A stretch of DNA of 64,000 nt from Candidatus Binataceae bacterium (GCA_052146355.1 JBKQNE010000049.1:20031-84030), one strand, 5' to 3'; positions 1 through 64,000 are shown, numbered from the stretch's first letter. Numbers and translations: made by a program. The notes: generated by a model from the sequence alone, not told the origin.

Positions 1-86
1 AGGTCAACCTGATTGTCGAGGTAGTTGCGTTCCTCAGCCTCGATATCGTCGCCCTTGAAGTTGAACGTGACGAAATTCAAATACAT
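1..86 (-). CDS. hypothetical protein, N-terminal fragment only (gene runs off the left edge)
   Basis: ATG at 86..84 on the minus strand opens MYLNFVTFNFKGDDIEAEERNYLDNQVDL..., 18 nt downstream of the SDR stop at 105. Too short to assign a family. Confidence 0.3.
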   Translation of the reverse strand, partial: MYLNFVTFNFKGDDIEAEERNYLDNQVD

Positions 87-104
87 CGCAAGTCACGCCC
101 TAAA

Positions 105-863
105 TCAGATCACATACCCACCGTTCGGGCTAACCACCTGCCCAACCATGAAGTTGGAGTCCTCCGAGGCAAGGAACAATGCCGCCGCCGCGATATCGCG
201 CGGCTCGCCGAAGCGGCCCGCCGGCGTTACGGCGACGATCTGCCGACGCATATCTTCCGTTATCGGTGCAGTCATCGGCGTTTCGATGAATCCCGGCGCG
301 ATACAATTGACCAGAATTCCGTGACCGACAACCTCCTTCGCCAACGCCTTGCTGAACGAAATGATTCCGCCCTTCGCCGCGGAATATGCCACCGCATTGG
401 GGAGGCCGGTGGTTCCGGCGATCGAGCCCAGGTTGATGATACGTCCCGACTTGCGGGGAATCATTACCTTGAGCGCCTCGCGCGTGCAGTAAAAGGTGGA
501 ATCGAGATGAGTCGCCAGCATCTTGTGCCAGTCGTGATCGGTGACGTCCTGCAACCCGGTGAATTCATTCGCCTCGCGCGTGCGGCCGATCCCGGCGTTG
601 TTGATGAGCACATCGATAGTGCCGAACGCCGCGATGAAGTCGGCGAACATTTTCTTCACGGCCTCGCTCGATGAGACATCGGCGACGAATGCGCGCGCCT
701 TTCCGCCCGCGCGCTCAATCTCGGTCGCGACATTCTGCGCGGATTCGGTGCGAATATCGTTAACCCCGATCTTCGCCCCCTCGCGCGCGAAGGTCAGACC
801 CATCTCGCGGCCGAGGCCCGAGCCCCCGCCGGTGATCAACACGACTTTGTCCTTGAGCTTCAT
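105..863 (-). CDS. SDR family oxidoreductase (FabG-like)
   Basis: 252-aa ORF with TGGGSGLG dinucleotide motif, NNAG, and the YSAAK (YxxxK) catalytic signature of classical SDRs. Confidence 0.9.
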   Translation of the reverse strand: MKLKDKVVLITGGGSGLGREMGLTFAREGAKIGVNDIRTESAQNVATEIERAGGKARAFVADVSSSEAVKKMFADFIAAFGTIDVLINNAGIGRTREANEFTGLQDVTDHDWHKMLATHLDSTFYCTREALKVMIPRKSGRIINLGSIAGTTGLPNAVAYSAAKGGIISFSKALAKEVVGHGILVNCIAPGFIETPMTAPITEDMRRQIVAVTPAGRFGEPRDIAAAALFLASEDSNFMVGQVVSPNGGYVI

Positions 864-870
864 CGCATCC

Positions 871-1215
871 TCACGCTTTCGGCTTCCCTTCGCGCAGTTG
901 TCGTTTCCAGTCGAGCCGGCGAGCCTCCGCGCCGGCGGCTTCAGCTTCCGGAACCATATTTTTCTTCTGGTAGAACATGCTGAGATTCGTGAAGGCCAGG
1001 ATGTCCTCAGGTGCCTGCTCTATATGCTTCTTGGTCAATTCGATTGCCATATCGAGATCGCCCTTGGCCTGATAGCACATCGCGAGCCCGTGGACTGCAT
1101 CGATGTACTTCGGATCTATCTCGAGAGCCTTCTTGTAAGTTTCAATCGCCTCGTCGTATTTCTGGTCGGCGTACAGGTCGACCGCCTCATCATAAAGATC
1201 TTCCGCATCAGGCAT
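871..1215 (-). CDS. tetratricopeptide repeat protein
   Basis: 114-aa ORF with TPR-like 34-residue repeats (YDEAIETYKKALEIDPKY, AVHGLAMCYQAKGDLDMAIE). Sits 8 nt upstream of the SDR gene. Confidence 0.75.
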   Translation of the reverse strand: MPDAEDLYDEAVDLYADQKYDEAIETYKKALEIDPKYIDAVHGLAMCYQAKGDLDMAIELTKKHIEQAPEDILAFTNLSMFYQKKNMVPEAEAAGAEARRLDWKRQLREGKPKA

Positions 1216-1333
1216 CGCTTTTTCTCTCCCCGACGCGCAGCGTCCACCGGCAAGTAGCTGGAATCAAATCCCCACCGGCCCGCCGCGCGCCGTATTTCCG
1301 CGTCACCGAGTCTTATATAATAGCGACTGTCCG

Positions 1334-1651
1334 ATGGATAATTCACCCGCAATCACTGAAGCCGAAGTCTACGAAGTCCTGCGCGAGTGCTACGACCCGG
1401 AGATTCCCGTCAACATCGTTGACCTCGGTCTGATCTACGGCGTGGTGCTGCAGGAGGGCATCATCAACATCACGATGACGCTGACCGCGCCGGGATGCCA
1501 CATGGGTGCGATGATCACGCAGGAGATTCAGGACAAGCTGCTCGGCCTCCCCGGCTGCGAGGACGCGAACATCGAACTGGTGTGGGATCCCCCCTGGAAC
1601 CCGCAGATGATGAGCGACGCCGCCCGCGAGAAACTCCGCCTCAACGACTGA
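1334..1651 (+). CDS. DUF59/MIP18-family Fe-S assembly protein (SufT/PaaD-like)
   Basis: 105-aa ORF. The stretch DPEIPVNIVDLGLIY ... TLTAPGCHMG is the typical DUF59 signature with the conserved Cys. Confidence 0.8.
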   Translation: MDNSPAITEAEVYEVLRECYDPEIPVNIVDLGLIYGVVLQEGIINITMTLTAPGCHMGAMITQEIQDKLLGLPGCEDANIELVWDPPWNPQMMSDAAREKLRLND

Positions 1652-1795
1652 ACAAACTCCCTCATCAGCACTTAGACGCTACGCGTCACCGGCGAGACGC
1701 CGGTGATACTCCAGAAAAGAAAAATTCAGTGGGGCGGGCGTCCCGCCCGCCAATGGATGTGCGAGCGCTGCGCCCGCGCCACATTCATTCGCCTG

Positions 1796-3406
1796 CTACT
1801 CTGGATCGATCAACACTCCCGGATTGAGTATGCCGCGCGGATCGAGCGCGCGCTTCGCCGCTTTCAGGGCGCGTGCAAAGCCTTCCGGGCGCTGGCGGTC
1901 GTACCACGGGCGATGGTCGCGGCCGACGGAGTGATGATGCGTGATCGTGCCGCCGAGTTTGATTAGCCGGTCGGACACCGCCTCCTTGATCTCGTCCCAC
2001 TGCTCCATCTCGGAACCGCGGCGGCCCGGCGCGAGGATCGTGTAGTAAGGCGCGGGACCATCGGGATAAACGTGCGTGAAGCGGCACGTGACCGTGCCCT
2101 TGCCGCACACTCGTTTCACCGCGTCGGTGGCGCACTCCATTATCTGGCGATGGAAGTCGGGAAACCTCTCCCAGGTGATCGCCGTTTCAAAAGTGTCGCT
2201 GACCATGCCCATCGCGACGACCGTGTCGCGCAGATACGGCGCGTTCAGAAATGCGTTGCGCCACGCGCCTGCCGCGCCTTCGTGAGTCGCTTTTTCGTCG
2301 CTGCGCGTCTTGCCCGCGTCAATGGGCACTCGGCCACCGTGATCGGCGCAACATTCGAGCGCCCGTTTGATCCAGGGCTCCAGCGGATGGTCCGCGGACT
2401 CAAATGCGAGCACCAGCACGGCTTCATTCTTCTCGGTCGCACCCGAGTTGAATGCCTCACCGGGATCGAGCAACCGGCAATTCGCCGGATAGAGGCCAGC
2501 CTGCGAGATCTGCCGCACCGCATTGGCGGCCGAGATGAAGTCATCGAACGGCACCGATGCTCCCGCGCGGAACGTCGGCCGGTCCTGCAGGCGCATCCAC
2601 GCCTCGGTCAGAATCCCCAAAATTCCCTCGGACCCGATGAACATCCGGTCGGGGCTCGGCCCCGCGCCTGAACCGGGAAGCCGCCGTGACTCGACGATTC
2701 CGGTCGGCGTGACCACGCGCACCGACTCCACGAAATCGTCGATGTGCGTGTAGAGCGTCGCGAAATGGCCGCCGGATCGAGTGACGATCCAACCGCCGAG
2801 CGATGAAAATTCGAACGACTGCGGAAAATGGCGGATCGTATAGCCGTGCGGGCGGAGTTGATCGTCCAGCGCGGGTCCCAGCACGCCGCCCTGGATTCGC
2901 GCCGCGCGCGAGAGTTTGTCGACTTCAAGCACGCGATCGAGATGCTTCAGGTCGATCGAGACCGCACCATGATATCTGTCGCCGGCCGGCGGCTCTATAC
3001 CGCCGACGACGCTCGATCCTCCGCCAAACGGCACGGCAGCAAGATTGGAGCTGTCACACCATTCGAGCACGCGGATCACGTCCTGTTCGTCCCGCGGATA
3101 CGCGACTACATCGAAGGGGTTCGGAAAATATCTGCGGAACGCCCGCACGACATCGCGAAAGCTGCTGCCGTAGCTGTGTAGTGCGCGATCGTAGGTCGCG
3201 CTGGAACAGATCGCGGCGAGCGAGTCGGGCGGCGAGACTCGGGGCGCGCGCAGGTTGAGCTCGCTCTCTTTGGGCGGCGGCGTAAGTTCGAAGCCATCGA
3301 GGCCAAACCGTTTCGCCATCCGGTCCGCAATGTGCCGCTGCTGATCGGGGTTGGGGCCCTGATCTTCGTAGCCCCACCCCCAGAATTTGCGCTTGCGCTC
3401 AGCCAT
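1796..3406 (-). CDS. FAD-linked oxidase, alkyl-dihydroxyacetonephosphate synthase-like (AgpS type)
   Basis: 536-aa ORF with N-terminal FWGWGYED motif and PCMH-type FAD-binding domain (AVPFGGGSSVVGG). Length and layout match bacterial AgpS-like proteins. Confidence 0.75.
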   Translation of the reverse strand: MAERKRKFWGWGYEDQGPNPDQQRHIADRMAKRFGLDGFELTPPPKESELNLRAPRVSPPDSLAAICSSATYDRALHSYGSSFRDVVRAFRRYFPNPFDVVAYPRDEQDVIRVLEWCDSSNLAAVPFGGGSSVVGGIEPPAGDRYHGAVSIDLKHLDRVLEVDKLSRAARIQGGVLGPALDDQLRPHGYTIRHFPQSFEFSSLGGWIVTRSGGHFATLYTHIDDFVESVRVVTPTGIVESRRLPGSGAGPSPDRMFIGSEGILGILTEAWMRLQDRPTFRAGASVPFDDFISAANAVRQISQAGLYPANCRLLDPGEAFNSGATEKNEAVLVLAFESADHPLEPWIKRALECCADHGGRVPIDAGKTRSDEKATHEGAAGAWRNAFLNAPYLRDTVVAMGMVSDTFETAITWERFPDFHRQIMECATDAVKRVCGKGTVTCRFTHVYPDGPAPYYTILAPGRRGSEMEQWDEIKEAVSDRLIKLGGTITHHHSVGRDHRPWYDRQRPEGFARALKAAKRALDPRGILNPGVLIDPE

Positions 3407-3575
3407 CGCTCGATCCTCCGAATATCGCGTCGTGACGAATCAGGATTCTGCGCCCGCCTTGCGCGCCAGCGCAAACCTGCCGCCATCTTCCGGCAGTGCT
3501 GTCAGGCGCACGCCGCTTGTGTGATTCGCTTCCAGGTCGTATGTCTCGGTTTGAATCCTCGACCAAGGAACACAG

Positions 3576-4457
3576 ATGAGCGAAGAAACCATTTCCGCCG
3601 CCGATCCGCATCCGCGCAAGAACCTTGATCTCCTCGGCACGTCGATGTCGTATGCCGACACGGGGAGCGGCGATCCGGTCGTGTTCCTCCACGGCAACCC
3701 GACATCGTCGTACTTGTGGCGCAACGTCATCCCGCACGTTGCGCCGATGGCGCGATGCATCGCGCCCGACCTGATCGGCATGGGCGCATCGGGACCCTCC
3801 GCCACCGGCTCCTATCGATTCGCCGATCATTCACGGCATCTCGACGCGTTCCTCGAGGGCGTCCTGCCCAGCGGCAAAGTCACCCTCGTCGTACATGACT
3901 GGGGATCGTCGCTGGGCTTCGACTGGGCTAACCGTCATCGCGATCGCGTCAAGGGAATCGCATATATGGAAGCGATCGTGCGGCCACTCGTCTGGGCGGA
4001 ATGGTCACCACGCGCGGTCGACGTCTTCAAAGCGATGCGCAGTCCGGCCGGCGAGGACATGATCCTCAACAAGAACACTTTCGTGGAGCGCATCCTGCCC
4101 GGCAGCGTGCTCCGCAAGCTCACCGATGCGGAGATGGAAAACTATCGCAGGCCGTTTCGCGAACCCGGCGAATCGCGCCGGCCGACCTTGCAATGGCCGC
4201 GCGAGATACCGCTGGAAGGCGAGCCCGCTGATGTGGTCGCGGTCGCCAAAGGCTATTCCGAGTGGCTCGCGCAAAGTCCGGTTCCCAAGCTTTTCGTCAA
4301 TGCCGACCCCGGAGCGATTTTGATCGGAGCGCAGCGCGAGTTCTGCCGCAAATGGCCGAACCAGCGCGAGGTAACGGTCAAGGGTGTGCACTTTATCCAG
4401 GAAGACTCGCCGCACGAGATCGGCCGCGCGATCGCCGAATGGTACCGGACTCTGTGA
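3576..4457 (+). CDS. haloalkane dehalogenase, HLD-II subfamily
   Basis: 293-aa alpha/beta hydrolase. HGNPTSSYLWRN supplies the halide-binding Asn, HDWGS the nucleophile Asp plus Trp, YMEAI the catalytic Glu, and HFIQEDSP the catalytic His. Confidence 0.9.
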   Translation: MSEETISAADPHPRKNLDLLGTSMSYADTGSGDPVVFLHGNPTSSYLWRNVIPHVAPMARCIAPDLIGMGASGPSATGSYRFADHSRHLDAFLEGVLPSGKVTLVVHDWGSSLGFDWANRHRDRVKGIAYMEAIVRPLVWAEWSPRAVDVFKAMRSPAGEDMILNKNTFVERILPGSVLRKLTDAEMENYRRPFREPGESRRPTLQWPREIPLEGEPADVVAVAKGYSEWLAQSPVPKLFVNADPGAILIGAQREFCRKWPNQREVTVKGVHFIQEDSPHEIGRAIAEWYRTL

Positions 4458-4500
4458 GAAACGGCGCTCACCATTCGTAAGACCGGGAGGAATATTGGCA

Positions 4501-5295
4501 ATGGCGGAATATTCGACGCTCACTTTTGAAGTCAAAAACAACGTCGGTCACGTCGCGTTCAACCGCCCTGAGTCCGCCAACGGAATCAATCTCGAGTTGG
4601 CGCGCGAGTTCAGCGACGCGATCCGAAGATGCGCCGAAAGCCACGAGGTGCGGGCGGTCCTGCTGACCGGCAACGGAAAGCTGTTCTGCGCCGGCGGCGA
4701 CGTCAAAGCTTTCGCCGCACAGCCACCCGGAGAGCTGCCCGACTATTTGCGCGAAGTAACTCATTTTCTGCACGGCGCGATCTCGACTTTCTCACACATG
4801 AGTTCGCCGATCGTCGCCGCCGTGCACGGCAGCGCCGCGGGCGCGGGATTCAGCCTGGCGTGCGCGTGCGACTTTGTGTTCGCGGCGGAAACAGCGAAAT
4901 TTACGATGGCTTATACGCGGCTCGGTCTCACGCCCGATGGTTCCGCGACTTATTTTCTGCCGCGTATCGTGGGATATCGAAGAGCGCTCCAACTGGCGAT
5001 TGCCAATCCTGTCCTGACCGCTGACCAGGCCCAGGTCCTCGCTATCGTGACTCGCGTCGTTCCCGATGCCGACCTGCTTACCAGCGCCCGCGCGTTCGCC
5101 GAAGAGCTTGCCGCGGGCCCCACGCAGGCGTTCGGCGGCGTGAAACGATTGTTGCTGGATAACGCCACCAACAATCTGGAAGCGCAGATGGCGCATGAGA
5201 CGGACTGGATCGCGGAGATGGCGCGCGCCAAAGACGGCCGAGAGGGCATCAAAGCGTTTGTCGAGAAGCGCGCCCCGAAGTTCAGGGGAGAATAG
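4501..5295 (+). CDS. enoyl-CoA hydratase/isomerase family protein
   Basis: Crotonase-fold motifs FCAGGDV and GSAAGAGFSLA. I chose the ATG at 4501 because the upstream part of the 4384 ORF overlaps the dehalogenase gene. Confidence 0.85.
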   Translation: MAEYSTLTFEVKNNVGHVAFNRPESANGINLELAREFSDAIRRCAESHEVRAVLLTGNGKLFCAGGDVKAFAAQPPGELPDYLREVTHFLHGAISTFSHMSSPIVAAVHGSAAGAGFSLACACDFVFAAETAKFTMAYTRLGLTPDGSATYFLPRIVGYRRALQLAIANPVLTADQAQVLAIVTRVVPDADLLTSARAFAEELAAGPTQAFGGVKRLLLDNATNNLEAQMAHETDWIAEMARAKDGREGIKAFVEKRAPKFRGE

Positions 5296-5452
5296 AAACC
5301 CTCTTCTCCGCGACTACGCGCAGCGCCAATGCTTCGACTGCGGCGAGAGCCTCATCGCGCGTTTGGCCATAGGCGAGTACTCCGGGCAGATGGGGAACCT
5401 CACCGATCCACCGACCGTCGGTCTCTCGCTCCAATTCCATCTTGAGCTTCAT
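5282..5452 (-). CDS. HicB-like antitoxin-fold small protein (56 aa)
   Basis: Hand-translated and below the ORF-track size cutoff: MKLKMELERETDGRWIGEVPHLPGVLAYGQTRDEALAAVEALALRVVAEKRVSILP. The DGxWxxEVPxLPGxxxxGxTxxEA pattern is typical of the HicB/UPF0150 N-terminal fold. Confidence 0.5.
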   Translation of the reverse strand: MKLKMELERETDGRWIGEVPHLPGVLAYGQTRDEALAAVEALALRVVAEKRVSILP

Positions 5453-5477
5453 CGCGCGGATTATATCAGATCGCCGA

Positions 5478-6998
5478 TCAGCGGCCGCCGCCGGCTGAGG
5501 TCGGCGCGGATTCCGGCGGACGCGCCGTGCGGTTCGGCGGATGGATGTACAGCAGCGACGCGTCCGGCCGCCCTGTCGTGTGCATCTTGGGCGGGCGCAT
5601 CTCGTATTTCACTGCCTGCGAATGCTCGGCGAACTGGCGCTCGGGGTTGTAGACCTTGTTGAACTTCCAGAGCATCTTGATGAAATTGGTCTGCCCCTTG
5701 AGCATCAGCTTGCCAGCGATCGATGCGACTTCCTTCAGCGCCTGGAAGCCGAGATGCTTCCGATTGAGCACGTCCTGGGTCTTTACCAGCTCCTGGTAAA
5801 ACTTCAGGAGCGGCAGCTTGGTGGGCAGCACCGCATGCTGGATATCGTACAGACGATAGTCCAGCGTGGTCAGCTTGCGCGCCTCGGTAAACCACAGTTC
5901 CGTGCCCGGATAAGGCGTCGCCACGGTGAGATGAACGATTTCGGGAACGCTCATCGCCCATTCGCGAATAACCTCGAACCGGCGCTCATCCCATGAAGGA
6001 TCCGCAATCAGGTTTATCGCTACGGTCAGACCGATTTCGCGTGCGACTTCGAGCGCCTTGATATTGGTGCCGGTGGACGAGCGCTTGCGATGGAGCTTCA
6101 GTCCTTCTTCATCGATCGCTTCCAACCCAAGGAACATGTACTCCAGCCCAAGCCTGCGCCAGTACTGAAACACTTCCTTGTTGCGAATCAGAACGTCGGC
6201 ACGAGTCTCGAGGTAGTACTGTTTCTTGATCTTGCGCTTTTCGAGTTCGTGACCGATCGCGAAGCCGTGCTCCGGATGGATGAACGCGACGTCGTCGACG
6301 ATGAAGACGTTGGGCTCCTTGATCGAAGCCATGTCTTCGGCCGCCGCTTCCGCCGTCGATTTGCGATAGCTGCGTCCGTAAAAGGTCCACGCGCTGCAGA
6401 ACGAGCAATCCCACGGACATCCGCGCGTAAACTCGATCGACGCGCAGGGATCCAGCACGCCGATGAAATATTTGTTGCGCCGCCGCCCCAAATCGCGCGC
6501 GGGAAAATACTTGTCGAGATCGTCGAGCATTACCGGCGTCGGACCGGAGCCCTGCGTGGTGATGACGCCCGGAACCTTGGTGATTGAATCGGTCCCGATC
6601 GCCTCCAGCAACATCTGCGCGCTGCTCTCGCCCTCGCCGCGCACGACGCAATCGACCGCGCCCTCGGCGTGCTCGAGTATTTCGTCGGCGACGAACGAAC
6701 CGCTGTGTCCGCCGACAAAGATGAAGCAATCGCGATCGCGCGCCTTGAGTGCCTTGGCCAGGTCGATCACTTCCGGCACGTTGGCGAGATAGTTCACTGA
6801 GAACCCAACCGCCTGCGGCTTGAAGTCGGCGAACTCCCGGTAGAGTTCACGATGCTGAAAAATCTGGAGGTCGATGATGCGGACGTCGTGCCCCGCCGCG
6901 CGCACGGCTGCCGCGACGCGTTCCATCCCCAGCGGTTCCAGCCGTAGATAGATCTCGCTGTACATCAAGGGGCTAGGATGAACGAACAGAACCCGCAT
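5478..6998 (-). CDS. B12-binding domain radical SAM protein (class B; possible hopanoid methylase HpnR/HpnP type)
   Basis: N-terminal cobalamin-binding Rossmann-like domain (RVLFVHPSP..., FVGGHSGS) followed by CPWDCSFC (CxxxCxxC). The ATG at 6998 is preceded by GGAGGG. The specific methylase assignment is from memory of family N-termini only. Confidence 0.85.
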   Translation of the reverse strand: MRVLFVHPSPLMYSEIYLRLEPLGMERVAAAVRAAGHDVRIIDLQIFQHRELYREFADFKPQAVGFSVNYLANVPEVIDLAKALKARDRDCFIFVGGHSGSFVADEILEHAEGAVDCVVRGEGESSAQMLLEAIGTDSITKVPGVITTQGSGPTPVMLDDLDKYFPARDLGRRRNKYFIGVLDPCASIEFTRGCPWDCSFCSAWTFYGRSYRKSTAEAAAEDMASIKEPNVFIVDDVAFIHPEHGFAIGHELEKRKIKKQYYLETRADVLIRNKEVFQYWRRLGLEYMFLGLEAIDEEGLKLHRKRSSTGTNIKALEVAREIGLTVAINLIADPSWDERRFEVIREWAMSVPEIVHLTVATPYPGTELWFTEARKLTTLDYRLYDIQHAVLPTKLPLLKFYQELVKTQDVLNRKHLGFQALKEVASIAGKLMLKGQTNFIKMLWKFNKVYNPERQFAEHSQAVKYEMRPPKMHTTGRPDASLLYIHPPNRTARPPESAPTSAGGGR

Positions 6999-7475
6999 CA
7001 ATTTCCCTCCTGCGGACCCATCAGGCGTCGCGGCTGCTCTTTGTCACGAGCAGGATTTGCCCGGACGCCGCGTGCCTGACCAATCGGCCAGTCGGGCGCA
7101 TTGTAGCCCGCAAACGTGGCTTTGGAAATAGTCTCGTAACGCGCCGGCGGGTCTTTTTTGAGACCGCGACTGGAGTCATGCTCTGCACATGGCGACCGTG
7201 CGCAAACCGCACCGGGATTTGACGCTGATCCTGATACTGATCGTCGCCCTGATCGACGGGATCCTGATAGCCATCGTGAGGGTGCGGTCCATACAAGACA
7301 TGGGCCTCGACCTCAACGTACGTCCACCGCATCAGGCGGTGCAGCGGTCCACGCAGCCTTAGGGCCTTGCTCTTGACAAGCTCGGCGCCGCGCCGGAATT
7401 TGAGCGCAGGTCGTTCGTTTTACAACCCATCATCAAGCGCGCGGAGACATCTCAGCTCCGCGTGACGAGGAAACC

Positions 7476-8495
7476 ATGCAGTACGCAAAGCTCGGACGGA
7501 CCGGACTCTCTGTCTCACGCATCTGCCTCGGGTGCATGAGCTATGGCGACAAGAAATGGCGCGATTGGGTGCTGACGGTCGAAGAGGCTCGCGAGCATTT
7601 CGCGGAATCGCTCGAAGCAGGGATCAATTTCTTCGACACGGCCAACGTCTACTCGGTGGGCGTCAGCGAAGAGATCACCGGGCGATGGCTCAACGAGATG
7701 GCGAATCGCGATGAGATCGTGGTCGCGACCAAGGTCCACGGACCAATGGCCTCGGGACAAAACCGCGGCGGCCTGTCGCGCAAGCACATCCTGCAATCCT
7801 GCGACGCATCGCTGAAGCGGCTGCGCATGGATTACATCGACCTGTATCAAATCCATCGATGGGACTTCACGGTGCCGATCGAAGAGACGCTCGAGGCGCT
7901 CGACTCGCTCGTGCGCGCAGGCAAAGTGCGCTACCTGGGCGCAAGCTCGATGGCGGCGTGGCAGTTCGCCAAGGCGCTCTTTCTGCAAAAGGAAAACGGA
8001 TGGCATCGATTCGTCTCGATGCAGAATCACTACAACCTCGTGTATCGCGAAGAAGAACGCGAGATGAATCCGCTCTGCATCGACCAGGGCGTCGGACTGA
8101 TCCCATGGAGTCCGCTCGCGCGCGGCTTCCTGGCGGGCAATCGCAGCGCAGCCGACAAGGGCGGAGAAACGACACGCGCCAAATCCGACGACTTCGCCAA
8201 GGGGATGTACTTCCGCGAAAGCGACTTCGAGGTGCTGAGCGCCGTCGAGAAGATTGCCAAGGAGCGCGGCGTGACGCCTTCGCAAATCGCCTGCGCGTGG
8301 ATCCTGCAAGCGCCCGGAGTCAGCGCGCCGATAATCGGCGCAACCAAACTCAAGCACCTGAAGGAGACAATCGCGGCAGTCGAGATCAAGCTCAGCGCGG
8401 AGGAAGTGAAGGAACTGGAAAAAGCATATACTCCCCATCCGATCCTCGGCCACGCGCAACCCAACCCAAAGCGGATGGCAGCTCAGGCCGCGTGA
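7476..8495 (+). CDS. aldo/keto reductase
   Basis: 339-aa ORF with LGRTGLSVSRICLGCMSYG N-terminus, FFDTANVY and other AKR (Tas/YajO-like) blocks. Confidence 0.9.
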   Translation: MQYAKLGRTGLSVSRICLGCMSYGDKKWRDWVLTVEEAREHFAESLEAGINFFDTANVYSVGVSEEITGRWLNEMANRDEIVVATKVHGPMASGQNRGGLSRKHILQSCDASLKRLRMDYIDLYQIHRWDFTVPIEETLEALDSLVRAGKVRYLGASSMAAWQFAKALFLQKENGWHRFVSMQNHYNLVYREEEREMNPLCIDQGVGLIPWSPLARGFLAGNRSAADKGGETTRAKSDDFAKGMYFRESDFEVLSAVEKIAKERGVTPSQIACAWILQAPGVSAPIIGATKLKHLKETIAAVEIKLSAEEVKELEKAYTPHPILGHAQPNPKRMAAQAA

Positions 8496-8512
8496 TCGCC
8501 CGGTCAAGATTG

Positions 8513-8603
8513 CCCCTCGCCCGCTATGTTGCGGGAGAGGGCAAGCGGCGCGGCTCTTGCGCTTTTTTTCGCAAGAGCCGTGACGCGTGGGTGAGGGCGC
8601 TGC
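8513..8603. repeat. REP-like palindromic element, family A (copy 1)
   Basis: Sequence ccctcgcccgc...gcgggagagggcaagcggcgcggctcttgcg-ttttttt-cgcaagagccgtgacgcgtgggtgagggc. Its reverse complement recurs at about 90 percent identity by eye at 59598..59686. Confidence 0.6.
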
Positions 8604-8619
8604 TACCCGGGACAATCGC

Positions 8620-9219
8620 ATGACCAATCTTAAAGCAATACTTGAAGTGGCCACGGCCCTCGGGCGGGTCCGCGCCCAATGGTCGATTGACGGCGGATGG
8701 GCCATCGATCTCCATCTCGATCGCATCACACGCGAGCATCACGACATCGACGTCCTTATATTGCGGCGCGATCAAGCCGCTCTGCGACCGGCGCTCGAGA
8801 AGTTCAACCTGAAGAAGATCACGCCGCACCCCGACGGCTCACCGAACCGGGGAACCTTTTCGGACTGGGCGTCCGATGAGCGGCTGGAACTGCCGATCAA
8901 TATGATAAATGCCTACCGACCAAATGAAACCGAGCCGGCGTTTCAGCTGATGCTCGCCGACTCGGAGGGGCGCGATTGGATCTATCGGCGCGATCCGCGA
9001 GTGCGCCGGCGGCTGGCAGCGATCGGATTCGAACCGCTGTGGGGAATCCCATATGTCGCGCCCGAGATCGTGCTGTTGTTCAAGGCCAAGTCGATGCTCC
9101 CGAAAGACGAAGCGGATTTCCGAAACGCCCTGCCCCTGCTCAGCATCGAAGCGCGGCGCTGGCTACGCGAAGCGCTGAGGACCGCGCATGCGGGCCATCC
9201 ATGGATCGCGCGCCTTTGA
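8620..9219 (+). CDS. nucleotidyltransferase family protein (aminoglycoside 2-double-prime nucleotidyltransferase-like fold)
   Basis: The stretch WSIDGGWAIDLHL...HHDIDVLI resembles the AadB-like nucleotidyltransferase domain. I chose the ATG at 8620 over the GTG at 8587, which lies inside the repeat. Confidence 0.6.
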   Translation: MTNLKAILEVATALGRVRAQWSIDGGWAIDLHLDRITREHHDIDVLILRRDQAALRPALEKFNLKKITPHPDGSPNRGTFSDWASDERLELPINMINAYRPNETEPAFQLMLADSEGRDWIYRRDPRVRRRLAAIGFEPLWGIPYVAPEIVLLFKAKSMLPKDEADFRNALPLLSIEARRWLREALRTAHAGHPWIARL

Positions 9220-9276
9220 CTCGATGCGGGGTGCTGGCGATTATCTGCCTCACGTAGACAAAAGGAGTCGTCGCAG

Positions 9277-9690
9277 ATGGAGATCAACGGCATCGCGCAC
9301 GTGATCCTCACGGTCAGTAATTTCGAAAAGTGTTACCCCTTCTACGAAAAGTTGCTCCCTTTTCTCGGTATGAAGCCGGTCATCAACAACGACCAGATGT
9401 TCTACTGCGTCGGAGCAAGGACTGCCGTAGGAATCATGCCGTGCGCCGAGGAACATCGCGGCGCGCTTTTCGAACAGCAGCGGATCGGGCTCCATCATGT
9501 GTGCCTGCGTGCCCGCGACCAGGCGAGCGTCGATGAAGCCCACCGTTTTCTGCAATCAATCGGCGCGAAGATCGTTCACGCACCCGAGACCGGGCCCTGG
9601 GCTCCCGGCTATTACTCCGTGCTATTCGAAGACCCGGACGGAATCCGGCTCGAAATAAATTACGTTCCGGGAAAAGGCCTGCTCGCGTAG
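9277..9690 (+). CDS. VOC (glyoxalase/bleomycin-resistance/dioxygenase) family protein
   Basis: 137-aa ORF with GIAHVILTVSNFEKCYPFY and HHVCLRA metal-ligand blocks. AAAGGAG lies upstream of the ATG. Confidence 0.85.
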   Translation: MEINGIAHVILTVSNFEKCYPFYEKLLPFLGMKPVINNDQMFYCVGARTAVGIMPCAEEHRGALFEQQRIGLHHVCLRARDQASVDEAHRFLQSIGAKIVHAPETGPWAPGYYSVLFEDPDGIRLEINYVPGKGLLA

Positions 9691-9736
9691 CGGTCTTAAC
9701 CTGTGTCCTTTTTTCCGGAGAGCCTGCTAAGCCGCC

Positions 9737-10903
9737 CTACTTCTCCTGATTCTGCTGCGCTTCGATTACTGCGCGCATGCGCTCGCCCGCGTCGCGCGCG
9801 ACTTGCTCCTGCTCGGGATTGCTGCCGGTGCCCTCCAGGTCCAGCAAGTCGTAGTAGAGCTTGCCGTTCAGCTTGGCGACTTCGTCGACGAAGGTGGTGC
9901 CGTAGTCGCTCTCCGCGCTCATCGCGAAAGCTTGCCGCGTGTAGTTCCAGCTCTCCGGACGGAGCCGGCGCGCTTCCTTGAAGTAAGGCACCGCATCGGC
10001 GGTGTGGCCTTGCTCGCACAGATACTCGGCGAGCCTGAAGTTCGCATTCGCCAGCATGTGATCGCGGCTGGGAACTTTGAGCTTCCCCGTCACCTGATCG
10101 GGCGCGAGGGCGAATCGGCTCTCCGCCCCGCTTCGCACCCAATCGCGGAGTGCATCGAGGTACGGCGTCGAAGCGACGCCGGTGATTCCGCGGAACATGT
10201 CGGTTGAAAATGCGACCTCGTTGGGGCGCACGACCATCCCGCGCTCGTCGATCCACGTCCCGGTCGGGACGTTCACCATATTGTAGAGTTCAGCGACGAC
10301 GTGCCGTTTATCGATAAGCGAAGGATGAGTCGGGTTTGCGGCGCGAATGAATTCACCCGCAGCCGCTGCGCCGCCACTGTCGAATGCAACCGTGATGACT
10401 GTGAAATCATGATCCTTGAGTTCTTCGTAAAGAGCCTGCCAGCCTGGCAGGTCAAAGCGGCAACCTCACCAGGAAGCCCACGAGACCAGCAGGACTTTCT
10501 TGCCCAGATGGTCGGAAAGCCGATGCGTCCGGCCCTCCAGGTCAGGCAGTTCGAAGTCCGGCGCTTTCAAGGTCCTGAGAGCGGCACCGCGCGCCACGGA
10601 ATCCTCGCCGAAGTACCACACGCGATGTTTCACATCGCCCGCCCATGGGATGCCGATGTGATCGGCGAATGCCGTGAAATTCAGATACGTCGAGCCGTTG
10701 CGGGTCGAAACGAAATCCGCATCGCGGCCCGATGGGATCGGAAAGCAGAGTTCGCCCCGGCACAGGCCCTGCGGTTTCAGTTCCCATCCGGTTCGCCGCG
10801 CCAACTCACCTGCTTCGAGCCACAGCGCGCGGCCCTCTTCGACCGCGCCGTCGAAGCGATGCTCTTTTTCATCAATAATGACGATCGCTGAATTCTGCGC
10901 CAT
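9737..10903 (-). CDS. TlpA/ResA-like thioredoxin-fold protein with in-frame TGA (candidate selenocysteine) and C-terminal TPR-like domain
   Basis: ORFs 10466..10903 and 9737..10279 are in the same frame. They are joined by 62 stop-free codons after a single TGA at 10466..10468. The fold continues across it: KKVLLVSWASW-TGA-GCRFDLPGWQALYEELKDHDFTVITVAFDS...NVPTGTWIDERGMVV. Confidence 0.65.
10435..10451 (-). promoter_or_regulatory. SECIS-like hairpin downstream of the in-frame UGA
   Basis: mRNA reads UGA GGU UGC CGC UUU GAC CUGCCA GGC UGGCAG G. A perfect 7-bp stem (C-CUGCCA / UGGCAG-G) carries a G-rich apical loop and starts about 13-15 nt after the UGA. Confidence 0.45.
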
Positions 10904-10930
10904 CGGTAGTTGCCCTCCCCGATTGTCTAG

Positions 10931-13492
10931 TCACGCCGCCAGGGTCGCGCCGAGCTTCGCACCTTCGCGTTTGCGGAATGCGATCGCGACTGCGAGGCGC
11001 TCCAGGTGCTGATCGATAATCTTCGCGCCCAGCCGCACGCGATGCGTCTGAAAGAAGTTTTTCACTTCGTCTTCTCGATCCAGCAGCGCGACCACCGCCT
11101 CGCACATCCGCGGCAGCGCGTTGTCCGGGTATTTGCGCGTCATCTCGTCCCAGTTCTTGCGAATGAAATCCCACGCCTGGTAGCGGCTGGCGGTGTTGAG
11201 CAGCAATGAGTGCATCAGGTATGGCGAATTCTGGGTGCGCACCTGCCCATCGAGCGTCATATCCATCGTCGCACGCAACAGGCCTGGATCGCGAAAACTG
11301 GTCAGCGAGAACAGGTAGCGCTGCTCTTCCTGCGGCGTGCGCGCGCCCTTGAACTTGCGCTTGAACTCATCGTAGCGCTTCGCATCGCCGGCATAAGCGA
11401 GAATCGAAACCAGCGCGGGACCGAGGTCGCGGTCCGCCTTGTCAGGATTGTCTTCGAAGCGGGCGTACAGGGTCGCTGCCTGCTTCTGAACTTCCTTGTC
11501 GTCGCCGATGGTTCCAAGTGTCGCGATCAGGATGCCGCGCAACTGGCGATCGAGTTCGCTCTCGCCGGGCTTCGCTTGCCATCCAAGGCGCGCGGCAGCC
11601 GGACCGATAGTCGCGCGCACGGCCGCGGCCAGTGCCGGCCGATCCGAATCCGGCGCGATCATGTCGAGATAGTTGAATGCGCCGATAATCGCGCGCCACA
11701 CGTTGAGATCGGTTTCGCCGGTGAACAGGCGCGCCATCTTCAGGAATTCCGACAGCGGTCCCAGGCCTGCAACGGTCGCCGCCCAGGTGTCGCTGACCAG
11801 GCCGAAGCGCTCGATCGGCCGTAGTTCGGCGAGGTTGCGGGTCAGCGCGGCGAGCAGCTCGGGCGCGTAGTGCACGCGGTAGAAGCCGTGCCCACCTTCG
11901 TTCAGGAACGACCAATCGACCTTGCCCCCAAGGTCGACCGTGGTCTCGCGCTCGGTCATCAGCACCTTCCGGGTGACGATGCCCTTATCGGTGCGGGCGC
12001 GAATCATGACCGGGATGTGCCAGAGCTGGTTCGAATCGTCCTTGAGATAGAAGAAGCGGCGCTGCGAAAGCTTGAGGCCGTTGGCGCTGGCCGCAGCATC
12101 GACGATCGGGAACCCCGGCTGGAAGATCCAGGAATCCATTATCTTGCGGACGGGCTCGCGCGATGCCGCTTCGAGCGCATCCCACAGATCGCTGGTTTCG
12201 GTGTTGTCGAATTGATGCTTCTTCAGGTAGCCGCGGATTCCGTCGCGAAACACTTCGGGCCGCAGGAACTGCTCGAGCATCCGGAGCACGGCCGCGCCCT
12301 TCTCGTAGGTAAGGATGTCGAACATCGCGCGGCATTCTTCGGGACTGTGCACGGTGAACTCGATGGGGCGCGTGCTGCGCAACCCGTCAATCGCCATCGC
12401 GGCAGCGCGCGATACCGAAAAACTCTCCCATCGCTTCCACTCCGGCTTCCACGCATCGACCGCGAGCATTTCCATGAACGTCGCAAATGCTTCGTTGAGC
12501 CAGATGCCGTTCCACCATCGCATCGTCACCAGGTCGCCGAACCACATGTGCGCGTTCTCGTGCGACACGACGTCCGCGACCCGCTCCAGCTCCGCGCGCG
12601 ACGCAGCCTTGTCATCGGCCAGCAGCGCAGTTTCGCGAAACGTGATCGCGCCGAGATTTTCCATCGCGCCGGAAGCGAAATCGGGAATCGCGATCAAATC
12701 CAGCTTGTCGCCGGGATAAGCGAGGCCGTAGTAGCTCGCGAAGTATTTGAGGGAAAACGCTCCGATCTGCTTCGCCCACTCCGTCAGTCCGGCCTTGCCC
12801 GGAACGTGGACGATGCGCAGCGGCGTGCCCGCATCGACCGGGGCGGTCGCATCGAATTCCCCGACGATGAATGCCACCAGGTAGGTGGACATCACGATCG
12901 TTTCCTTGAAGATGACCTCTTTCTTGCCGTTGCCGAGCTTGCGTTCGCTCTCCTGGCCGCCGTTGGAGATCGCGGCGAGGTTCTCATCGACGACGAGCGT
13001 GATTTTGTAACTCGCCTTCAGCTCCGGCTCGTCCCAGCACGGAAATGCGCGGCGCGCATCGGTGGACTCGAATTGCGTGGTGGCAGCGACGTGGTCCTTG
13101 CCGGCCGCATCGGTGTACTGGCTCCTATAGAAGCCGTGCAGCTTGTCGTTGAGAATTCCGCGAAACGTAATTTTGAGCGTATATTCTCCGGGAGCGAGCG
13201 CCTCGGAGAAATTCAGATGCGCGCGTTCCTTGGCCGGCTCCAGCCGCGCGGTCGCCTTGAACGATCGGCCCGAACGCTCGACGCTGGCGGTATCGATCTC
13301 CAGCTCCAGCGCGTTGAGCACTATCTCATCGGTCGGCTCGACGACTGTGATTGCAACGCTCTCCTCACCTTTGAAAACGAAAGCCTTGAGGTCGGGTTCA
13401 AGCCGAAGCTCGTAGCGGCGTGGCTTGACGCTTTTCGGCAGCCGATAGTCCTGGACCTGCTGGCTGGAGGACGCACCTTCCTGATCGCGCAT
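10931..13492 (-). CDS. pepN: M1-family aminopeptidase N
   Basis: 853-aa ORF with the GAMENLG exopeptidase motif and the HENAHMWFGDLVTMRWWNGIWLNEAF zinc motif (HExxH-x18-E). Confidence 0.95.
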   Translation of the reverse strand: MRDQEGASSSQQVQDYRLPKSVKPRRYELRLEPDLKAFVFKGEESVAITVVEPTDEIVLNALELEIDTASVERSGRSFKATARLEPAKERAHLNFSEALAPGEYTLKITFRGILNDKLHGFYRSQYTDAAGKDHVAATTQFESTDARRAFPCWDEPELKASYKITLVVDENLAAISNGGQESERKLGNGKKEVIFKETIVMSTYLVAFIVGEFDATAPVDAGTPLRIVHVPGKAGLTEWAKQIGAFSLKYFASYYGLAYPGDKLDLIAIPDFASGAMENLGAITFRETALLADDKAASRAELERVADVVSHENAHMWFGDLVTMRWWNGIWLNEAFATFMEMLAVDAWKPEWKRWESFSVSRAAAMAIDGLRSTRPIEFTVHSPEECRAMFDILTYEKGAAVLRMLEQFLRPEVFRDGIRGYLKKHQFDNTETSDLWDALEAASREPVRKIMDSWIFQPGFPIVDAAASANGLKLSQRRFFYLKDDSNQLWHIPVMIRARTDKGIVTRKVLMTERETTVDLGGKVDWSFLNEGGHGFYRVHYAPELLAALTRNLAELRPIERFGLVSDTWAATVAGLGPLSEFLKMARLFTGETDLNVWRAIIGAFNYLDMIAPDSDRPALAAAVRATIGPAAARLGWQAKPGESELDRQLRGILIATLGTIGDDKEVQKQAATLYARFEDNPDKADRDLGPALVSILAYAGDAKRYDEFKRKFKGARTPQEEQRYLFSLTSFRDPGLLRATMDMTLDGQVRTQNSPYLMHSLLLNTASRYQAWDFIRKNWDEMTRKYPDNALPRMCEAVVALLDREDEVKNFFQTHRVRLGAKIIDQHLERLAVAIAFRKREGAKLGATLAA

Positions 13493-14257
13493 CGTGTTTC
13501 CCTTCGTCTTGAATTGAAAATTCAGTCGCGCGGACGGTGTATTCCGCGCCGCGCCTTACAGTACGTCAATCGCGCGATGCGCGCGAGGATTGGTATCGTC
13601 GGCAATAACTTCACTATGCAAAGGATCCTTCGTCGCGTTGGTCCTCAACGCTGGCTAACGCCCGCAACCCAAAGAGGCTGTCTCGGCGATCGAGTTCAAA
13701 GGTTCTCACACTCACGGGATTCCTCGGAGAAGAACCTCGGAATGACACCACCTTCCGACGACGCCTGAAGACAAAATCTTTTCACCACGCAACGAAGTTC
13801 AGAATTAGAAGCTCAGGACTCCTCGCTCGCTGGTGGGATTCGGTTCCAGATTGGGAGCGGGGTTTCGGCTCCAAGCAGAGGCGGGACCTCGTGCCTAAAT
13901 TTTAGGCGAACCCAAATAAGTCTAATTAAATCAAGGATAAATTGGGTTTGTTCTGCAAAAAAATTTTTTGGCTTTCCTCCGGTTCGGTCAACTTTTGACG
14001 GTCGGTCGTTTGAAGAAGCGGCCCGCGCAACTTCGTGGAGCGGCGCGATGGTGGCAAGAAAAACGGATGAATCTGCTGAGCCGGTAGCGACCATGTGCGG
14101 AACCCTACGCGGCGCCGCATTACATATCAACTTCCAAAAAAATCTATCCACAGCCAGCAGTGAATTTCCCTTTCCTGCACGCGATCATTTTGAGGAAACG
14201 CCGCCCGTGCCTTGTGGACGCAAACCGGGGCCTTCGTGATGAATCCTTCCGCCTCGG

Positions 14258-14767
14258 CTAGTCCAGCACCAACGGACGCTCCATCCACAGTACGTCCCAG
14301 TAGCGATCGAACTTGCGGCCGTTTTCTGTAAATACGCCCACATCTTTGAAGCCGAACCGCCGATGCAACGCCACTGACGCATCGTTGGGTACCGTGATTC
14401 CCGCCACCAGCCGATTCAAATCCGCGCCGCGGAGCGCATCGAACAGCACTTGATACATCAAGCGCCCGATGCCGCGTCCGGTGACATCGGGCGCGCAATA
14501 GATGGTCATTTCCGCCGTGGTGTCATAAGCGGCTTTCGCGCGAAATCTGCCGGTGCCCGCGTAGCCGCGCACGTGGCCGTCTTCTTCCGCCACGAAAAGT
14601 TGATAGCGAGGTCCGTCGGTGTGTTCGTGGAACCAGGGCACGCGCTGCTCGGGAGTGACGGGCTCGATATCGAACGAGATCGGCGTCGTCAGGATGTAGT
14701 GATTGTAGATGGCCGTGATTTGCGCGAGATCATCGCGGATCGCCGGCCTGACGTTGAGATTCGGCAT
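14258..14767 (-). CDS. GNAT N-acetyltransferase (phosphinothricin/MSO acetyltransferase-like)
   Basis: 169-aa ORF. IRDDLAQITAIYNHYI N-terminus and RGIGRLM acetyl-CoA loop are typical of the PAT subfamily. Confidence 0.8.
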   Translation of the reverse strand: MPNLNVRPAIRDDLAQITAIYNHYILTTPISFDIEPVTPEQRVPWFHEHTDGPRYQLFVAEEDGHVRGYAGTGRFRAKAAYDTTAEMTIYCAPDVTGRGIGRLMYQVLFDALRGADLNRLVAGITVPNDASVALHRRFGFKDVGVFTENGRKFDRYWDVLWMERPLVLD

Positions 14768-15193
14768 TCGTGGCGCCCCCCCTCAAATCGCTGCGACTAT
14801 CACCTCCCGCCAGGAGTCGCGAATCAAGGGTCGCCGCATACATCCAGGGTCAGGACTCAGCCGAAGAGATCGAGCGGGTACGGTCGGCTTGTAGAGCTTG
14901 AGCCGCAATGTCCCGAGCGGCGGCGCAATGTACTTGGCCTCACCGTGACGGCGTCGGGCAGCGGTGAAGCTGAGGTCGTCGCCAGGCATCGCTAATCCTC
15001 CGCGGTCCGATTCTGCATCAACCCTGCTCGCGTCTACCAGCGGCAGCTTCAGGGATGGGCGTGGCCGTGCTTTGCGCCCAGCCGCGGCTTCAGAGTTGAC
15101 TCGCGGTGGAGGTTATTGGCAACAGGCAAGTCTCGCCGTTAAACTGATGCCGTCCAAGCTCGCCCGCTCCGGTAAGTGCAAAGGGCTATCGCG

Positions 15194-17188
15194 ATGACTC
15201 TTCGGCGCAGACCATACAGGCTCTTCCTTGGTTTCTTGGCGATGCTGCTCTGCGCGGTTTGCGCTTCACCGGCCGGCGCCGCGGCCAGTAGCTTCATCGT
15301 GCGGAACGTCCGGGTGTTCGACGGTGAGAAGATAATTCCCGCAAATAGCGTGGTCGTGGTGGATGGCAAAATTGCCCAGGTCGGCACCAAGCTGAAGGCG
15401 CCCCCCGGCGCCGAGGTCATCGATGGTACCGGTGACACGCTTCTTCCCGGACTGATCGATTCGCACGTCCATTTGTGGACTCGCGACGTTCTGCGCCTGG
15501 GTCTGGCGATGGGCGCCACCACTCAACTCGACATGTATATGCGGTGGAACGAGGCGCAGCTTTGGAAAGAACAGGAATCGAAGGGCGCCGTCGATATCTC
15601 CGATTTCCGGACCGCCGGCACCTGCTTTGCCGTGGCTCGCGGACACGGCACTGAATCTACCATGCCGCCCATAGTTCCTATCTCGATCCCCGGCCAGGCG
15701 CAGGCCTTTGTCAACGAACGGATCCAGCATGGCTCTGACTACATCAAGGTCATGTACGACAACGGTCCTCGGTTTGCGGCGATGTCAAAGGACATCCTGG
15801 ACGCTATCGTCAAGGCGGCACACCAGCGCGGCAAGATAGTGGTGGTTCACGCGTTCTCGCCGCAGGCAATTCTCGACGTGATCAATTCGGGAGCCGATGG
15901 ACTCGCTCATGTGCCGATAGTGAAACTGCCCGAGCCGCAATTCACCGACGCCCTGAAAAGCCATCATATTTTCGCGATTACTACGCTGAGCATCACCGAC
16001 CTTTGGTTTGGAACCCGGCGGTTGCCGACCACCTTGCCACAGGATCCTTTCCTTGCTCCTTACATCGATCCTTTTTTGCGCAGCTCGCTCGAGCAGCCTG
16101 CATTCACTAGTCCCGAACACATCGACTACCGCGACAATCAAGCTGATCTGCGCATACTTCGTGATGCGGGAGTGCCGCTCCTGGCGGGTACCGATGCCTC
16201 GAATACCGAGCCTGCGGGCGCGCTTCTGCATACCGAACTCCAGCTGATGGTCGAAGCGGGGCTTACGCCTTCACAAGCGCTGACCGACGCAACCTCTGTC
16301 CCCGCCGGAATTTTCGGACTGACGGATCGTGGCCGGATTGTGCCGGGGCTGCGCGCCGACTTGTTGCTAGTGCGCGGCAATCCGACCAGCGATATTCGCA
16401 AGACTCGCGAGATCGTCGCGATCTGGAAACAGGGTGTGCGCGTGAATCGCGACACGTTGCGCGACGAGGTCGCGAAAGAGGATACCGCCTGGCGATTTGG
16501 CGCCGGCTGGCTCCCGCTCGCAGCCGATAACGCAAAAGTACGAATCAGTAATGCGGGCGGCGGAACTAATCATGCTCCGCGGAGCTTGATTATCAACGGC
16601 GCAGTAGAGAACGCTCACCCACCTGCAGAGGCGGGAGTGGTCTACCTGCCCAGCCTCGCGTACCCGGGCGCGACCATGGACGTATCAGGCGTCCGTCAAT
16701 TGTCGTTTCGCGCGCGCGGAGACGGAAAGACTTATACCATCACAGTTTCAAGCTATGACGACGCTCCGATCGCGAAGAATTTCGTGGCCGCCAAAGATTG
16801 GACTCTGATCACCTTTCCATTTTCGGACTTCGACAGTAGCGGCAAAGAAGTCCACAGCGTCAGAATCGCCAGCACGACTCCCGGACCATTCAACCTCGAG
16901 TTGGCCGATCCGCAAATCGGAGCCCATCGATGGTTAGGCATCGAGTTCACCGACGATCCCAGCGCGGCGAAGATCAGCGTCGTGGATCCGAATTCACCGG
17001 GACAGAGGGCGGGGTTCAAGCCCGGCGACACAATCACCCGCTTCAACGACGGGGTGGTATTCGGCTCTGACGATCTGTCGATCTTGTTAGATAACACTCA
17101 CGTAGGCGATCGAGTCCCGGTCGAGATTGAGCGTGGCGGCGACACCAAAAAACTCGTGATCGAAGTGGGACAGCACGCGTCTGACTAG
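15194..17188 (+). CDS. secreted amidohydrolase with CIA30-like and C-terminal PDZ domains
   Basis: Signal peptide (LGFLAMLLCAVCASPAGA), metal-binding DSHVHLW, amidohydrolase C-terminal blocks (GTDA, ADLLLV), a beta-sandwich segment, then a PDZ (VVDPNSPGQRAGFKPGDTITRFNDG). Confidence 0.8.
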   Translation: MTLRRRPYRLFLGFLAMLLCAVCASPAGAAASSFIVRNVRVFDGEKIIPANSVVVVDGKIAQVGTKLKAPPGAEVIDGTGDTLLPGLIDSHVHLWTRDVLRLGLAMGATTQLDMYMRWNEAQLWKEQESKGAVDISDFRTAGTCFAVARGHGTESTMPPIVPISIPGQAQAFVNERIQHGSDYIKVMYDNGPRFAAMSKDILDAIVKAAHQRGKIVVVHAFSPQAILDVINSGADGLAHVPIVKLPEPQFTDALKSHHIFAITTLSITDLWFGTRRLPTTLPQDPFLAPYIDPFLRSSLEQPAFTSPEHIDYRDNQADLRILRDAGVPLLAGTDASNTEPAGALLHTELQLMVEAGLTPSQALTDATSVPAGIFGLTDRGRIVPGLRADLLLVRGNPTSDIRKTREIVAIWKQGVRVNRDTLRDEVAKEDTAWRFGAGWLPLAADNAKVRISNAGGGTNHAPRSLIINGAVENAHPPAEAGVVYLPSLAYPGATMDVSGVRQLSFRARGDGKTYTITVSSYDDAPIAKNFVAAKDWTLITFPFSDFDSSGKEVHSVRIASTTPGPFNLELADPQIGAHRWLGIEFTDDPSAAKISVVDPNSPGQRAGFKPGDTITRFNDGVVFGSDDLSILLDNTHVGDRVPVEIERGGDTKKLVIEVGQHASD

Positions 17189-17394
17189 GTCAAAGCGTTA
17201 CGAAAGCCGATTTCGATTCCCTGGCGACGATGGCAATGCGATCCTGATGATCGCCGCCGCTCGCGAAATTACTTCTCTTTGAACAAATCTTTCTGGTAGA
17301 TCGAAAAACGCTGCTGATTTTTGATCGTCCAGTTCCAGCGAGCCATGGGAGCCCGCCATTGGCGGACGACAGCACATCATCGAAAGAGCAAAAA

Positions 17395-18126
17395 TCAGCG
17401 CCGATTGGTCGTGGTTTTCGAGACCTCATCGAGAAATTTCGCGACCGGCTCGAAATTTCTCAGTACGGTTGAAGCGCCGGCCCTTCGCAATTGCTCGGCG
17501 CCGTCGCCGCTGGCTATTCCGATGAAGCCCCAACCTAAATTGCGCGCTGCTCTGATGTCCCAGACGCCGTCCCCCACATACGTGATAGCGGAGAATTGGC
17601 ACCCGTGCTTCGCGCCTGCCTGGCGAGCGGCGCTCAGCATGATCGCCTCACGAGAGGGCGCATCATCGCAACCCGCCATCGAGATGGAACTATCGAAGAG
17701 CCCCGCCTTGCAGAGTGTGAATTCCGCAGATGCGAGAAAGCACCCGGTTGCTATGGCGGCGCAAAAGCCTGACGTCGATCCGATTGCCGCAAGCACATCA
17801 GCGGCACCGGGCATCGCGCGGATGCACTCCGCGTCCGCCAGGAACGCGGCGTCGAGAGATGCGACGAGCCGACGTTTGAGCAAATCAATTTCCGAAGCCA
17901 TCATGTCGCGCCCGAACGCGGCCCTACAATGTTGCGAGGCAATTCCGAGATCGGTGTAGTGCTCGACTTCGTCAAGCCACTGCGAATGATTCGGCGGCAG
18001 ACGGAGAACTTCTCGCGCGGCTTGCCAGAAACCTTCGGCGCCCACCGCGTTCGTGTCCGTCAATGTTCCGTCAACGTCGAACACGACCAGGTGCGTGCTC
18101 AACGCCCGGGACCGCCGCTGGCGCAT
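17395..18126 (-). CDS. HAD family hydrolase
   Basis: Motif I VVFDVDGTLTDT and motif IV YVGDGVWD. I chose the ATG at 18126 over the longer ORF start. Confidence 0.75.
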   Translation of the reverse strand: MRQRRSRALSTHLVVFDVDGTLTDTNAVGAEGFWQAAREVLRLPPNHSQWLDEVEHYTDLGIASQHCRAAFGRDMMASEIDLLKRRLVASLDAAFLADAECIRAMPGAADVLAAIGSTSGFCAAIATGCFLASAEFTLCKAGLFDSSISMAGCDDAPSREAIMLSAARQAGAKHGCQFSAITYVGDGVWDIRAARNLGWGFIGIASGDGAEQLRRAGASTVLRNFEPVAKFLDEVSKTTTNRR

Positions 18127-18304
18127 TTCCGGCCCTCCTCGATCAGATCTTTCACAGAACCCGGAGCTGCTCTGTACCGTAAGCAGGTGGCGGGCGGAGA
18201 AAATCATCGCCGATCATCTCAAGTATCGCATCTCCTGACGCGTTGCCTATCTGAGACTCCACTTAATTGTCCATTCCTGAAGGCCCAATGGCGACACCCT
18301 CAAA

Positions 18305-19165
18305 TCAGGACACAGCCCCGCCCTGCGCCAGTTCCTTGAAGGTCGTCAGCTGGATGCCACGCGCGGCGAGCGCGTCGCGCACGCGCGGGCTGGTGAGAAT
18401 TTCCACTTCGACCTGCGCCTCGGCGGGCGGCGGCGTGCCGCCGATATCCATCGCGGGATGAAAATAAAGCTCGGTTACGCCGTCGCGCAGGCGATCGATG
18501 ATCGCGAGTATGTAATCTTCGTCCAAGTGTCCGCTTTGATGGAGTCCGAAGAGCCAGTCGGTCGACTTGAGCCCTTGCTCACGCATCATGCGGCGCGTTC
18601 TGCGCGAGAGCGTGCGGAAAATTACCGCCTCAACAACTTTACGGGCGGCGTGGTCGCGCCGGAGCCGCAGGGTCGTGAAGACTTGTTCGCGCGGGAGGCG
18701 AAGGCACGGCACCTTATATTCGATCGCGAGGCCGACGAGAATGTCGGCGATCACCGGATGAACGTGGAAATTGAGATGACCGTCGATATGGTTCAGGTAG
18801 CCGACCAGCTCCAGATGTTTTTCAACCTGGGCGCGCAGTTCAGCCGCAAGTTTGGCGCGCGCGGGTTTGTCGAAAAACCAGCGCAGGCCCGCAAGCACGG
18901 GGTTTTCCGGAAACCTGCCCGATGCGTCCACGGCGGGCGCGAGGTCCGCCGCAGGAAGCACGCTCCTGCCCTTGCAAACGACCGCGTGAAGGCCGACGTC
19001 GAGCCCGGGGTTTTCGCGCGCAAGCCGCGCGGCTTCATCGCGATGCGCCTCCGCGACCATCAGGCTGGCGCTCGTGAGGACGCCCTTGCGATGGGTGCGC
19101 GCGACGGCGGCGTTGACCTCGCGCGAAAAGCCGAAGTCGTCGGCGTTGATGATTAGTGTCTTCAT
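18305..19165 (-). CDS. hpnK: YdjC-family deacetylase, hopanoid-associated HpnK type
   Basis: MKTLIINADDFGFSREVN is the YdjC signature. The position next to hpnG and the hpn cluster supports HpnK. ATG at 19165. Confidence 0.7.
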   Translation of the reverse strand: MKTLIINADDFGFSREVNAAVARTHRKGVLTSASLMVAEAHRDEAARLARENPGLDVGLHAVVCKGRSVLPAADLAPAVDASGRFPENPVLAGLRWFFDKPARAKLAAELRAQVEKHLELVGYLNHIDGHLNFHVHPVIADILVGLAIEYKVPCLRLPREQVFTTLRLRRDHAARKVVEAVIFRTLSRRTRRMMREQGLKSTDWLFGLHQSGHLDEDYILAIIDRLRDGVTELYFHPAMDIGGTPPPAEAQVEVEILTSPRVRDALAARGIQLTTFKELAQGGAVS

Positions 19166-19281
19166 GGCGCGGATGCGGCGCGGTGCCGGCGCGCGGGTAA
19201 CTTGACCGACCGGCACGTGCGCGCAATTTTGCTAGCATCGCCGGGGCCGCTCAAGTACTTGCCGCAGGAAGTGCAGACCGC

Positions 19282-20070
19282 TTGATACTTATCTTCTACG
19301 CATTCGCTCGCGAAATCGCGCCGTTCAAGCGCAGGCTGAAAAATCGCCGCCCGCTGGAGCATCGCGAACTGCATGGTTTTCGGGCCGAAGTCGCCGGAAC
19401 CGAGATCGCCGCGATCGCAACCGGAATTGGAATCAGGCGCGCGCTCGATACTGCGCGGCGGGCGTTCGAAGTTTATCCCGATGCGGAGATTGCGATCGGT
19501 GCCGGAGTCGCCGGTTCGCTGACCAGCGCGCTCGGGCCCGGCGATCTGGTGCTGGCGGATCGCGTGATGGTCCATCACGCCGCCGACGTTGAACCGGAAC
19601 ACGTTACCGCCATCGATGAGAACAATTTGAGCGAGCTTGGGCGGATGCTGAATGGCGCGGGGCTGCGCTACAGCAGCGGGACCATTCTGACTTCGCATCG
19701 CGTGTTGCCCGGCAGCGTGGAGAAGCGGCGCGCCAACGAGCGCACCGGCGCCATCGCCGTCGACATGGAGACCGCATCGATCGCTAGCGAAGCAGGCGCG
19801 CGCGGCATTCCGTTCGCCAGCGTGCGCACCATCATCGACGCCGCCGACGATGATGTCGTCGGGGCGGGACTGGCCGACGAAGAGGGACGCGTCAGCGCGC
19901 TCGCCGCGACGGGTCGTCTGATTCGCAACCCGGGCGAGATATTCAGGCTGCCGCGGATGATGCTGAACCTGAACCGCGCGACGCGATCGCTCGCCGATGC
20001 GCTCGAAGTGATCGCGTGGCGCGGCGCGCCTATCGCACGAGGTCGGGCGGCAAAAAAGAACCGGCGCTGA
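19282..20070 (+). CDS. hpnG: hopanoid-associated nucleoside phosphorylase HpnG type (PNP/UDP family)
   Basis: PNP_UDP-fold blocks (IATGIGIRRA, GAGVAGSL, AVDMETASIA). TTG start. Divergent from hpnK. Confidence 0.7.
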   Translation: MILIFYAFAREIAPFKRRLKNRRPLEHRELHGFRAEVAGTEIAAIATGIGIRRALDTARRAFEVYPDAEIAIGAGVAGSLTSALGPGDLVLADRVMVHHAADVEPEHVTAIDENNLSELGRMLNGAGLRYSSGTILTSHRVLPGSVEKRRANERTGAIAVDMETASIASEAGARGIPFASVRTIIDAADDDVVGAGLADEEGRVSALAATGRLIRNPGEIFRLPRMMLNLNRATRSLADALEVIAWRGAPIARGRAAKKNRR

Positions 20071-20821
20071 AGCCGCCATCGATCGGTACCGCGACACCCG
20101 TAATGAACGCGGCCTGATCGGAGGCGAGAAACGCGGCGAGCGCCGCGACCTCTTCGGGTTTTCCGTTGCGCCCGATCGGATGCATGTTGCCGGTGCGGCG
20201 CCAGACCTGCTGCGAGCTTCCCGCGGGAGCGCCCGTGCAGTTCTCGAAGATGGGCGTCTCGATGACGCCGGGGCAGATCGAGACGCAGCGGATCTTGTGG
20301 CGCGCGAAGTCGAGCGCGATTCCCTTCGACATGATCACGACGCCGCCCTTGGCTGCCTGGTACGCCCCCAGATTCGGCACGCCTTCGATGCCCGCGCCGC
20401 TGGCGGTGTTGATGATCACGCCGCCGCCCTGCTTGATCATTTGCGGAATCGCGTATTTGCAGCCGAAGAACACGCCTTTCATGCATACGTCGACGACCCA
20501 ATCCCATTCCTCTTCGGTGGTATCGACGACGTTCTTGCCGACGTAGACGCCGGCGTTATTAAAGATGACATCGAGGCGCCCGAAGGCGCGCACGGTCTCG
20601 GCGACCAGATTCTCGACCTGCGCTCCGATGCGCACATCGACGACCATCGATTTGGCGCTGCCGCCCGCTTTTTCGATCTCCGCGGCGGTCTGTGCGGCCG
20701 ATTCGGCGCGCACGTCGGCAACCATCACCTTCGCGCCTTCAATCGCAAATCGCAGCGCGCTCGCGCGCCCGATTCCCGAGCCGGCGCCAGTTATCAGCGA
20801 GACTTTGTTTTCCAACAGCAT
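20030..20821 (-). CDS. SDR family oxidoreductase
   Basis: 263-aa ORF with TGAGSGIGRA, NNAG and YQAAK motifs. Its 3' end overlaps the hpnG 3' end by 41 nt (convergent). Confidence 0.9.
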   Translation of the reverse strand: MLLENKVSLITGAGSGIGRASALRFAIEGAKVMVADVRAESAAQTAAEIEKAGGSAKSMVVDVRIGAQVENLVAETVRAFGRLDVIFNNAGVYVGKNVVDTTEEEWDWVVDVCMKGVFFGCKYAIPQMIKQGGGVIINTASGAGIEGVPNLGAYQAAKGGVVIMSKGIALDFARHKIRCVSICPGVIETPIFENCTGAPAGSSQQVWRRTGNMHPIGRNGKPEEVAALAAFLASDQAAFITGVAVPIDGGFSAGSFLPPDLVR

Positions 20822-20869
20822 AGTGGTGCTCCTTCAGCAGATATTCGTGCGCAAGAAATCGTGGCCGTT

Positions 20870-21334
20870 TCAGGCGACGTCTTTCTTTGCCCATCCGGTT
20901 TCGTAGGGCGCGGCCATGCGGCCGATCGCGCGCAGATGCTGGAACTTCCACTCGCCGTTCACCTTCACGTAGTCCTCTTCATAGCGAGCGGCCAGCCACA
21001 TCTGGCGGTTGCCCTTGCGGAACGTGAATGGCCCCAGAAAGTACCAACTGCCTTTCGCGCGATCGCCGTCCACGTTGATGATCGGGTTGAAGACGTTGTG
21101 CTGCGAAAAGGCGATGCGCTCCTGGAACTTCTGGAACAACGCGCGAATGGCGGCGTGTCCCTGCTGCGCGCTGATTCCATCGCCTTCCCAGATGCCGTCC
21201 TCCGCGAACAGCTTGGTGATCTCGGCCGGATTGTGATTGTCGTCGCAGATCAGGCAGTAGCGCGCCTTGAGCTTCTTGATTGCCTCGATGTCTTCGAGAA
21301 TCGCGATGCGCCTGGCGAGTTCTTCGTTTGCCAT
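20870..21334 (-). CDS. NTF2-like (SnoaL_4-type) protein
   Basis: The stretch LEDIEAIKKLKARYCLICD...FAEDGIWEG is the typical SnoaL-like/NTF2 N-terminal helix pattern. ATG at 21334. Confidence 0.7.
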   Translation of the reverse strand: MANEELARRIAILEDIEAIKKLKARYCLICDDNHNPAEITKLFAEDGIWEGDGISAQQGHAAIRALFQKFQERIAFSQHNVFNPIINVDGDRAKGSWYFLGPFTFRKGNRQMWLAARYEEDYVKVNGEWKFQHLRAIGRMAAPYETGWAKKDVA

Positions 21335-21367
21335 GGTTGATTCCTCCATATGCTGGAGCTGAGCCAG

Positions 21368-21445
21368 CAACCTAACCCCTTACCCCTTCCCGCCTCCAGA
21401 GGCCTTGCGGAGGGCAGGCCCTGAGACGGAAGGTGAACCAGAGAG
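21368..21445. repeat. REP-like element related to the arms of the 45.0-kb inverted repeat
   Basis: caacctaaccccttaccccttccc ... cctgagacggaaggtgaaccagagag, with an inserted hairpin (gcctccagaggccttgcggagggc). Compare caacctaacccctaaccccttccctgagaaggaagggg at 45035. Confidence 0.5.
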
Positions 21446-21475
21446 ATAATTCTGATCCGCAGATAATAACGAGGG

Positions 21476-21976
21476 TCACGCGTTGACTTTGCCTTCCGCC
21501 GCCTTTAGACGCTGGCGGGCGAGTTCGAAGACGTGCCAGTTGCCCTCGTTCCAGGTCAGCGTCAGCTTGCACTTGCTGATTCTCCAGCCTTTCGCCGTCC
21601 GCACGAAGTGGTTGGTGTAGTAGCCGCCCATGGTCTGCGTGCTGCCGCCTTTGTCGTTGGGCAGATAGTGCTGGGCCTGCACGTACGCGATGCACAGCGC
21701 CTTGTCGCCATCGACGGTAATTACATGATTCGTGATCATGTGCTGCGTCGCCTGAAGACCGCTCACGGTCCGGGGCGCGGATTCCGTCCAGCGGTCGGCG
21801 CTGACTTTGCGCGGACCACCCGAACCGAACACCGAGCTGAAGTCCACTTCGATCTCGTCGTCGAAGCACGAACGGAAACAGACCCAATCGCGAAAATCGA
21901 GGCCGGTTGCGTAGCGCGATTGCGCGTCGCTGATCTCAGCGCGATCGATCAGAAGCTGAAGGCTGGCGTTCTCCAT
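21476..21976 (-). CDS. NTF2-like (SnoaL_4-type) protein
   Basis: LIDRAEISDAQSRYATGLDFRDW ... HMITNHVITVDGDKA pattern of SnoaL-like proteins. ATG at 21976. Paralogous in architecture to 20870..21334. Confidence 0.7.
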   Translation of the reverse strand: MENASLQLLIDRAEISDAQSRYATGLDFRDWVCFRSCFDDEIEVDFSSVFGSGGPRKVSADRWTESAPRTVSGLQATQHMITNHVITVDGDKALCIAYVQAQHYLPNDKGGSTQTMGGYYTNHFVRTAKGWRISKCKLTLTWNEGNWHVFELARQRLKAAEGKVNA

Positions 21977-22054
21977 CTCGGGCACCTCCCCGCTGTGCGG
22001 GAACATACACCAGATTGCCGGAAAAGAGAGGGTGAATCGCGTCGGTCAGGGGAA

Positions 22055-22267
22055 TCAGGGAGAGTGGTCAGCTTCAATACGGCGCAAGAAATCCCTGGCA
22101 CCCATGAGCACCGCGAGCGCCTCGGTCATGCTACCGACAAGATCTGCGCGTTCAGCATCGCTGAATTTCGCCACCGTGTTGGCATCCACCGCCTCGCTGA
22201 TTTCGCTGATGATGCTGGTCAACTCTTGCAGTTTTTCTTTCGCGATAGCCTTTGTTTGCTCGTCCAT
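22055..22267 (-). CDS. hypothetical small helical protein (70 aa)
   Basis: ATG preceded by AGAGG. Sits between the DUF422 gene and the NTF2-like genes in the same orientation. No recognisable family. Confidence 0.4.
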   Translation of the reverse strand: MDEQTKAIAKEKLQELTSIISEISEAVDANTVAKFSDAERADLVGSMTEALAVLMGARDFLRRIEADHSP

Positions 22268-22308
22268 AACTCGCCTCTATTTCATTCCCACCGCGCGGGT
22301 GCGACTCG

Positions 22309-23208
22309 TCAGCCGAAACGGCGGCGGATTTCGGGGGAATGCGCTCTCAACACTGACGGAACGATCAGGCCGCGTTCGTACGGAAAATCATGCAGATGGC
22401 GCTCGATCGCGTCTTCGTCGCCGTAGCAGTCGCTGCGGGTCAGGATGTCCAGCGCCAGCGCGAGGAACGGCAGATAGACAAACACGCTGGCCCATCCGAT
22501 CTCGGACGCGCGAATACGAAACAGCATCGTCACGCCGAAGCATACGATTCCCAGGTAGAGCGCCGGGCCCAGGAGCGCGCGCGAGGGAAAGGACACGACC
22601 GCACCATACGGCTTTCGCGACCCGATGTTCATGGCTGAATCGAGCAGCACGAAAATCGCAATCGTAACCGCGGCCACGAAGTACCATCCGAGGTAGTTGC
22701 TGATCGGCACGCCGAAATGCGGGCCGGCCGGGTCGTACCAGAAGATTTTGCCCAGGAACCATCGGTCGCCGAGCACGCTCAGCGGATCGACCACCCAATC
22801 GATCATCACCATGAACAGCGACGCCAAAAGCCATACGCGCGGCGCGCGGCGGATTTTCCAGGTGTCGAGCAGGCGCAGGTCCCATCCGTTGCGGTAGAGC
22901 GGCGCGCAGAGCAGCAAAGCGACCGTGTAGCTCGCAAAACCGAGGAACGTGAAGGACAACGAGTCCATGAACGGCACGCCGAAGACCCAGATTTCACGGT
23001 TCCGGGTGCCCTCGATGTAGTGATAAAGGCCGAACGGAAATCCGTTGTGCACCGAAGACCACTCACAGCCGAGCGACACGACGTAGGTCAGTATTGCGAA
23101 GAGCAAAGTGGCGCGCAGGCCGAAGTTGACGATGGCGATGAAAAGAAAGCTCGCCAGGAAGATGAAGACGTAGGGGCGAAGCGCGACGGTGGAAATCAGC
23201 AGGTGCAT
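22309..23208 (-). CDS. polytopic membrane protein, DUF422 / carotenoid-biosynthesis-protein family (CruF-like)
   Basis: 299-aa ORF with about 8 hydrophobic segments. The stretch GCEWSSVHNGFPFGLYHY...GVPFMDSLSFTFLGFASY resembles the Caroten_synth (DUF422) family as I remember it. Starts 10 nt after the hpnA stop. Confidence 0.6.
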   Translation of the reverse strand: MHLLISTVALRPYVFIFLASFLFIAIVNFGLRATLLFAILTYVVSLGCEWSSVHNGFPFGLYHYIEGTRNREIWVFGVPFMDSLSFTFLGFASYTVALLLCAPLYRNGWDLRLLDTWKIRRAPRVWLLASLFMVMIDWVVDPLSVLGDRWFLGKIFWYDPAGPHFGVPISNYLGWYFVAAVTIAIFVLLDSAMNIGSRKPYGAVVSFPSRALLGPALYLGIVCFGVTMLFRIRASEIGWASVFVYLPFLALALDILTRSDCYGDEDAIERHLHDFPYERGLIVPSVLRAHSPEIRRRFG

Positions 23209-23218
23209 CGCATCGTGC

Positions 23219-24229
23219 TCACGCCGCCGCGCGCGGAGCCACCCCGCTGCGCCGGAAAAACTCGATAGCGCCCGCGAGGGCGTCGTCTACGGGACTGGGA
23301 GCATAGCCAAGGTCGCGCGTCGCCTTCGACGAGTCGAAGAACATCCGCTTGCGCGACATCCGCACTTCGGTGACGCTGGCGCGTGGCGCGCGATGCGTCA
23401 CCATGCGCGAGACCGCCTCCGCGCCCAGCGCGAATCCATACGCCACCGCATACGGCAGCTTGACGCGCGGGGCAGGCAGGCCCGACAGGCGCGCGAGACG
23501 TTCGAGCATTTCTTTCAGCGTCAGGTTCTCGCCGCCCAGAATATATCTCTCGCCGATACGGCCGCGTTCGGCCGCAAGCAGATGGCCCCGCGCCGCATCC
23601 TTGACGTCGACGAGGTTCAGGCCCGTATCGACATAGGCCGGCATCCTGCGATTCAGGAAATCGACGATCACGCGCCCGGTCGGCGTAGGTTTCAGGTCGA
23701 GAGGCCCAACCGGAGTGGAAGGATTGACGACTACGACCGGCGCTCCTGAACGCGCCGCCTCGACCGCCACCTTCTCCGCGAGAAACTTGGATCGTTTGTA
23801 AGGGCCGGTCATGTCATCGAGCGACACAGGAGTATCTTCCGTACCAACTCCGCCGTGCGGAATTCCCAGCGCGCCCACCGTGCTCGTATGAACGATGCGC
23901 TCGACGCCGGCGCGATGCGACGCGTCGATGATATTGCGGGTGCCCTCCACGTTGGCCGCATACATCGGGGCGGGATCGGGAACCCAGAGCCGATAGTCGG
24001 CGGCGACGTGATAGACCTGATTGCAGCCGGCGACTGCGCGCTCGACCGAGTTGCGATCGCGAAGGTCGCCCACCGCGAATTCCACGTCGAGGCCCGCCAG
24101 CGCGCCGCGATCGGCGCCCTCGCGGATGAAGATGCGGACCCGATCGCCTCGTGCCAGCAGCGCGCGCGCGACGTGGCACCCCACGAAGCCGTTCCCTCCC
24201 GTCACGAGTGCGAGTCTCGGCACGGTCAC
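23219..24229 (-). CDS. hpnA: hopanoid-associated NAD-dependent sugar epimerase/dehydratase HpnA
   Basis: LVTGGNGFVGCHVARALLARG Rossmann motif, extended-SDR layout, and position after hpnE. The GTG start at 24229 overlaps the hpnE TGA (GTGA). The longer ORF N-terminus is Arg-rich overlap junk. Confidence 0.8.
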   Translation of the reverse strand: MTVPRLALVTGGNGFVGCHVARALLARGDRVRIFIREGADRGALAGLDVEFAVGDLRDRNSVERAVAGCNQVYHVAADYRLWVPDPAPMYAANVEGTRNIIDASHRAGVERIVHTSTVGALGIPHGGVGTEDTPVSLDDMTGPYKRSKFLAEKVAVEAARSGAPVVVVNPSTPVGPLDLKPTPTGRVIVDFLNRRMPAYVDTGLNLVDVKDAARGHLLAAERGRIGERYILGGENLTLKEMLERLARLSGLPAPRVKLPYAVAYGFALGAEAVSRMVTHRAPRASVTEVRMSRKRMFFDSSKATRDLGYAPSPVDDALAGAIEFFRRSGVAPRAAA

Positions 24230-25602
24230 TCTCCACCCGCGTCCGCGGCGGCGCGATGAGCGACCGCGCCGGCAGCGGCACGCCCTGCCATGACGGCGCT
24301 CTCGATCGTCGCGGGAAGGCCGGTCTGAATCCAATCGCCGGCGAGAAACAGATTCGGGAACGGGGTCGCCGCGGGCGGTCGCAGTTGATGTGACCGCGTA
24401 TCGGGCGCCATGGTGGCCTGCTTTTCCTTGAGCACGATCGCCTTGGTGACCTTGGCGCTGCGCGCCGTGGGAATCATCGTGTACAGATCGTTGATCACCA
24501 GCTCCAGGATCTCATCGTTGGATTTATCGACGAGAGAGCGCGCGCCGCTGATTACGAAGCTCAAGTACCCCGGATGCCGTTCGCCGTGGCGTTCGAAAAT
24601 CCTGCGTTTGTTGAACAGCCACTGGGTCGGAGTGCCGATAAAGCCCACAAATGCCGAACGCGTGACTTCGCGGTCGAACCAGACGTGGACGCAGATTGTC
24701 GGGGTCGTGCCAAGCTCGTCGATGCGCCTGAAGAAAGGGTCTGCGACCGCGTTCTCGGGGAGCATGCGAACCAGGTGATGGGGAGGGACGGCGGCGATGA
24801 AATTGGCGGCCGCCAGTTTGCGCCCGTCGCGCAGGCGCACGCGCTCCACCGTGCCGTCGCCGGCGATTTCCAGCCCCTCGACGATCGCGTGCGAGGCGAT
24901 GACGCCGCCGGATTGCTCGATAACCGCGCGCGCGCCCGTGCAATACAGATCGCTGAGACCCACCCGGGAATAAACGAAAGCGGAATCCTGGCGGCGCGCG
25001 AAAAATGCACGCTTCAACACCTCGGCGAACAGCGCCGCGGAGGAGACTTCGGGCTCGTCGTTGAGAGTCGCAATCGAGATCGGGTACCAAAAAGCGCGGC
25101 GCGCATTCTCGCTCTGCCCCAACTGGTTCATCAATTCGGTTACGGTAAGTTTTTCCAGCGCCGCCGGGTCGCGCCTGCGTATCGCGCGCAACTTGAGGCC
25201 GGCTCGAATCGCCGAGAGCCGCTCTCCAAGACTCAAATGGCGGTAGCGCAGCAGCGCGGCGCCCATGTGAAGGGGGCCGGGCAGATGAGCGGTGCGAACG
25301 GTCGCGCTGCGGCCGGGACCCGCGAGCATCTCGATTTCCAGATCGGGATGAAAGACGAGCTTGTCGCCGGACCCGATCTTGTTCAGGAAATCCAGGCTCT
25401 CCTTGTAGCAGCCCATCAGCACGTGCTGTCCATTGTCGACGAAGTCGCCGGTTTCCGGATCCTCGAACGAGTAGGCGCGCCCGCCAAGCGCGGGCTTGCG
25501 TTCGAGCAGAGCGACACGGAAGCCGCGCTCGGCAAGCGCCACTCCCGCGCTTAGTCCGGCGAAGCCGCCGCCGACTACGACGACATCTTTCGAATCGACC
25601 AT
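24226..25602 (-). CDS. hpnE: hydroxysqualene dehydroxylase HpnE (FAD-dependent amine-oxidase fold)
   Basis: VVVVGGGFAGLSAGVALAERGFRVALLERKPALGGR dinucleotide motif, 458 aa, directly downstream of hpnC-hpnD. Confidence 0.85.
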   Translation of the reverse strand: MVDSKDVVVVGGGFAGLSAGVALAERGFRVALLERKPALGGRAYSFEDPETGDFVDNGQHVLMGCYKESLDFLNKIGSGDKLVFHPDLEIEMLAGPGRSATVRTAHLPGPLHMGAALLRYRHLSLGERLSAIRAGLKLRAIRRRDPAALEKLTVTELMNQLGQSENARRAFWYPISIATLNDEPEVSSAALFAEVLKRAFFARRQDSAFVYSRVGLSDLYCTGARAVIEQSGGVIASHAIVEGLEIAGDGTVERVRLRDGRKLAAANFIAAVPPHHLVRMLPENAVADPFFRRIDELGTTPTICVHVWFDREVTRSAFVGFIGTPTQWLFNKRRIFERHGERHPGYLSFVISGARSLVDKSNDEILELVINDLYTMIPTARSAKVTKAIVLKEKQATMAPDTRSHQLRPPAATPFPNLFLAGDWIQTGLPATIESAVMAGRAAAGAVAHRAAADAGGE

Positions 25603-25620
25603 CTGTATGTAGTAGTAACC

Positions 25621-26535
25621 TTACCCGCGCAGCGCGCCAAGGCGGGAGGTCGCCCACGCGCGTCCAACGAGGTAAAGCTTGTGCGGCGCCGAGAGGCTCA
25701 GCCTGCGATCCAGCACGCGATAATTTGAACTGACGATCAGGTCAAGCAGCGAACCATAGATGAGGCGCATCGCCTCCGCCGTCAGCAACGTGGAGCGATC
25801 CTCGCGCGGCAGCGAATGCTCAGCGCGTTCATAGAAGTCGCGCGCGCGGCGCGCCTCGAACTCCATCAGGCTCACGAACGCATCGTTGTAGACCCCGCTC
25901 AGGATCTCGCTCTCCGGCACGTGAAAGCGCTGCAAATCCTCCAGCGGAATATAGATTCGCCCGCGGGTCGCATCTTCCTTCACGTCGCGCAGGATGTTGG
26001 TGAGCTGGCAGGCGATGGCGAGATTTTCAGCATAAACCTTGGCGGCGGGATTGCTGTAGCCGAAGATCTCGATACAGATGAGGCCGACCACCGAGGCGGC
26101 CCGATAGCAGTACACGCGAAGCTCGTCGAACGTCGCGTAGCGCTTGCGGGAGAGATCCATCTCCATGCCCGCGATGAGTTCCTCGAAATATTCGCGCGGA
26201 ACGCGAAACCGCACCACGGCATCCGCGAGCGCGCGGGAGATCGGCCGCGTCGGTTCGCCGTCTCCGTAGACGCGGCCAAGTTCTTCACGCCATCGCGCCA
26301 GCAGGCCCGCCGGCTCGCCGATCGATTCGTCGTCGGCGATGTCGTCGACAAAGCGGCAAAACGCATAGACCGCATACAGCGCGCGGCGGCGTTCCGCGGG
26401 CAGCAGCATGAAGGCGTAGTAGAAATTCGACGACGACTGCCGCGTGATCTCGGCGCAGCGGCGGTAGTCCGCCTCGAGCGACGCCGCGGCGCTTTCTTCG
26501 AGCCGATCGCCGAAGTCAGGATTCAAGTTTCCCAC
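25621..26535 (-). CDS. hpnD: presqualene diphosphate synthase HpnD
   Basis: Squalene/phytoene synthase fold with Asp-rich FVDDIAD and DVKED-type motifs, plus the SSSNFYYAFMLLP block. Second of the tandem pair. GTG start overlapping hpnC by 20 nt. Confidence 0.8.
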   Translation of the reverse strand: MGNLNPDFGDRLEESAAASLEADYRRCAEITRQSSSNFYYAFMLLPAERRRALYAVYAFCRFVDDIADDESIGEPAGLLARWREELGRVYGDGEPTRPISRALADAVVRFRVPREYFEELIAGMEMDLSRKRYATFDELRVYCYRAASVVGLICIEIFGYSNPAAKVYAENLAIACQLTNILRDVKEDATRGRIYIPLEDLQRFHVPESEILSGVYNDAFVSLMEFEARRARDFYERAEHSLPREDRSTLLTAEAMRLIYGSLLDLIVSSNYRVLDRRLSLSAPHKLYLVGRAWATSRLGALRG

Positions 26536-27439
26536 GCAGCGCGTTCCATCCCAGTTTCAGATAGTCGAATTTCGAAAGCTTGGGCCGGTTGTGAAATACG
26601 TCGTACCCCACCCGCTCGATAGCACGGAGTATCGCCAGCCCTCCGCCCGCAAACATCAGCATGTCGCGGCTGAGACGCCGATCGACGAGCCGATGGATCT
26701 GCCCGCCTTCGATGAGCATCGCGCGCGCGAAGCCGACTTCATGCTTGAGCAACGCGCTGAAGTTCCCGCCCGTGGCGCCGCGGTTCAGGTCCTCGACGGT
26801 CACGCCAAATTGCGCCATGTCGTGGCGGGGAAGATAAACGCGTCCCTTGCCGAGGTCGATAGCGACATCCTGCCAGAAATTGGCGAGCTGCAAGCCGCTG
26901 CAAACCAGATCGGAAAGCCGCTGGCGTTCGGCATCGCGATAGCCGAACAAATAGAGCACCAGGCGGCCGACAGGATTTGCCGAATAGCGCGAGTAGCCGA
27001 GCAGATCGCCGATCGTGTCGAAGCCCTGGAAATTCACGTCGGATCGGAATGCCACCAGCAGGTCGGCGAATGGTTCGCGCGGAATCTCAAATCGATTCAC
27101 GGTATCGGCGATCGCGACGAACACCGGATGACTCGGCACGCCCGCGTACGCCAGGTCGAGTTCGCGCTCCCAGGCATCGAGCTTGGCGAGGTCGTGATCT
27201 TCGTCGGCGAAGTCGTCGGCGATCCGCGCGTAGGCGTAGATCGCGTACATGTATTTGCGCATCGCGGGCGGCATCATCCACGAGGCGACGGTGAAGTTTT
27301 CGTAGTGAGATTTCGCAAGGCCTGCGCAGAATTCGTAGGCGGCCTCGACGGAGACCGTCGCGCGATGTACGGCACCATCGCCAAGTAGTGCCGCCGATTC
27401 AGTGCCAAGCACCGTCCCCATCGCTTCCGTGCGCCTCAC
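26516..27439 (-). CDS. hpnC: hydroxysqualene synthase HpnC
   Basis: Squalene/phytoene synthase fold with SHYENFTVAS block and IADDFADE Asp-rich motif. First of the hpnC-hpnD-hpnE order. Confidence 0.8.
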   Translation of the reverse strand: MRRTEAMGTVLGTESAALLGDGAVHRATVSVEAAYEFCAGLAKSHYENFTVASWMMPPAMRKYMYAIYAYARIADDFADEDHDLAKLDAWERELDLAYAGVPSHPVFVAIADTVNRFEIPREPFADLLVAFRSDVNFQGFDTIGDLLGYSRYSANPVGRLVLYLFGYRDAERQRLSDLVCSGLQLANFWQDVAIDLGKGRVYLPRHDMAQFGVTVEDLNRGATGGNFSALLKHEVGFARAMLIEGGQIHRLVDRRLSRDMLMFAGGGLAILRAIERVGYDVFHNRPKLSKFDYLKLGWNALRGKLES

Positions 27440-27449
27440 TTGCCCGGTT

Positions 27450-28619
27450 TCAAGCAGCCGCGGAATGTCCGCCCATCAGCCGGCGCGCTTCCGTGCGCGC
27501 CCATTCGTCGGTTTCGAGCAGGTCTTCGAGCGTGCGCGCGGCGGCATTCGGATGCCGCCCGAGGATCGATTCGAGGTGGCGCGGGATGTCGATGAAGCGC
27601 GCCCTGCCGGCCAGGAACCCCGCGACCAGTTCTTCGTTAGCGGCGTTGAGGCACGCCGGCATCGTGTTGCCCGCCTTAAGCGCCTCGAACGCCATGCCCA
27701 GACAGGGAAAGCGGGCGATGTCGGGTTCTTCGAACGTAAGTTGCGAGCACTCGGCGAGCGAAAGCGTCTTGAGATGCGGCATCGGCAGCCGGTCGGGATA
27801 TGCGAGCGCATAAGCGACCGGGATCGCCATATCGGGAATTGCCATCTCGGCAATCACGGAGCCATCCACCATTTCAACCATCGAGTGGATCACGCTCTGC
27901 GGATGAATCACCACGGAAATCTGGTCCGTATCGACGCCGAACAGCCATCGCGCCTCGATGACTTCGAGACCCTTGTTCATCAGCGTCGCGGAATCGATCG
28001 TAATCTTGCTGCCCATCCGCCAGGTCGGATGGTTCAATGCCTGCTCGATCGTGATCGATTCGAAATGCTCCGCAGGCAGGTTGCGGAACGGGCCGCCGGA
28101 AGCGGTCAGGATGATGCGCCGCAGGCCTTCGCGACCACGCCCTTCCAGGCATTGAAAGATTGCGTTGTGCTCGCTGTCGACCGGGAGCAGCCGGACGCCG
28201 TGCTCGCGCACGGTCCGCGTCACCAACTCGCCCGCGATCACCAGCACTTCCTTGTTGGCGAAGGCGATGTCCTTGCCCGCTTTGATCGCGGCGAGCGTCG
28301 GGCGCAGGCCCATCGCGCCGACCAGCGCCGACATCAGCATTTGCGCATCGGGATGCGTCGCGACGGCGGTCGCTCCTTCGAGGCCGTGGACTATCTCGAC
28401 CTTGATCGTTCCCAAACGGGCGCGAAGGTCGCCGGCCAGTTCCGCGTTCGCCACCGAGACCAGCTCGGGGCGGAATTTTTTTACCTGCGCGGTGAGGAGA
28501 TCGAGATTGCGGCCCGCCGCCATGGCGGCCACGCGAAAGCGATCGGGAAACCGGCTGACCACGTCGAGCGTGGTGACGCCGACCGAGCCGGTCGAGCCGA
28601 GTATCGAGATGGTCTTCAT
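27450..28619 (-). CDS. dxr: 1-deoxy-D-xylulose-5-phosphate reductoisomerase
   Basis: MKTISILGSTGSVGVTTLDV N-terminus, NKEVLV, LPVDSEHNAIFQCL and other canonical Dxr blocks. 389 aa. Confidence 0.95.
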   Translation of the reverse strand: MKTISILGSTGSVGVTTLDVVSRFPDRFRVAAMAAGRNLDLLTAQVKKFRPELVSVANAELAGDLRARLGTIKVEIVHGLEGATAVATHPDAQMLMSALVGAMGLRPTLAAIKAGKDIAFANKEVLVIAGELVTRTVREHGVRLLPVDSEHNAIFQCLEGRGREGLRRIILTASGGPFRNLPAEHFESITIEQALNHPTWRMGSKITIDSATLMNKGLEVIEARWLFGVDTDQISVVIHPQSVIHSMVEMVDGSVIAEMAIPDMAIPVAYALAYPDRLPMPHLKTLSLAECSQLTFEEPDIARFPCLGMAFEALKAGNTMPACLNAANEELVAGFLAGRARFIDIPRHLESILGRHPNAAARTLEDLLETDEWARTEARRLMGGHSAAA

Positions 28620-28634
28620 TACTCGATAGGCCGT

Positions 28635-30638
28635 CTAGTTCGATGCGGTTTCCTTGAGGCGGGTGCGGAAACGCCCGAGCGCCATCAGCGGGAAATAGTG
28701 CGCGTACATCCAGTAGCGCAGGTAAAAATGGTTGGGGAACCCGGTCCCCGTGAATTCGTTTTCATCCCACGCGCCAACATCGTTCTGCCGCTCCACAAGC
28801 CATTGCACGCCGCGCATCACCGATTCGCCGATGCCCTCTTCGCCGGCAATCAGCGCGATTAGAGCCCACGCGGTCTGTGACGCCGTGCTGGTGCCGCGCC
28901 CGCGCCACGCAGGATCTTTGTCGGCCAGCGGGCTCTCGCCCCATCCGCCGTCAGCGTTCTGCTTTGACTTGAACCACTCGACCGCGCGCTTGATCCAGGG
29001 CTCCTTCATGTCGCATCCGATGGCGCGCAGGCCGGAGAGGGCGGCTGACGTGCCGTAGATGTACGCGATGCCCCATCGCCCCCACCAGGCGCCGTCGGAG
29101 GACTGATTGCGCTTGAGCCAATCGATGGCGCGGCGCGCGACAGGATGATCGGGCTTGTAGCCGACCACCGCCATCATCTCCAGCACTCGACCGGTGAGAT
29201 CTGCGCAGGAAGGATCGGTCACCGCTTCGACATCCGCGAGCGGCAGATTGTTGAGCCAATGCGCGTCGTTGTCGACGTCGAAAGCGGCGAACCCGCCATC
29301 CTTCGATTGCATCCCCATGACCCAGTTCGCGCCCGCGCTGATACATCGCTCGCGCTTGGCGGCGTCGTCGCATGCCGCTTCCGCCATGACCATCAAAATA
29401 ACCGCGGAGTCGTCCACGTCGGGAAACCAGTCATTATAAAACTGAAATGCCCATCCGCCCGGCTCCAGGTGCGGCCGCTTAATCGACCAATCGCCGCGCT
29501 TGAAAATCTGATTGCTAATGAACCACGCGGCGCTCTTGCGCAGCGCCGGATGATCTCCCGGCGTGCCTGAATCGATCAGCGCCTTCGCCGCCAGCGCGGT
29601 GTCCCAGTTCGGCGAGACGCACGGCATGTAGAGCGCGGTGTCGCCGAGGTCCCAGAGCAGTTCGCGCGACCCTTCGAGCGCCTTCTGGAGAACAGGATGG
29701 TCGTTGCGATAGCCCAACGCCTTGAGCGCCATCGCGCTCAGCAGATAGCACGGCTCGATTCCGCCCCACGTTCCGTTGGCATCCTGATGCTCGAGAATCC
29801 AGTTCTCGGCGTGGCGCAGCGCGCGGGTACGCAAGCCCTTGAGGTTGTGATGGTCGTAGACGCGCAGGCCCTTGTCGACGACGTTAAACAGGCTGCGCAG
29901 AGAGAGCGCTCTCTTCGCGCTTGGCTGCTTGAACTTCGTGAAATGCGGCGGCTGGATGTAAAGCTCGAGAATGCCGTCCTGATGGCTCACCTCCACGGCC
30001 GGGCGCATCGCCTGCAGAATCATCAGCGCGAACGTCGTGCCGCGCGCCCACGAGGAAAGCTCGTACATGTTGAATGGGAACCAGTTCGGGAACAGCGAGA
30101 TCTCGACCGGCAGCGCCGCGGTCGAATCCCACGGCACCTGCCCCATCGCGGCCAGATAAAAGCGGGCAAGCGTGCCGCACTTTTCGATTCCGCCCTGGGA
30201 CAGGATCCAGCGCCGCGCCTGGATCATCGTCTCGTCGCCGGCGCGCATTCCGGCCAGCTTGAGCGCGAAGTAAGTCTCGATTGAGATGGAAAGATATCCC
30301 GGACTGCCCGCGAAGATGCTCCAGCTACCGTCGGCATTTTGCGCATCGAGCAGCAGCTTCTTGAGCTTCGCTTCCAGCTCTATGTCGACCGTGCCCATGA
30401 AGTGGCTGAAGATGATGTACTCCGCGTTCATCTGGGCGTTCGCTTCGAGCACGGCCTGCCAGTAACCCTCGGCGTGCTGTTGATTGATCAGCGAATCGCG
30501 GGCGCGCTCGATGGTGTAGTCGAGCTTCCCGACGAACTCATCGTGGGGCCCGACCGCGGATGACAGCGGTTGTGATTCGGTTGGTGAGAGCTGGCTCATT
30601 TGGTCTGACTCGTTCATTCGGCCGCACTGGCGCGCCAC
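28635..30638 (-). CDS. shc: squalene-hopene cyclase
   Basis: Multiple QW repeats (e.g. NADGSWS, QSKDGGF, QNADGGWGE, RQNDVGAWDE) and the DVDDSAV catalytic Asp motif. Start uncertain: GTG 30638, ATG 30617 or ATG 30599. Confidence 0.95.
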   Translation of the reverse strand: MARQCGRMNESDQMSQLSPTESQPLSSAVGPHDEFVGKLDYTIERARDSLINQQHAEGYWQAVLEANAQMNAEYIIFSHFMGTVDIELEAKLKKLLLDAQNADGSWSIFAGSPGYLSISIETYFALKLAGMRAGDETMIQARRWILSQGGIEKCGTLARFYLAAMGQVPWDSTAALPVEISLFPNWFPFNMYELSSWARGTTFALMILQAMRPAVEVSHQDGILELYIQPPHFTKFKQPSAKRALSLRSLFNVVDKGLRVYDHHNLKGLRTRALRHAENWILEHQDANGTWGGIEPCYLLSAMALKALGYRNDHPVLQKALEGSRELLWDLGDTALYMPCVSPNWDTALAAKALIDSGTPGDHPALRKSAAWFISNQIFKRGDWSIKRPHLEPGGWAFQFYNDWFPDVDDSAVILMVMAEAACDDAAKRERCISAGANWVMGMQSKDGGFAAFDVDNDAHWLNNLPLADVEAVTDPSCADLTGRVLEMMAVVGYKPDHPVARRAIDWLKRNQSSDGAWWGRWGIAYIYGTSAALSGLRAIGCDMKEPWIKRAVEWFKSKQNADGGWGESPLADKDPAWRGRGTSTASQTAWALIALIAGEEGIGESVMRGVQWLVERQNDVGAWDENEFTGTGFPNHFYLRYWMYAHYFPLMALGRFRTRLKETASN

Positions 30639-30660
30639 TTCGACGCGCGAGTCACCTGAA

Positions 30661-31722
30661 TTAGGGAATTACCGCGCACTTGAGGACCGCGCCCCGGTCC
30701 ATCATCGCGAACACATCGGCGAGGTCGCTCAGGTTGCGATGCGCGTTGATGATTCGATGCGCTCCGAGGCGGCGCTCCGCGAGCAACTCGTGGGCGCGGC
30801 GCACGTCGCGCCTGCGATAGTGAAACGGAGCGAGCAACGACAGGCCGTCGTAGTGCATCCGGCGCGTGTCGACGCTGAGCACCGTGCCGGGCGGGCATCC
30901 GCCGAAAAACACCACCCGCCCGCCGCGACGGGTGCGCGCGAGCGCATCGCTCCATCCGTCGAGCTGGCCGGTGCATTCGATTACCAGGTCGGGACCATAG
31001 CCGCCGTTCAGCCGCGCCGCGGCCGCGGCGGCATCTTCGTGGTCGACGTCGATTACGCGGTCCGCGCCCATCTCGGCCGCCCATCGGAGGCGATCCTTGC
31101 CGCGGCCTGCGATGACCACCTGGCGAACGCCGGCCGCCCGCAGCACCATCATGTGGATCAATCCGAACGGACCGCCGCCGATAATCATCGCGGTCTCGTA
31201 CGATTCGGGTTTCGCGATCGCCTGCGCGTGGACGACGCAGGAAAGCGGCTCCAGCAAGGCCGCCTCTTCGAACGGCAGATCGGGCGGTTTGGGAAAAGTA
31301 TTTTTCGCCACCACGAGCGCGGGCAGCAGGAGCATGTCCCCGTATGCGCCAAGGACCATCTTGTCGATCGCGGTTGCGCACAGATTTTCCTGGCCGCGGC
31401 CGCAGTAGAAGCAGATGCCGCACGGAGCGGTCGGCGCGGCCATCACCTCGTCGCCCGGCGCAAATTCGATCACGCCCAGGCCGACTTCGGCCACGACGCC
31501 CGCGAACTCGTGCCCAAAGGGCGTCGGCATCTTCCACAGCGGATGCCCGCGGCGCCAGGCCTTGAGGTCGGTTCCGCAACTCAGCGCGCATCGCACCTGC
31601 AGCAGAATCTCGCCCGCGCCCGGATGAGACGGCACGAAGTCGCGCATCTCGAGACGCCCCGGCGCGACCAGCATCGCGCGGCGCGGATTCGTGGATTGAA
31701 GCGAAGCAGCCGCGCCGCTCAT
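30661..31722 (-). CDS. zinc-dependent MDR alcohol/polyol dehydrogenase
   Basis: Catalytic Zn ligands (SCGTD, FGHEFAG), structural Zn site CGICFYCGRGQENLC, GGGPFG Rossmann motif. Its ATG overlaps the ispA stop (ATGA at 31719..31722). Confidence 0.85.
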   Translation of the reverse strand: MSGAAASLQSTNPRRAMLVAPGRLEMRDFVPSHPGAGEILLQVRCALSCGTDLKAWRRGHPLWKMPTPFGHEFAGVVAEVGLGVIEFAPGDEVMAAPTAPCGICFYCGRGQENLCATAIDKMVLGAYGDMLLLPALVVAKNTFPKPPDLPFEEAALLEPLSCVVHAQAIAKPESYETAMIIGGGPFGLIHMMVLRAAGVRQVVIAGRGKDRLRWAAEMGADRVIDVDHEDAAAAAARLNGGYGPDLVIECTGQLDGWSDALARTRRGGRVVFFGGCPPGTVLSVDTRRMHYDGLSLLAPFHYRRRDVRRAHELLAERRLGAHRIINAHRNLSDLADVFAMMDRGAVLKCAVIP

Positions 31723-32609
31723 AGCTTGCGCTCCACTACGAAAGTCGCGACCGCGCGCAACGGATCGGCGCGCTCGTCGAAATCCGCGAGCGCGCGATGG
31801 GCAGTGCGCTCGAGTTCTCGCGCAAATTCGCGCGAGCGTGCCGCGCCCATCAAAGTTGGAAAAGTCGCCTTGCCCGCGGCTTCGTCCTTGCCGGTCCGTT
31901 TGCCCATCTGCTCGGTGGTCGCTTCGACATCGAGGAGGTCATCGATAACCTGGAAAGCCAACCCCAGCGCGCGCGCGTACTCGTCCAAAGACGAAAGCTG
32001 AGCGGCCGAACCGCCGCCGAGTCTGGCGCCGCCGACGATCGACGCGCGAAACAATGCGCCGGTTTTCTTGCTGTGCAGATGCTTCAATTCGTCGAGCGAC
32101 AGCGTCAGACCCTCGCTCTGAAGATCGATCACCTGTCCGCCGACCATTCCGCATGAGCCGGCGGCGCGCGCCAGCTCCGCGACCGTCTCGAGCACGATCG
32201 CCGCAGGCACGCCGTCGGAGGCGGAACGCGCCAGCACGTTGAATGCGTCGGTCAGCAGGCCGTCGCCTGAAAGCGTGGCCATCGCTTCGCCGTAGACCTT
32301 GTGATTGGACGGACGGCCGTGCCGGAGATCGTCGTCATCCATGCACGGCAAGTCGTCGTGAATGAGCGAATAGTTGTGCACCATCTCAACCGCGCACGCG
32401 AAGCCCATCGCGCGCTCGTGCGCTCCGCCCACCGCCTCGCACGACGCGAGCGCCAGGATAGGCCGCAGGCGCTTGCCGCCGCCGAGCAGGCTGTAACGCA
32501 TCGCCTCGTACAGACGAGCGTCGGCGCCGGAAGGTTCCGCGACGACCTTCGACAGCGCGCGCTCGACGAGCGCGGCTCGTTCTTTCAAATAGCGATCGAG
32601 TTGAAACAT
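31719..32609 (-). CDS. ispA: polyprenyl (farnesyl) diphosphate synthase
   Basis: First Asp-rich motif [14 protein letters not shown] and second [10 protein letters not shown] chose the ATG at 32609 (MFQLDRYL...) over the Gly/Pro-rich extension from the ATG at 32711. Confidence 0.85.
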
Positions 32610-32715
32610 GTCTCTAACGGACCCACAAATCCGGCCGCCGGCGCCGGGCATGAATCGCCCGGAAAGCGCGGCCGCACTGCCGCCCGGAGGCGGCCCGCCC
32701 ACATCAACCATCGGC

Positions 32716-33720
32716 TCAGGACATATAATGACGAACCATTCGCCACGAATCCTTTAAATTCTTGCCGAACTCCATCGCGACCGTGCCTTCGAATCCCGAG
32801 TGCAACTTGCAGTCACGGCAGCGGATGTCCTGCTTGGTGCGGTAGAACTCCCAATCCGTCGCCTCGTGCAACTGCTTGAACGTCTGGTAGTGACCGTTGG
32901 TGATGAGGTAACACGGCCCCTTCCATCCGCGCGGATTGCGCGTGACGGTCGTCCACGGGCTGCACGTAAGGTCGCGTTCACCGACCAGGTAGTCGAGGTA
33001 AATCGGGGTATTGATGATCTTGTAGTCGTCGGCGAGCTTGCGGACCTTCTTGAACTTGTACGGCATCTCTTCTTTCTTGAGATAGAGATCGTCGTTGTTC
33101 AGCACCTGGTAATGGTAGCCGGGCGACAGCAGCATGCCGTCCACGCCGAGACTGCCCAGCAGCTTGACGAGTTCTTCCAGCTCTTCGCCGGTCGTCTCGC
33201 GAAAGACCGTAGTGTTGGTCTGCACGCGATAGCCCTTGTCCTTGAGCATCCGGATCATCTTCATGATGATGTCGAAATGACCCTGGCGATCGACGACGCG
33301 GTCGTTAGTTTCGCGCATGCCGTCGATATGGAGATTGAAGCTCAGGTAGGGGCTCGGCGGGACCTGCTTGACGAAGCGCTCGAGCAGGATCGCGTTGGTG
33401 CAGATCATGACGTGGCGGCCCTGCTCTTCGATAAGCCGCGTGGTGAGCGGCGCGATATGCTTGTACATCAGCGGCTCGCCGCCGCAGATAGAGACGATCG
33501 GCGCGCCGCACTCCTGCGCCGATGCGACCGCTTCATCGAGCGGCATCATGTCGCGAATCGTTTCCTTGTACTCGACGATTCGTCCGCATCCGACGCACGC
33601 CAGGTTGCATGCGTGCAAAGGCTCGAGCATCAGCACGAGCGGAAAATATTTCTCACCGGCCCGCTTCTTCCTGCTCATGTAGCGGCCCAGGTCGATCATC
33701 TGCTTAAGCGGTACCCGCAT
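32716..33720 (-). CDS. hpnH: adenosylhopane synthase, radical SAM protein HpnH
   Basis: CNLACVGC radical SAM cluster motif near the N-terminus, 334 aa, and location at the head of the shc/hpnCDE operon. Confidence 0.8.
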   Translation of the reverse strand: MRVPLKQMIDLGRYMSRKKRAGEKYFPLVLMLEPLHACNLACVGCGRIVEYKETIRDMMPLDEAVASAQECGAPIVSICGGEPLMYKHIAPLTTRLIEEQGRHVMICTNAILLERFVKQVPPSPYLSFNLHIDGMRETNDRVVDRQGHFDIIMKMIRMLKDKGYRVQTNTTVFRETTGEELEELVKLLGSLGVDGMLLSPGYHYQVLNNDDLYLKKEEMPYKFKKVRKLADDYKIINTPIYLDYLVGERDLTCSPWTTVTRNPRGWKGPCYLITNGHYQTFKQLHEATDWEFYRTKQDIRCRDCKLHSGFEGTVAMEFGKNLKDSWRMVRHYMS

Positions 33721-33753
33721 TGGTCCTCCCCGCGTTACGAAGTTTCAGAAAAA

Positions 33754-34413
33754 TCAGGCGACGGCTTTGCCGCCGTCGGATGGTGTTTGATTGCCGAACA
33801 GCCACTCGCTGGCCATCGCCACCGCGGCGATCGGATCCAACGGATTGTTGGCCACGAATAGATGCTCGATCAGGATGCCGTTGAGCGCCGACAGCAGAAA
33901 CCCCGCCGCCGCCTCGGGCGAGAACCGGCCTGTGCACAGCCCCTTCTGCTGGGCGCGCGCGATCAGCTCCACCAGCATCGCGCGGTAGCCTGAATAGAGC
34001 TTCAAAACCTGTTCGTTGAGCCCCTCCGAGAAATGCTGGTCGTGCAACATTTGCGCGAGAAAAAAGCGCACTGAACTAGCGTTATCGCGCACGAACAACA
34101 AATAGAACTCCACCAGCTTTTGAATCTGGGCGCGCTCGTCGAGGACGCCGGCTTCCTCGGCAAAGTCGATGAAATACGGTTCGAGCAGCCGGTTCAGAAC
34201 CGCCACGAAAAGCTCTTCCTTGGTCTTGAAGTGCCAGAAGATGAGCGCCTTGCTGACGTGCGCCTCTCGCGCAACCTCAGACATGGAAGTCTCGTGAAAG
34301 CCCCGATTCGCGAACAGATGCATCGCGGCTTTCAGAATCTCATCGCGGGAGTCCTGGGAACTGTGACTATCGGCGGAAACGGTGCGCGTCTCTTCTGGGG
34401 TACTCATTGACAT
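33754..34413 (-). CDS. TetR/AcrR family transcriptional regulator
   Basis: HTH block ILKAAMHLFANRGFHETSMSEVAREAHVSKALIFWHFKTKEELF. First gene of the co-directional hopanoid array. Confidence 0.85.
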   Translation of the reverse strand: MSMSTPEETRTVSADSHSSQDSRDEILKAAMHLFANRGFHETSMSEVAREAHVSKALIFWHFKTKEELFVAVLNRLLEPYFIDFAEEAGVLDERAQIQKLVEFYLLFVRDNASSVRFFLAQMLHDQHFSEGLNEQVLKLYSGYRAMLVELIARAQQKGLCTGRFSPEAAAGFLLSALNGILIEHLFVANNPLDPIAAVAMASEWLFGNQTPSDGGKAVA

Positions 34414-34452
34414 CAAATGTGACGGCCGTCGCTAACCTATCGGTCAATCGTA

Positions 34453-34480
34453 ACTTTATCGTCATCTCCGGCAAAGTCAA
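34453..34480 (-). promoter_or_regulatory. candidate sigma-70 promoter upstream of tetR/hpn array
   Basis: The minus strand reads TTGACT - 16 nt - TAAAGT, about 35 nt upstream of the tetR ATG. Sequence match only. Confidence 0.25.
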
Positions 34481-34546
34481 TACCGCCCGTCCGACCGGTC
34501 AGGCCCACCTGTTTATAGATTCAACGTCAGGCGTCCTGACCGATGG

Positions 34547-35569
34547 TCAGGATGCAATACTTATTTCAGCGCCTAGGCTTTTGGCAGATTCGCGCGCGGC
34601 GACGATGAGCGACAACGCATTTCGCGCTTCGTTGAGATTGGTTCGGGCGGTTGGGGAATCGATACCCTCGGAGATGGCGCGCTCGAACGCCGCTGCCATG
34701 CCAGCAAACCAGGTCGAATGGTACGAATCGTCGACGATGTCCTGCACGGACAGGTCGTGAGTCACGCCTGCCCCGTCAGTAAAGATGGCGCGATCGCCCT
34801 CAATTTCGAGCGTCCCGTTTTCGCCCGATATCGTTGCCGACGTCTTCCTGGCGGCGGCGCGCCAGGAGAGATGCGCCTGCGCGGCGCGGCCGGAGGAAAA
34901 CCTGACGCGGAGATCGGCGACCTCTTCGGTGCCGCCTGCTTCACCCGAGAGACTCGCCGAAATGGCGCCGGGAGCTTCATCGCCCATCAGCCATTGCATC
35001 AGGTAGAAGACGTGCCAGCCATGGTCGATAAGAATTCCTCCACCGGAATCACTGGCCGAGCGCCATGCGCCCCCCGCCCGACCCGTGCCGGCAGGCTCGG
35101 TACGCAGGCGGTCGAGCGAAAGAGAATTGACGGCACCGACCCGTCCATCATCGATGAGCTGACGCGCCATCGCATACGCGGGGGCATACTTCCAATTGTG
35201 CACGCACATCAGGATGCGCCCGTTGGTTCGCGCCAGGCCGGCAAGCTCGTCGAATTCCGCGAGCGAAAGACAAAGCGGCTTCTCGACCAGCACGTGGGCG
35301 CGCGCCTTCAATGCGAGACGCGCCGCCGTCGCATGATACGCGGGCGGACTCGCGATATCGACGAAGTCGAGCGCCTCACCATCGAGCATCAGCTCGAGGT
35401 CGTCGTAGACGCGGACGTTCTTGATTAGCCGAATCGCTTCGTGCCGACGCTCCGAAACGGGATCGTGAATGACGGAGATATTGATCCCGTCGCGGGTGCG
35501 CCATCCGGTCAGATGGGCTTTCGCGGCAACCTCGCCAAAGCCCGATATTGCGCCTCTCAATCGACCCAC
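34547..35569 (-). CDS. Gfo/Idh/MocA family oxidoreductase
   Basis: Rossmann N-terminus (RGAISGFGEVAAKAH), LVEKPL motif and C-terminal alpha/beta domain. The true start is probably GTG 35569 or TTG 35560, overlapping the upstream stop. The long Arg-rich 5' part of ORF 34547..36343 overlaps the LLM gene and is rejected. Confidence 0.75.
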   Translation of the reverse strand: MGRLRGAISGFGEVAAKAHLTGWRTRDGINISVIHDPVSERRHEAIRLIKNVRVYDDLELMLDGEALDFVDIASPPAYHATAARLALKARAHVLVEKPLCLSLAEFDELAGLARTNGRILMCVHNWKYAPAYAMARQLIDDGRVGAVNSLSLDRLRTEPAGTGRAGGAWRSASDSGGGILIDHGWHVFYLMQWLMGDEAPGAISASLSGEAGGTEEVADLRVRFSSGRAAQAHLSWRAAARKTSATISGENGTLEIEGDRAIFTDGAGVTHDLSVQDIVDDSYHSTWFAGMAAAFERAISEGIDSPTARTNLNEARNALSLIVAARESAKSLGAEISIAS

Positions 35570-36408
35570 GCCGCTGCGAGTTCCTCCAGCTCTGGTTCGT
35601 ACTTGTCGGGCGCGAGCGTCGGCGGGAAGAGGATCAGGCGATGGGCGCCCGCGGCGCGATAGGCCTCGACCGCGGCGCGAGGATCTTTGCCGCCCACCGG
35701 AGAGAAAATCGTAATCTCGAGTTTCGAGAAGTCGCGATTTGCTTCGTCGCAGAGCTGCCGCAACTTTGCGAGTTCCAACTTCAATTCTTCCGGCTTGAGC
35801 GCGATCGGCGCCCATCCGTCGCCGATGAGTGCAGTGTTGCGCAGCGCGCGGTCGCCGCCCGCGCCGATGTGGATGGGAGGATGAGGCTTCTGCGCGGGCT
35901 TGGGATTGCTGCGGACGGCAGGAAACTTGACGAATTCGCCCTCGAAGCTGGCTTCGTCGCGCGTCCACAGTTCTTTCATCGCGCGGATGTACTCGCGCGT
36001 CATCGGCCATCGCCGGCGAAAATCGACACCCAGGATTTCGCTCTCGTCGCGCAGCCATCCGGCACCGATTCCAAACAAGAACCGGCCGCCCGAATAGTGA
36101 TCGAGCGTCGCAACCTCCTTGGCGAGATTGAACGGATCGCGCTCCGGCACGAGGCATATTCCGGTGCCCAGCTTGATTCGATTGGTAGCGCCTGCGGCGA
36201 GCGCGAGGCCGACGAAGGGATCGATCATCTGCGAGTAAACAGGCGGAATCTTGCCGTCGGCCCGCGGAAACGAGGTCTTGGGACTTACCGGCATTATCAC
36301 GTGCTCGGGGAGCCAGAACGATTCGTATCCCAGCGCTTCGCACTTGCGCGCGACTGAAACGGGATGAGCAGTGTATGAGGCGATGAAAGCCAGCACTCCG
36401 ATCTTCAT
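35557..36408 (-). CDS. LLM-class (luciferase-like) F420-dependent oxidoreductase
   Basis: 283-aa ORF. The stretch KCEALGYESFWLPEH...GTGICLVPERDP...LFGIGAGW is typical of the F420-dependent LLM subfamily. Confidence 0.8.
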   Translation of the reverse strand: MKIGVLAFIASYTAHPVSVARKCEALGYESFWLPEHVIMPVSPKTSFPRADGKIPPVYSQMIDPFVGLALAAGATNRIKLGTGICLVPERDPFNLAKEVATLDHYSGGRFLFGIGAGWLRDESEILGVDFRRRWPMTREYIRAMKELWTRDEASFEGEFVKFPAVRSNPKPAQKPHPPIHIGAGGDRALRNTALIGDGWAPIALKPEELKLELAKLRQLCDEANRDFSKLEITIFSPVGGKDPRAAVEAYRAAGAHRLILFPPTLAPDKYEPELEELAAAWVD

Positions 36409-36493
36409 AACGACTTCCGCCCGCGGAGTCCGCAGGCGGAAGTATTTGTATCGCGAATTTGAGCGCGGGAGCTATCGCCCCCGGGCGCGCCGG

Positions 36494-36679
36494 CTATTCG
36501 GAGCGCTTGAGCATCGCGCCGGCGATCATCATTCCGCTGCCCGCCACTGCCGATGCCAGCGCGGCAATCGCGCGCTCCACGCTTCCCGGCCCCACGCCGG
36601 CGATTATCATGCCCGCCAATCCGGCCATGAAGAGCGTCAGGAAGCCGACGACCAGGACGATGCCTCTGAGAATTTTCAT
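36494..36679 (-). CDS. small membrane protein (61 aa)
   Basis: Two hydrophobic Gly/Ala-rich segments. The ATG is preceded by a GGGGA-type SD. No family recognised. Confidence 0.4.
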   Translation of the reverse strand: MKILRGIVLVVGFLTLFMAGLAGMIIAGVGPGSVERAIAALASAVAGSGMMIAGAMLKRSE

Positions 36680-36701
36680 TTGCGGTTCCCCTTGCTGTTT
36701 T

Positions 36702-36812
36702 CAGCACCCTCACCCGACGAGCGATTGGTAGACCAATCGCTCGTCTGCCCTCTCCCGGCTTGCGCTCGTACGCGAAGCGTCCGCTCGAAAAGGTAGCGAG
36801 CGCGGGCGAGGG
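36702..36812. repeat. REP-like element sharing termini with family A, with a different central hairpin
   Basis: cagcaccctcacccg + perfect 12-bp hairpin acgagcgattgg-taga-ccaatcgctcgt + tgccctctcccg ... gcgggcgaggg. Confidence 0.5.
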
Positions 36813-36820
36813 AATCAGGA

Positions 36821-37060
36821 TTACAGTTCGCCGGTCAGCGCGCGGGTGCCCATCACCAATGCGGTTGCACCCAGCGTCGATATCATTATCGCGCCGAACA
36901 GATGATGCGCGTGCACTCCGAACGCCGCGAACATCCAGCCGCCAACCACTCCGCCGATCAGTCCCAGAAAGATGTCGGCGAGGACGCCGTATCCTCGGCC
37001 ACGAATCAATTTCCCGGCGAGCCATCCAGCAACCAAACCAACCAAGATTGAAGCAATCAT
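36821..37060 (-). CDS. GlsB/YeaQ/YmgE family (transglycosylase-associated) stress membrane protein
   Basis: 79-aa product MIASILVGLVAGWLAGKLIRGRGYGVLADIFLGLIGGVVGGW... is the classic family pattern. Confidence 0.8.
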   Translation of the reverse strand: MIASILVGLVAGWLAGKLIRGRGYGVLADIFLGLIGGVVGGWMFAAFGVHAHHLFGAIMISTLGATALVMGTRALTGEL

Positions 37061-37290
37061 CGCGATGCTTCCTCCTTCTCCAGGGCAAATCGCGCGAGCG
37101 CGTTTACCCACCTGAAGGAGATAGCAAGAGAACTGCCACCGAAAAGACGCGGGAAAGCCTGCGATTAATTGCGCATCATCAGCCAACTGCCGCGATCCGA
37201 CTGCGGCTCCGCAACTGCCGCGCGGCCAGCATTGATTGTCCCGCGCGCACGGCATAGCCGCGCGGGAATGACAAAGTGGCGGGCGCGGAG

Positions 37291-37767
37291 TTATTTCCAG
37301 CCGAAGAAGTCTTTTGCGTACACGAAGTTGGCGACGCCGGCTGCTTGCGCTGCTTTCTTGTCTACTTCCTGGTCGCCGATCATCGTGGAGTTTTCGAGAT
37401 CGACGCCGTAGATCTCGGCCAGGTCGGTGATCATCCCGCCGCGCGGCTTGCGGCAGTTGCATCCGTCGGCATCGTCATGCGGGCAGATTTGCCATCCGGT
37501 CAGAGTTTCACCGAGCTTATGGTCGAGCTCGACAATCGCGGCTTCGACCGCCTCCATCGTAAAGCGGCCGCGCTTGATCTTCGACTGATTGGTCACGATT
37601 AGAAACAAGTAATCGTGCAGCGGGCCCAGCTTCTCCGCTACGCCCGGCAGCAAATCGACCACGATCTTGCCGTTAGCATCGAGCGGGAGTTCCTGCGACT
37701 CATCGAGCCGCACGAGCGTGCCGCCAAGATCAAAGAATAGCGCCCGGTTTCCGTTCGGATTGGACAT
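37291..37767 (-). CDS. HAD-IIIA phosphatase, GmhB/histidinol-phosphatase-like
   Basis: Zn-finger insert CPHDDADGCNCRKP, motif III/IV GDQEVDKKAA. Motif I reads FFDLGGTL (DxG instead of DxD). Confidence 0.75.
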   Translation of the reverse strand: MSNPNGNRALFFDLGGTLVRLDESQELPLDANGKIVVDLLPGVAEKLGPLHDYLFLIVTNQSKIKRGRFTMEAVEAAIVELDHKLGETLTGWQICPHDDADGCNCRKPRGGMITDLAEIYGVDLENSTMIGDQEVDKKAAQAAGVANFVYAKDFFGWK

Positions 37768-37787
37768 CGCGATTCAAACCCGGATGA

Positions 37788-39146
37788 TCAGGCCGCGCGC
37801 CAGTCGATATTGTCGCGCACGTAGCTGAATACTTCGTCCAGGATCGCGACGCCCGTGTCGGCCTGTTCTTCCGTAATCACCAGCGGCGGATTTATCCGGA
37901 CGCGCGGGAAGTAAGTCATCGTCACGATTCCGCGCTTGAGCGCTTCGAGGAAGATCTGCTCGGTGACTTTGCGGCTCAATGGCTCGCGGGTCTTGAGATC
38001 GCGCACCAGGTCGATGCCGATAAGCAGGCCCTTGCCGCGGACGTCGCCGATAAATTCGTATTTTTCCTTGAGCGCGTTCAGCCGATGGAGCATTTGTCCG
38101 CCGACCTTGCGCGAGTTTTCCACCAGCTTCTCGTCGCGAATCGTCTTGATCGTTTCCGCGACGGCGGTCGCCGCGAGCGGATTACCGCCGTAGCTCGATG
38201 ACGACGCGCTCGGCTTGCCGAACGGCTCGGCCTTGCCGAGCTCTTCGCTCATCAGCACGCCCGAAACCGGGAACCCCGATCCCATGCCTTTGCCGACGGT
38301 CACGATGTCGGGGCTGACGCCGGTGTGATCGACGCCCCACATTTTTCCGGTGCGGCCGAAGCCGGTGATCATCTCATCGGAAATCAGCAGCGCGTTCAGG
38401 TCCTTGGCCACGGACTTGATCGCCGGCAGCCAATCGTCGGGCGGAATGACGTTGCCCGCGGTTCCCTGCATCGGCTCCACCAGGATCGCCGCGACCTCGC
38501 CGGCGGAAGAATTCTTGATTTGATCGCGCGCGAAATCGACGCACAGCAGCCCGCACGACGGATGCTGCAGCTTGAAGGGGCATCGATAACAGTCTGCGTA
38601 CGGCACCTGGTAACGGCCGCCCGGCAGGGGACCATAGCCCTTCTTCGACTCGTCGCCGATCAGTCCGAGCACGCCGCCGGTCTTGCCGTGGAATCCGCCC
38701 CAGAAGCCCACCACTTCATGCTTCTTGGTGGCCGATCGCGCCAGGCGCAGCGCGGCTTCGACCGCTTCGGCCCCGCCGCTGAAAAGATGCGACCGGTTGA
38801 GGCCGCGCGGCGCGACTTCCGCGATCAGCTTGAATGCTTCCGCGCGTTCTTTGGTGGCAAACGTTCCTACGGTCAGGCGCCCCGCCTGTTTGGCGATCGC
38901 CTTGGTGACACGCGGATGGGCATGGCCGAGGCTCGCCACCGCGATGCCCGCATACAGGTCGATATAGGTGTTGCCGTCCGCGTCGGTCAGGGTGGCGCCT
39001 TCGCCGTGATCAAAAGCCACGCCGGCCAGCAACGAGACGCGCTGGCGCCCGGACGCGATATACTTCTGCTCTTCGTCGAAAATCTTGCGGGACTCGGGTC
39101 CGGGGACAGCGGTTTTAACAGAGGGCAGTTTTCCGTTCGATGCCAT
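37788..39146 (-). CDS. class-III (omega) PLP aminotransferase
   Basis: 452 aa with SGGAEAVEAALRLAR, DEMITGFGRTGKMW and the PLP-Lys block TVGKGMGSGFP. An HpnO-like role is possible from context only. Confidence 0.9.
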   Translation of the reverse strand: MASNGKLPSVKTAVPGPESRKIFDEEQKYIASGRQRVSLLAGVAFDHGEGATLTDADGNTYIDLYAGIAVASLGHAHPRVTKAIAKQAGRLTVGTFATKERAEAFKLIAEVAPRGLNRSHLFSGGAEAVEAALRLARSATKKHEVVGFWGGFHGKTGGVLGLIGDESKKGYGPLPGGRYQVPYADCYRCPFKLQHPSCGLLCVDFARDQIKNSSAGEVAAILVEPMQGTAGNVIPPDDWLPAIKSVAKDLNALLISDEMITGFGRTGKMWGVDHTGVSPDIVTVGKGMGSGFPVSGVLMSEELGKAEPFGKPSASSSSYGGNPLAATAVAETIKTIRDEKLVENSRKVGGQMLHRLNALKEKYEFIGDVRGKGLLIGIDLVRDLKTREPLSRKVTEQIFLEALKRGIVTMTYFPRVRINPPLVITEEQADTGVAILDEVFSYVRDNIDWRAA

Positions 39147-39187
39147 CAGCAGCTAGCAACATTCCTTCCAAGAATCGTCGCAAGAGG

Positions 39188-40009
39188 CTAGCGCGCGCGG
39201 GCAAGCAACGAAAGGCCCCTGCGCGCGATCGCGCGAGCCGCCTGGCCGCGCACCCTGCTGAAGCTGGGCCAATCGTTGAAATCGATGATCGCGAACCGGT
39301 CCTCGTTGATGACCGCGTCTCCGCCCCACGCCTCCAGCCCCAGCGCAGCCGATGCTTTCTGCGCGGCATCGGACAGCTCGCGCATCGCGATTTCGGGAAG
39401 TTCGCCGCTCTCGGGCAGCGCGGTGAAGTACGATCCGCCGCTGACGCCATAGAATTTGATCACACCGCCCGGATATTCCTGCTGGACGTATGCGTGCCGA
39501 ACGCCTCTGCGCGCGAGGCCGTTCAGTCTCGCCTCGATTTCCTTGCGTCCGATCGCGCGCTGGACGTCGTCCGCCCCAAGCGCATGCAGGTCGCCGCGCT
39601 TGACGAACACAGGCTGGTCGAGATCGACCGCGCCGAGCGCACGCTGGTCGAGTCGCTGATCGGTCCTGACCAGGGCGCCCACCGGAGTGGGAACGCCGGC
39701 GCGGCCGAGTCCGGGAGCCAGCAAATCGCGGTAGCAGTTGCGAATCGCCAGGGCCGAATTGATCGCCACCGCCCCGTTGCGCTCCACTTCGGCGAGCCTT
39801 CTGAGCGCGCCCTCGCTCTGGCACATCGCGAGCACCAGGTCGGCCTGGATTTCATGCCGATCGAGAAACTCGGTCGGGGACAAAGCTTCCGTCTCAACGC
39901 CTTCGCGCGCGAGTTCGGCCAGCGACGCGTCAAGAATCGCTGCGTCGGCTTCGACCTTGCCCGGCGAATATTCCGGTTCGCGGTAAATTCCGATTGCTCG
40001 ATAACTCAT
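39188..40009 (-). CDS. ATP-grasp domain protein
   Basis: 273 aa. The central VFVKRGD...GVIKFYGV and the C-terminal GGDAVINEDRFAIIDFNDWPSF resemble the ATP-grasp catalytic half. Substrate unknown. Confidence 0.55.
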   Translation of the reverse strand: MSYRAIGIYREPEYSPGKVEADAAILDASLAELAREGVETEALSPTEFLDRHEIQADLVLAMCQSEGALRRLAEVERNGAVAINSALAIRNCYRDLLAPGLGRAGVPTPVGALVRTDQRLDQRALGAVDLDQPVFVKRGDLHALGADDVQRAIGRKEIEARLNGLARRGVRHAYVQQEYPGGVIKFYGVSGGSYFTALPESGELPEIAMRELSDAAQKASAALGLEAWGGDAVINEDRFAIIDFNDWPSFSRVRGQAARAIARRGLSLLARAR

Positions 40010-40011
40010 TG

Positions 40012-40719
40012 TTAACCCACCACCATCCGGCGCGCGGCCTCGAGATCGGAGGCCTCGTCCACATCGATCGCGCCCGCAACTTCGACCGCACCCAGCCGAA
40101 TGTTTTCCTTAACGAGCATCTGCAGGAACGCACGCATCGCCGCGAGCTTCCGCCCCCGCGCGGCGGCGCTGAAACGAAAAATCTCCGTCGGCAGCCAATA
40201 CAATCCTGCCGTGACGAGGGAACTCTCGCGCTCTCCCAATGACGTAATCAACCCCGCTTCCGTTACTTCTGTGAAAAGCGGCTTGCGATCGCCGCGCCAT
40301 TTGGTAACCGCCAGCACGCCGTCGAAGTTCGCTTTTGAGGCGGCAAGTTCTGCCGCCTCCGCCACGAACCGGCGCAACTCGGTTTCCGGAACGATCGCGT
40401 CGACCGTCGCGAGCAGAAAATGGCCGGGGCGAAGCGACTCACCAAGCGTGAACAGCGACTCCATCGAACTCTCGGTGTCGCGTACGACTATTTGCAAAGC
40501 CGCCGGCATGGTAATGCCGCGCGCGAGGGCCGCGGTCTCCGAATTGATGACCGCCAGCACGCTCTCAGCACCCGCTGAGAGCATCGCCGTCGCCTGCCGC
40601 GCCAGCATCGGCTGCCCGCCGACCTCGACGAGCGGCTTGGGAATCGTCGCGCCGCCCGAAGCGCGCAGGCGATCGCCGCGGCCCGCGGCAATTATCGCGC
40701 CTTGAAATCCGGTCACCAT
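40012..40719 (-). CDS. sugar-/alcohol-phosphate nucleotidyltransferase (NTP_transferase fold)
   Basis: Intact AIIAAGRGDRL...PKPL signature (GxGxR...K). 235 aa. Only 2 nt separate it from the ATP-grasp gene, and it overlaps the upstream HAD gene by 7 nt. Confidence 0.8.
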   Translation of the reverse strand: MVTGFQGAIIAAGRGDRLRASGGATIPKPLVEVGGQPMLARQATAMLSAGAESVLAVINSETAALARGITMPAALQIVVRDTESSMESLFTLGESLRPGHFLLATVDAIVPETELRRFVAEAAELAASKANFDGVLAVTKWRGDRKPLFTEVTEAGLITSLGERESSLVTAGLYWLPTEIFRFSAAARGRKLAAMRAFLQMLVKENIRLGAVEVAGAIDVDEASDLEAARRMVVG

Positions 40720-41447
40720 TGCAGCCCCGCAACTTCGTTCAGCGAAGCGATAGTAAAATCCGCGCTCGATTCGGCGCCGGGTTCATCCGGATGCACCGAC
40801 GCACTCGAGCGGTACCAGACGGTTTTCAGGCCCAGGCGATGCGCCGGCGCGCAATCCTTGCCCAACGAATCGCCGATCATCGCCGCCTCGGACGGCTTCA
40901 CACGCAGCGCGCGCAAAGCAGTCTCGAAGATACCGGGCGCGGGCTTGAACACCCCCACTCGGCTGGAGTCAACGATCGAGTCGACCATTTTCTTCACGCC
41001 CGTTTCCGCAAGAATGCCTTCGAGGTTTCCATAAAAGTTGGAAACCACTCCGATTCGGAAATTCGCTTTCAAGTCCTTCAGCACCGGGCGATTCGCTTCA
41101 ATTCCTTTTCTGGTTGCCGTGACAAAGCCCGCCGTCACTTGTTCGACGATCCGATGCCGCGCCTTCGGATCGAGCGTGGCTAATCTGGTGCGGATGCGAT
41201 CCGGCCCTTGATGCGCCAAGAATTCCACCTGATTTCCCGTCAGAAATCGCACCAGATCCACCAACCCAAAGCGCTGAACCACTTTTCCCGCGCGATAACC
41301 CGCTTTCGTCGCATGGTCGAAGGCCGCATCAAGTTCAGCACGATCAAGCTCGACTCCGGCCGCGTGATACTGGATAAGAAATCGATCCAGCCAATGCAGC
41401 GGCCCATCGAGCGTGCCGCCGAAGTCGAAAAGCAGAGCCGATATCAT
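40713..41447 (-). CDS. HAD-IA family hydrolase
   Basis: Motif I LLFDFGGTL, motif II VVSN, motif III KP, motif IV GDSLGKD. First gene of the five-gene minus-strand operon. Confidence 0.8.
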   Translation of the reverse strand: MISALLFDFGGTLDGPLHWLDRFLIQYHAAGVELDRAELDAAFDHATKAGYRAGKVVQRFGLVDLVRFLTGNQVEFLAHQGPDRIRTRLATLDPKARHRIVEQVTAGFVTATRKGIEANRPVLKDLKANFRIGVVSNFYGNLEGILAETGVKKMVDSIVDSSRVGVFKPAPGIFETALRALRVKPSEAAMIGDSLGKDCAPAHRLGLKTVWYRSSASVHPDEPGAESSADFTIASLNEVAGLQW

Positions 41448-41539
41448 CTTCGCGAACCATGCAGTCTATCAGCACCGACGTGCAGCCTCCAGGGTGCAGC
41501 AAAAACCCCGCACCAACAGGGCTGTTTTCGGCCGATCAA

Positions 41540-41568
41540 TTGACACGGCAGCACTCGTACTCTAAATC
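41540..41568 (+). promoter_or_regulatory. candidate sigma-70 promoter for the plus-strand operon
   Basis: TTGACA - 17 nt - TAAATC in the 162-nt divergent intergenic region. A GGAGG lies about 10 nt before the TTG start at 41610. Confidence 0.3.
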
Positions 41569-41609
41569 CATCGCGCGAACCGCGTTCCATTTTCGGAGGC
41601 GTCTCAAGC

Positions 41610-42233
41610 TTGCAGCCCGGATTTCCTAAATCAATTCGCATAGTTGCGTACTTTTTTGCGTCATTGATTTTGATGCTGACCGTTATTCGTGTTGATGCGG
41701 GTACCGCCGATGAAAGTGCCACCGCGACCGTCCGCCAGCTCCTCGCCTCAATAGGCAAGCTGCGTACCACCACCGACGCAGCGCAGAAAAAGATGCCGAT
41801 CGGCTCCATAGATAATTCTCTTGCGATCGAGAAGCTCAGTAAGCAGGCACTTGGTGCGCAATGGAGCAAACTCGACGCTCCCGAGCGCGCTCATTTTGTC
41901 GCGCTAGTAAAGGAACTTCTGGAAAAAATCGCGTATCCGAATGCTGCCCAGTTCTTTGCGGATTTCAGCATCAAGATCGTTGGCGAGGATGCTTCCGGCG
42001 ATCAGCGCACCGTGCAGACGACCGTCACCCGCCCGGAGGGAGGCGCGGTATCGATCAACTACATCCTGGAGCGCATGAACCATCGATGGACCATCGTGGA
42101 TGTCATCCTCGATCGGCAGAGCCTCGCCGCCAGCATGACCACCCAGATTCAGGCGACCCTCAAGAGCAGCTCTTACCAGGACCTGGTCAAGCAGCTTGAA
42201 TCGCGGCTAACGCAGGCGACACCCCCGCATTAG
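41610..42233 (+). CDS. MlaC/Ttg2D-family lipid-binding periplasmic protein (HpnM-like)
   Basis: Signal peptide. The C-terminal block HRWTIVDVILDRQSLAASMTTQIQATL matches the MlaC pattern (W-K-I-Y-D-V-x-V-E-G-V-S-L-V-x-x-Y-R-x-Q-F type). Confidence 0.7.
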   Translation: MQPGFPKSIRIVAYFFASLILMLTVIRVDAGTADESATATVRQLLASIGKLRTTTDAAQKKMPIGSIDNSLAIEKLSKQALGAQWSKLDAPERAHFVALVKELLEKIAYPNAAQFFADFSIKIVGEDASGDQRTVQTTVTRPEGGAVSINYILERMNHRWTIVDVILDRQSLAASMTTQIQATLKSSSYQDLVKQLESRLTQATPPH

Positions 42234-42379
42234 AAGCCTGTGCCGACAAAATCCGCTATACACCGCCATACAGATGTAAGAGACCGCCGGGGGGCGGAAT
42301 CGTCACAGAAGAATCGCTGCACGAGCGCTCGATTAAAAAGAAGGTAGCCTTCTAGCCCCGAGGTTGCGGGCATGTTACC

Positions 42380-43636
42380 TTGACGCGGCACGATGGCCTG
42401 TTTAGGAAACTTGGTTTTAATACGACCTTGGCGATAGAAACCGCTCTAATCTCGGCGCCTTCGCGCGCCGACAACCGCATTTTCGGGCGGCCTTTGCTCG
42501 AACGGTTGATCCTTTCCTGCGAACGGGCGGGAGTTAAGCGCTTCTTCATCGCAGCGCCGGCCGAACGGCACTCCCAGGTAGCGTCCTCGCTCGGTGGCTT
42601 CCAGAGCCATCCTGAGATCAATCTGGTCGACAAGCTCGATTCCTCGATGGCGCGGCAAACCGATCTGGACCCGAGCGCGCCGTGCATTTCCTTCGCGGGC
42701 AATCTGGTTTTTTCCAGGATGCAACTGCGGCGCGTGCTCGACGACGCGGCTAATCATCCGACCAGCGTGCTGCGTTTTTCCAGCAGCGACCCGGACCACG
42801 GCGGCGAAATTACGACCGGTCCGATGCGCGATCTGCTCGAACAGGATACGCCTCGCACCGAGCCAGTCCGCCGGCCGACCGGAGAATTGCCGTTCGCGCT
42901 CAATGGACGCCCGGAAGATCGGAAGGAAGCCGAGATAAGGCTGGCGCGTTCGCTGCGTTTGGAAACGGCATCGAAGGACGCGCTGATGGCGCGGCTGCTC
43001 GATCGCAAGATCTCATGGCGGCTCAGCCTCAGGCTGGCACGCACGAAGATAACCCCCAATCAGGTAACGATCGCCAATACGGTACTCGGCTTTGTCGCGG
43101 CATGGATGTTTGCGATTCCGAGCTACGGCGTCCGCCTGATCGCATCGCTGCTGTTTCTGGCTTCGATCACGATCGACGGAATCGACGGTGAGTTGGCGCG
43201 GCTCCAGATGAGCGAGACGGATTGGGGCGGCAAGCTCGACGTGGCGACGGACAATATCGTCCACGTCGCGATCTTCGTCGGAATCTTCGTAGGGGCTTAT
43301 CGGGCCAGCGCCGATTCCACATTCCTGTGGTTATTGCCCGTTCAATTGGTTGGTTTCGCGCTAAGCGCGTTGTCGATCTTCATGGCGTTTCGTTTTCGAG
43401 GCGCACAGGCCCAGAAATGGATTGATCAGGTGGACCGCTGGAGCGGACGTGATTTCGCATACCTGCTGGTGGGTTTCGCGCTGATTAACCGCTTGCAGTG
43501 GTTTTGTTGGGCGACGGCGTTTGGTACCTATGTATTCGCATTGGTGTTGACGTGGCTCACGGCTCGGCATCGGGCTGTGGAGACACCGGATGAGCCGCTT
43601 CGCGAGAATCGGAGCGTTGCGGCGGAGGAAGCATGA
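42380..43636 (+). CDS. fusion protein: degenerate nucleotidyltransferase-like N-domain + CDP-alcohol phosphotransferase membrane domain
   Basis: The C-terminal half carries DGELARLQMSETDWGGKLDVATD (DG-x2-AR-x8-G-x3-D-x3-D) within about 6 TM segments. The N-terminal roughly 200 aa looks NTP_transferase-like but lacks GxGxR (ISAPSRADNRIFGRPLLERL). The layout recalls IPCT/DIPPS fusions. TTG start uncertain. Confidence 0.8.
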   Translation: MTRHDGLFRKLGFNTTLAIETALISAPSRADNRIFGRPLLERLILSCERAGVKRFFIAAPAERHSQVASSLGGFQSHPEINLVDKLDSSMARQTDLDPSAPCISFAGNLVFSRMQLRRVLDDAANHPTSVLRFSSSDPDHGGEITTGPMRDLLEQDTPRTEPVRRPTGELPFALNGRPEDRKEAEIRLARSLRLETASKDALMARLLDRKISWRLSLRLARTKITPNQVTIANTVLGFVAAWMFAIPSYGVRLIASLLFLASITIDGIDGELARLQMSETDWGGKLDVATDNIVHVAIFVGIFVGAYRASADSTFLWLLPVQLVGFALSALSIFMAFRFRGAQAQKWIDQVDRWSGRDFAYLLVGFALINRLQWFCWATAFGTYVFALVLTWLTARHRAVETPDEPLRENRSVAAEEA

Positions 43637-44961
43637 ACAAGAAGCCCAGGATCCTGTTGGTCCAGCCGACGACCGTGCATCTCGACGGCACTCCGCATAA
43701 GACCCGGTGGCGTCTCATCATGGGATTGATGATCCCGCTGTTGGCCGGCCTCACGCCCGATGACTACGACGTCACGCTTTGCGACGAGCGTCTTGAAGAC
43801 ATCAATTTCGACGGGGGATGGGATCTCGTTGGAATGACCACGACCATCGGCGCATCGCTGCGCGCCTATCAGCTCGGCGATGAATTTCGCCGCCGCGGCA
43901 TTCCGGTCGTATTCGGCGGTTTTCATGCGACGCTGCAAACCGACGAAGCCCTTGAGCACTCCGACGCGGTCGTGCAGGGCGAGGCCGACCTGGTATGGCC
44001 CGAGCTGCTGCAGGATTGGCGTGACGGCAAGCTGAAGCAAATCTACAAGTCGACCAAGGTGCACGATCTCAAGAAGCTGCCGCGTCCGCGCCACGAGCTG
44101 CTGAAGCTCAACCGCTATCTGTTCAAGGCGGTGCCGGTGCAGGCCAGCCGCGGATGCCCCTATCGCTGTTCGTTCTGCGAAATTCCGGTCTTCTACGAGG
44201 GTTCGTATCGCACGCGCCCGATCGAAGACATCGTCGAGGAGATGAAGGAAGTCATCAAGGTCACCGGCTTTCGCCGCTTCCAGTTCATCGACGATCAGAT
44301 CACCGGCAAGCACAAGTTCGCGCGCGAGCTGTTTAAGGCGCTCGAACCGCTCAATATCCGCTTCTCATGCTTGTGGACGATCAACTCGAACCATGACGAT
44401 GAGCTGCTCGAACTGGCGGCCAAGGCGGGAATCTTCCACGTCAATATCGGCGTGGAATCGATCAGCCAGGAAAGCCTGCTGTCGATGAACAAGATTCAGA
44501 ACCACGCCAATCAGTACAAGAAGCTGCTCAAGAAGATGGAGCACTACGGCATCTACTATTCGCTGAACTTCCTGTTCGGTCTCGAGGAAGACCGGCCCGG
44601 CATTTTCGACGAGACGATGAAGTTCCTGCATGAAGTCCGCGCTCCCGAGGCGTTCTTCAACACCGTCACGCCGCGGCGGGGCACGCCGATGCGCACGCAG
44701 CTCGAAAACGAAGGCCGCGTGATCATCCCGGATGCGGATCTCTACACCAATAACTTCCGCTGTATGTTCGTACCCAAGAACATGTCGCCGCAGCAGGTTG
44801 AAGAAGGCGTGTGGAAGTGCACCAAGGAATTCTACTCGTTCAAGTCAATGTTCAAGCGGCTGCTGTTGCCACCGAACAAATTCACCTGGCAGGGCCTGAC
44901 TGAAAACATGCTGTTCTGGTACGGAGCAAAGCGGCAGATCGATCCGGTAGATTACTATTAA
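43633..44961 (+). CDS. B12-binding domain radical SAM protein (DUF4070-type C-terminus)
   Basis: N-terminal cobalamin-binding domain (ILLVQP..., VVFGGFHAT), CPYRCSFC cluster motif. The ATG overlaps the upstream stop (ATGA) and is preceded by GGAGGAAG. Confidence 0.9.
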   Translation: MNKKPRILLVQPTTVHLDGTPHKTRWRLIMGLMIPLLAGLTPDDYDVTLCDERLEDINFDGGWDLVGMTTTIGASLRAYQLGDEFRRRGIPVVFGGFHATLQTDEALEHSDAVVQGEADLVWPELLQDWRDGKLKQIYKSTKVHDLKKLPRPRHELLKLNRYLFKAVPVQASRGCPYRCSFCEIPVFYEGSYRTRPIEDIVEEMKEVIKVTGFRRFQFIDDQITGKHKFARELFKALEPLNIRFSCLWTINSNHDDELLELAAKAGIFHVNIGVESISQESLLSMNKIQNHANQYKKLLKKMEHYGIYYSLNFLFGLEEDRPGIFDETMKFLHEVRAPEAFFNTVTPRRGTPMRTQLENEGRVIIPDADLYTNNFRCMFVPKNMSPQQVEEGVWKCTKEFYSFKSMFKRLLLPPNKFTWQGLTENMLFWYGAKRQIDPVDYY

Positions 44962-44984
44962 GCCGCCTCTCTGCGATTGAATCT

Positions 44985-45022
44985 AAAACGGCCGCGGAAG
45001 CCAGAGCTTCCGCGGCCGTTTT
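44985..45022. terminator. bidirectional intrinsic terminator
   Basis: aaaacggccgcggaagc-caga-gcttccgcggccgtttt forms a perfect 17-bp stem including the flanking A/T tracts. It begins 24 nt after the radical SAM stop. Confidence 0.75.
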
Positions 45023-45034
45023 GTATCTGCGACT

Positions 45035-45255
45035 CAACCTAACCCCTAACCCCTTCCCTGAGAAGGAAGGGGAACCAGAAAAAGAGAAATCGCTTCTTAA
45101 AAGTGGCGCCGGCGTCCCGCCGGTGGACGCGTAGCGTCGGCTTGCGATCTAGAAATGCGGCGCGTCATGCATCAGTCCACCGGCACCACTCTCAGAATGA
45201 ACTTCTTCTATTTGGTCCCCCTTCCTTCTCAGGGAAGGGGTTAGGGGTTAGGTTG
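45035..45255. repeat. perfect 38-nt inverted repeat pair flanking a 145-nt core (MITE-/BIME-like)
   Basis: The left arm caacctaacccctaaccccttccctgagaaggaagggg (45035..45072) is the exact reverse complement of 45218..45255. Each arm has its own internal hairpin, and the core holds a gcgccggcgtcccgccggtg palindrome. Confidence 0.75.
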
Positions 45256-45280
45256 ATTCGCTTACGCAGCAAACCTTTTT

Positions 45281-46132
45281 TCACGGCGTGAGCACGGTGT
45301 TATCGATCAGGCGCGTCTTGCCTACGCGGGCTGCGATTGCGAGCAGCACCGGGTGCTCGATCGATGAGACTCGCTCCAGCGTGGTCGCATCCACCGCTTC
45401 CACGTATTCGATTTCCACGCCTGGCGTCCGTTTGAGCACCCGCTTTGCCACGTATGCCAGCTCTTCGGCGCAGCACGCGCTCTTGCGGTAGTGGTCGCGC
45501 GCGGCACGCAGCGCGAGACTCAGCGCCAGCGCGCGCTGGCGTTCGTCGGGCGACAGATAGGCGTTGCGCGAACTCATCGCGAGTCCGTCGCTTTCGCGCA
45601 CGATCGGCACCGGCACGACCTCCAGGTCGAAGTTCAGGTCGGTGACCATCCGCTGGATCGCGCGCAGTTGCTGGAAATCCTTCTCGCCGAAAATCGCGAA
45701 ATGCGGCTTTACGATATTGAACAACTTGGCGACCACCGTCGTGACGCCGCGAAAATGCCCGGGCCGATGCGGCCCGCACAGCCCCGCGCTCACCTGCGTC
45801 GCCTCGACCCAGGTCTGCGAATCCGGCGCATACATGGCCGACGGATCCGGCGCGAAGACGATATCCACCGGCACCGATTCCATCAGCGCGCAATCGCGCT
45901 CGAAGTTGCGCGGATATCTCGCGAAATCTTCGTTGGGCGCGAACTGGGTCGGATTGACGAAGATCGATGTGACCAACACGCCCGCGCGCCGGCGCCCTTC
46001 GCGCATCAGCGTCAGATGGCCTTCGTGCAGGAAGTCCATCGTCGGCACAAATGCGATCTGCTCGCCGGACCGGCGCGCGCTCTCTGACCAGCGCTGCATC
46101 TCGTCGGGAGTGCGGATTGTATCCATCGTCAA
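45281..46132 (-). CDS. panC: pantoate--beta-alanine ligase
   Basis: The stretch FVPTMDFLHEGHLTLMR matches the HxGH nucleotidyltransferase motif of PanC. 283 aa. The start overlaps the panB stop. Confidence 0.9.
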   Translation of the reverse strand: MTMDTIRTPDEMQRWSESARRSGEQIAFVPTMDFLHEGHLTLMREGRRRAGVLVTSIFVNPTQFAPNEDFARYPRNFERDCALMESVPVDIVFAPDPSAMYAPDSQTWVEATQVSAGLCGPHRPGHFRGVTTVVAKLFNIVKPHFAIFGEKDFQQLRAIQRMVTDLNFDLEVVPVPIVRESDGLAMSSRNAYLSPDERQRALALSLALRAARDHYRKSACCAEELAYVAKRVLKRTPGVEIEYVEAVDATTLERVSSIEHPVLLAIAARVGKTRLIDNTVLTP

Positions 46133-46962
46133 TTCCCCTTTGCTTCCGCGTAGCAGTGCTCAGGTGCGGGAAAGGCCCGTTCGCGGACTTCGCGCACGTA
46201 GCATTCGGCGGCCGCGGATGCCTCGTGCCAGAGATTTGCGAATGGCTTGGCGAAACGCGGCTTGAACGACTCGCTGAGGCCGAGCATGTCGTGCATCACG
46301 AGCACCTGGCCGTCACAGTCGGCGCCCGCGCCGATTCCGATCGTCGGAATACTCACCCGCCCGGTGATCTCGCGTCCGAGCGAGGGAGGCACGCCTTCGA
46401 TCACGATCGCGAAGGCGCCGGCCGCCTCGATCGCAATCGCGTCTTCAATCAGCCGCTCGCGGCATCCGGGCCGCCGTCCCGGCTTGCGCCCCTGCACGCG
46501 ATTTCCGCCCATCCGATGGATCGATTGCGGCGTCAGTCCGATATGCCCCATCACGGGGATGTCGACTTCGGCGATCCGGCGCACGGTCTCGGCGACCGCG
46601 ATACCGCCCTCGAGTTTGACCGCTTCGGCACCCGCTTCCTTGATGAAGCGGCCGGCGTTCCGCAGCGCATCTTCGGCGCTCACCTGGTAGGAGAGAAACG
46701 GCATATCGGCGATGACCAGAGCGCGCCGGCGCGCGCGGACCACGGCGCGGGTGTGGTAAACGACGTCATCGACCGTCACGGCGAGCGTGTTCTCCTCGCC
46801 ACGCACTGCGGTCGCAAGACTGTCGCCGACGAGCATGAGATCGATGCCGGCCTGATCGAAGATGCGCGCGAATGGAAAGTCGTACGCGGTCAGCATCGTG
46901 ATTGGCCGCCGCTCCGCCTTCATTTTCGCGAGGTCGGGGACGCGAACTTTTTCCTGACTCAT
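46129..46962 (-). CDS. panB: 3-methyl-2-oxobutanoate hydroxymethyltransferase
   Basis: Canonical PanB blocks ITMLTAYDFPFARIFDQAGIDLMLVGDSL and GHIGLTPQS. I chose the ATG at 46962, with GGAG 7 nt upstream, over the TTG at 46974. Confidence 0.9.
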   Translation of the reverse strand: MSQEKVRVPDLAKMKAERRPITMLTAYDFPFARIFDQAGIDLMLVGDSLATAVRGEENTLAVTVDDVVYHTRAVVRARRRALVIADMPFLSYQVSAEDALRNAGRFIKEAGAEAVKLEGGIAVAETVRRIAEVDIPVMGHIGLTPQSIHRMGGNRVQGRKPGRRPGCRERLIEDAIAIEAAGAFAIVIEGVPPSLGREITGRVSIPTIGIGAGADCDGQVLVMHDMLGLSESFKPRFAKPFANLWHEASAAAECYVREVRERAFPAPEHCYAEAKGN

Positions 46963-47319
46963 CGAATACTCCAAAAAAACAGCGAGGCCGCCGTAACACC
47001 GGCAACCCCGCAGGCAGAGTACTCTTTGAGGGAGCGCTCAAGTCCCGTTTTGGAGTCCCGGTCCGACTTGCGGATCCAGGCGCGAGCCCAAGCTGCGTAT
47101 TCAAGCGGCGTCCGCAGGCGACGCCTATTTCTTCAAACCGCCTCGCCGGACGCATCGCGTCTCGACGGGCTCAACATCTCCACTAGTACAGAAAGCGAAG
47201 CCGGGTAAAGGGCCGCGCGCGCGGAGTCAACGCAACATCGATCGAGTCATCGGTTGCCCTCACGCCCGGATTCGGCTACCCAAATCTGTGCAGGAAAATT
47301 TCTTACACCTGGACGTGAT

Positions 47320-49395
47320 GTGAATAAGCTCCGATTTCCATGGGCCGCGTTGTCTCTCCTTGCGCCGATTCTGATCATTTGCGCGCTTTGCCTGGGACCT
47401 TCCGCATGCAGCAACAGCAGCAGCGGAGCTGCTCCAGTCCCCAGCCCAACGGCCGCCAACGTCCAGGTCGGCTTTATTACAACGCTGACCGGACAGCCCG
47501 TCTCGAACATGCAGAGCGTGGTGCTCAACGTCGCAAACGTTCGGATAAATCCTCTGCCGTCCGGAACGGGCACCCCGCCCCCGGCAACCAACGGCAAATG
47601 GGTCATCATTCCCGTGCCTTCGGGAACGCCCACCAGCAGCAGTCCGGGAGACGTGCCGCTCGATATGGTCGCGGGTGAAAGCCAGCTTCAGACCTTCAAC
47701 ACCCAGGGCGTGAAGAGCGCAAAATACAAGACGGTCGAAGTAGTGCTCGACACCGGGGTTCCGGGCTTCATAATTCCGACCTGTCCGGCGGGCGGGAGCG
47801 GCAATATCGAGGGATGCATCAAGATTCCGATCCAGCTCGAGAATGCGAGCACTCCGCTCCAGTACCAACTGACAGAGCCGCTGCAAACCAAGCAGAACAC
47901 GACATCGTTGCTGCCGATCCAGCTCAACATGAATATCGTCGCCACTCCCAGCGCGGCCGGACAGCCATACACGGTCCAGGTGAGCGCCGCGGAGCCGACC
48001 AATGCGAGCGATTTCTTCGCTACCGTCACGGGAACGATCACAGGCGCGAACGGCAACACGAACTCGAAGAAAATTCCTCATCTGGCGGTGAGCGCGGAGC
48101 TTTCCGGCACCAACACCCTGGTCGCGAGCGTCCCCGTCCGCAAAGGAGCCTACTCGCTGTTTCTACCGGCGGCTGCCGACATCGGCACTCTCTATGACCT
48201 CTATGTGTCCGGTGGCACCTCGACCTTCGCAGCCGAACGCCAGGTAAGGCTGGTTCCCAACGCGACGACCACAGCGACCTTCACTGTGAAGGGGGGGCAA
48301 ACGCTCGGCGGCTTCGACGGACTGATTACCGACGGATGCACTACTCGGCCGATCGTCGGCGCCACCGTGCAAATACTGCAGGTGCCGCCGACCGGGGATT
48401 CGACGGTCTGCATGACGACGCCCGAGCAGTGTGTCAGCGTCGGTACGGCGGTGTCGGACGACAGTGGCAACTATCCTGTGGCGGGAACCCTGACCGCTCC
48501 GGCGCCGTTCACCAAAATCCCGATCGGTTCCCCTACGACCACCTACGTGCTGGAAGTCGGTGCGCCGGGGTATGACACTCAATTCGTCGAAGGATCTGCG
48601 ACGGCAGCCGGAGCTTCGGGCACCCTCACTGCGGGCAAGTGCCCGCCCGCATCGGCGCCGAGCCCCGGTGCGAATGGCAGCTGCAATTTCGTACTCACGA
48701 CTGCTTATGTCGCCGGCAATGTGAGCCTGGCGGCCGCCGCGCCACCCGGCACGAAGACCACCGTGCAGGTGGTCGCGGAAAACACCGGCACCAACGATCT
48801 GATCAGTGCGCTGAGCAGTCCGGTTGTGATCGCCGGCGGCCAGACCAGCTTCGGATTTTCGCTCAACATCCCTACGCACGCCTTCAATCAGCCAACCGTG
48901 GCCCAAAGCTACGACCTGTTCGCGGAAGCGCAAGATCTCTACCAGGGCGGAACCGACCCATTTACGGGCCACACCGTAATCGTCCAGTCCAACGTTGCGG
49001 GGCCCAATCCGCCAACGGCCTGCGCGACGATCGCTCCCGCCGGGCTGTTCTCGCAGGCGATGGAATGCAGCGGCCACGGCAGTATCGTCGGCACGGCAGC
49101 GAGCCCCAACAGCGGCACCGCGGCCGAACTGATCAAAGACGGCGTGCAACTGACGCAAGCGCCGGTGGGACCTCCCACTCCGGCGCCATCGATCGGCAAC
49201 ACCTACAACTTCTGCGCTCCGCCGGATACCTACACCGTGCAGCGTCTCGAGCAGGGCTCGCCGGTGGGAACGCCCGCCAATGTGGGCTCGATGGCGACGC
49301 CGATGACGATCAGCACGCCATGTCCGAGTACGTGCTTCAACGGCACCGGCACCTGCCCCGGCATCTGCGCGAACACGATCGGACCTTCGCTGTAG
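47320..49395 (+). CDS. large secreted protein, possible lipoprotein, with repeated beta-sandwich (carboxypeptidase-regulatory-like/DUF4382-like) segments
   Basis: Signal peptide LSLLAPILIICALCLGPSAC, then about 660 aa rich in T/S/G/P/A/V with few charged residues. The GTG start at 47320 is inferred. Confidence 0.6.
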   Translation: MNKLRFPWAALSLLAPILIICALCLGPSACSNSSSGAAPVPSPTAANVQVGFITTLTGQPVSNMQSVVLNVANVRINPLPSGTGTPPPATNGKWVIIPVPSGTPTSSSPGDVPLDMVAGESQLQTFNTQGVKSAKYKTVEVVLDTGVPGFIIPTCPAGGSGNIEGCIKIPIQLENASTPLQYQLTEPLQTKQNTTSLLPIQLNMNIVATPSAAGQPYTVQVSAAEPTNASDFFATVTGTITGANGNTNSKKIPHLAVSAELSGTNTLVASVPVRKGAYSLFLPAAADIGTLYDLYVSGGTSTFAAERQVRLVPNATTTATFTVKGGQTLGGFDGLITDGCTTRPIVGATVQILQVPPTGDSTVCMTTPEQCVSVGTAVSDDSGNYPVAGTLTAPAPFTKIPIGSPTTTYVLEVGAPGYDTQFVEGSATAAGASGTLTAGKCPPASAPSPGANGSCNFVLTTAYVAGNVSLAAAAPPGTKTTVQVVAENTGTNDLISALSSPVVIAGGQTSFGFSLNIPTHAFNQPTVAQSYDLFAEAQDLYQGGTDPFTGHTVIVQSNVAGPNPPTACATIAPAGLFSQAMECSGHGSIVGTAASPNSGTAAELIKDGVQLTQAPVGPPTPAPSIGNTYNFCAPPDTYTVQRLEQGSPVGTPANVGSMATPMTISTPCPSTCFNGTGTCPGICANTIGPSL

Positions 49396-49423
49396 AGGCC
49401 GCTATAGGAAAGACGGGCGTCGA

Positions 49424-50524
49424 CTACCAGGTGAGCGTGCTGCTGGGCGGGACGTAGACTTTTATCTGCTCGCGCTTGCCGTTGTGCACCACGCTCAGAT
49501 AAACGATTTCGCCGGGCCGCAGATCGTGCATCCGATCCTGGAAGTCCAGGAAATTGCTGACGCGACTGCCGTCGATTCCGATTATCATGTCGTAGCTCTC
49601 ACCGACCTGCGAGTAGTCGATTAGCGGCACCGCCAAAATGGCGGGCGGAAAAATCATAGCCGCGGCGAGCGCCGCGCCGGTCATGACGTTGTGCGCCGTG
49701 CGCTGATAGCCGTGCAGTCCGGCGGTGGCGGCGGGACTTCCCTTCGCAACGTTGACGATCAACAGCCCGTCGGCTTCTTCTCCGTTCGACAGCTTGCGTC
49801 GCGCCTCCTGGAGTTCCAGGCCGATCGGCGAAGTAATGGCGCCCTCGGCCATGAAATCGCGCAGGCCACTGAGCTGCTGCGGATCGACGATGCCCTGCTG
49901 CTCGCGCTGATAGCGGGTCACATCGGGATCATCCGGATCAACCTGCGCATCGTCATCGTCGGTCTTGGGCGGCGGATTCGATGCGACCGGGGCCGGCGCG
50001 CTCTGCGTTGCGACCGTGGGAATTTCCTGCGTCGTAGGCGGCGTAGTGCTCTGCGCGTCGCTCAGATTGCTCGGCGGAGGAGGCGCGAGCAGCGCATCGC
50101 TCGGTACGGCGGCAGCTGGACTGGCGACGGCCATCGGCAATGGAGCCGGCGCGGGAAATGCCGCGGCGACAGGCGACGGCGCCTCGACCGGCGCGGCCGC
50201 CTCGACTGGCGCGGCCGGCGAAGGGTCTGCTGATGCAGCGGAAGGCACCCACGCCGCGATTGGCGATTCCGTCACCGGAGACGCGGCCGCGGCGGGTGAA
50301 GCAGCCGGTGACGTGACCGGTGCAGCAGAGGCTTCCGCTATAGGTGCGCCTTCAGCTGGCGCAGCCGGCGAGGCTACCGCCTTGGACCATACCTCAGCTG
50401 TGGCGGACTCGTCCGCGTCTGCTGCTCGCGCAGGCGATGCATAGAGGACTGCGATGAGCGCGAGGGCGCACCCCAGACCATAAGCGATGCCGACCGCCCT
50501 AATTGACGCTCCAGCGCTTCTCAT
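49424..50524 (-). CDS. membrane-anchored PDZ-domain protein with Ala/Pro-rich linker
   Basis: N-terminal TM/signal segment, roughly 170-aa Ala/Pro/Ser low-complexity region, C-terminal PDZ (LLIVNVAKGSPAATAGL ... IIGIDGSRV). Confidence 0.7.
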   Translation of the reverse strand: MRSAGASIRAVGIAYGLGCALALIAVLYASPARAADADESATAEVWSKAVASPAAPAEGAPIAEASAAPVTSPAASPAAAASPVTESPIAAWVPSAASADPSPAAPVEAAAPVEAPSPVAAAFPAPAPLPMAVASPAAAVPSDALLAPPPPSNLSDAQSTTPPTTQEIPTVATQSAPAPVASNPPPKTDDDDAQVDPDDPDVTRYQREQQGIVDPQQLSGLRDFMAEGAITSPIGLELQEARRKLSNGEEADGLLIVNVAKGSPAATAGLHGYQRTAHNVMTGAALAAAMIFPPAILAVPLIDYSQVGESYDMIIGIDGSRVSNFLDFQDRMHDLRPGEIVYLSVVHNGKREQIKVYVPPSSTLTW

Positions 50525-51374
50525 GCTCCGTGACCCGGCCTTCCTTGCCGAGCTTTTTCAGATGAGAGCGAACCGAATTCGCGGCGGCCGGATGCAGATA
50601 CTCCGGCACGTCGACATATATTTTCTTGACTACCGCCATCACTTCCAGCGGCCCGCCCGCCAGCGCATCGAGCACCTGGCGTTCGCGAAGTTCGCGATGC
50701 GCGATGTATTCACGGATTTTCTCTTTGGGCTTGCGGATAACCGGACCGTGTGCCGGATAGATCGTCTCGAGATCAAGCTCCAGCAGACGATGGAGCGAAT
50801 CCATGTATTGGCTCAAATCGCCGGTGTCGTCCGGGATCACCGTAGTTCCCGCCCCAAGTACCACGTCCCCCGTGAAAAGGGCGCGCTCTTCTTCGAGATA
50901 GTAGCACAAATGATCGGGAGCGTGACCGGGCGTATGAATCGCGCGCAGGGTCACACCTTCGGTCTTCACGATTGCATCGTGGCCGATGGCGACTTGAAGA
51001 TTGCCGGCCTTGGCATCCTGCCCCGCCCACGGCATCTTGAGCACCTCGATATCGCCGAAGCGTTCGCGCACCTGTGGCACGCCGCCGATATGATCGACGT
51101 GCGCGTGCGTCAGCACAATTCGTTCGAGTCCGCTGGAGCTGGATAGCTCCTTGAGCGCATCGACGAGCAGCTCCATCCAGATCGGAACGCCCTGCCCCGT
51201 GTCGAGCAGAAGCGGACGCGGGCCGGAACCTACGATATAGGTGTTGGTGCCCGGTCCCGTGAATGGCCCCGGATTATGGCCGAGCACGGTGGCGACCAGC
51301 GGCGAATGCCGCGCATAGTCCGGCAGCTTCATTCCGATCATCGAATCGGTAACGATCCGCGCGGGCTTTTCCAT
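50499..51374 (-). CDS. MBL-fold metallo-hydrolase
   Basis: LTHAHVDHIGG metal-binding motif and further His/Asp ligands (HTPGHAPDH). ATG at 51374. Confidence 0.85.
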   Translation of the reverse strand: MEKPARIVTDSMIGMKLPDYARHSPLVATVLGHNPGPFTGPGTNTYIVGSGPRPLLLDTGQGVPIWMELLVDALKELSSSSGLERIVLTHAHVDHIGGVPQVRERFGDIEVLKMPWAGQDAKAGNLQVAIGHDAIVKTEGVTLRAIHTPGHAPDHLCYYLEEERALFTGDVVLGAGTTVIPDDTGDLSQYMDSLHRLLELDLETIYPAHGPVIRKPKEKIREYIAHRELRERQVLDALAGGPLEVMAVVKKIYVDVPEYLHPAAANSVRSHLKKLGKEGRVTEHEKRWSVN

Positions 51375-51386
51375 CACACTCTCCGT

Positions 51387-52157
51387 TTAGCGGCGATTGC
51401 GCTCGAAGATCAATCGCAGACCCTTCAGGGTCAGAAATTCGTCCACTTCTTCTATGGTCTCTGACTCCGGCGCGATCAAGTCCGCAAGCCCCCCGGTTGC
51501 GATAACCCGCGCGCGCTCGCCGCGCTCCTTGCGGATGCGATGCACGAGACCATCGACCAGCGCGCTGTATCCGAAAATCAGCCCGGACTGGATAGAGGCG
51601 ATCGTCGTCCTGCCCACCGCCTCGCGCGGACGGACCAGCTCGACCCGGTAGAGCTTGGCCGCGCGGGCGATGAGCGCATCCATCGAGACGCCCAGCCCCG
51701 GCGCGATCGCGCCGCCGGCGTATTCGCCGCGCCCCGTCACATAATCAAAGGTGGTCGCGGTACCGAAATCGACCACGATGCACGCGCTCGAATAGCGCTC
51801 GTAGGCTGCCACCGCGTCGACGATCCGGTCGGCGCCGACCTCTTTGGGATTCTCGTACAAAATCGGCATCCCGGTCTTGATGCCCGGTCCGACCATCAAC
51901 GGCGCGCAGTGGAAGTAGCGCTCCGCAAGCTGCTCCATCGATTGATTCAGCGGAGGAACCACGCAGGCGATTATCACGCCCTCGGGCTTGAACCCGGGCT
52001 CGATTCCCGCCGCGACAAATAGCGTGTTGAGCATCGCGCCGTGCTCATCGGTGGTCCGCTCGGGAACGGTTTGGATACGCCAATGATGCGTCAGCGTCTC
52101 ACCCTCATAGATTCCGATGACGGTGTGGCTGTTTCCGACGTCGAGCGTGATGAGCAT
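51387..52157 (-). CDS. coaX: type III pantothenate kinase
   Basis: MLITLDVGNSHTVIG N-terminus, GADRIVDAVAA and DFGTATT blocks of CoaX. Confidence 0.9.
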   Translation of the reverse strand: MLITLDVGNSHTVIGIYEGETLTHHWRIQTVPERTTDEHGAMLNTLFVAAGIEPGFKPEGVIIACVVPPLNQSMEQLAERYFHCAPLMVGPGIKTGMPILYENPKEVGADRIVDAVAAYERYSSACIVVDFGTATTFDYVTGRGEYAGGAIAPGLGVSMDALIARAAKLYRVELVRPREAVGRTTIASIQSGLIFGYSALVDGLVHRIRKERGERARVIATGGLADLIAPESETIEEVDEFLTLKGLRLIFERNRR

Positions 52158-52222
52158 CGATTAACTCCCGGCATCCGCGCGGGTGCGGCGCCAATTGGGA
52201 GAACGAATAATAGCGTCGAAAG

Positions 52223-52870
52223 TCAGCGGATGCGAAAGCCCCGTGGCATTCCCGACATCGGCATCGGACGCGACATCACAAAGCCCCCCATCGAACGGGG
52301 CGGATAAAGCCATGGGCGATGCGGCATCATGATCGGTCCGGGTGCGCCAATTATTCGTGGCACAAACGGAGCGGCGCCGACGAATGGCCCGATCGGAATC
52401 GGAGCTGCCACGAAAATCGGCGGACGGATATACGCCTCGGTGGGCAAACTGCCTGCCCCGTATGGCACCGCGGATGAAACGAGCGGGCCCGTCACCTCGC
52501 CCTGATTCTGATAGTCCTGCACCGTTCCCCAATCGGCATTGGCGGTCTGGTCGGCGTCGTCAGAATCGGGCGATTTCGCAGCGGTGGCCACCGCGCCGTT
52601 CGCACCTGCCGCCTGCTCAGCGCTTTGCACGCTGGCCGCTTCGGCGCTCGCACCGGAATCGGCCGCATCGATGTCGGGCTCGGGATTGTCGCACTGGATC
52701 GGAGTGCCATCGAGCGAGCAGCTCTGCGGCAGCTCGAGTACCTGGCTGGGCGGATCGTCGCCGGCGGGTGAGTCGACCTCGATCGGCTCGCCCGCATGCG
52801 CGAACGAGACGGCGATCTGCGGCGAACCGAAGACCAGCAAAGTTGCGAAAGCGATCGGGAAAAACTTCAT
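52223..52870 (-). CDS. secreted hypothetical protein with Met/Pro-rich C-terminal tail
   Basis: Signal peptide MKFFPIAFATLLVFGSPQIAVSFAHA, acidic middle region, and the tail PIMMPHRPWLYPPRSMGGFVMSRPMPMSGMPRGF. Confidence 0.5.
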   Translation of the reverse strand: MKFFPIAFATLLVFGSPQIAVSFAHAGEPIEVDSPAGDDPPSQVLELPQSCSLDGTPIQCDNPEPDIDAADSGASAEAASVQSAEQAAGANGAVATAAKSPDSDDADQTANADWGTVQDYQNQGEVTGPLVSSAVPYGAGSLPTEAYIRPPIFVAAPIPIGPFVGAAPFVPRIIGAPGPIMMPHRPWLYPPRSMGGFVMSRPMPMSGMPRGFRIR

Positions 52871-53079
52871 TCCCGTGTGACCTGATTTGAGACGCTATCA
52901 CCGAGGGAAGGATCGGCCAAGGGTAAAAGCGCAAAAAACTCAGCGACACATGTTTTCTTTTGTCATCTCGACCGAAGTGGAGGGATCGCGCGCCGTCTGC
53001 GGCGCGCTACCGCCGATGCGGCAAGCCCGCGCGGGACAGACGAAGATCAGCCGCTATCCCTCGAACTGGCGGCGTCGGA

Positions 53080-54489
53080 CTACGCGGCCTGGGGCAGCGG
53101 CTGGCGGCCGAGGGAGCTAAGCACCTGATTCGCCGCGGCAAGGCCGCTCAGATAGGCGCCGTTGACGGTTGCGAAATGCTCGACTGAGAGAGCCTCGCCG
53201 GCGAAAAAGAGTTGATCGCCCAGCGGCGCGGTCAATTGCTGGCGGGCCGCGGAATTACCGGGGGTCGCGTGGCTATAAGAGCCAACCGTCCAGGGATCGT
53301 TCAGCCAGTCCGTAGTTAAGCCGCTCTGGTAGTAGCTGAGAATCCCGCTGCCAAAAAACGTCGCCACTTGTTGCTGAGCGAAGTCAATCATCGCCGCCGA
53401 GCCTGCCATGGTCAGTTGGCGGCCGAAATCGCCACCCACCAGGCAAACTGCCACATTGCCACCCCATACCGGTGCTTGGGTGAGGGGCTCCTGGATTTGG
53501 TCAACCAGCGAGATTAACACCGAGTTAACCGGGACGTCGAAAACCTGGCGCGAGAAGCCCAGAAAAATCTTTTCAAAATCACCCATCGGCAGGTTCGCGA
53601 TCGCGTTCAGGTAAGCGGCTGGCAAGACCGGGTCGAAGCCGATCACCCCCGCCGCCAGCCCGCCCATCGGCGTGGTGACGATCGCAGTGCGCGCTCTGAT
53701 GACTTCCGCCGCTGTTACCACCTCGACGCCTCCGCGGCGGTCCCACTTGATAGCGGTCACCGGCGTGGAAAGTCGGATGCGCAGCCCCTTGGCAAAAGAG
53801 CCGACGAAAGTCCCCATTCCGCCCTGAATCATCGTGTTGCCGGGCTGCGGGATGCTGTAGTTGTAAAGGTCCTCGCACGAGAGGTCCGGGAAGTTGGCGG
53901 CGAAATCATCCGGCCCCATTAGCGCCTCGCTCAGTTGATACCACGGCTGTCCGACTTGATTCACCGTCGCCTGCGCGGCCGATTCATCCGGCGCGCCGCC
54001 GGCTGCCGCCGCGCCAGCGTTGTCGATCTCCGTGTGCACGGTCTGGAACATTTGTTCGAATGGGGCGACCTGCGCTGGCGTCGCCGGTTGAGTGCCGTCG
54101 TAAACCAGAGCCTGGTTGTCTGGCATCAGGGTGTAACCATGCGCTGTCGCGTAGGCCAGCAGGGCGCTGCTGGGCGACTGGTGGAACCATTGCGCGCCGA
54201 TATCTGCCGGCACACTAAAAGTGGTCGTATCGGTGTAGGTGCGTCCTCCGATACGATTGCGTCCCTCCAACACCAGGACGCTGAGTCCGCTGGCCGCCAA
54301 TGTGCTCGCGGCCGCCAAGCCTGACATCCCGGAGCCCACCACTACCGTATCGTACCCTGAAGCCGGAGCCCCGCCGTCGCTGGCACCACAGCCAGCCAGG
54401 TAAAGATATGGTGCCGCGGCCAGCGCCGCTTTCAGAAAAGCGCGTCGGCTCAGCTCGAGACTTAGGCTGGCGGTTTTGCGATCCAACAT
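53080..54489 (-). CDS. flavin-dependent amine oxidase, Tat-signal lipoprotein
   Basis: Twin-arginine SRRAFLKAAL plus LAGC lipobox, VVVGSGMSGLAAA...LEGRNRIGGR dinucleotide motif, C-terminal FFAGEA block. ATG at 54489. Confidence 0.85.
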   Translation of the reverse strand: MLDRKTASLSLELSRRAFLKAALAAAPYLYLAGCGASDGGAPASGYDTVVVGSGMSGLAAASTLAASGLSVLVLEGRNRIGGRTYTDTTTFSVPADIGAQWFHQSPSSALLAYATAHGYTLMPDNQALVYDGTQPATPAQVAPFEQMFQTVHTEIDNAGAAAAGGAPDESAAQATVNQVGQPWYQLSEALMGPDDFAANFPDLSCEDLYNYSIPQPGNTMIQGGMGTFVGSFAKGLRIRLSTPVTAIKWDRRGGVEVVTAAEVIRARTAIVTTPMGGLAAGVIGFDPVLPAAYLNAIANLPMGDFEKIFLGFSRQVFDVPVNSVLISLVDQIQEPLTQAPVWGGNVAVCLVGGDFGRQLTMAGSAAMIDFAQQQVATFFGSGILSYYQSGLTTDWLNDPWTVGSYSHATPGNSAARQQLTAPLGDQLFFAGEALSVEHFATVNGAYLSGLAAANQVLSSLGRQPLPQAA

Positions 54490-54694
54490 GTGAGCCGACT
54501 TTTTCACCTTTATGTTACGGCGCTTTCTCTTACTCTATTAACAGTTTTAACACTTAATTCCAACTCGTACATAGCTCAAACGCCCCTCCCTCTGCAAGGG
54601 TTTAATCAGAAATCCGCGGATTTGGAGGATTCGACAGCAGCCAGGCTGGCGGCGCTCATGTGCGCCCGGCCGTCACGGCGACCGCCAATCGGTC

Positions 54695-55750
54695 TCAGGG
54701 TCGCGCTTCGAGCACCAGATTGAACGGGGTGGCGGTCGCGCGCCGCAGGCGCGAGAACCCTCCGCTCAAAATCACTTCTCGTAGTCTCGTTTCACCCGCC
54801 TGAGTACCGAGAGCCAGACCGACTTCCTGCGACAATGATGCGGGCACGCAAATCTGCGTCGATGCCGAATAGAATATGCGGCCGATCGGATTGAGATTGT
54901 CGGCCATTCGATCGCCGGCAAAGGGCTCGACAATCATCCACGTGCCGCCCGATTTCAAAGTCGACTTGACGTGCGCGGCCACGCCGACGGGGTCGCCCAT
55001 GTCATGCAGGCAGTCGAAGAATGCAACCAGATCGTAGGAGCCGGTAAATTCTTTCGCCGACGCTCGCTGAAAGGTGACCCGGTCGGCGACGCCGCCTTCG
55101 CGCGCCAGCTCGCGGGCGCGGACGAGGGACGGTTCGTGGTAATCGAAGCCGGAAAATTGCGATTTCGGAAATGCCTGGGCCAACAGAATGGTCGATGCGC
55201 CATGACCGCATCCGACGTCTGCGACGTGCGCGCCGCGTTCGAGCTTTTCCTTGACGCCCTCCAATGCCGGGATCCATTCCGACACCAAATGCGCCGCGTA
55301 ACCCGGGCGGAAAAATCTCTCCGTGCCGCGGAACAGGCAGGGATCGTGCTCATGCCATCCAACCCCTCCGCCGGTACGGAACGCCACTTCGAGTTTTGGT
55401 AGATCGCGCGCGGCAGCGGCGGCAACTTCGAACATCGCGGGGAAAAATGCGGGTCCGTTCTCGTCGGCGAGTACCAGTGCCTGCTCGGGTGAAATCGAAA
55501 ATCGCTCCGTCGCAGGATCAAAATTGATATAGCCGGCCGCGGCCTGGGCGGCCGCCCACTCGCGCACGTAACGCTCCGCCGTGAGGGTGCGCGATGCGAG
55601 TTCCGCGGAAGTCAACGGCCCTGCCGCCGCGAGCGCCTTGTACAATCCAAACTTGTCGCCCAGGAGGACCAGCCCGATAGCCATCGCGGCGCCGACCTCG
55701 CCGAGCATCTTGCCGAGGAGTTGTTGAAGCTTCGCTTCGTCGACTGCCAT
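54695..55750 (-). CDS. class I SAM-dependent methyltransferase
   Basis: VADVGCGHGAST motif I plus post-I/II blocks. N-terminal helical (winged-helix-like) domain. ATG at 55750. Confidence 0.85.
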   Translation of the reverse strand: MAVDEAKLQQLLGKMLGEVGAAMAIGLVLLGDKFGLYKALAAAGPLTSAELASRTLTAERYVREWAAAQAAAGYINFDPATERFSISPEQALVLADENGPAFFPAMFEVAAAAARDLPKLEVAFRTGGGVGWHEHDPCLFRGTERFFRPGYAAHLVSEWIPALEGVKEKLERGAHVADVGCGHGASTILLAQAFPKSQFSGFDYHEPSLVRARELAREGGVADRVTFQRASAKEFTGSYDLVAFFDCLHDMGDPVGVAAHVKSTLKSGGTWMIVEPFAGDRMADNLNPIGRIFYSASTQICVPASLSQEVGLALGTQAGETRLREVILSGGFSRLRRATATPFNLVLEARP

Positions 55751-55845
55751 CGCTGTGCCTCTCTTAGCTTTTTCCTGACGGAGATTCCGTTCAGTCTGCT
55801 CTTTCAACAACCTTTACTACACTTTTTCAGACTTCAACGTGAAGC

Positions 55846-56122
55846 GCGGGAGCCAGCATGCTGGCTCCCTGCCGGTCATTCTCGCGCGTGGCTGCCGCAA
55901 GAAAGCCTGTCCTGAGGAGCGTAGGGCGACGAACGGAAATCCCGCTCCGTTGGCCTGCCGGATTCGGGATTCCTCGCACGCGCCAGGCGCGAAGCGCACG
56001 GCGTAGCCGCGCGCGGGAATGACAAATGATGCTGCACGACGTCTGCCCCTCGCCCGCCTGGTGGCGAGCGACGGGGATATGATTTCGAGCATTCAAAAGC
56101 GCACAGGCTGGAAGCCTGTGTC
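55846..56122. repeat. cluster of REP-like palindromes (three families)
   Basis: Three elements: gggagccagcatgctggctccc; gggattcctcgc...gcgcgggaatgac; and cacaggctggaagcctgtg. Related units recur at 58689..58768, 61236..61350, 13703..13745, 37236..37275 and 52951..52985. Confidence 0.6.
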
Positions 56123-56131
56123 ACCGAAGGC

Positions 56132-57391
56132 TCACGGGTCGCCGCCCACGCAGGCTCCTATCCGTCGATCGAAAAATCGGCGCTCCATCGGGTTGCGCGC
56201 CCGCGCCAGCGCTGCGCAGAAGTGCCGGCGCGCGATCTCGCGCCTCCCGCAGCGAAGCTCGAGCTCGCCAAGCGCGGCCGAGTAGAAAGGATATGCGGCG
56301 AGACGATCACTGTCGGCGATCGAGCCGATCTCTTCGAGCCCACGCTCGGGCCCCTGGTCCTGTGCGATCGCGATGGCGCGGTTGAGCGCGACAACCGGGG
56401 ACGGACGCACCGTCATCAGGGTGTCGTACAGCGACACGATGGCGGCCCAATCGGTGTCGTCGGCGCGGCGAGCTTGCGCATGTATCGAAGCGATCGCCGC
56501 CTCGACGTGATACTCCGTGAGTTCCGAGCCTGCGGCCGAACGCTCCAACAGCATCAGTCCCTCGGCCACGAGCTGTTGATCCCAAAGCGATCGATCCTGG
56601 TCGAACAGCGAACTCAAATCTCCGGACGCATCGACCCGCGCCGGCAACCGCGCCGCGCTCAGACACATCAAGGCGCCGAGAGCGTATGTCGCCGGCGTCG
56701 ACCCGAGCCGATGCTCCAGCAGCATCGCCGTGAGGCGCATCGCCTCCTGACAAAGTTCAGCGCGGACCGCCTTCTCGGCGCAGGCGCCGTGGTAGCCCTC
56801 ATTGAACAGCAGATAGAGGGCGCGGCGGACGACCGGAAGACGGGCGGAGAACTCGGGGCCGGCGGCGACGTCGAACAGTCTTTTCGATGCCGCGAGCACC
56901 TTCTTCGCGCGCGTTATCCGCTTGCCGATCGCGGTCTGAGTGCTGACGAACGCGCCTGCCACTTCGCCCACGCTGAATCCGCATAGGATATTGAGAATGA
57001 GCGCGACCTGCGCTGCCTCGGACACGCGAGGATGGCAGCAGGAGAACATCATCCGCAGCATGTCGTCCTTGATCGCACCAGGTGCAAACTGTTCTTCAAT
57101 CGCGGGAGCAAGTGTCCACTCGCTCTCGAGCAGCCGTCCCAGATCAGGGGCGAAAGTCCGCGCGGTGCGCTCACGCCGCAGGACGTCGAGCGCCCGGTTC
57201 TTCGCCGCGGCCATCAGCCAGGCTGACGGATTGTCCGGCACGCCGCGGAATTTCCACACCTCGACCGCGGTGCAGAACGCGTCCTGCACCGCGTCCTCCG
57301 CCAAGGCGAGGTTGTGGACCCCGAAAATTCGCGTCAGCACGGAGACCATACGTCCCGCCTCGCGCCGAAAGAGGTGATCGTTGGAGTCCAT
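56132..57391 (-). CDS. ECF-type sigma-70 family sigma factor with long C-terminal (TPR-like/DUF6596-type) extension
   Basis: Region 2 (AEDAVQDAFCTAVEVW...NPSAWLMAAAKNRALDVLRRE) and region 4 HTH (GFSVGEVAGAFVSTQTAIGKRITRAKK). 419 aa. Immediately follows the YciI gene. Confidence 0.8.
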   Translation of the reverse strand: MDSNDHLFRREAGRMVSVLTRIFGVHNLALAEDAVQDAFCTAVEVWKFRGVPDNPSAWLMAAAKNRALDVLRRERTARTFAPDLGRLLESEWTLAPAIEEQFAPGAIKDDMLRMMFSCCHPRVSEAAQVALILNILCGFSVGEVAGAFVSTQTAIGKRITRAKKVLAASKRLFDVAAGPEFSARLPVVRRALYLLFNEGYHGACAEKAVRAELCQEAMRLTAMLLEHRLGSTPATYALGALMCLSAARLPARVDASGDLSSLFDQDRSLWDQQLVAEGLMLLERSAAGSELTEYHVEAAIASIHAQARRADDTDWAAIVSLYDTLMTVRPSPVVALNRAIAIAQDQGPERGLEEIGSIADSDRLAAYPFYSAALGELELRCGRREIARRHFCAALARARNPMERRFFDRRIGACVGGDP

Positions 57392-57742
57392 TTACATCTT
57401 CATTACCCGGACCGGCCGCACCTCCACGAACCCGCCGATATCGAAGATCGGACAGCCCTTGGCGATTTCCACCGCATGCGCAAGATCCTCGGCCTCAATC
57501 AGAGTGTAGCCGTTGACGATGTCCTTGGCCTCGGCATAGGGGCCGTCGATAACGCTCTTTTGCTTACCTTTGACAACCTTGCCGGTGTGCTCAAGCGGAT
57601 GTCCGGTCTCCTTGATGTGGCCCTTTTCACCGAGCTGCTTGAACCAAGCGAGCCAGTTCTGCGCGTATTGCTGCATTTGTTCGGGGGACGCAGAGGTGTC
57701 TCTGCCGCGAAACAGAAATGCAAATTCACTCGTCGTGTTCAC
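57392..57742 (-). CDS. YciI/DGPF-family protein
   Basis: 116 aa with the pattern GPYAEAKDIVNGYTLIEAEDLAHAVEIAKGCP. Its stop abuts the sigma-factor ATG. Confidence 0.8.
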   Translation of the reverse strand: MNTTSEFAFLFRGRDTSASPEQMQQYAQNWLAWFKQLGEKGHIKETGHPLEHTGKVVKGKQKSVIDGPYAEAKDIVNGYTLIEAEDLAHAVEIAKGCPIFDIGGFVEVRPVRVMKM

Positions 57743-57837
57743 TCCTTGGATTGGATTCTATGATCTTAGACGTTCCCAAGGCGCTGCGGCGGACATCGAT
57801 TTCAACGCCTGCCTGCCGGACAGCTCATCGGCGACGC

Positions 57838-58521
57838 TCATGTGATGGCGCGCTTTTCCGCTGCGCTTTTCCGAATTGCCGCTATCACTTCGGTAGTGTG
57901 CGGCGGCGGAAACGACGCCCGGTAGCTCGGCCGCGCGGAGTGAAGCGCAAAATAGTCAGAGAGGTTCCTGGCTGACTGAACCATTGCGGCACCCTCGGGG
58001 AAGCGCTGGACGAAGTAGAGGACGGGCAGCAGGTTGATGTCGGCCAGGGTGAAGTTGTTGCCCGCCAGATAGCCTGTCCTGGCCACCGCCCTGTCCAGTA
58101 CCTCGATCTGCGTCCGCATCGCCGGTAGCACGGCGTCGATCGCCCCGCGGTCTGGCTGACCGTCAGCGCCCTTCGGAATCAGGTGGGTTAAGACATAGGT
58201 CCGGATGAGACAAGGGTCGATCGTGGTGTTGACGAGCGAAACCCACTGCTCGACCTCGGCGGCCTCGCGCGTATCTTCCGGGATCAGCTTTGGGCCGGGG
58301 AAAGTCTTGTCGATGTAGGTGGCGATAGCCTTCGATTCGCACAGCGCGATGTCTCCATGGCGCATCACGGGAATCTTGCCGAAGGGGTGGATGGCGCAGA
58401 CCTCGGGGCTGTGCAGCCCGGCGGGAACGAGGTCGTAAGGAACGCGCTTCTCCTCGCAGACCATGCGCACGACCCAAACGTAGCTTGAAAAAGGCGCCCC
58501 AATAATCTGGATCCTGGTCAT
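57838..58521 (-). CDS. glutathione S-transferase
   Basis: The N-terminal thioredoxin-like domain carries the HPFGKIPVMRHGDIALCESKAI pattern, followed by a helical C-domain. ATG at 58521. The longer ORF N-terminus lies in REP sequence. Confidence 0.85.
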   Translation of the reverse strand: MTRIQIIGAPFSSYVWVVRMVCEEKRVPYDLVPAGLHSPEVCAIHPFGKIPVMRHGDIALCESKAIATYIDKTFPGPKLIPEDTREAAEVEQWVSLVNTTIDPCLIRTYVLTHLIPKGADGQPDRGAIDAVLPAMRTQIEVLDRAVARTGYLAGNNFTLADINLLPVLYFVQRFPEGAAMVQSARNLSDYFALHSARPSYRASFPPPHTTEVIAAIRKSAAEKRAIT

Positions 58522-58688
58522 CGCTGTCCCTCCTGTTGTGCTGCGTCCCAGTCTTGTTTGAGCCCTGCGGCCCGGTTTCGCGTCATCGTCTTCAAGACGT
58601 TTGAACGCGGCTGCAACGGACAACTTTTTTTTCGGGCACGCGGCAGGGCAGCCGGCGGTCGGATGACACCAGGACGGATCAAGACTTT

Positions 58689-58768
58689 CCGTCATCCCGA
58701 CCGAAGCGCAGGGATGACGGAAAGAAACGGGATTCCTCGCGCGGCGGCCACGCGCGGGAATGACAAAG
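58689..58768. repeat. REP-like palindromes
   Basis: ccgtcatcccgaccgaagcgcagggatgacgg followed by gggattcctcgcgcggcggccacgcgcgggaatgac. Confidence 0.6.
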
Positions 58769-58822
58769 TTCGTGATCGGCGAGGTTTCCACGCGGCGATG
58801 GTCCGGCTAAGATTCGGGCGCT

Positions 58823-59560
58823 ATGTCGAAAGTCGCATTGGTTACAGGGGCCGGCCGCGGAATCGGCCGTGATATCGCACAACGGCTCGCGCACGAAGGC
58901 TATGCGGTAGGGCTTATCGCGCGGACGAAGTCGCAACTCGAGGAGACCGCCGACATCATCCAGAAGGCGGGCGGCAAGGCTCTCGTCACTCCGACCGACG
59001 TGTCCAAGCGCGATCAGGTGCTGGCGGCGGTGGAAGCGGTCGAGCGCGATCTCGGGCCGATCTCCGTGCTGATCAACAACGCCGGCGCATATCTGCGCAA
59101 GCCGGTCCTCGAAATTACCGAAGAGGATTTCGATTTTCAGCTCAAGGTGAACACCTACGGCCCGTTCTTCTGCACGCAGGCCGTCGTCGGCAAAATGGCC
59201 GAGCGTGGCGGCGGCACCGTGATTTTCGTGCTGGGCTCCGAAACCCGCGGCGGACCTGCGCAATATTCCGCGTACACCGCATCCAAGGTGGCGCAACGCG
59301 CGATCGCCGAATCGGTCGCGTACGAATTCATGCATCGCGGCGTTCACGCGGCGACGCTCGACGTGGATGGCGCCGTGGACAGCCCGCGCGTGCGCGAAGC
59401 GATGCCGGATGAAGACCCGTCGCACTTCGTCTCGCCCGAGGCGATTTGGAGCGAGATCGTCCATCTCATCAATCAGCCCAAGAGTTCATGGACCTTCGCC
59501 GTCGATCTGCGCTCATACGTGCAATGGCGCCCACGCGTCGCAGCAAAGAAAAAGGCCTGA
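58823..59560 (+). CDS. SDR family oxidoreductase
   Basis: TGAGRGIGRD, NNAG and YTASK motifs. 245 aa. Confidence 0.9.
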   Translation: MSKVALVTGAGRGIGRDIAQRLAHEGYAVGLIARTKSQLEETADIIQKAGGKALVTPTDVSKRDQVLAAVEAVERDLGPISVLINNAGAYLRKPVLEITEEDFDFQLKVNTYGPFFCTQAVVGKMAERGGGTVIFVLGSETRGGPAQYSAYTASKVAQRAIAESVAYEFMHRGVHAATLDVDGAVDSPRVREAMPDEDPSHFVSPEAIWSEIVHLINQPKSSWTFAVDLRSYVQWRPRVAAKKKA

Positions 59561-59597
59561 GCGGAAATCCACAGATTTCGCAGATTTGCGCAGATTG

Positions 59598-59686
59598 CAG
59601 CACCCTCACCCGCGCGTCACGGCTCTTGAAAAAAGACTCAAGAGCCGCGCCGCTTGCCCTCTCCCGCAAAGAAGCGGGCGAGGGGC
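59598..59686. repeat. REP-like palindromic element, family A (copy 2, inverted relative to 8513..8603)
   Basis: gcagcaccctcacccgcgcgtcacggctcttg-aaaaaaga-ctcaagagccgcgccgcttgccctctcccgc...gcgggcgagggg, flanked by aatctgcg-type short repeats. Confidence 0.6.
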
Positions 59687-59902
59687 TTTTCTGAATCTGC
59701 TGCGAATCCATGAAATCTGCGTAATCTGCGGATTCTTCTGCTCCTGTCTTCTCTCCGGCCGTAGTCTGACGCGCGAAATTCTGGAATCCTTGCATTGCGG
59801 GCGGGGTGCGATCCCTGAAGTTGCATAGGCACGTCTTCCGCGCGCTCAGGGCATCCATCTCCCGGCAGGTTTCGCCATCTCATATTGGAGGCGCACAGCT
59901 AG

Positions 59903-61180
<1,278 letters not shown>

Positions 61181-61235
61181 CTTGTGCGGCACAGCCACTT
61201 AATAAGTAAGAATAGCTGTCCCGTCTGCTTCTGAT

Positions 61236-61350
61236 GTGGCACGGGCTTCCAGCCTGTGTTCTGCGACTCCGAGTAGTAGCGGGCGTCCCGCCCGCCCCTG
61301 CTCAATACGCAAGGGTGTCATTCCGAAACTTTATTGAGGAATCCCGGATC
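61236..61350. repeat. tandem REP-like palindromes upstream of tRNA-Pro
   Basis: Three consecutive units: cacgggcttccagcctgtg; gcgggcgtcccgcccgc; and gtcattccgaaactttattgaggaatccc. Confidence 0.55.
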
Positions 61351-61525
61351 AGCGTTCGTTCGCTTGACCACTCAGTCACGCAAAAGCCACCAAACGGTGC
61401 TCAGCGAGCAGCGTGATCAAAGTCCGCGAAAGCCGGAGCCCCCGCTATAGTTTCGGCCCGACGATAATTATAATCTGCGTTTCCGCCGCGAATTTTCCCG
61501 CCCTCGGCGGGGAAAGCCGCACGGT

Positions 61526-61602
61526 CGGGGTGTAGCGCAGCCTGGTAGCGCACACGCTTGGGGTGCGTGTGGTCGCCGGTTCAAATCCGGCCACCCCGAC
61601 CA
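61526..61602 (+). tRNA. tRNA-Pro (anticodon GGG)
   Basis: Hand-folded cloverleaf: acceptor CGGGGTG/CACCCCG, D stem GCGC/GCGC, anticodon stem CACGC/GCGTG with loop TTGGGGT, T arm GCCGG-TTCAAAT-CCGGC, encoded CCA. 77 nt. Confidence 0.9.
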
Positions 61603-61660
61603 ATCGAAAATCCGATATTTCCAACCGGACCTGCAAATCGAATAGACGCGGTTCGCGCTT

Positions 61661-61687
61661 CCATAACCGAAGGTTATGGTTTGTTTT
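61661..61687 (+). terminator. intrinsic terminator after tRNA-Pro
   Basis: ccataacc-gaa-ggttatgg followed by tttgtttt. Confidence 0.5.
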
Positions 61688-61745
61688 CAGGCGGCCCCGC
61701 AGCAATCCTCCGGAAGTTAGGAGCTTCTAGCCTGCGACGGCTGAC

Positions 61746-62699
61746 TTAGAGCCCGCGCGGGCGCAATCTACGCACGTTGCCGTGTGATTCACTCTCGCCC
61801 GCGTCGTCGCCGGTCGCACCGATTCGGATCGATCTGAGGAGCGACCGCAGCGGTCCTGAGATGGCGCGCTGCTTGTTGCGCGCGGTTTGAATTGTCCAGG
61901 TGACGGGCGGCTCGAGTGGAACGGTTGCGACCATCCGGCCGTCGATCTGATTGGCGACTTCACTGTCGATGAAGCCGATGCCTGCTCCGGTACCGACCAT
62001 CGCGGCGACCGCCTTCTGGGTTGCGGCTTCGCACGAAACCATCGGCTTGCGCGCGGCTTCGAAGAAGCGCAGGTCCACGATCGATCTCAACGGGTGTGGC
62101 ACGTTGTTAAGAATTATTCTCTCATCGACCAAATCCTCGATGCGCAGGCTCGGTTTCAACGCCAGCGAATGATCGACGGGGAGCGCGACCAGCATCCTGC
62201 GGGTTCCGATCGCCACCGTATCGATATTCGGATGCCCGCTTACGGGACCAAACAGGAATCCGAGATCGGCGAGTTCCAGTTCCAGCGCGCGCACCACGCC
62301 CTCCTGAAGGTCCAGCGAAACCTGCAGGCGAACCTCGGGGTTAGTCCTGACGAATTCACCCAGCAGGCGGCCGATCGATCCCTCCGCGAGCGCCGGGATT
62401 GATGCGATGCGCAGGTCGCCGCGCTTGCCGCTTTGAATCGATTGGACCGTCGCCGCGATCCGTTCCATCCCCACGTAGCTGCGCAGCACTTCTTCGTACA
62501 GCAGCTTGCCGTCGGGCGTCAGGGTCATTCCGTGGGAGCCGCGGCGGAAAAGATTCAAGCCGCACTTCTGCTCAAAGTCGGCTATCGCCCGCGTTACCGC
62601 AGGCTGCGTGATATCGAGGTTTTGCGCGGCGGCGGTAGCGGAACCCGCCTCTGCAACCGCGCGGAAAATCTCAACCGCCCGAACGTCAAAAGCTTCCAT
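61746..62699 (-). CDS. LysR family transcriptional regulator
   Basis: N-terminal HTH (FRAVAEAGSATAAAQNLDITQPAVTRAIADFE) and LysR substrate-binding domain. 317 aa. Divergent from the sulfatase gene. Confidence 0.9.
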   Translation of the reverse strand: MEAFDVRAVEIFRAVAEAGSATAAAQNLDITQPAVTRAIADFEQKCGLNLFRRGSHGMTLTPDGKLLYEEVLRSYVGMERIAATVQSIQSGKRGDLRIASIPALAEGSIGRLLGEFVRTNPEVRLQVSLDLQEGVVRALELELADLGFLFGPVSGHPNIDTVAIGTRRMLVALPVDHSLALKPSLRIEDLVDERIILNNVPHPLRSIVDLRFFEAARKPMVSCEAATQKAVAAMVGTGAGIGFIDSEVANQIDGRMVATVPLEPPVTWTIQTARNKQRAISGPLRSLLRSIRIGATGDDAGESESHGNVRRLRPRGL

Positions 62700-62835
62700 G
62701 CGTAGTGGTTATAGCGACCGTATCCTGCATCATACCCGTAGCAGCAATCGATAATGCAGAATACCTCGACAGCGGGTTTTCACTGAACGCCGGATGGCCG
62801 GCGGTGAATTGGCCAAACCCTACGAGACGGATTTT

Positions 62836-64000
62836 ATGAAGGCGGTGAATTTGAGTAAGCGATTGTTGATGGTGTTCGGGAACGGGGGGCGGGAGCTGCT
62901 TGCCGCTGCCTGTCTTATAGTGCTGCTGCTGGTGTCGGCCTGTGGCGGCGGCGGAGGGGGAGGGTCGGGTTCGACGGCCCCGGCAAACACCCCCAATATC
63001 GTGATGATCCTGATGGACGACATCGGGATCGACCAATGGACGCTGTTTGGTTACGGCGGGCAGACGCCGCCGGCGCTGCCGACTATCGGGACGATCGCGC
63101 AGGGCGGGGTCCGATTCCACAATCTCTGGTCGATGCCGGCGTGCTCGAATGGACGCGCGGCCGTATTCACGGGACGCTATCCGTTTCGCACCCACGTTCT
63201 CACCGCGCTGGGTGAAAACGATCTCGCGAACTACATGGTGAACCCCAATGAGTTCACGATGCCGCTACTGCTCCATCAACGCGGCTACAAGAGTGCGCTG
63301 TTCGGCAAGTTCCATATCGGCGTCCAGAGCCACGATCCATACGGCCTCGGCATGGTCCATGCCCTGGGGTTCGACTACTTCGATGGATGGCTCGATGAAA
63401 CCGGCGATCCTTCCTCGATCGACAGCACCGCCGGAGGCGTAGCGCCGCTCGGCACCTGGTCATGCGGTTTCGTTCGTGATGCCGCCCACGGCGGTGCCGA
63501 TTCCGGCGCCTGCTATGCGGGCAACAATACCTGCCAGGTCGTGAGCAAGTCCGGAGCGGAGGCGCCGGGCCGGGTCTGCCGCGATGCCGGCGGCATCTTC
63601 GATCCCAATCAGCCGTGCCAGAGCCCGGTCCCGTCCTATATCAACTTCGGCATGCTTAGCGGGCACTATGTCTCGCCGCTGGACATCAATGAGCAAGATG
63701 GGACCGTTCAGGAAATTCCGTCCACGGACCTCCGCGCGCGGACCTTTCGCGGCATCGAACCCGTCGATGCGGCGGTAGCGTGGATTAAAAGCCAGCCCGC
63801 CAAACAACCGTGGATGGTGACGTTGAGCTTTGCGACGGTCCACACACCCGTCATCCAGCCGCCAAGTCAGTTGCTGCCGGCATCGGACCCCGACTCCAGC
63901 AATCTTGATTGCGCCGACCCGAACGACCAGAGAGTTATCTCGAATGACATGGAAGAAGCGCTCGACTTCGAGGTTGGACAGTTCCTGGTTGAGATCGGCC
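62836..64000 (+). CDS. sulfatase/alkaline-phosphatase superfamily lipoprotein (3' end beyond window)
   Basis: Hand-translated open frame: MKAVNLSKRLL...LLLVSAC lipobox, NIVMILMDDIG metal site, ACSNGRAAVFTGRYP active-site block, GKFH, TVHTP. No stop before the window end. Confidence 0.8.
   Translation, partial: MKAVNLSKRLLMVFGNGGRELLAAACLIVLLLVSACGGGGGGGSGSTAPANTPNIVMILMDDIGIDQWTLFGYGGQTPPALPTIGTIAQGGVRFHNLWSMPACSNGRAAVFTGRYPFRTHVLTALGENDLANYMVNPNEFTMPLLLHQRGYKSALFGKFHIGVQSHDPYGLGMVHALGFDYFDGWLDETGDPSSIDSTAGGVAPLGTWSCGFVRDAAHGGADSGACYAGNNTCQVVSKSGAEAPGRVCRDAGGIFDPNQPCQSPVPSYINFGMLSGHYVSPLDINEQDGTVQEIPSTDLRARTFRGIEPVDAAVAWIKSQPAKQPWMVTLSFATVHTPVIQPPSQLLPASDPDSSNLDCADPNDQRVISNDMEEALDFEVGQFLVEIG

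Follow-up and report, generated by a model that had tools for sequence, protein, structure and literature searches.

A conserved Binataceae gene module pairing a CDP-alcohol phosphotransferase with a B12-type radical SAM enzyme, and its possible phosphodiester product

Introduction

On a 64,000-nt stretch of DNA from Candidatus Binataceae bacterium (GCA_052146355.1, JBKQNE010000049.1:20031-84030; the window), three plus-strand genes for a MlaC-family protein, a CDP-alcohol phosphotransferase (CDP-AP) and a radical SAM enzyme diverge from five genes on the minus strand. An earlier note, made from the sequence, took the three for a candidate module of polar-lipid synthesis or modification, possibly acting on hopanoids. 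The locus raises the question which of these genes belong together and whether what they make is a lipid at all.

The conserved unit

The three plus-strand genes are real and belong to a conserved module. Every open reading frame drawn in the earlier note was recovered with its boundaries, and the domain assignments were confirmed. We compared 82 Binataceae loci, 62 of them with full flanks. The genes for the CDP-AP and the radical SAM enzyme lie side by side on the same strand in all 82; in about 72 of 80 loci the radical SAM start is between -7 and +61 nt from the CDP-AP stop, and this adjacency survives many rearrangements on either side. The divergent operon is complete, with all five genes, in 58 of the 62 full-flank loci, which fits the proposal that it supplies the CDP-AP; its HAD-IA gene is present in 74/82 and its soluble nucleotidyltransferase (NTase) gene in 73/82 loci. 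The pair is also found together in one locus (L047) from which the five-gene operon is absent. The earlier note had made its reading depend on the triad of MlaC, CDP-AP and radical SAM genes holding together. Because the MlaC gene was detected in only 12 of the 82 loci, the triad is not a conserved unit; the pair within it is.

What is conserved is a seven-gene Binataceae module, in which the CDP-AP and radical SAM genes face genes for a HAD-IA phosphatase, an NTase, an ATP-grasp enzyme, a class-III PLP enzyme and a HAD-IIIA phosphatase. In this analysis it was seen only in the family Binataceae, which are soil bacteria. (The Binataceae MAGs analysed came from soil and peat samples.) On the plus strand the unit ends at a bidirectional intrinsic terminator (44985..45022), a perfect 17-nt inverted repeat with A and T runs on both sides, which confirms the terminator of the earlier note.

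The CDP-alcohol phosphotransferase

The second plus-strand gene (42380..43636) encodes a CDP-AP of the AF2299/DIPPS type. It belongs to Pfam CDP-OH_P_transf (PF01066; 45.5 bits, cut-off 22, amino acids 224-377), and its signature DGIDGELARLQMSETDWGGKLDVATD at 43175, the sole such match within the window, follows the pattern D1xxD2G1xxAR...G2xxxD3xxxD4 as perfectly as the earlier note had it. TTG at 42428 may be an alternative and perhaps the true start, since most homologues have 385-400 amino acids.

The AlphaFold model (pLDDT 72) predicts a cytoplasmic beta/alpha N-terminal domain (amino acids 20-150), a juxtamembrane helix and six transmembrane (TM) helices, with no extra ones at the C-terminus. 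In Foldseek searches the model matched IPCT-DIPPS (PDB 4mnd, the top full-length match) and AF2299 (4o6m) over the full length with E about 1e-10 and, weakly, the TarI/IspD cytidylyltransferases. The predicted architecture is that of AF2299-type enzymes, a cytidylyltransferase-like cytosolic N-terminal domain followed by six TM helices (PMC4634129). Searches of Pfam and the PDB found no sequence match for the N-terminal domain, to any NTase included, and in the alignment AAPSRxxN stands where the GxGxR loop is expected. As modelled, the domain is NTase-like in fold only and lacks the catalytic glycine loop. Of the NTase::CDP-AP fusion described in the earlier note, the fold and the CDP-AP domain stand, but the presumably active NTase is the product of a separate gene.

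By sequence (66.7 bits) as by profile (84.4 bits) the CDP-AP matches best AF2299 from Archaeoglobus fulgidus (PDB 4o6m/4o6n/4q7c), which uses CDP-glycerol; in the comparison of the family profile with the PDB, DIPPS followed with 45, PIPS with 29 and PSS/CPT1 with about 14 bits. AF2299 shares with the CDP-AP the cytidylyltransferase-like domain, the juxtamembrane helix, the six TM helices and the motifs D1xxD2GxxAR...GxxxD3xxxD4 and RKxSxRxS, the latter, as DRKISWRxS, being common to the CDP-AP, AF2299 and DIPPS. The similarity is, however, confined to the region from the juxtamembrane helix to TM4, the N-terminal domains having no detectable sequence similarity, and for the archaeal enzyme the published account (PMC4634129) mentions no radical SAM, ATP-grasp or aminotransferase partners.

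With the IPCT/DIPPS system (PDB 4mnd; NCBIfam NF041135) the module shares the logic of the pathway, in which the CDP-alcohol formed by an NTase is joined by a CDP-AP to an alcohol phosphate before a phosphatase acts last. It differs in that the NTase fused in IPCT/DIPPS has GxGxR, whereas the Binataceae fused domain lacks it and the working NTase is separate, and in that the Binataceae module adds ATP-grasp, PLP and radical SAM enzymes. That the CDP-AP is itself a bifunctional IPCT/DIPPS is ruled out by a score of 72.9 bits against a cut-off of 580, with only amino acids 184-383 (the TM half) aligned, and by AAPSRxxN in place of GxGxR. No inositol-1-phosphate synthase was found among the annotated window ORFs.

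These comparisons bear on the lipid question. The substrates of AF2299 and DIPPS are soluble compounds and not lipids, and CDP-APs with six TM helices use soluble acceptors, the enzymes with lipid acceptors having 3-4 extra TM helices (PMC4634129). With its six modelled TM helices the Binataceae enzyme would be expected to use a soluble acceptor, and the invariance of R308, R353 and R357 in the aligned TM4-6 region fits a phosphorylated one. Homology does not favour the lipid reading of the earlier note, the nearest characterised enzymes (AF2299 with 84 and DIPPS with 45 bits) being non-lipid enzymes.

The radical SAM enzyme

The enzyme encoded by the third plus-strand gene (43633..44961) is a radical SAM protein of the B12 type (class B-like), and its clade is uncharacterised. 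The ATG of the gene overlaps the CDP-AP stop (ATGA) and is preceded by GGAGGAAG, so the translational coupling noted earlier is there in the sequence. The protein belongs to Pfam Radical_SAM (67.8 bits) and carries the cluster motif CPYRCSFC within RGCPYRCSFCE; the cysteines of the CX3CX2C core (C175, C179, C182) are invariant among 95 relatives. Pfam B12-binding scored 28.2 bits, below the cut-off of 32.1, and the N-terminus matches several B12-radical SAM NCBIfam models, every one sub-threshold; GG-x-H (G95, G96, H98) is conserved among relatives. Judged by its likeness to these families the enzyme probably uses cobalamin.

Of the curated families, whether HpnJ (79.9 bits against a cut-off of 577.6), HpnR (53.1/650), BchE (100.8/481), the ladderane B12-radical SAM enzyme (77.9/360) or PhpK (84.9/600), each scored so far below its cut-off that the enzyme cannot be assigned to any of them. 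Among its 94 nearest 50%-cluster representatives no curated NCBIfam family was reached and no match was better than E 1e-39, and to the HpnR of the window the identity is only 20-25%. By these scores the enzyme lies outside every characterised clade, in keeping with the earlier note. The lipid radical SAM enzymes (HpnJ, HpnP/HpnR, Cds, GrsA/B and the ladderane B12-radical SAM enzyme) resemble it in layout, with an N-terminal B12-type Rossmann domain that is putative in the Binataceae enzyme, the CX3CX2C core and a DUF4070-like tail, and its gene adjoins a hopanoid cluster that holds a true HpnR.

In fosfomycin synthesis the NTase Fom1 cytidylylates an alcohol-type intermediate and the B12-dependent radical SAM enzyme Fom3 then C-methylates the cytidylylated species, a precedent for a radical SAM enzyme acting on a CMP- or CDP-linked substrate; the system differs in its phosphonate chemistry, which starts from PEP mutase, and does not involve a CDP-AP in the same way. 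A pairing with a CDP-AP is described for none of the lipid enzymes in the review of lipid radical SAM proteins (PMC13459092).

The divergent operon

The divergent operon (37291-41447, minus strand) consists of five tightly packed genes. The first (40713..41447) encodes a HAD-IA phosphatase (Pfam Hydrolase/HAD_2) and the second (40012..40719) a soluble NTase of the sugar- or alcohol-phosphate type (Pfam NTP_transf_3, 45 bits), in which the canonical motif AAGRGDRLR...PKPL is intact and the GxGxR loop kept; its nearest PDB sequence is MurU, and the match to the IPCT model is weak. For the third product (39188..40009) no Pfam family scored above cut-off. Its AlphaFold model (pLDDT 78) matched D-Ala-D-Ala ligases, RimK and LysX in Foldseek with E down to 6e-13, which points to an ATP-grasp enzyme resembling Ddl/RimK/LysX ligases, and JGI names its homologues RimK-type ATP-grasp. 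The fourth gene (37788..39146) encodes a class-III PLP enzyme (Pfam Aminotran_3, 332 bits), either an omega-aminotransferase or a racemase of the same fold, the nearest PDB entries being an archaeal GABA-AT-like protein and class-III-fold racemases, and the fifth (37291..37767) a HAD-IIIA phosphatase resembling GmhB and histidinol-phosphatase (TIGR01656, 86.9 bits, cut-off 84.15).

Two further minus-strand genes are frequent or variable neighbours: one for a luciferase-like monooxygenase (35557..36408; Pfam Bac_luciferase, 195 bits), of which the type is present in 42/62 loci, and one for a GFO/IDH/MocA sugar/inositol dehydrogenase-like oxidoreductase (34547..35569), present in 31/62. The latter was recognized by Pfam hits to amino acids 264-588 of a 598-amino-acid ORF, which is an over-extension, the gene calls on related contigs being 340-346 amino acids long. 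Between the divergent HAD and MlaC genes lies an intergenic (promoter) region, 41448..41609, in which no sigma-70 consensus site was found.

A proposed pathway

We propose, tentatively and with a probability of roughly 0.42, that the module encodes a CDP-alcohol pathway like those to DIP and DGP, which leads to a phosphodiester-linked amino-polyol tailored by the radical SAM enzyme; we lean slightly towards an end product that is soluble or exported rather than a membrane lipid. In the first step the PLP enzyme would make an amino-polyol or amino-sugar phosphate, with the help, in many genomes, of the HAD-IIIA phosphatase and of the GFO dehydrogenase next to the module; N-acylation of this compound may be the task of the ATP-grasp ligase. 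The separate NTase, to judge from its family and intact motif, would then activate the alcohol phosphate with CTP to CDP-X. The CDP-AP would move X-phosphate onto a second soluble alcohol, probably phosphorylated, with release of CMP, its degenerate N-terminal domain having a structural or substrate-docking rather than a catalytic role. A HAD phosphatase would take off the terminal phosphate, as in the conversion of DIPP to DIP or of PGP to PG. Finally, the co-translated B12-type radical SAM enzyme would carry out one radical step on CDP-X or on the product, most probably a C-methylation. The substrates X and Y of this pathway are guesses.

The proposal is supported by the intact separate NTase next to a fused domain that has lost its loop, by the two HAD phosphatases and the ATP-grasp fold, by the constancy of the pair (82/82) and the operon (58/62) together with a CDP-AP profile closest to AF2299, and by the CX3CX2C core of the radical SAM enzyme and its likeness to the B12-radical SAM families, whose characterised members are mostly methyltransferases (PMC12931638). 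Several points count against it. One is the lipid-side context (an hpn cluster in at least 26/62 loci, an HpnR-like gene in two and a MlaC-like gene in 12), another that the radical SAM enzyme is far more conserved than the CDP-AP and that its sister clade in Desulfobaccales has no CDP-AP gene within 10 kb. Soluble phosphodiesters of this kind have been met mostly in (hyper)thermophiles, whereas the Binataceae MAGs analysed are from soil and peat, and we know of no precedent for a B12-radical SAM step in solute synthesis.

Alternative explanations

The product could instead be a new phospholipid head group, which we consider unlikely. The CDP-AP would act like a PIP or PGP synthase on CDP-diacylglycerol from the housekeeping CdsA and the novel amino-polyol phosphate of the operon; a HAD phosphatase, which suits such a scheme, would dephosphorylate the product, the radical SAM enzyme would modify the lipid-bound head group, for which Cds and HpnJ are precedents (PMC13459092), and the MlaC-like protein would shuttle the lipid to the outer membrane. 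The PIP synthases (PIPS/PgsA1; PDB 5d91, 6h53) are the next-closest relatives. They share the six-TM fold and bind a soluble phosphorylated acceptor by arginines of TM4-6, dephosphorylation following, but they score only 25-30 bits, have no N-terminal domain and take their CDP-DAG donor through a hydrophobic groove. The NTase-like N-terminal domain and the juxtamembrane motif typify the soluble-donor enzymes AF2299 and DIPPS rather than PIPS, and a CDP-DAG donor needs no dedicated soluble NTase, yet the NTase is co-conserved.

The phospholipid scheme also draws on the first plus-strand gene (41610..42233), which has GGAGG 10 nt upstream of its TTG start and encodes, as the earlier note recognized, a periplasmic lipid-binding protein of the MlaC/Ttg2D type (Pfam PF05494, 71.4 bits, cut-off 26) with an N-terminus that reads as a signal peptide, the hydrophobic leader ending, by inspection, in VDA. 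An HpnM equivalog it is not, TIGR03481 giving 50.4 bits where 160.1 are required, and hpnN was not found among the annotated window ORFs. The 12 loci in which the gene is inserted in the unit are of varied divergence, spanning 34-65% identity; in most loci this accessory gene is missing.

Decidedly unlikely, in our view, is that the radical SAM enzyme serves a separate function conserved in the lineage, for instance the methylation of a common metabolite or macromolecule, and is merely co-transcribed with the CDP-AP in Binataceae, which would leave the CDP-AP and the divergent operon as a pathway of six genes that has no radical step. Its gene is the most conserved of the neighbourhood, with a median identity across loci of 91% (86-96% over 80 Binataceae loci) as against 85% for HpnH and 54% for the CDP-AP. 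Its closest clade outside the family, a sister clade in Desulfobaccales (~50% identity, the same C-terminal ...IDPVDYY), has genes for HcyBio, a MurI-like protein, IleRS, LspA, Lgt and KdsA as neighbours, and in 57 loci no CDP-AP, NTase, ATP-grasp or AT3 gene was found within 10 kb. The two enzymes may therefore not share a substrate, although a CDP-AP could be encoded in Desulfobaccales beyond the 10 kb compared. Within the Binataceae, the unbroken same-strand adjacency of the two genes, which overlap or are separated by very little despite rearrangements on both sides, and the intact pair in the locus devoid of the operon speak against independence.

A role of the module in the extension of the hopanoid side chain is very doubtful. 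Here the module would form part of the adjoining hpn cluster and, in line with the phospho-hopanoid of the earlier note, a phosphodiester-linked polar group would be placed on bacteriohopanepolyol, with the class-III enzyme as an HpnO-like aminotransferase and the radical SAM enzyme tailoring; HpnO is a class-III aminotransferase and hard to separate from its relatives (PMC12583986). A complete hopanoid cluster (HpnR, HpnK, HpnA, HpnE, HpnC, HpnD, SHC, HpnH) adjoins the module directly upstream in the window, and the order SHC...HpnH-TetR-GFO-LLM-module is also kept in Ca. Binatus. In at least 26 of 62 loci the flank includes HpnH or TetR, and an HpnR-like gene directly follows the radical SAM gene in L021 and L027. 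Against this, hpnH is adjacent in 22/51 loci and the unrelated panC in 33/51; with panC at least as frequent, inherited synteny may suffice. L094 and L047 carry the module or the pair without hpn neighbours, the scores for HpnJ, HpnR and HpnM are far below their cut-offs, and the six-TM architecture speaks against a bulky lipid acceptor. A literature text search on phosphorylated hopanoids and a survey of biohopanoids in Alphaproteobacteria contained no phosphate-bearing hopanoid.

It is highly improbable, finally, that the product is a hopanoid carrying phosphate, the first of its kind, for which HpnG-type phosphorolysis of adenosylhopane would give ribosylhopane-1-phosphate, the MurU-like NTase would form CDP-ribosylhopane and the CDP-AP, with a lipid donor as in PIP synthase with CDP-DAG, would couple it to a soluble amino-polyol phosphate from the aminotransferase, ATP-grasp and GFO enzymes, after which a HAD enzyme would trim the phosphate and the B12-radical SAM enzyme tailor the head group, outward transport of the product falling to the MlaC-like protein. 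If true, it would reconcile the soluble-acceptor architecture of the CDP-AP, the presence of a dedicated NTase and the position of the module beside hopanoid genes.

A conserved seven-gene module

The window (GC approximately 61%), whose closest relatives are Candidatus Binataceae genomes, contains three plus-strand genes that diverge from a five-gene operon. The first (41610-42233) has a Shine-Dalgarno site and encodes a protein of the MlaC family (Pfam MlaC 71.4 bits, cut-off 26) whose leader resembles a signal peptide and which reached only 50.4 bits on the HpnM model (cut-off 160.1). The second (42380-43636) encodes a CDP-alcohol phosphotransferase (CDP-AP; Pfam 45.5 bits) with the sole perfect signature motif within the window, and the third (43633-44961) a B12-type radical SAM enzyme (rSAM) with a CX3CX2C-containing radical SAM core and a sub-threshold B12-binding Pfam score (28.2 versus 32.1 bits). 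The ATG of the rSAM gene overlaps the stop of the CDP-AP gene and is preceded by GGAGGAAG; downstream of the rSAM gene follows a terminator (44985-45022), a perfect 17-nt inverted repeat flanked by A/T runs. The divergent operon on the minus strand (41447 down to 37291) encodes in transcription order HAD-IA, a nucleotidyltransferase (NTase), an ATP-grasp enzyme, a class-III PLP enzyme (aminotransferase) and HAD-IIIA; adjacent genes overlap or lie no more than 41 nt apart. The three open reading frames with their domain families, the ATG/stop overlap, the terminator and the divergent operon were thus all confirmed as described in the earlier note. A riboswitch or other RNA was sought near the module genes and none was found.

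The earlier note had proposed that MlaC, CDP-AP and rSAM form a candidate polar-lipid triad. A scan restricted to a single genome for each species yielded 132 related loci, of which 80 were kept, all labeled as Binataceae-type except two labeled as Acidiferrales. In tblastn searches CDP-AP and rSAM were neighbors in 82 of 82 examined loci, always co-directional and in about 72 of 80 loci with a junction of −7 to +61 nt. The upstream flank was complete over 10 kb for 62 loci, and 58 of these have all five divergent genes. The MlaC gene was found in just 12 of 82; elsewhere the spacing between the HAD and CDP-AP genes is mostly too small to accommodate it. The triad was therefore rejected in favor of a module of seven genes, CDP-AP, rSAM and the divergent five, to which MlaC, a GFO/IDH/MocA oxidoreductase (GFO) and a luciferase-like monooxygenase (LLM) are variable accessories. 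In one related locus (L047) the CDP-AP/rSAM pair adjoins a P450 gene and the five-gene operon is absent.

The module is real and strongly conserved, and turned up in this analysis in Binataceae genomes only (for CDP-AP and the ATP-grasp enzyme, among the matches listed). The most conserved gene of the neighborhood within the Binataceae is that of rSAM, with a median identity to the window of 91%, followed by HpnH (85%), the aminotransferase (78%), the ATP-grasp enzyme (67%), NTase (55%), and CDP-AP and HAD (54% each).

Just 3′ of the terminator lies a MITE- or REP-like element, a 49-nt inverted repeat (arms 45029-45077 and 45213-45261, 96% complementary, enclosing 135 nt), the core of which occurs within the window at those two sites only. 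The usual downstream neighbors of the module are panC (45281-46132, minus strand) and panB (46129-46974, minus strand). Elsewhere in the window are genes for a type III pantothenate kinase (51387-52157, minus strand), a haloalkane dehalogenase (3576-4457, plus strand, 434 bits) and a PPi-dependent phosphofructokinase (59903-61180, plus strand, 589 bits).

The CDP-alcohol phosphotransferase

Among PDB sequences AF2299 ranked first for CDP-AP (66.7 bits with the single sequence, 84.4 bits with the family profile), followed by DIPPS (45 bits), PIP synthases (25-30 bits), and PSS and CPT1 (approximately 14 bits). The AlphaFold model (pLDDT 72) has a beta/alpha N-domain, a juxtamembrane helix and six transmembrane helices. 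Foldseek aligned the whole of this model with IPCT-DIPPS and AF2299, and its N-domain weakly also with TarI and IspD. By sequence the N-domain had no PDB match even at E 10 and no Pfam match, and it carries AAPSRxxN in place of the GxGxR loop of NTases. Of the NTase-like/CDP-AP fusion put forward earlier, the phosphotransferase with its perfect motif stands, but the N-domain is, judged from the predicted structure, NTase-like solely in fold.

The AF2299/DIPPS type is represented in the structural papers by enzymes from Archaeoglobus. According to Clarke et al. (PMC4634129), AF2299 and DIPPS do not process lipids. CDP-glycerol occupies a hydrophilic pocket of AF2299, and enzymes with soluble acceptors have a six-helix architecture, to which those with lipid acceptors add 3-4 helices (PMC4634129). 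Two arginines of the pocket in TM4-6 were proposed to hold the phosphate of a phosphorylated acceptor (PMC4634129); in the Binataceae family R308, R353 and R357 of the TM4-6 region are invariant.

The divergent operon and accessory genes

The separate NTase retains AAGRGDRLR...PKPL, its closest relatives being MurU-type enzymes. The 273-amino-acid protein, which belongs to no Pfam family, was identified as an ATP-grasp enzyme by its AlphaFold model (pLDDT 78), for which Foldseek gave matches to D-Ala-D-Ala ligases, RimK and LysX (E values down to 6e-13); an assignment as an ITPK-type kinase was not supported (Pfam only E 0.089, the top Foldseek matches being ligases). The PLP enzyme most resembles archaeal GABA-aminotransferase-like proteins and racemases of the class-III fold, and HAD-IIIA, which is GmhB-like, scored above the cut-off of the histidinol-phosphatase-domain model. 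In one Binataceae contig (L094) a gamma-glutamylcyclotransferase-like gene (GGACT/AIG2; 12755-13099) directly follows HAD-IIIA, which together with the ATP-grasp ligase hints at gamma-glutamyl-amine chemistry. A 598-amino-acid open reading frame (34547-36343, minus strand) was discarded as an over-extension artefact spanning two genes, that of GFO inside it (34547-35569, minus strand, approximately 340 amino acids) and that of LLM in a different frame (35557-36408, minus strand).

Proposed pathway

The module is best read as a variant CDP-alcohol phosphotransferase pathway rather than another kind of system. NTase would form a CDP-alcohol, the AF2299-type CDP-AP would couple this with an alcohol phosphate, and the coupled product would then be dephosphorylated by a HAD enzyme, an order of steps like that in DIP and DGP synthesis; this logic is well supported by the family assignments and by co-conservation. 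A polyol or sugar phosphate bearing an amino or amide group could plausibly be made by the PLP enzyme and the ATP-grasp ligase together with the GFO dehydrogenase and HAD-IIIA. The set of GFO, aminotransferase and HAD phosphatase is reminiscent of kanosamine synthesis. The rSAM would most likely methylate the CDP-linked intermediate or the product, a precedent being Fom3 with its cytidylylated substrate.

Our tentative preference, with a probability of roughly 0.4, is that the product is a soluble or exported phosphodiester, as favored by the ranking of the homologues, the presence of a dedicated NTase and the six-helix architecture. The lipid interpretation of the earlier note is upheld only in part; in its favor are the MlaC insertions, the HpnR-like neighbors and the hopanoid cluster adjoining the module. 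A new phospholipid head group is a somewhat unlikely product.

The radical SAM enzyme

[quoted passage not shown] Against curated cut-offs the rSAM scored 100.8 of 481 bits for BchE, 84.9 of 600 for PhpK, 79.9 of 577.6 for HpnJ, 77.9 of 360 for the ladderane enzyme and 53 of 650 for HpnR; these identities, as well as ApyD and MgmA, were rejected, none being near its cut-off. The best PDB sequences were MgmA (9ccb) and AprD4, both matched only locally. When the 50%-identity cluster representatives were searched exhaustively, the Binataceae enzymes formed one cluster, beyond which came two fragments at approximately 50% identity before values fell to approximately 39-41%. None of the 94 nearest cluster representatives reached a curated family (best E = 1e-39).

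From these fragments a sister clade was traced in the Desulfobaccales, with which the C-terminal ...IDPVDYY is shared. Within 10 kb around the rSAM gene no homologue of CDP-AP, NTase, ATP-grasp enzyme, aminotransferase or HAD was found in 57 Desulfobaccales loci, and the CDP-AP motif was absent from all frames. In 50 of the 57 (loci among L096-L149, e.g., L114 9344-12202) the gene is followed by HcyBio (PF01837, homocysteine biosynthesis), a conserved association different from that in Binataceae; a MurI-like gene lies 5′ of it, and in some loci IleRS-LspA-Lgt-KdsA are nearby. Relatives in Verrucomicrobia (39% identity) are surrounded by just a HAD gene and hydrogenase genes, and those in Lachnospiraceae (L087-L090, 2700-9300) are five tandem B12-type radical SAM paralogues, the last 35% identical to the window enzyme, which look like a multi-methylation gene cluster; CDP-AP is absent from both. 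The rSAM gene has relatives apart from CDP-AP and, within the Binataceae, a constant place beside it; that the enzyme has a role independent of the CDP-AP pathway seems quite unlikely.

Hopanoid context

Upstream of the module lies a complete hopanoid cluster (5478-33720), entirely on the minus strand, with HpnR, the C-3 methylase (5478-7001, 860 bits), HpnK (18305-19216), HpnA (23219-24334), HpnE (24226-25602), HpnC (25621-26535), HpnD (26516-27439), Dxr (27450-28619), squalene-hopene cyclase (SHC; 28635-30638), a Zn-ADH (30661-31722), a polyprenyl synthase (31719-32711) and HpnH (32716-33720), followed by TetR (33754-34416, minus strand). HpnG, HpnI, HpnJ, HpnN and inositol-1-phosphate synthase were not among the annotated open reading frames of the window; HpnI and HpnJ are the usual partners of HpnK. 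The Zn-ADH between polyprenyl synthase and SHC is kept in Ca. Binatus (L091 18414-19481, L093 19787-20840) and is a candidate for the reduction of ribosylhopane to bacteriohopanetetrol, the enzyme for which is not yet established (PMC12583986).

Ca. Binatus keeps the order SHC...HpnH-TetR-GFO-LLM-module, and at least 26 of the 62 loci had HpnH or TetR inside the flank. In two Binataceae species a second HpnR-like B12-dependent radical SAM gene, its product 66% identical to the window HpnR, directly follows the module rSAM (L021 11475-12995; L027 from about 8165). As a control, the functionally unrelated panC was counted: 33 of 51 loci had it no more than 10 kb downstream, versus 22 of 51 for HpnH/TetR, so that the proximity of the hopanoid genes may reflect inherited synteny; L094 has all seven genes and no hopanoid genes nearby. 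A literature text search on phosphorylated-hopanoid terms returned no phosphate-bearing hopanoid, nor is one among the compounds of a survey of biohopanoids in Alphaproteobacteria (PMC12583986). A hopanoid conjugate, to which the cluster and the HpnR-like neighbors would point, is the least probable of the products considered here.

Significance

A 2026 review of lipid-modifying radical SAM enzymes covers no CDP-AP-paired enzyme (PMC13459092), and our literature searches gave no match for CDP-AP with rSAM or for Binatia with radical SAM. The B12-radical SAM superfamily has more than 220,000 members, mostly unassigned, and solving the module would provide the first function for one of its branches.

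CDP-AP of the AF2299/DIPPS type is associated with the osmolytes of thermophiles and is here fixed in a mesophilic bacterial family, tied to an extremely conserved B12-type rSAM and to amino-group-installing enzymes. The Binataceae are abundant, uncultured bacteria of soil and peat, of which, to our knowledge, no lipid or solute has been characterized so far. Any outcome would lead to a new phosphodiester metabolite, be it a soluble compound, a phospholipid head group or a phosphorylated hopanoid, and a hopanoid-linked product would be relevant to biomarker geochemistry.
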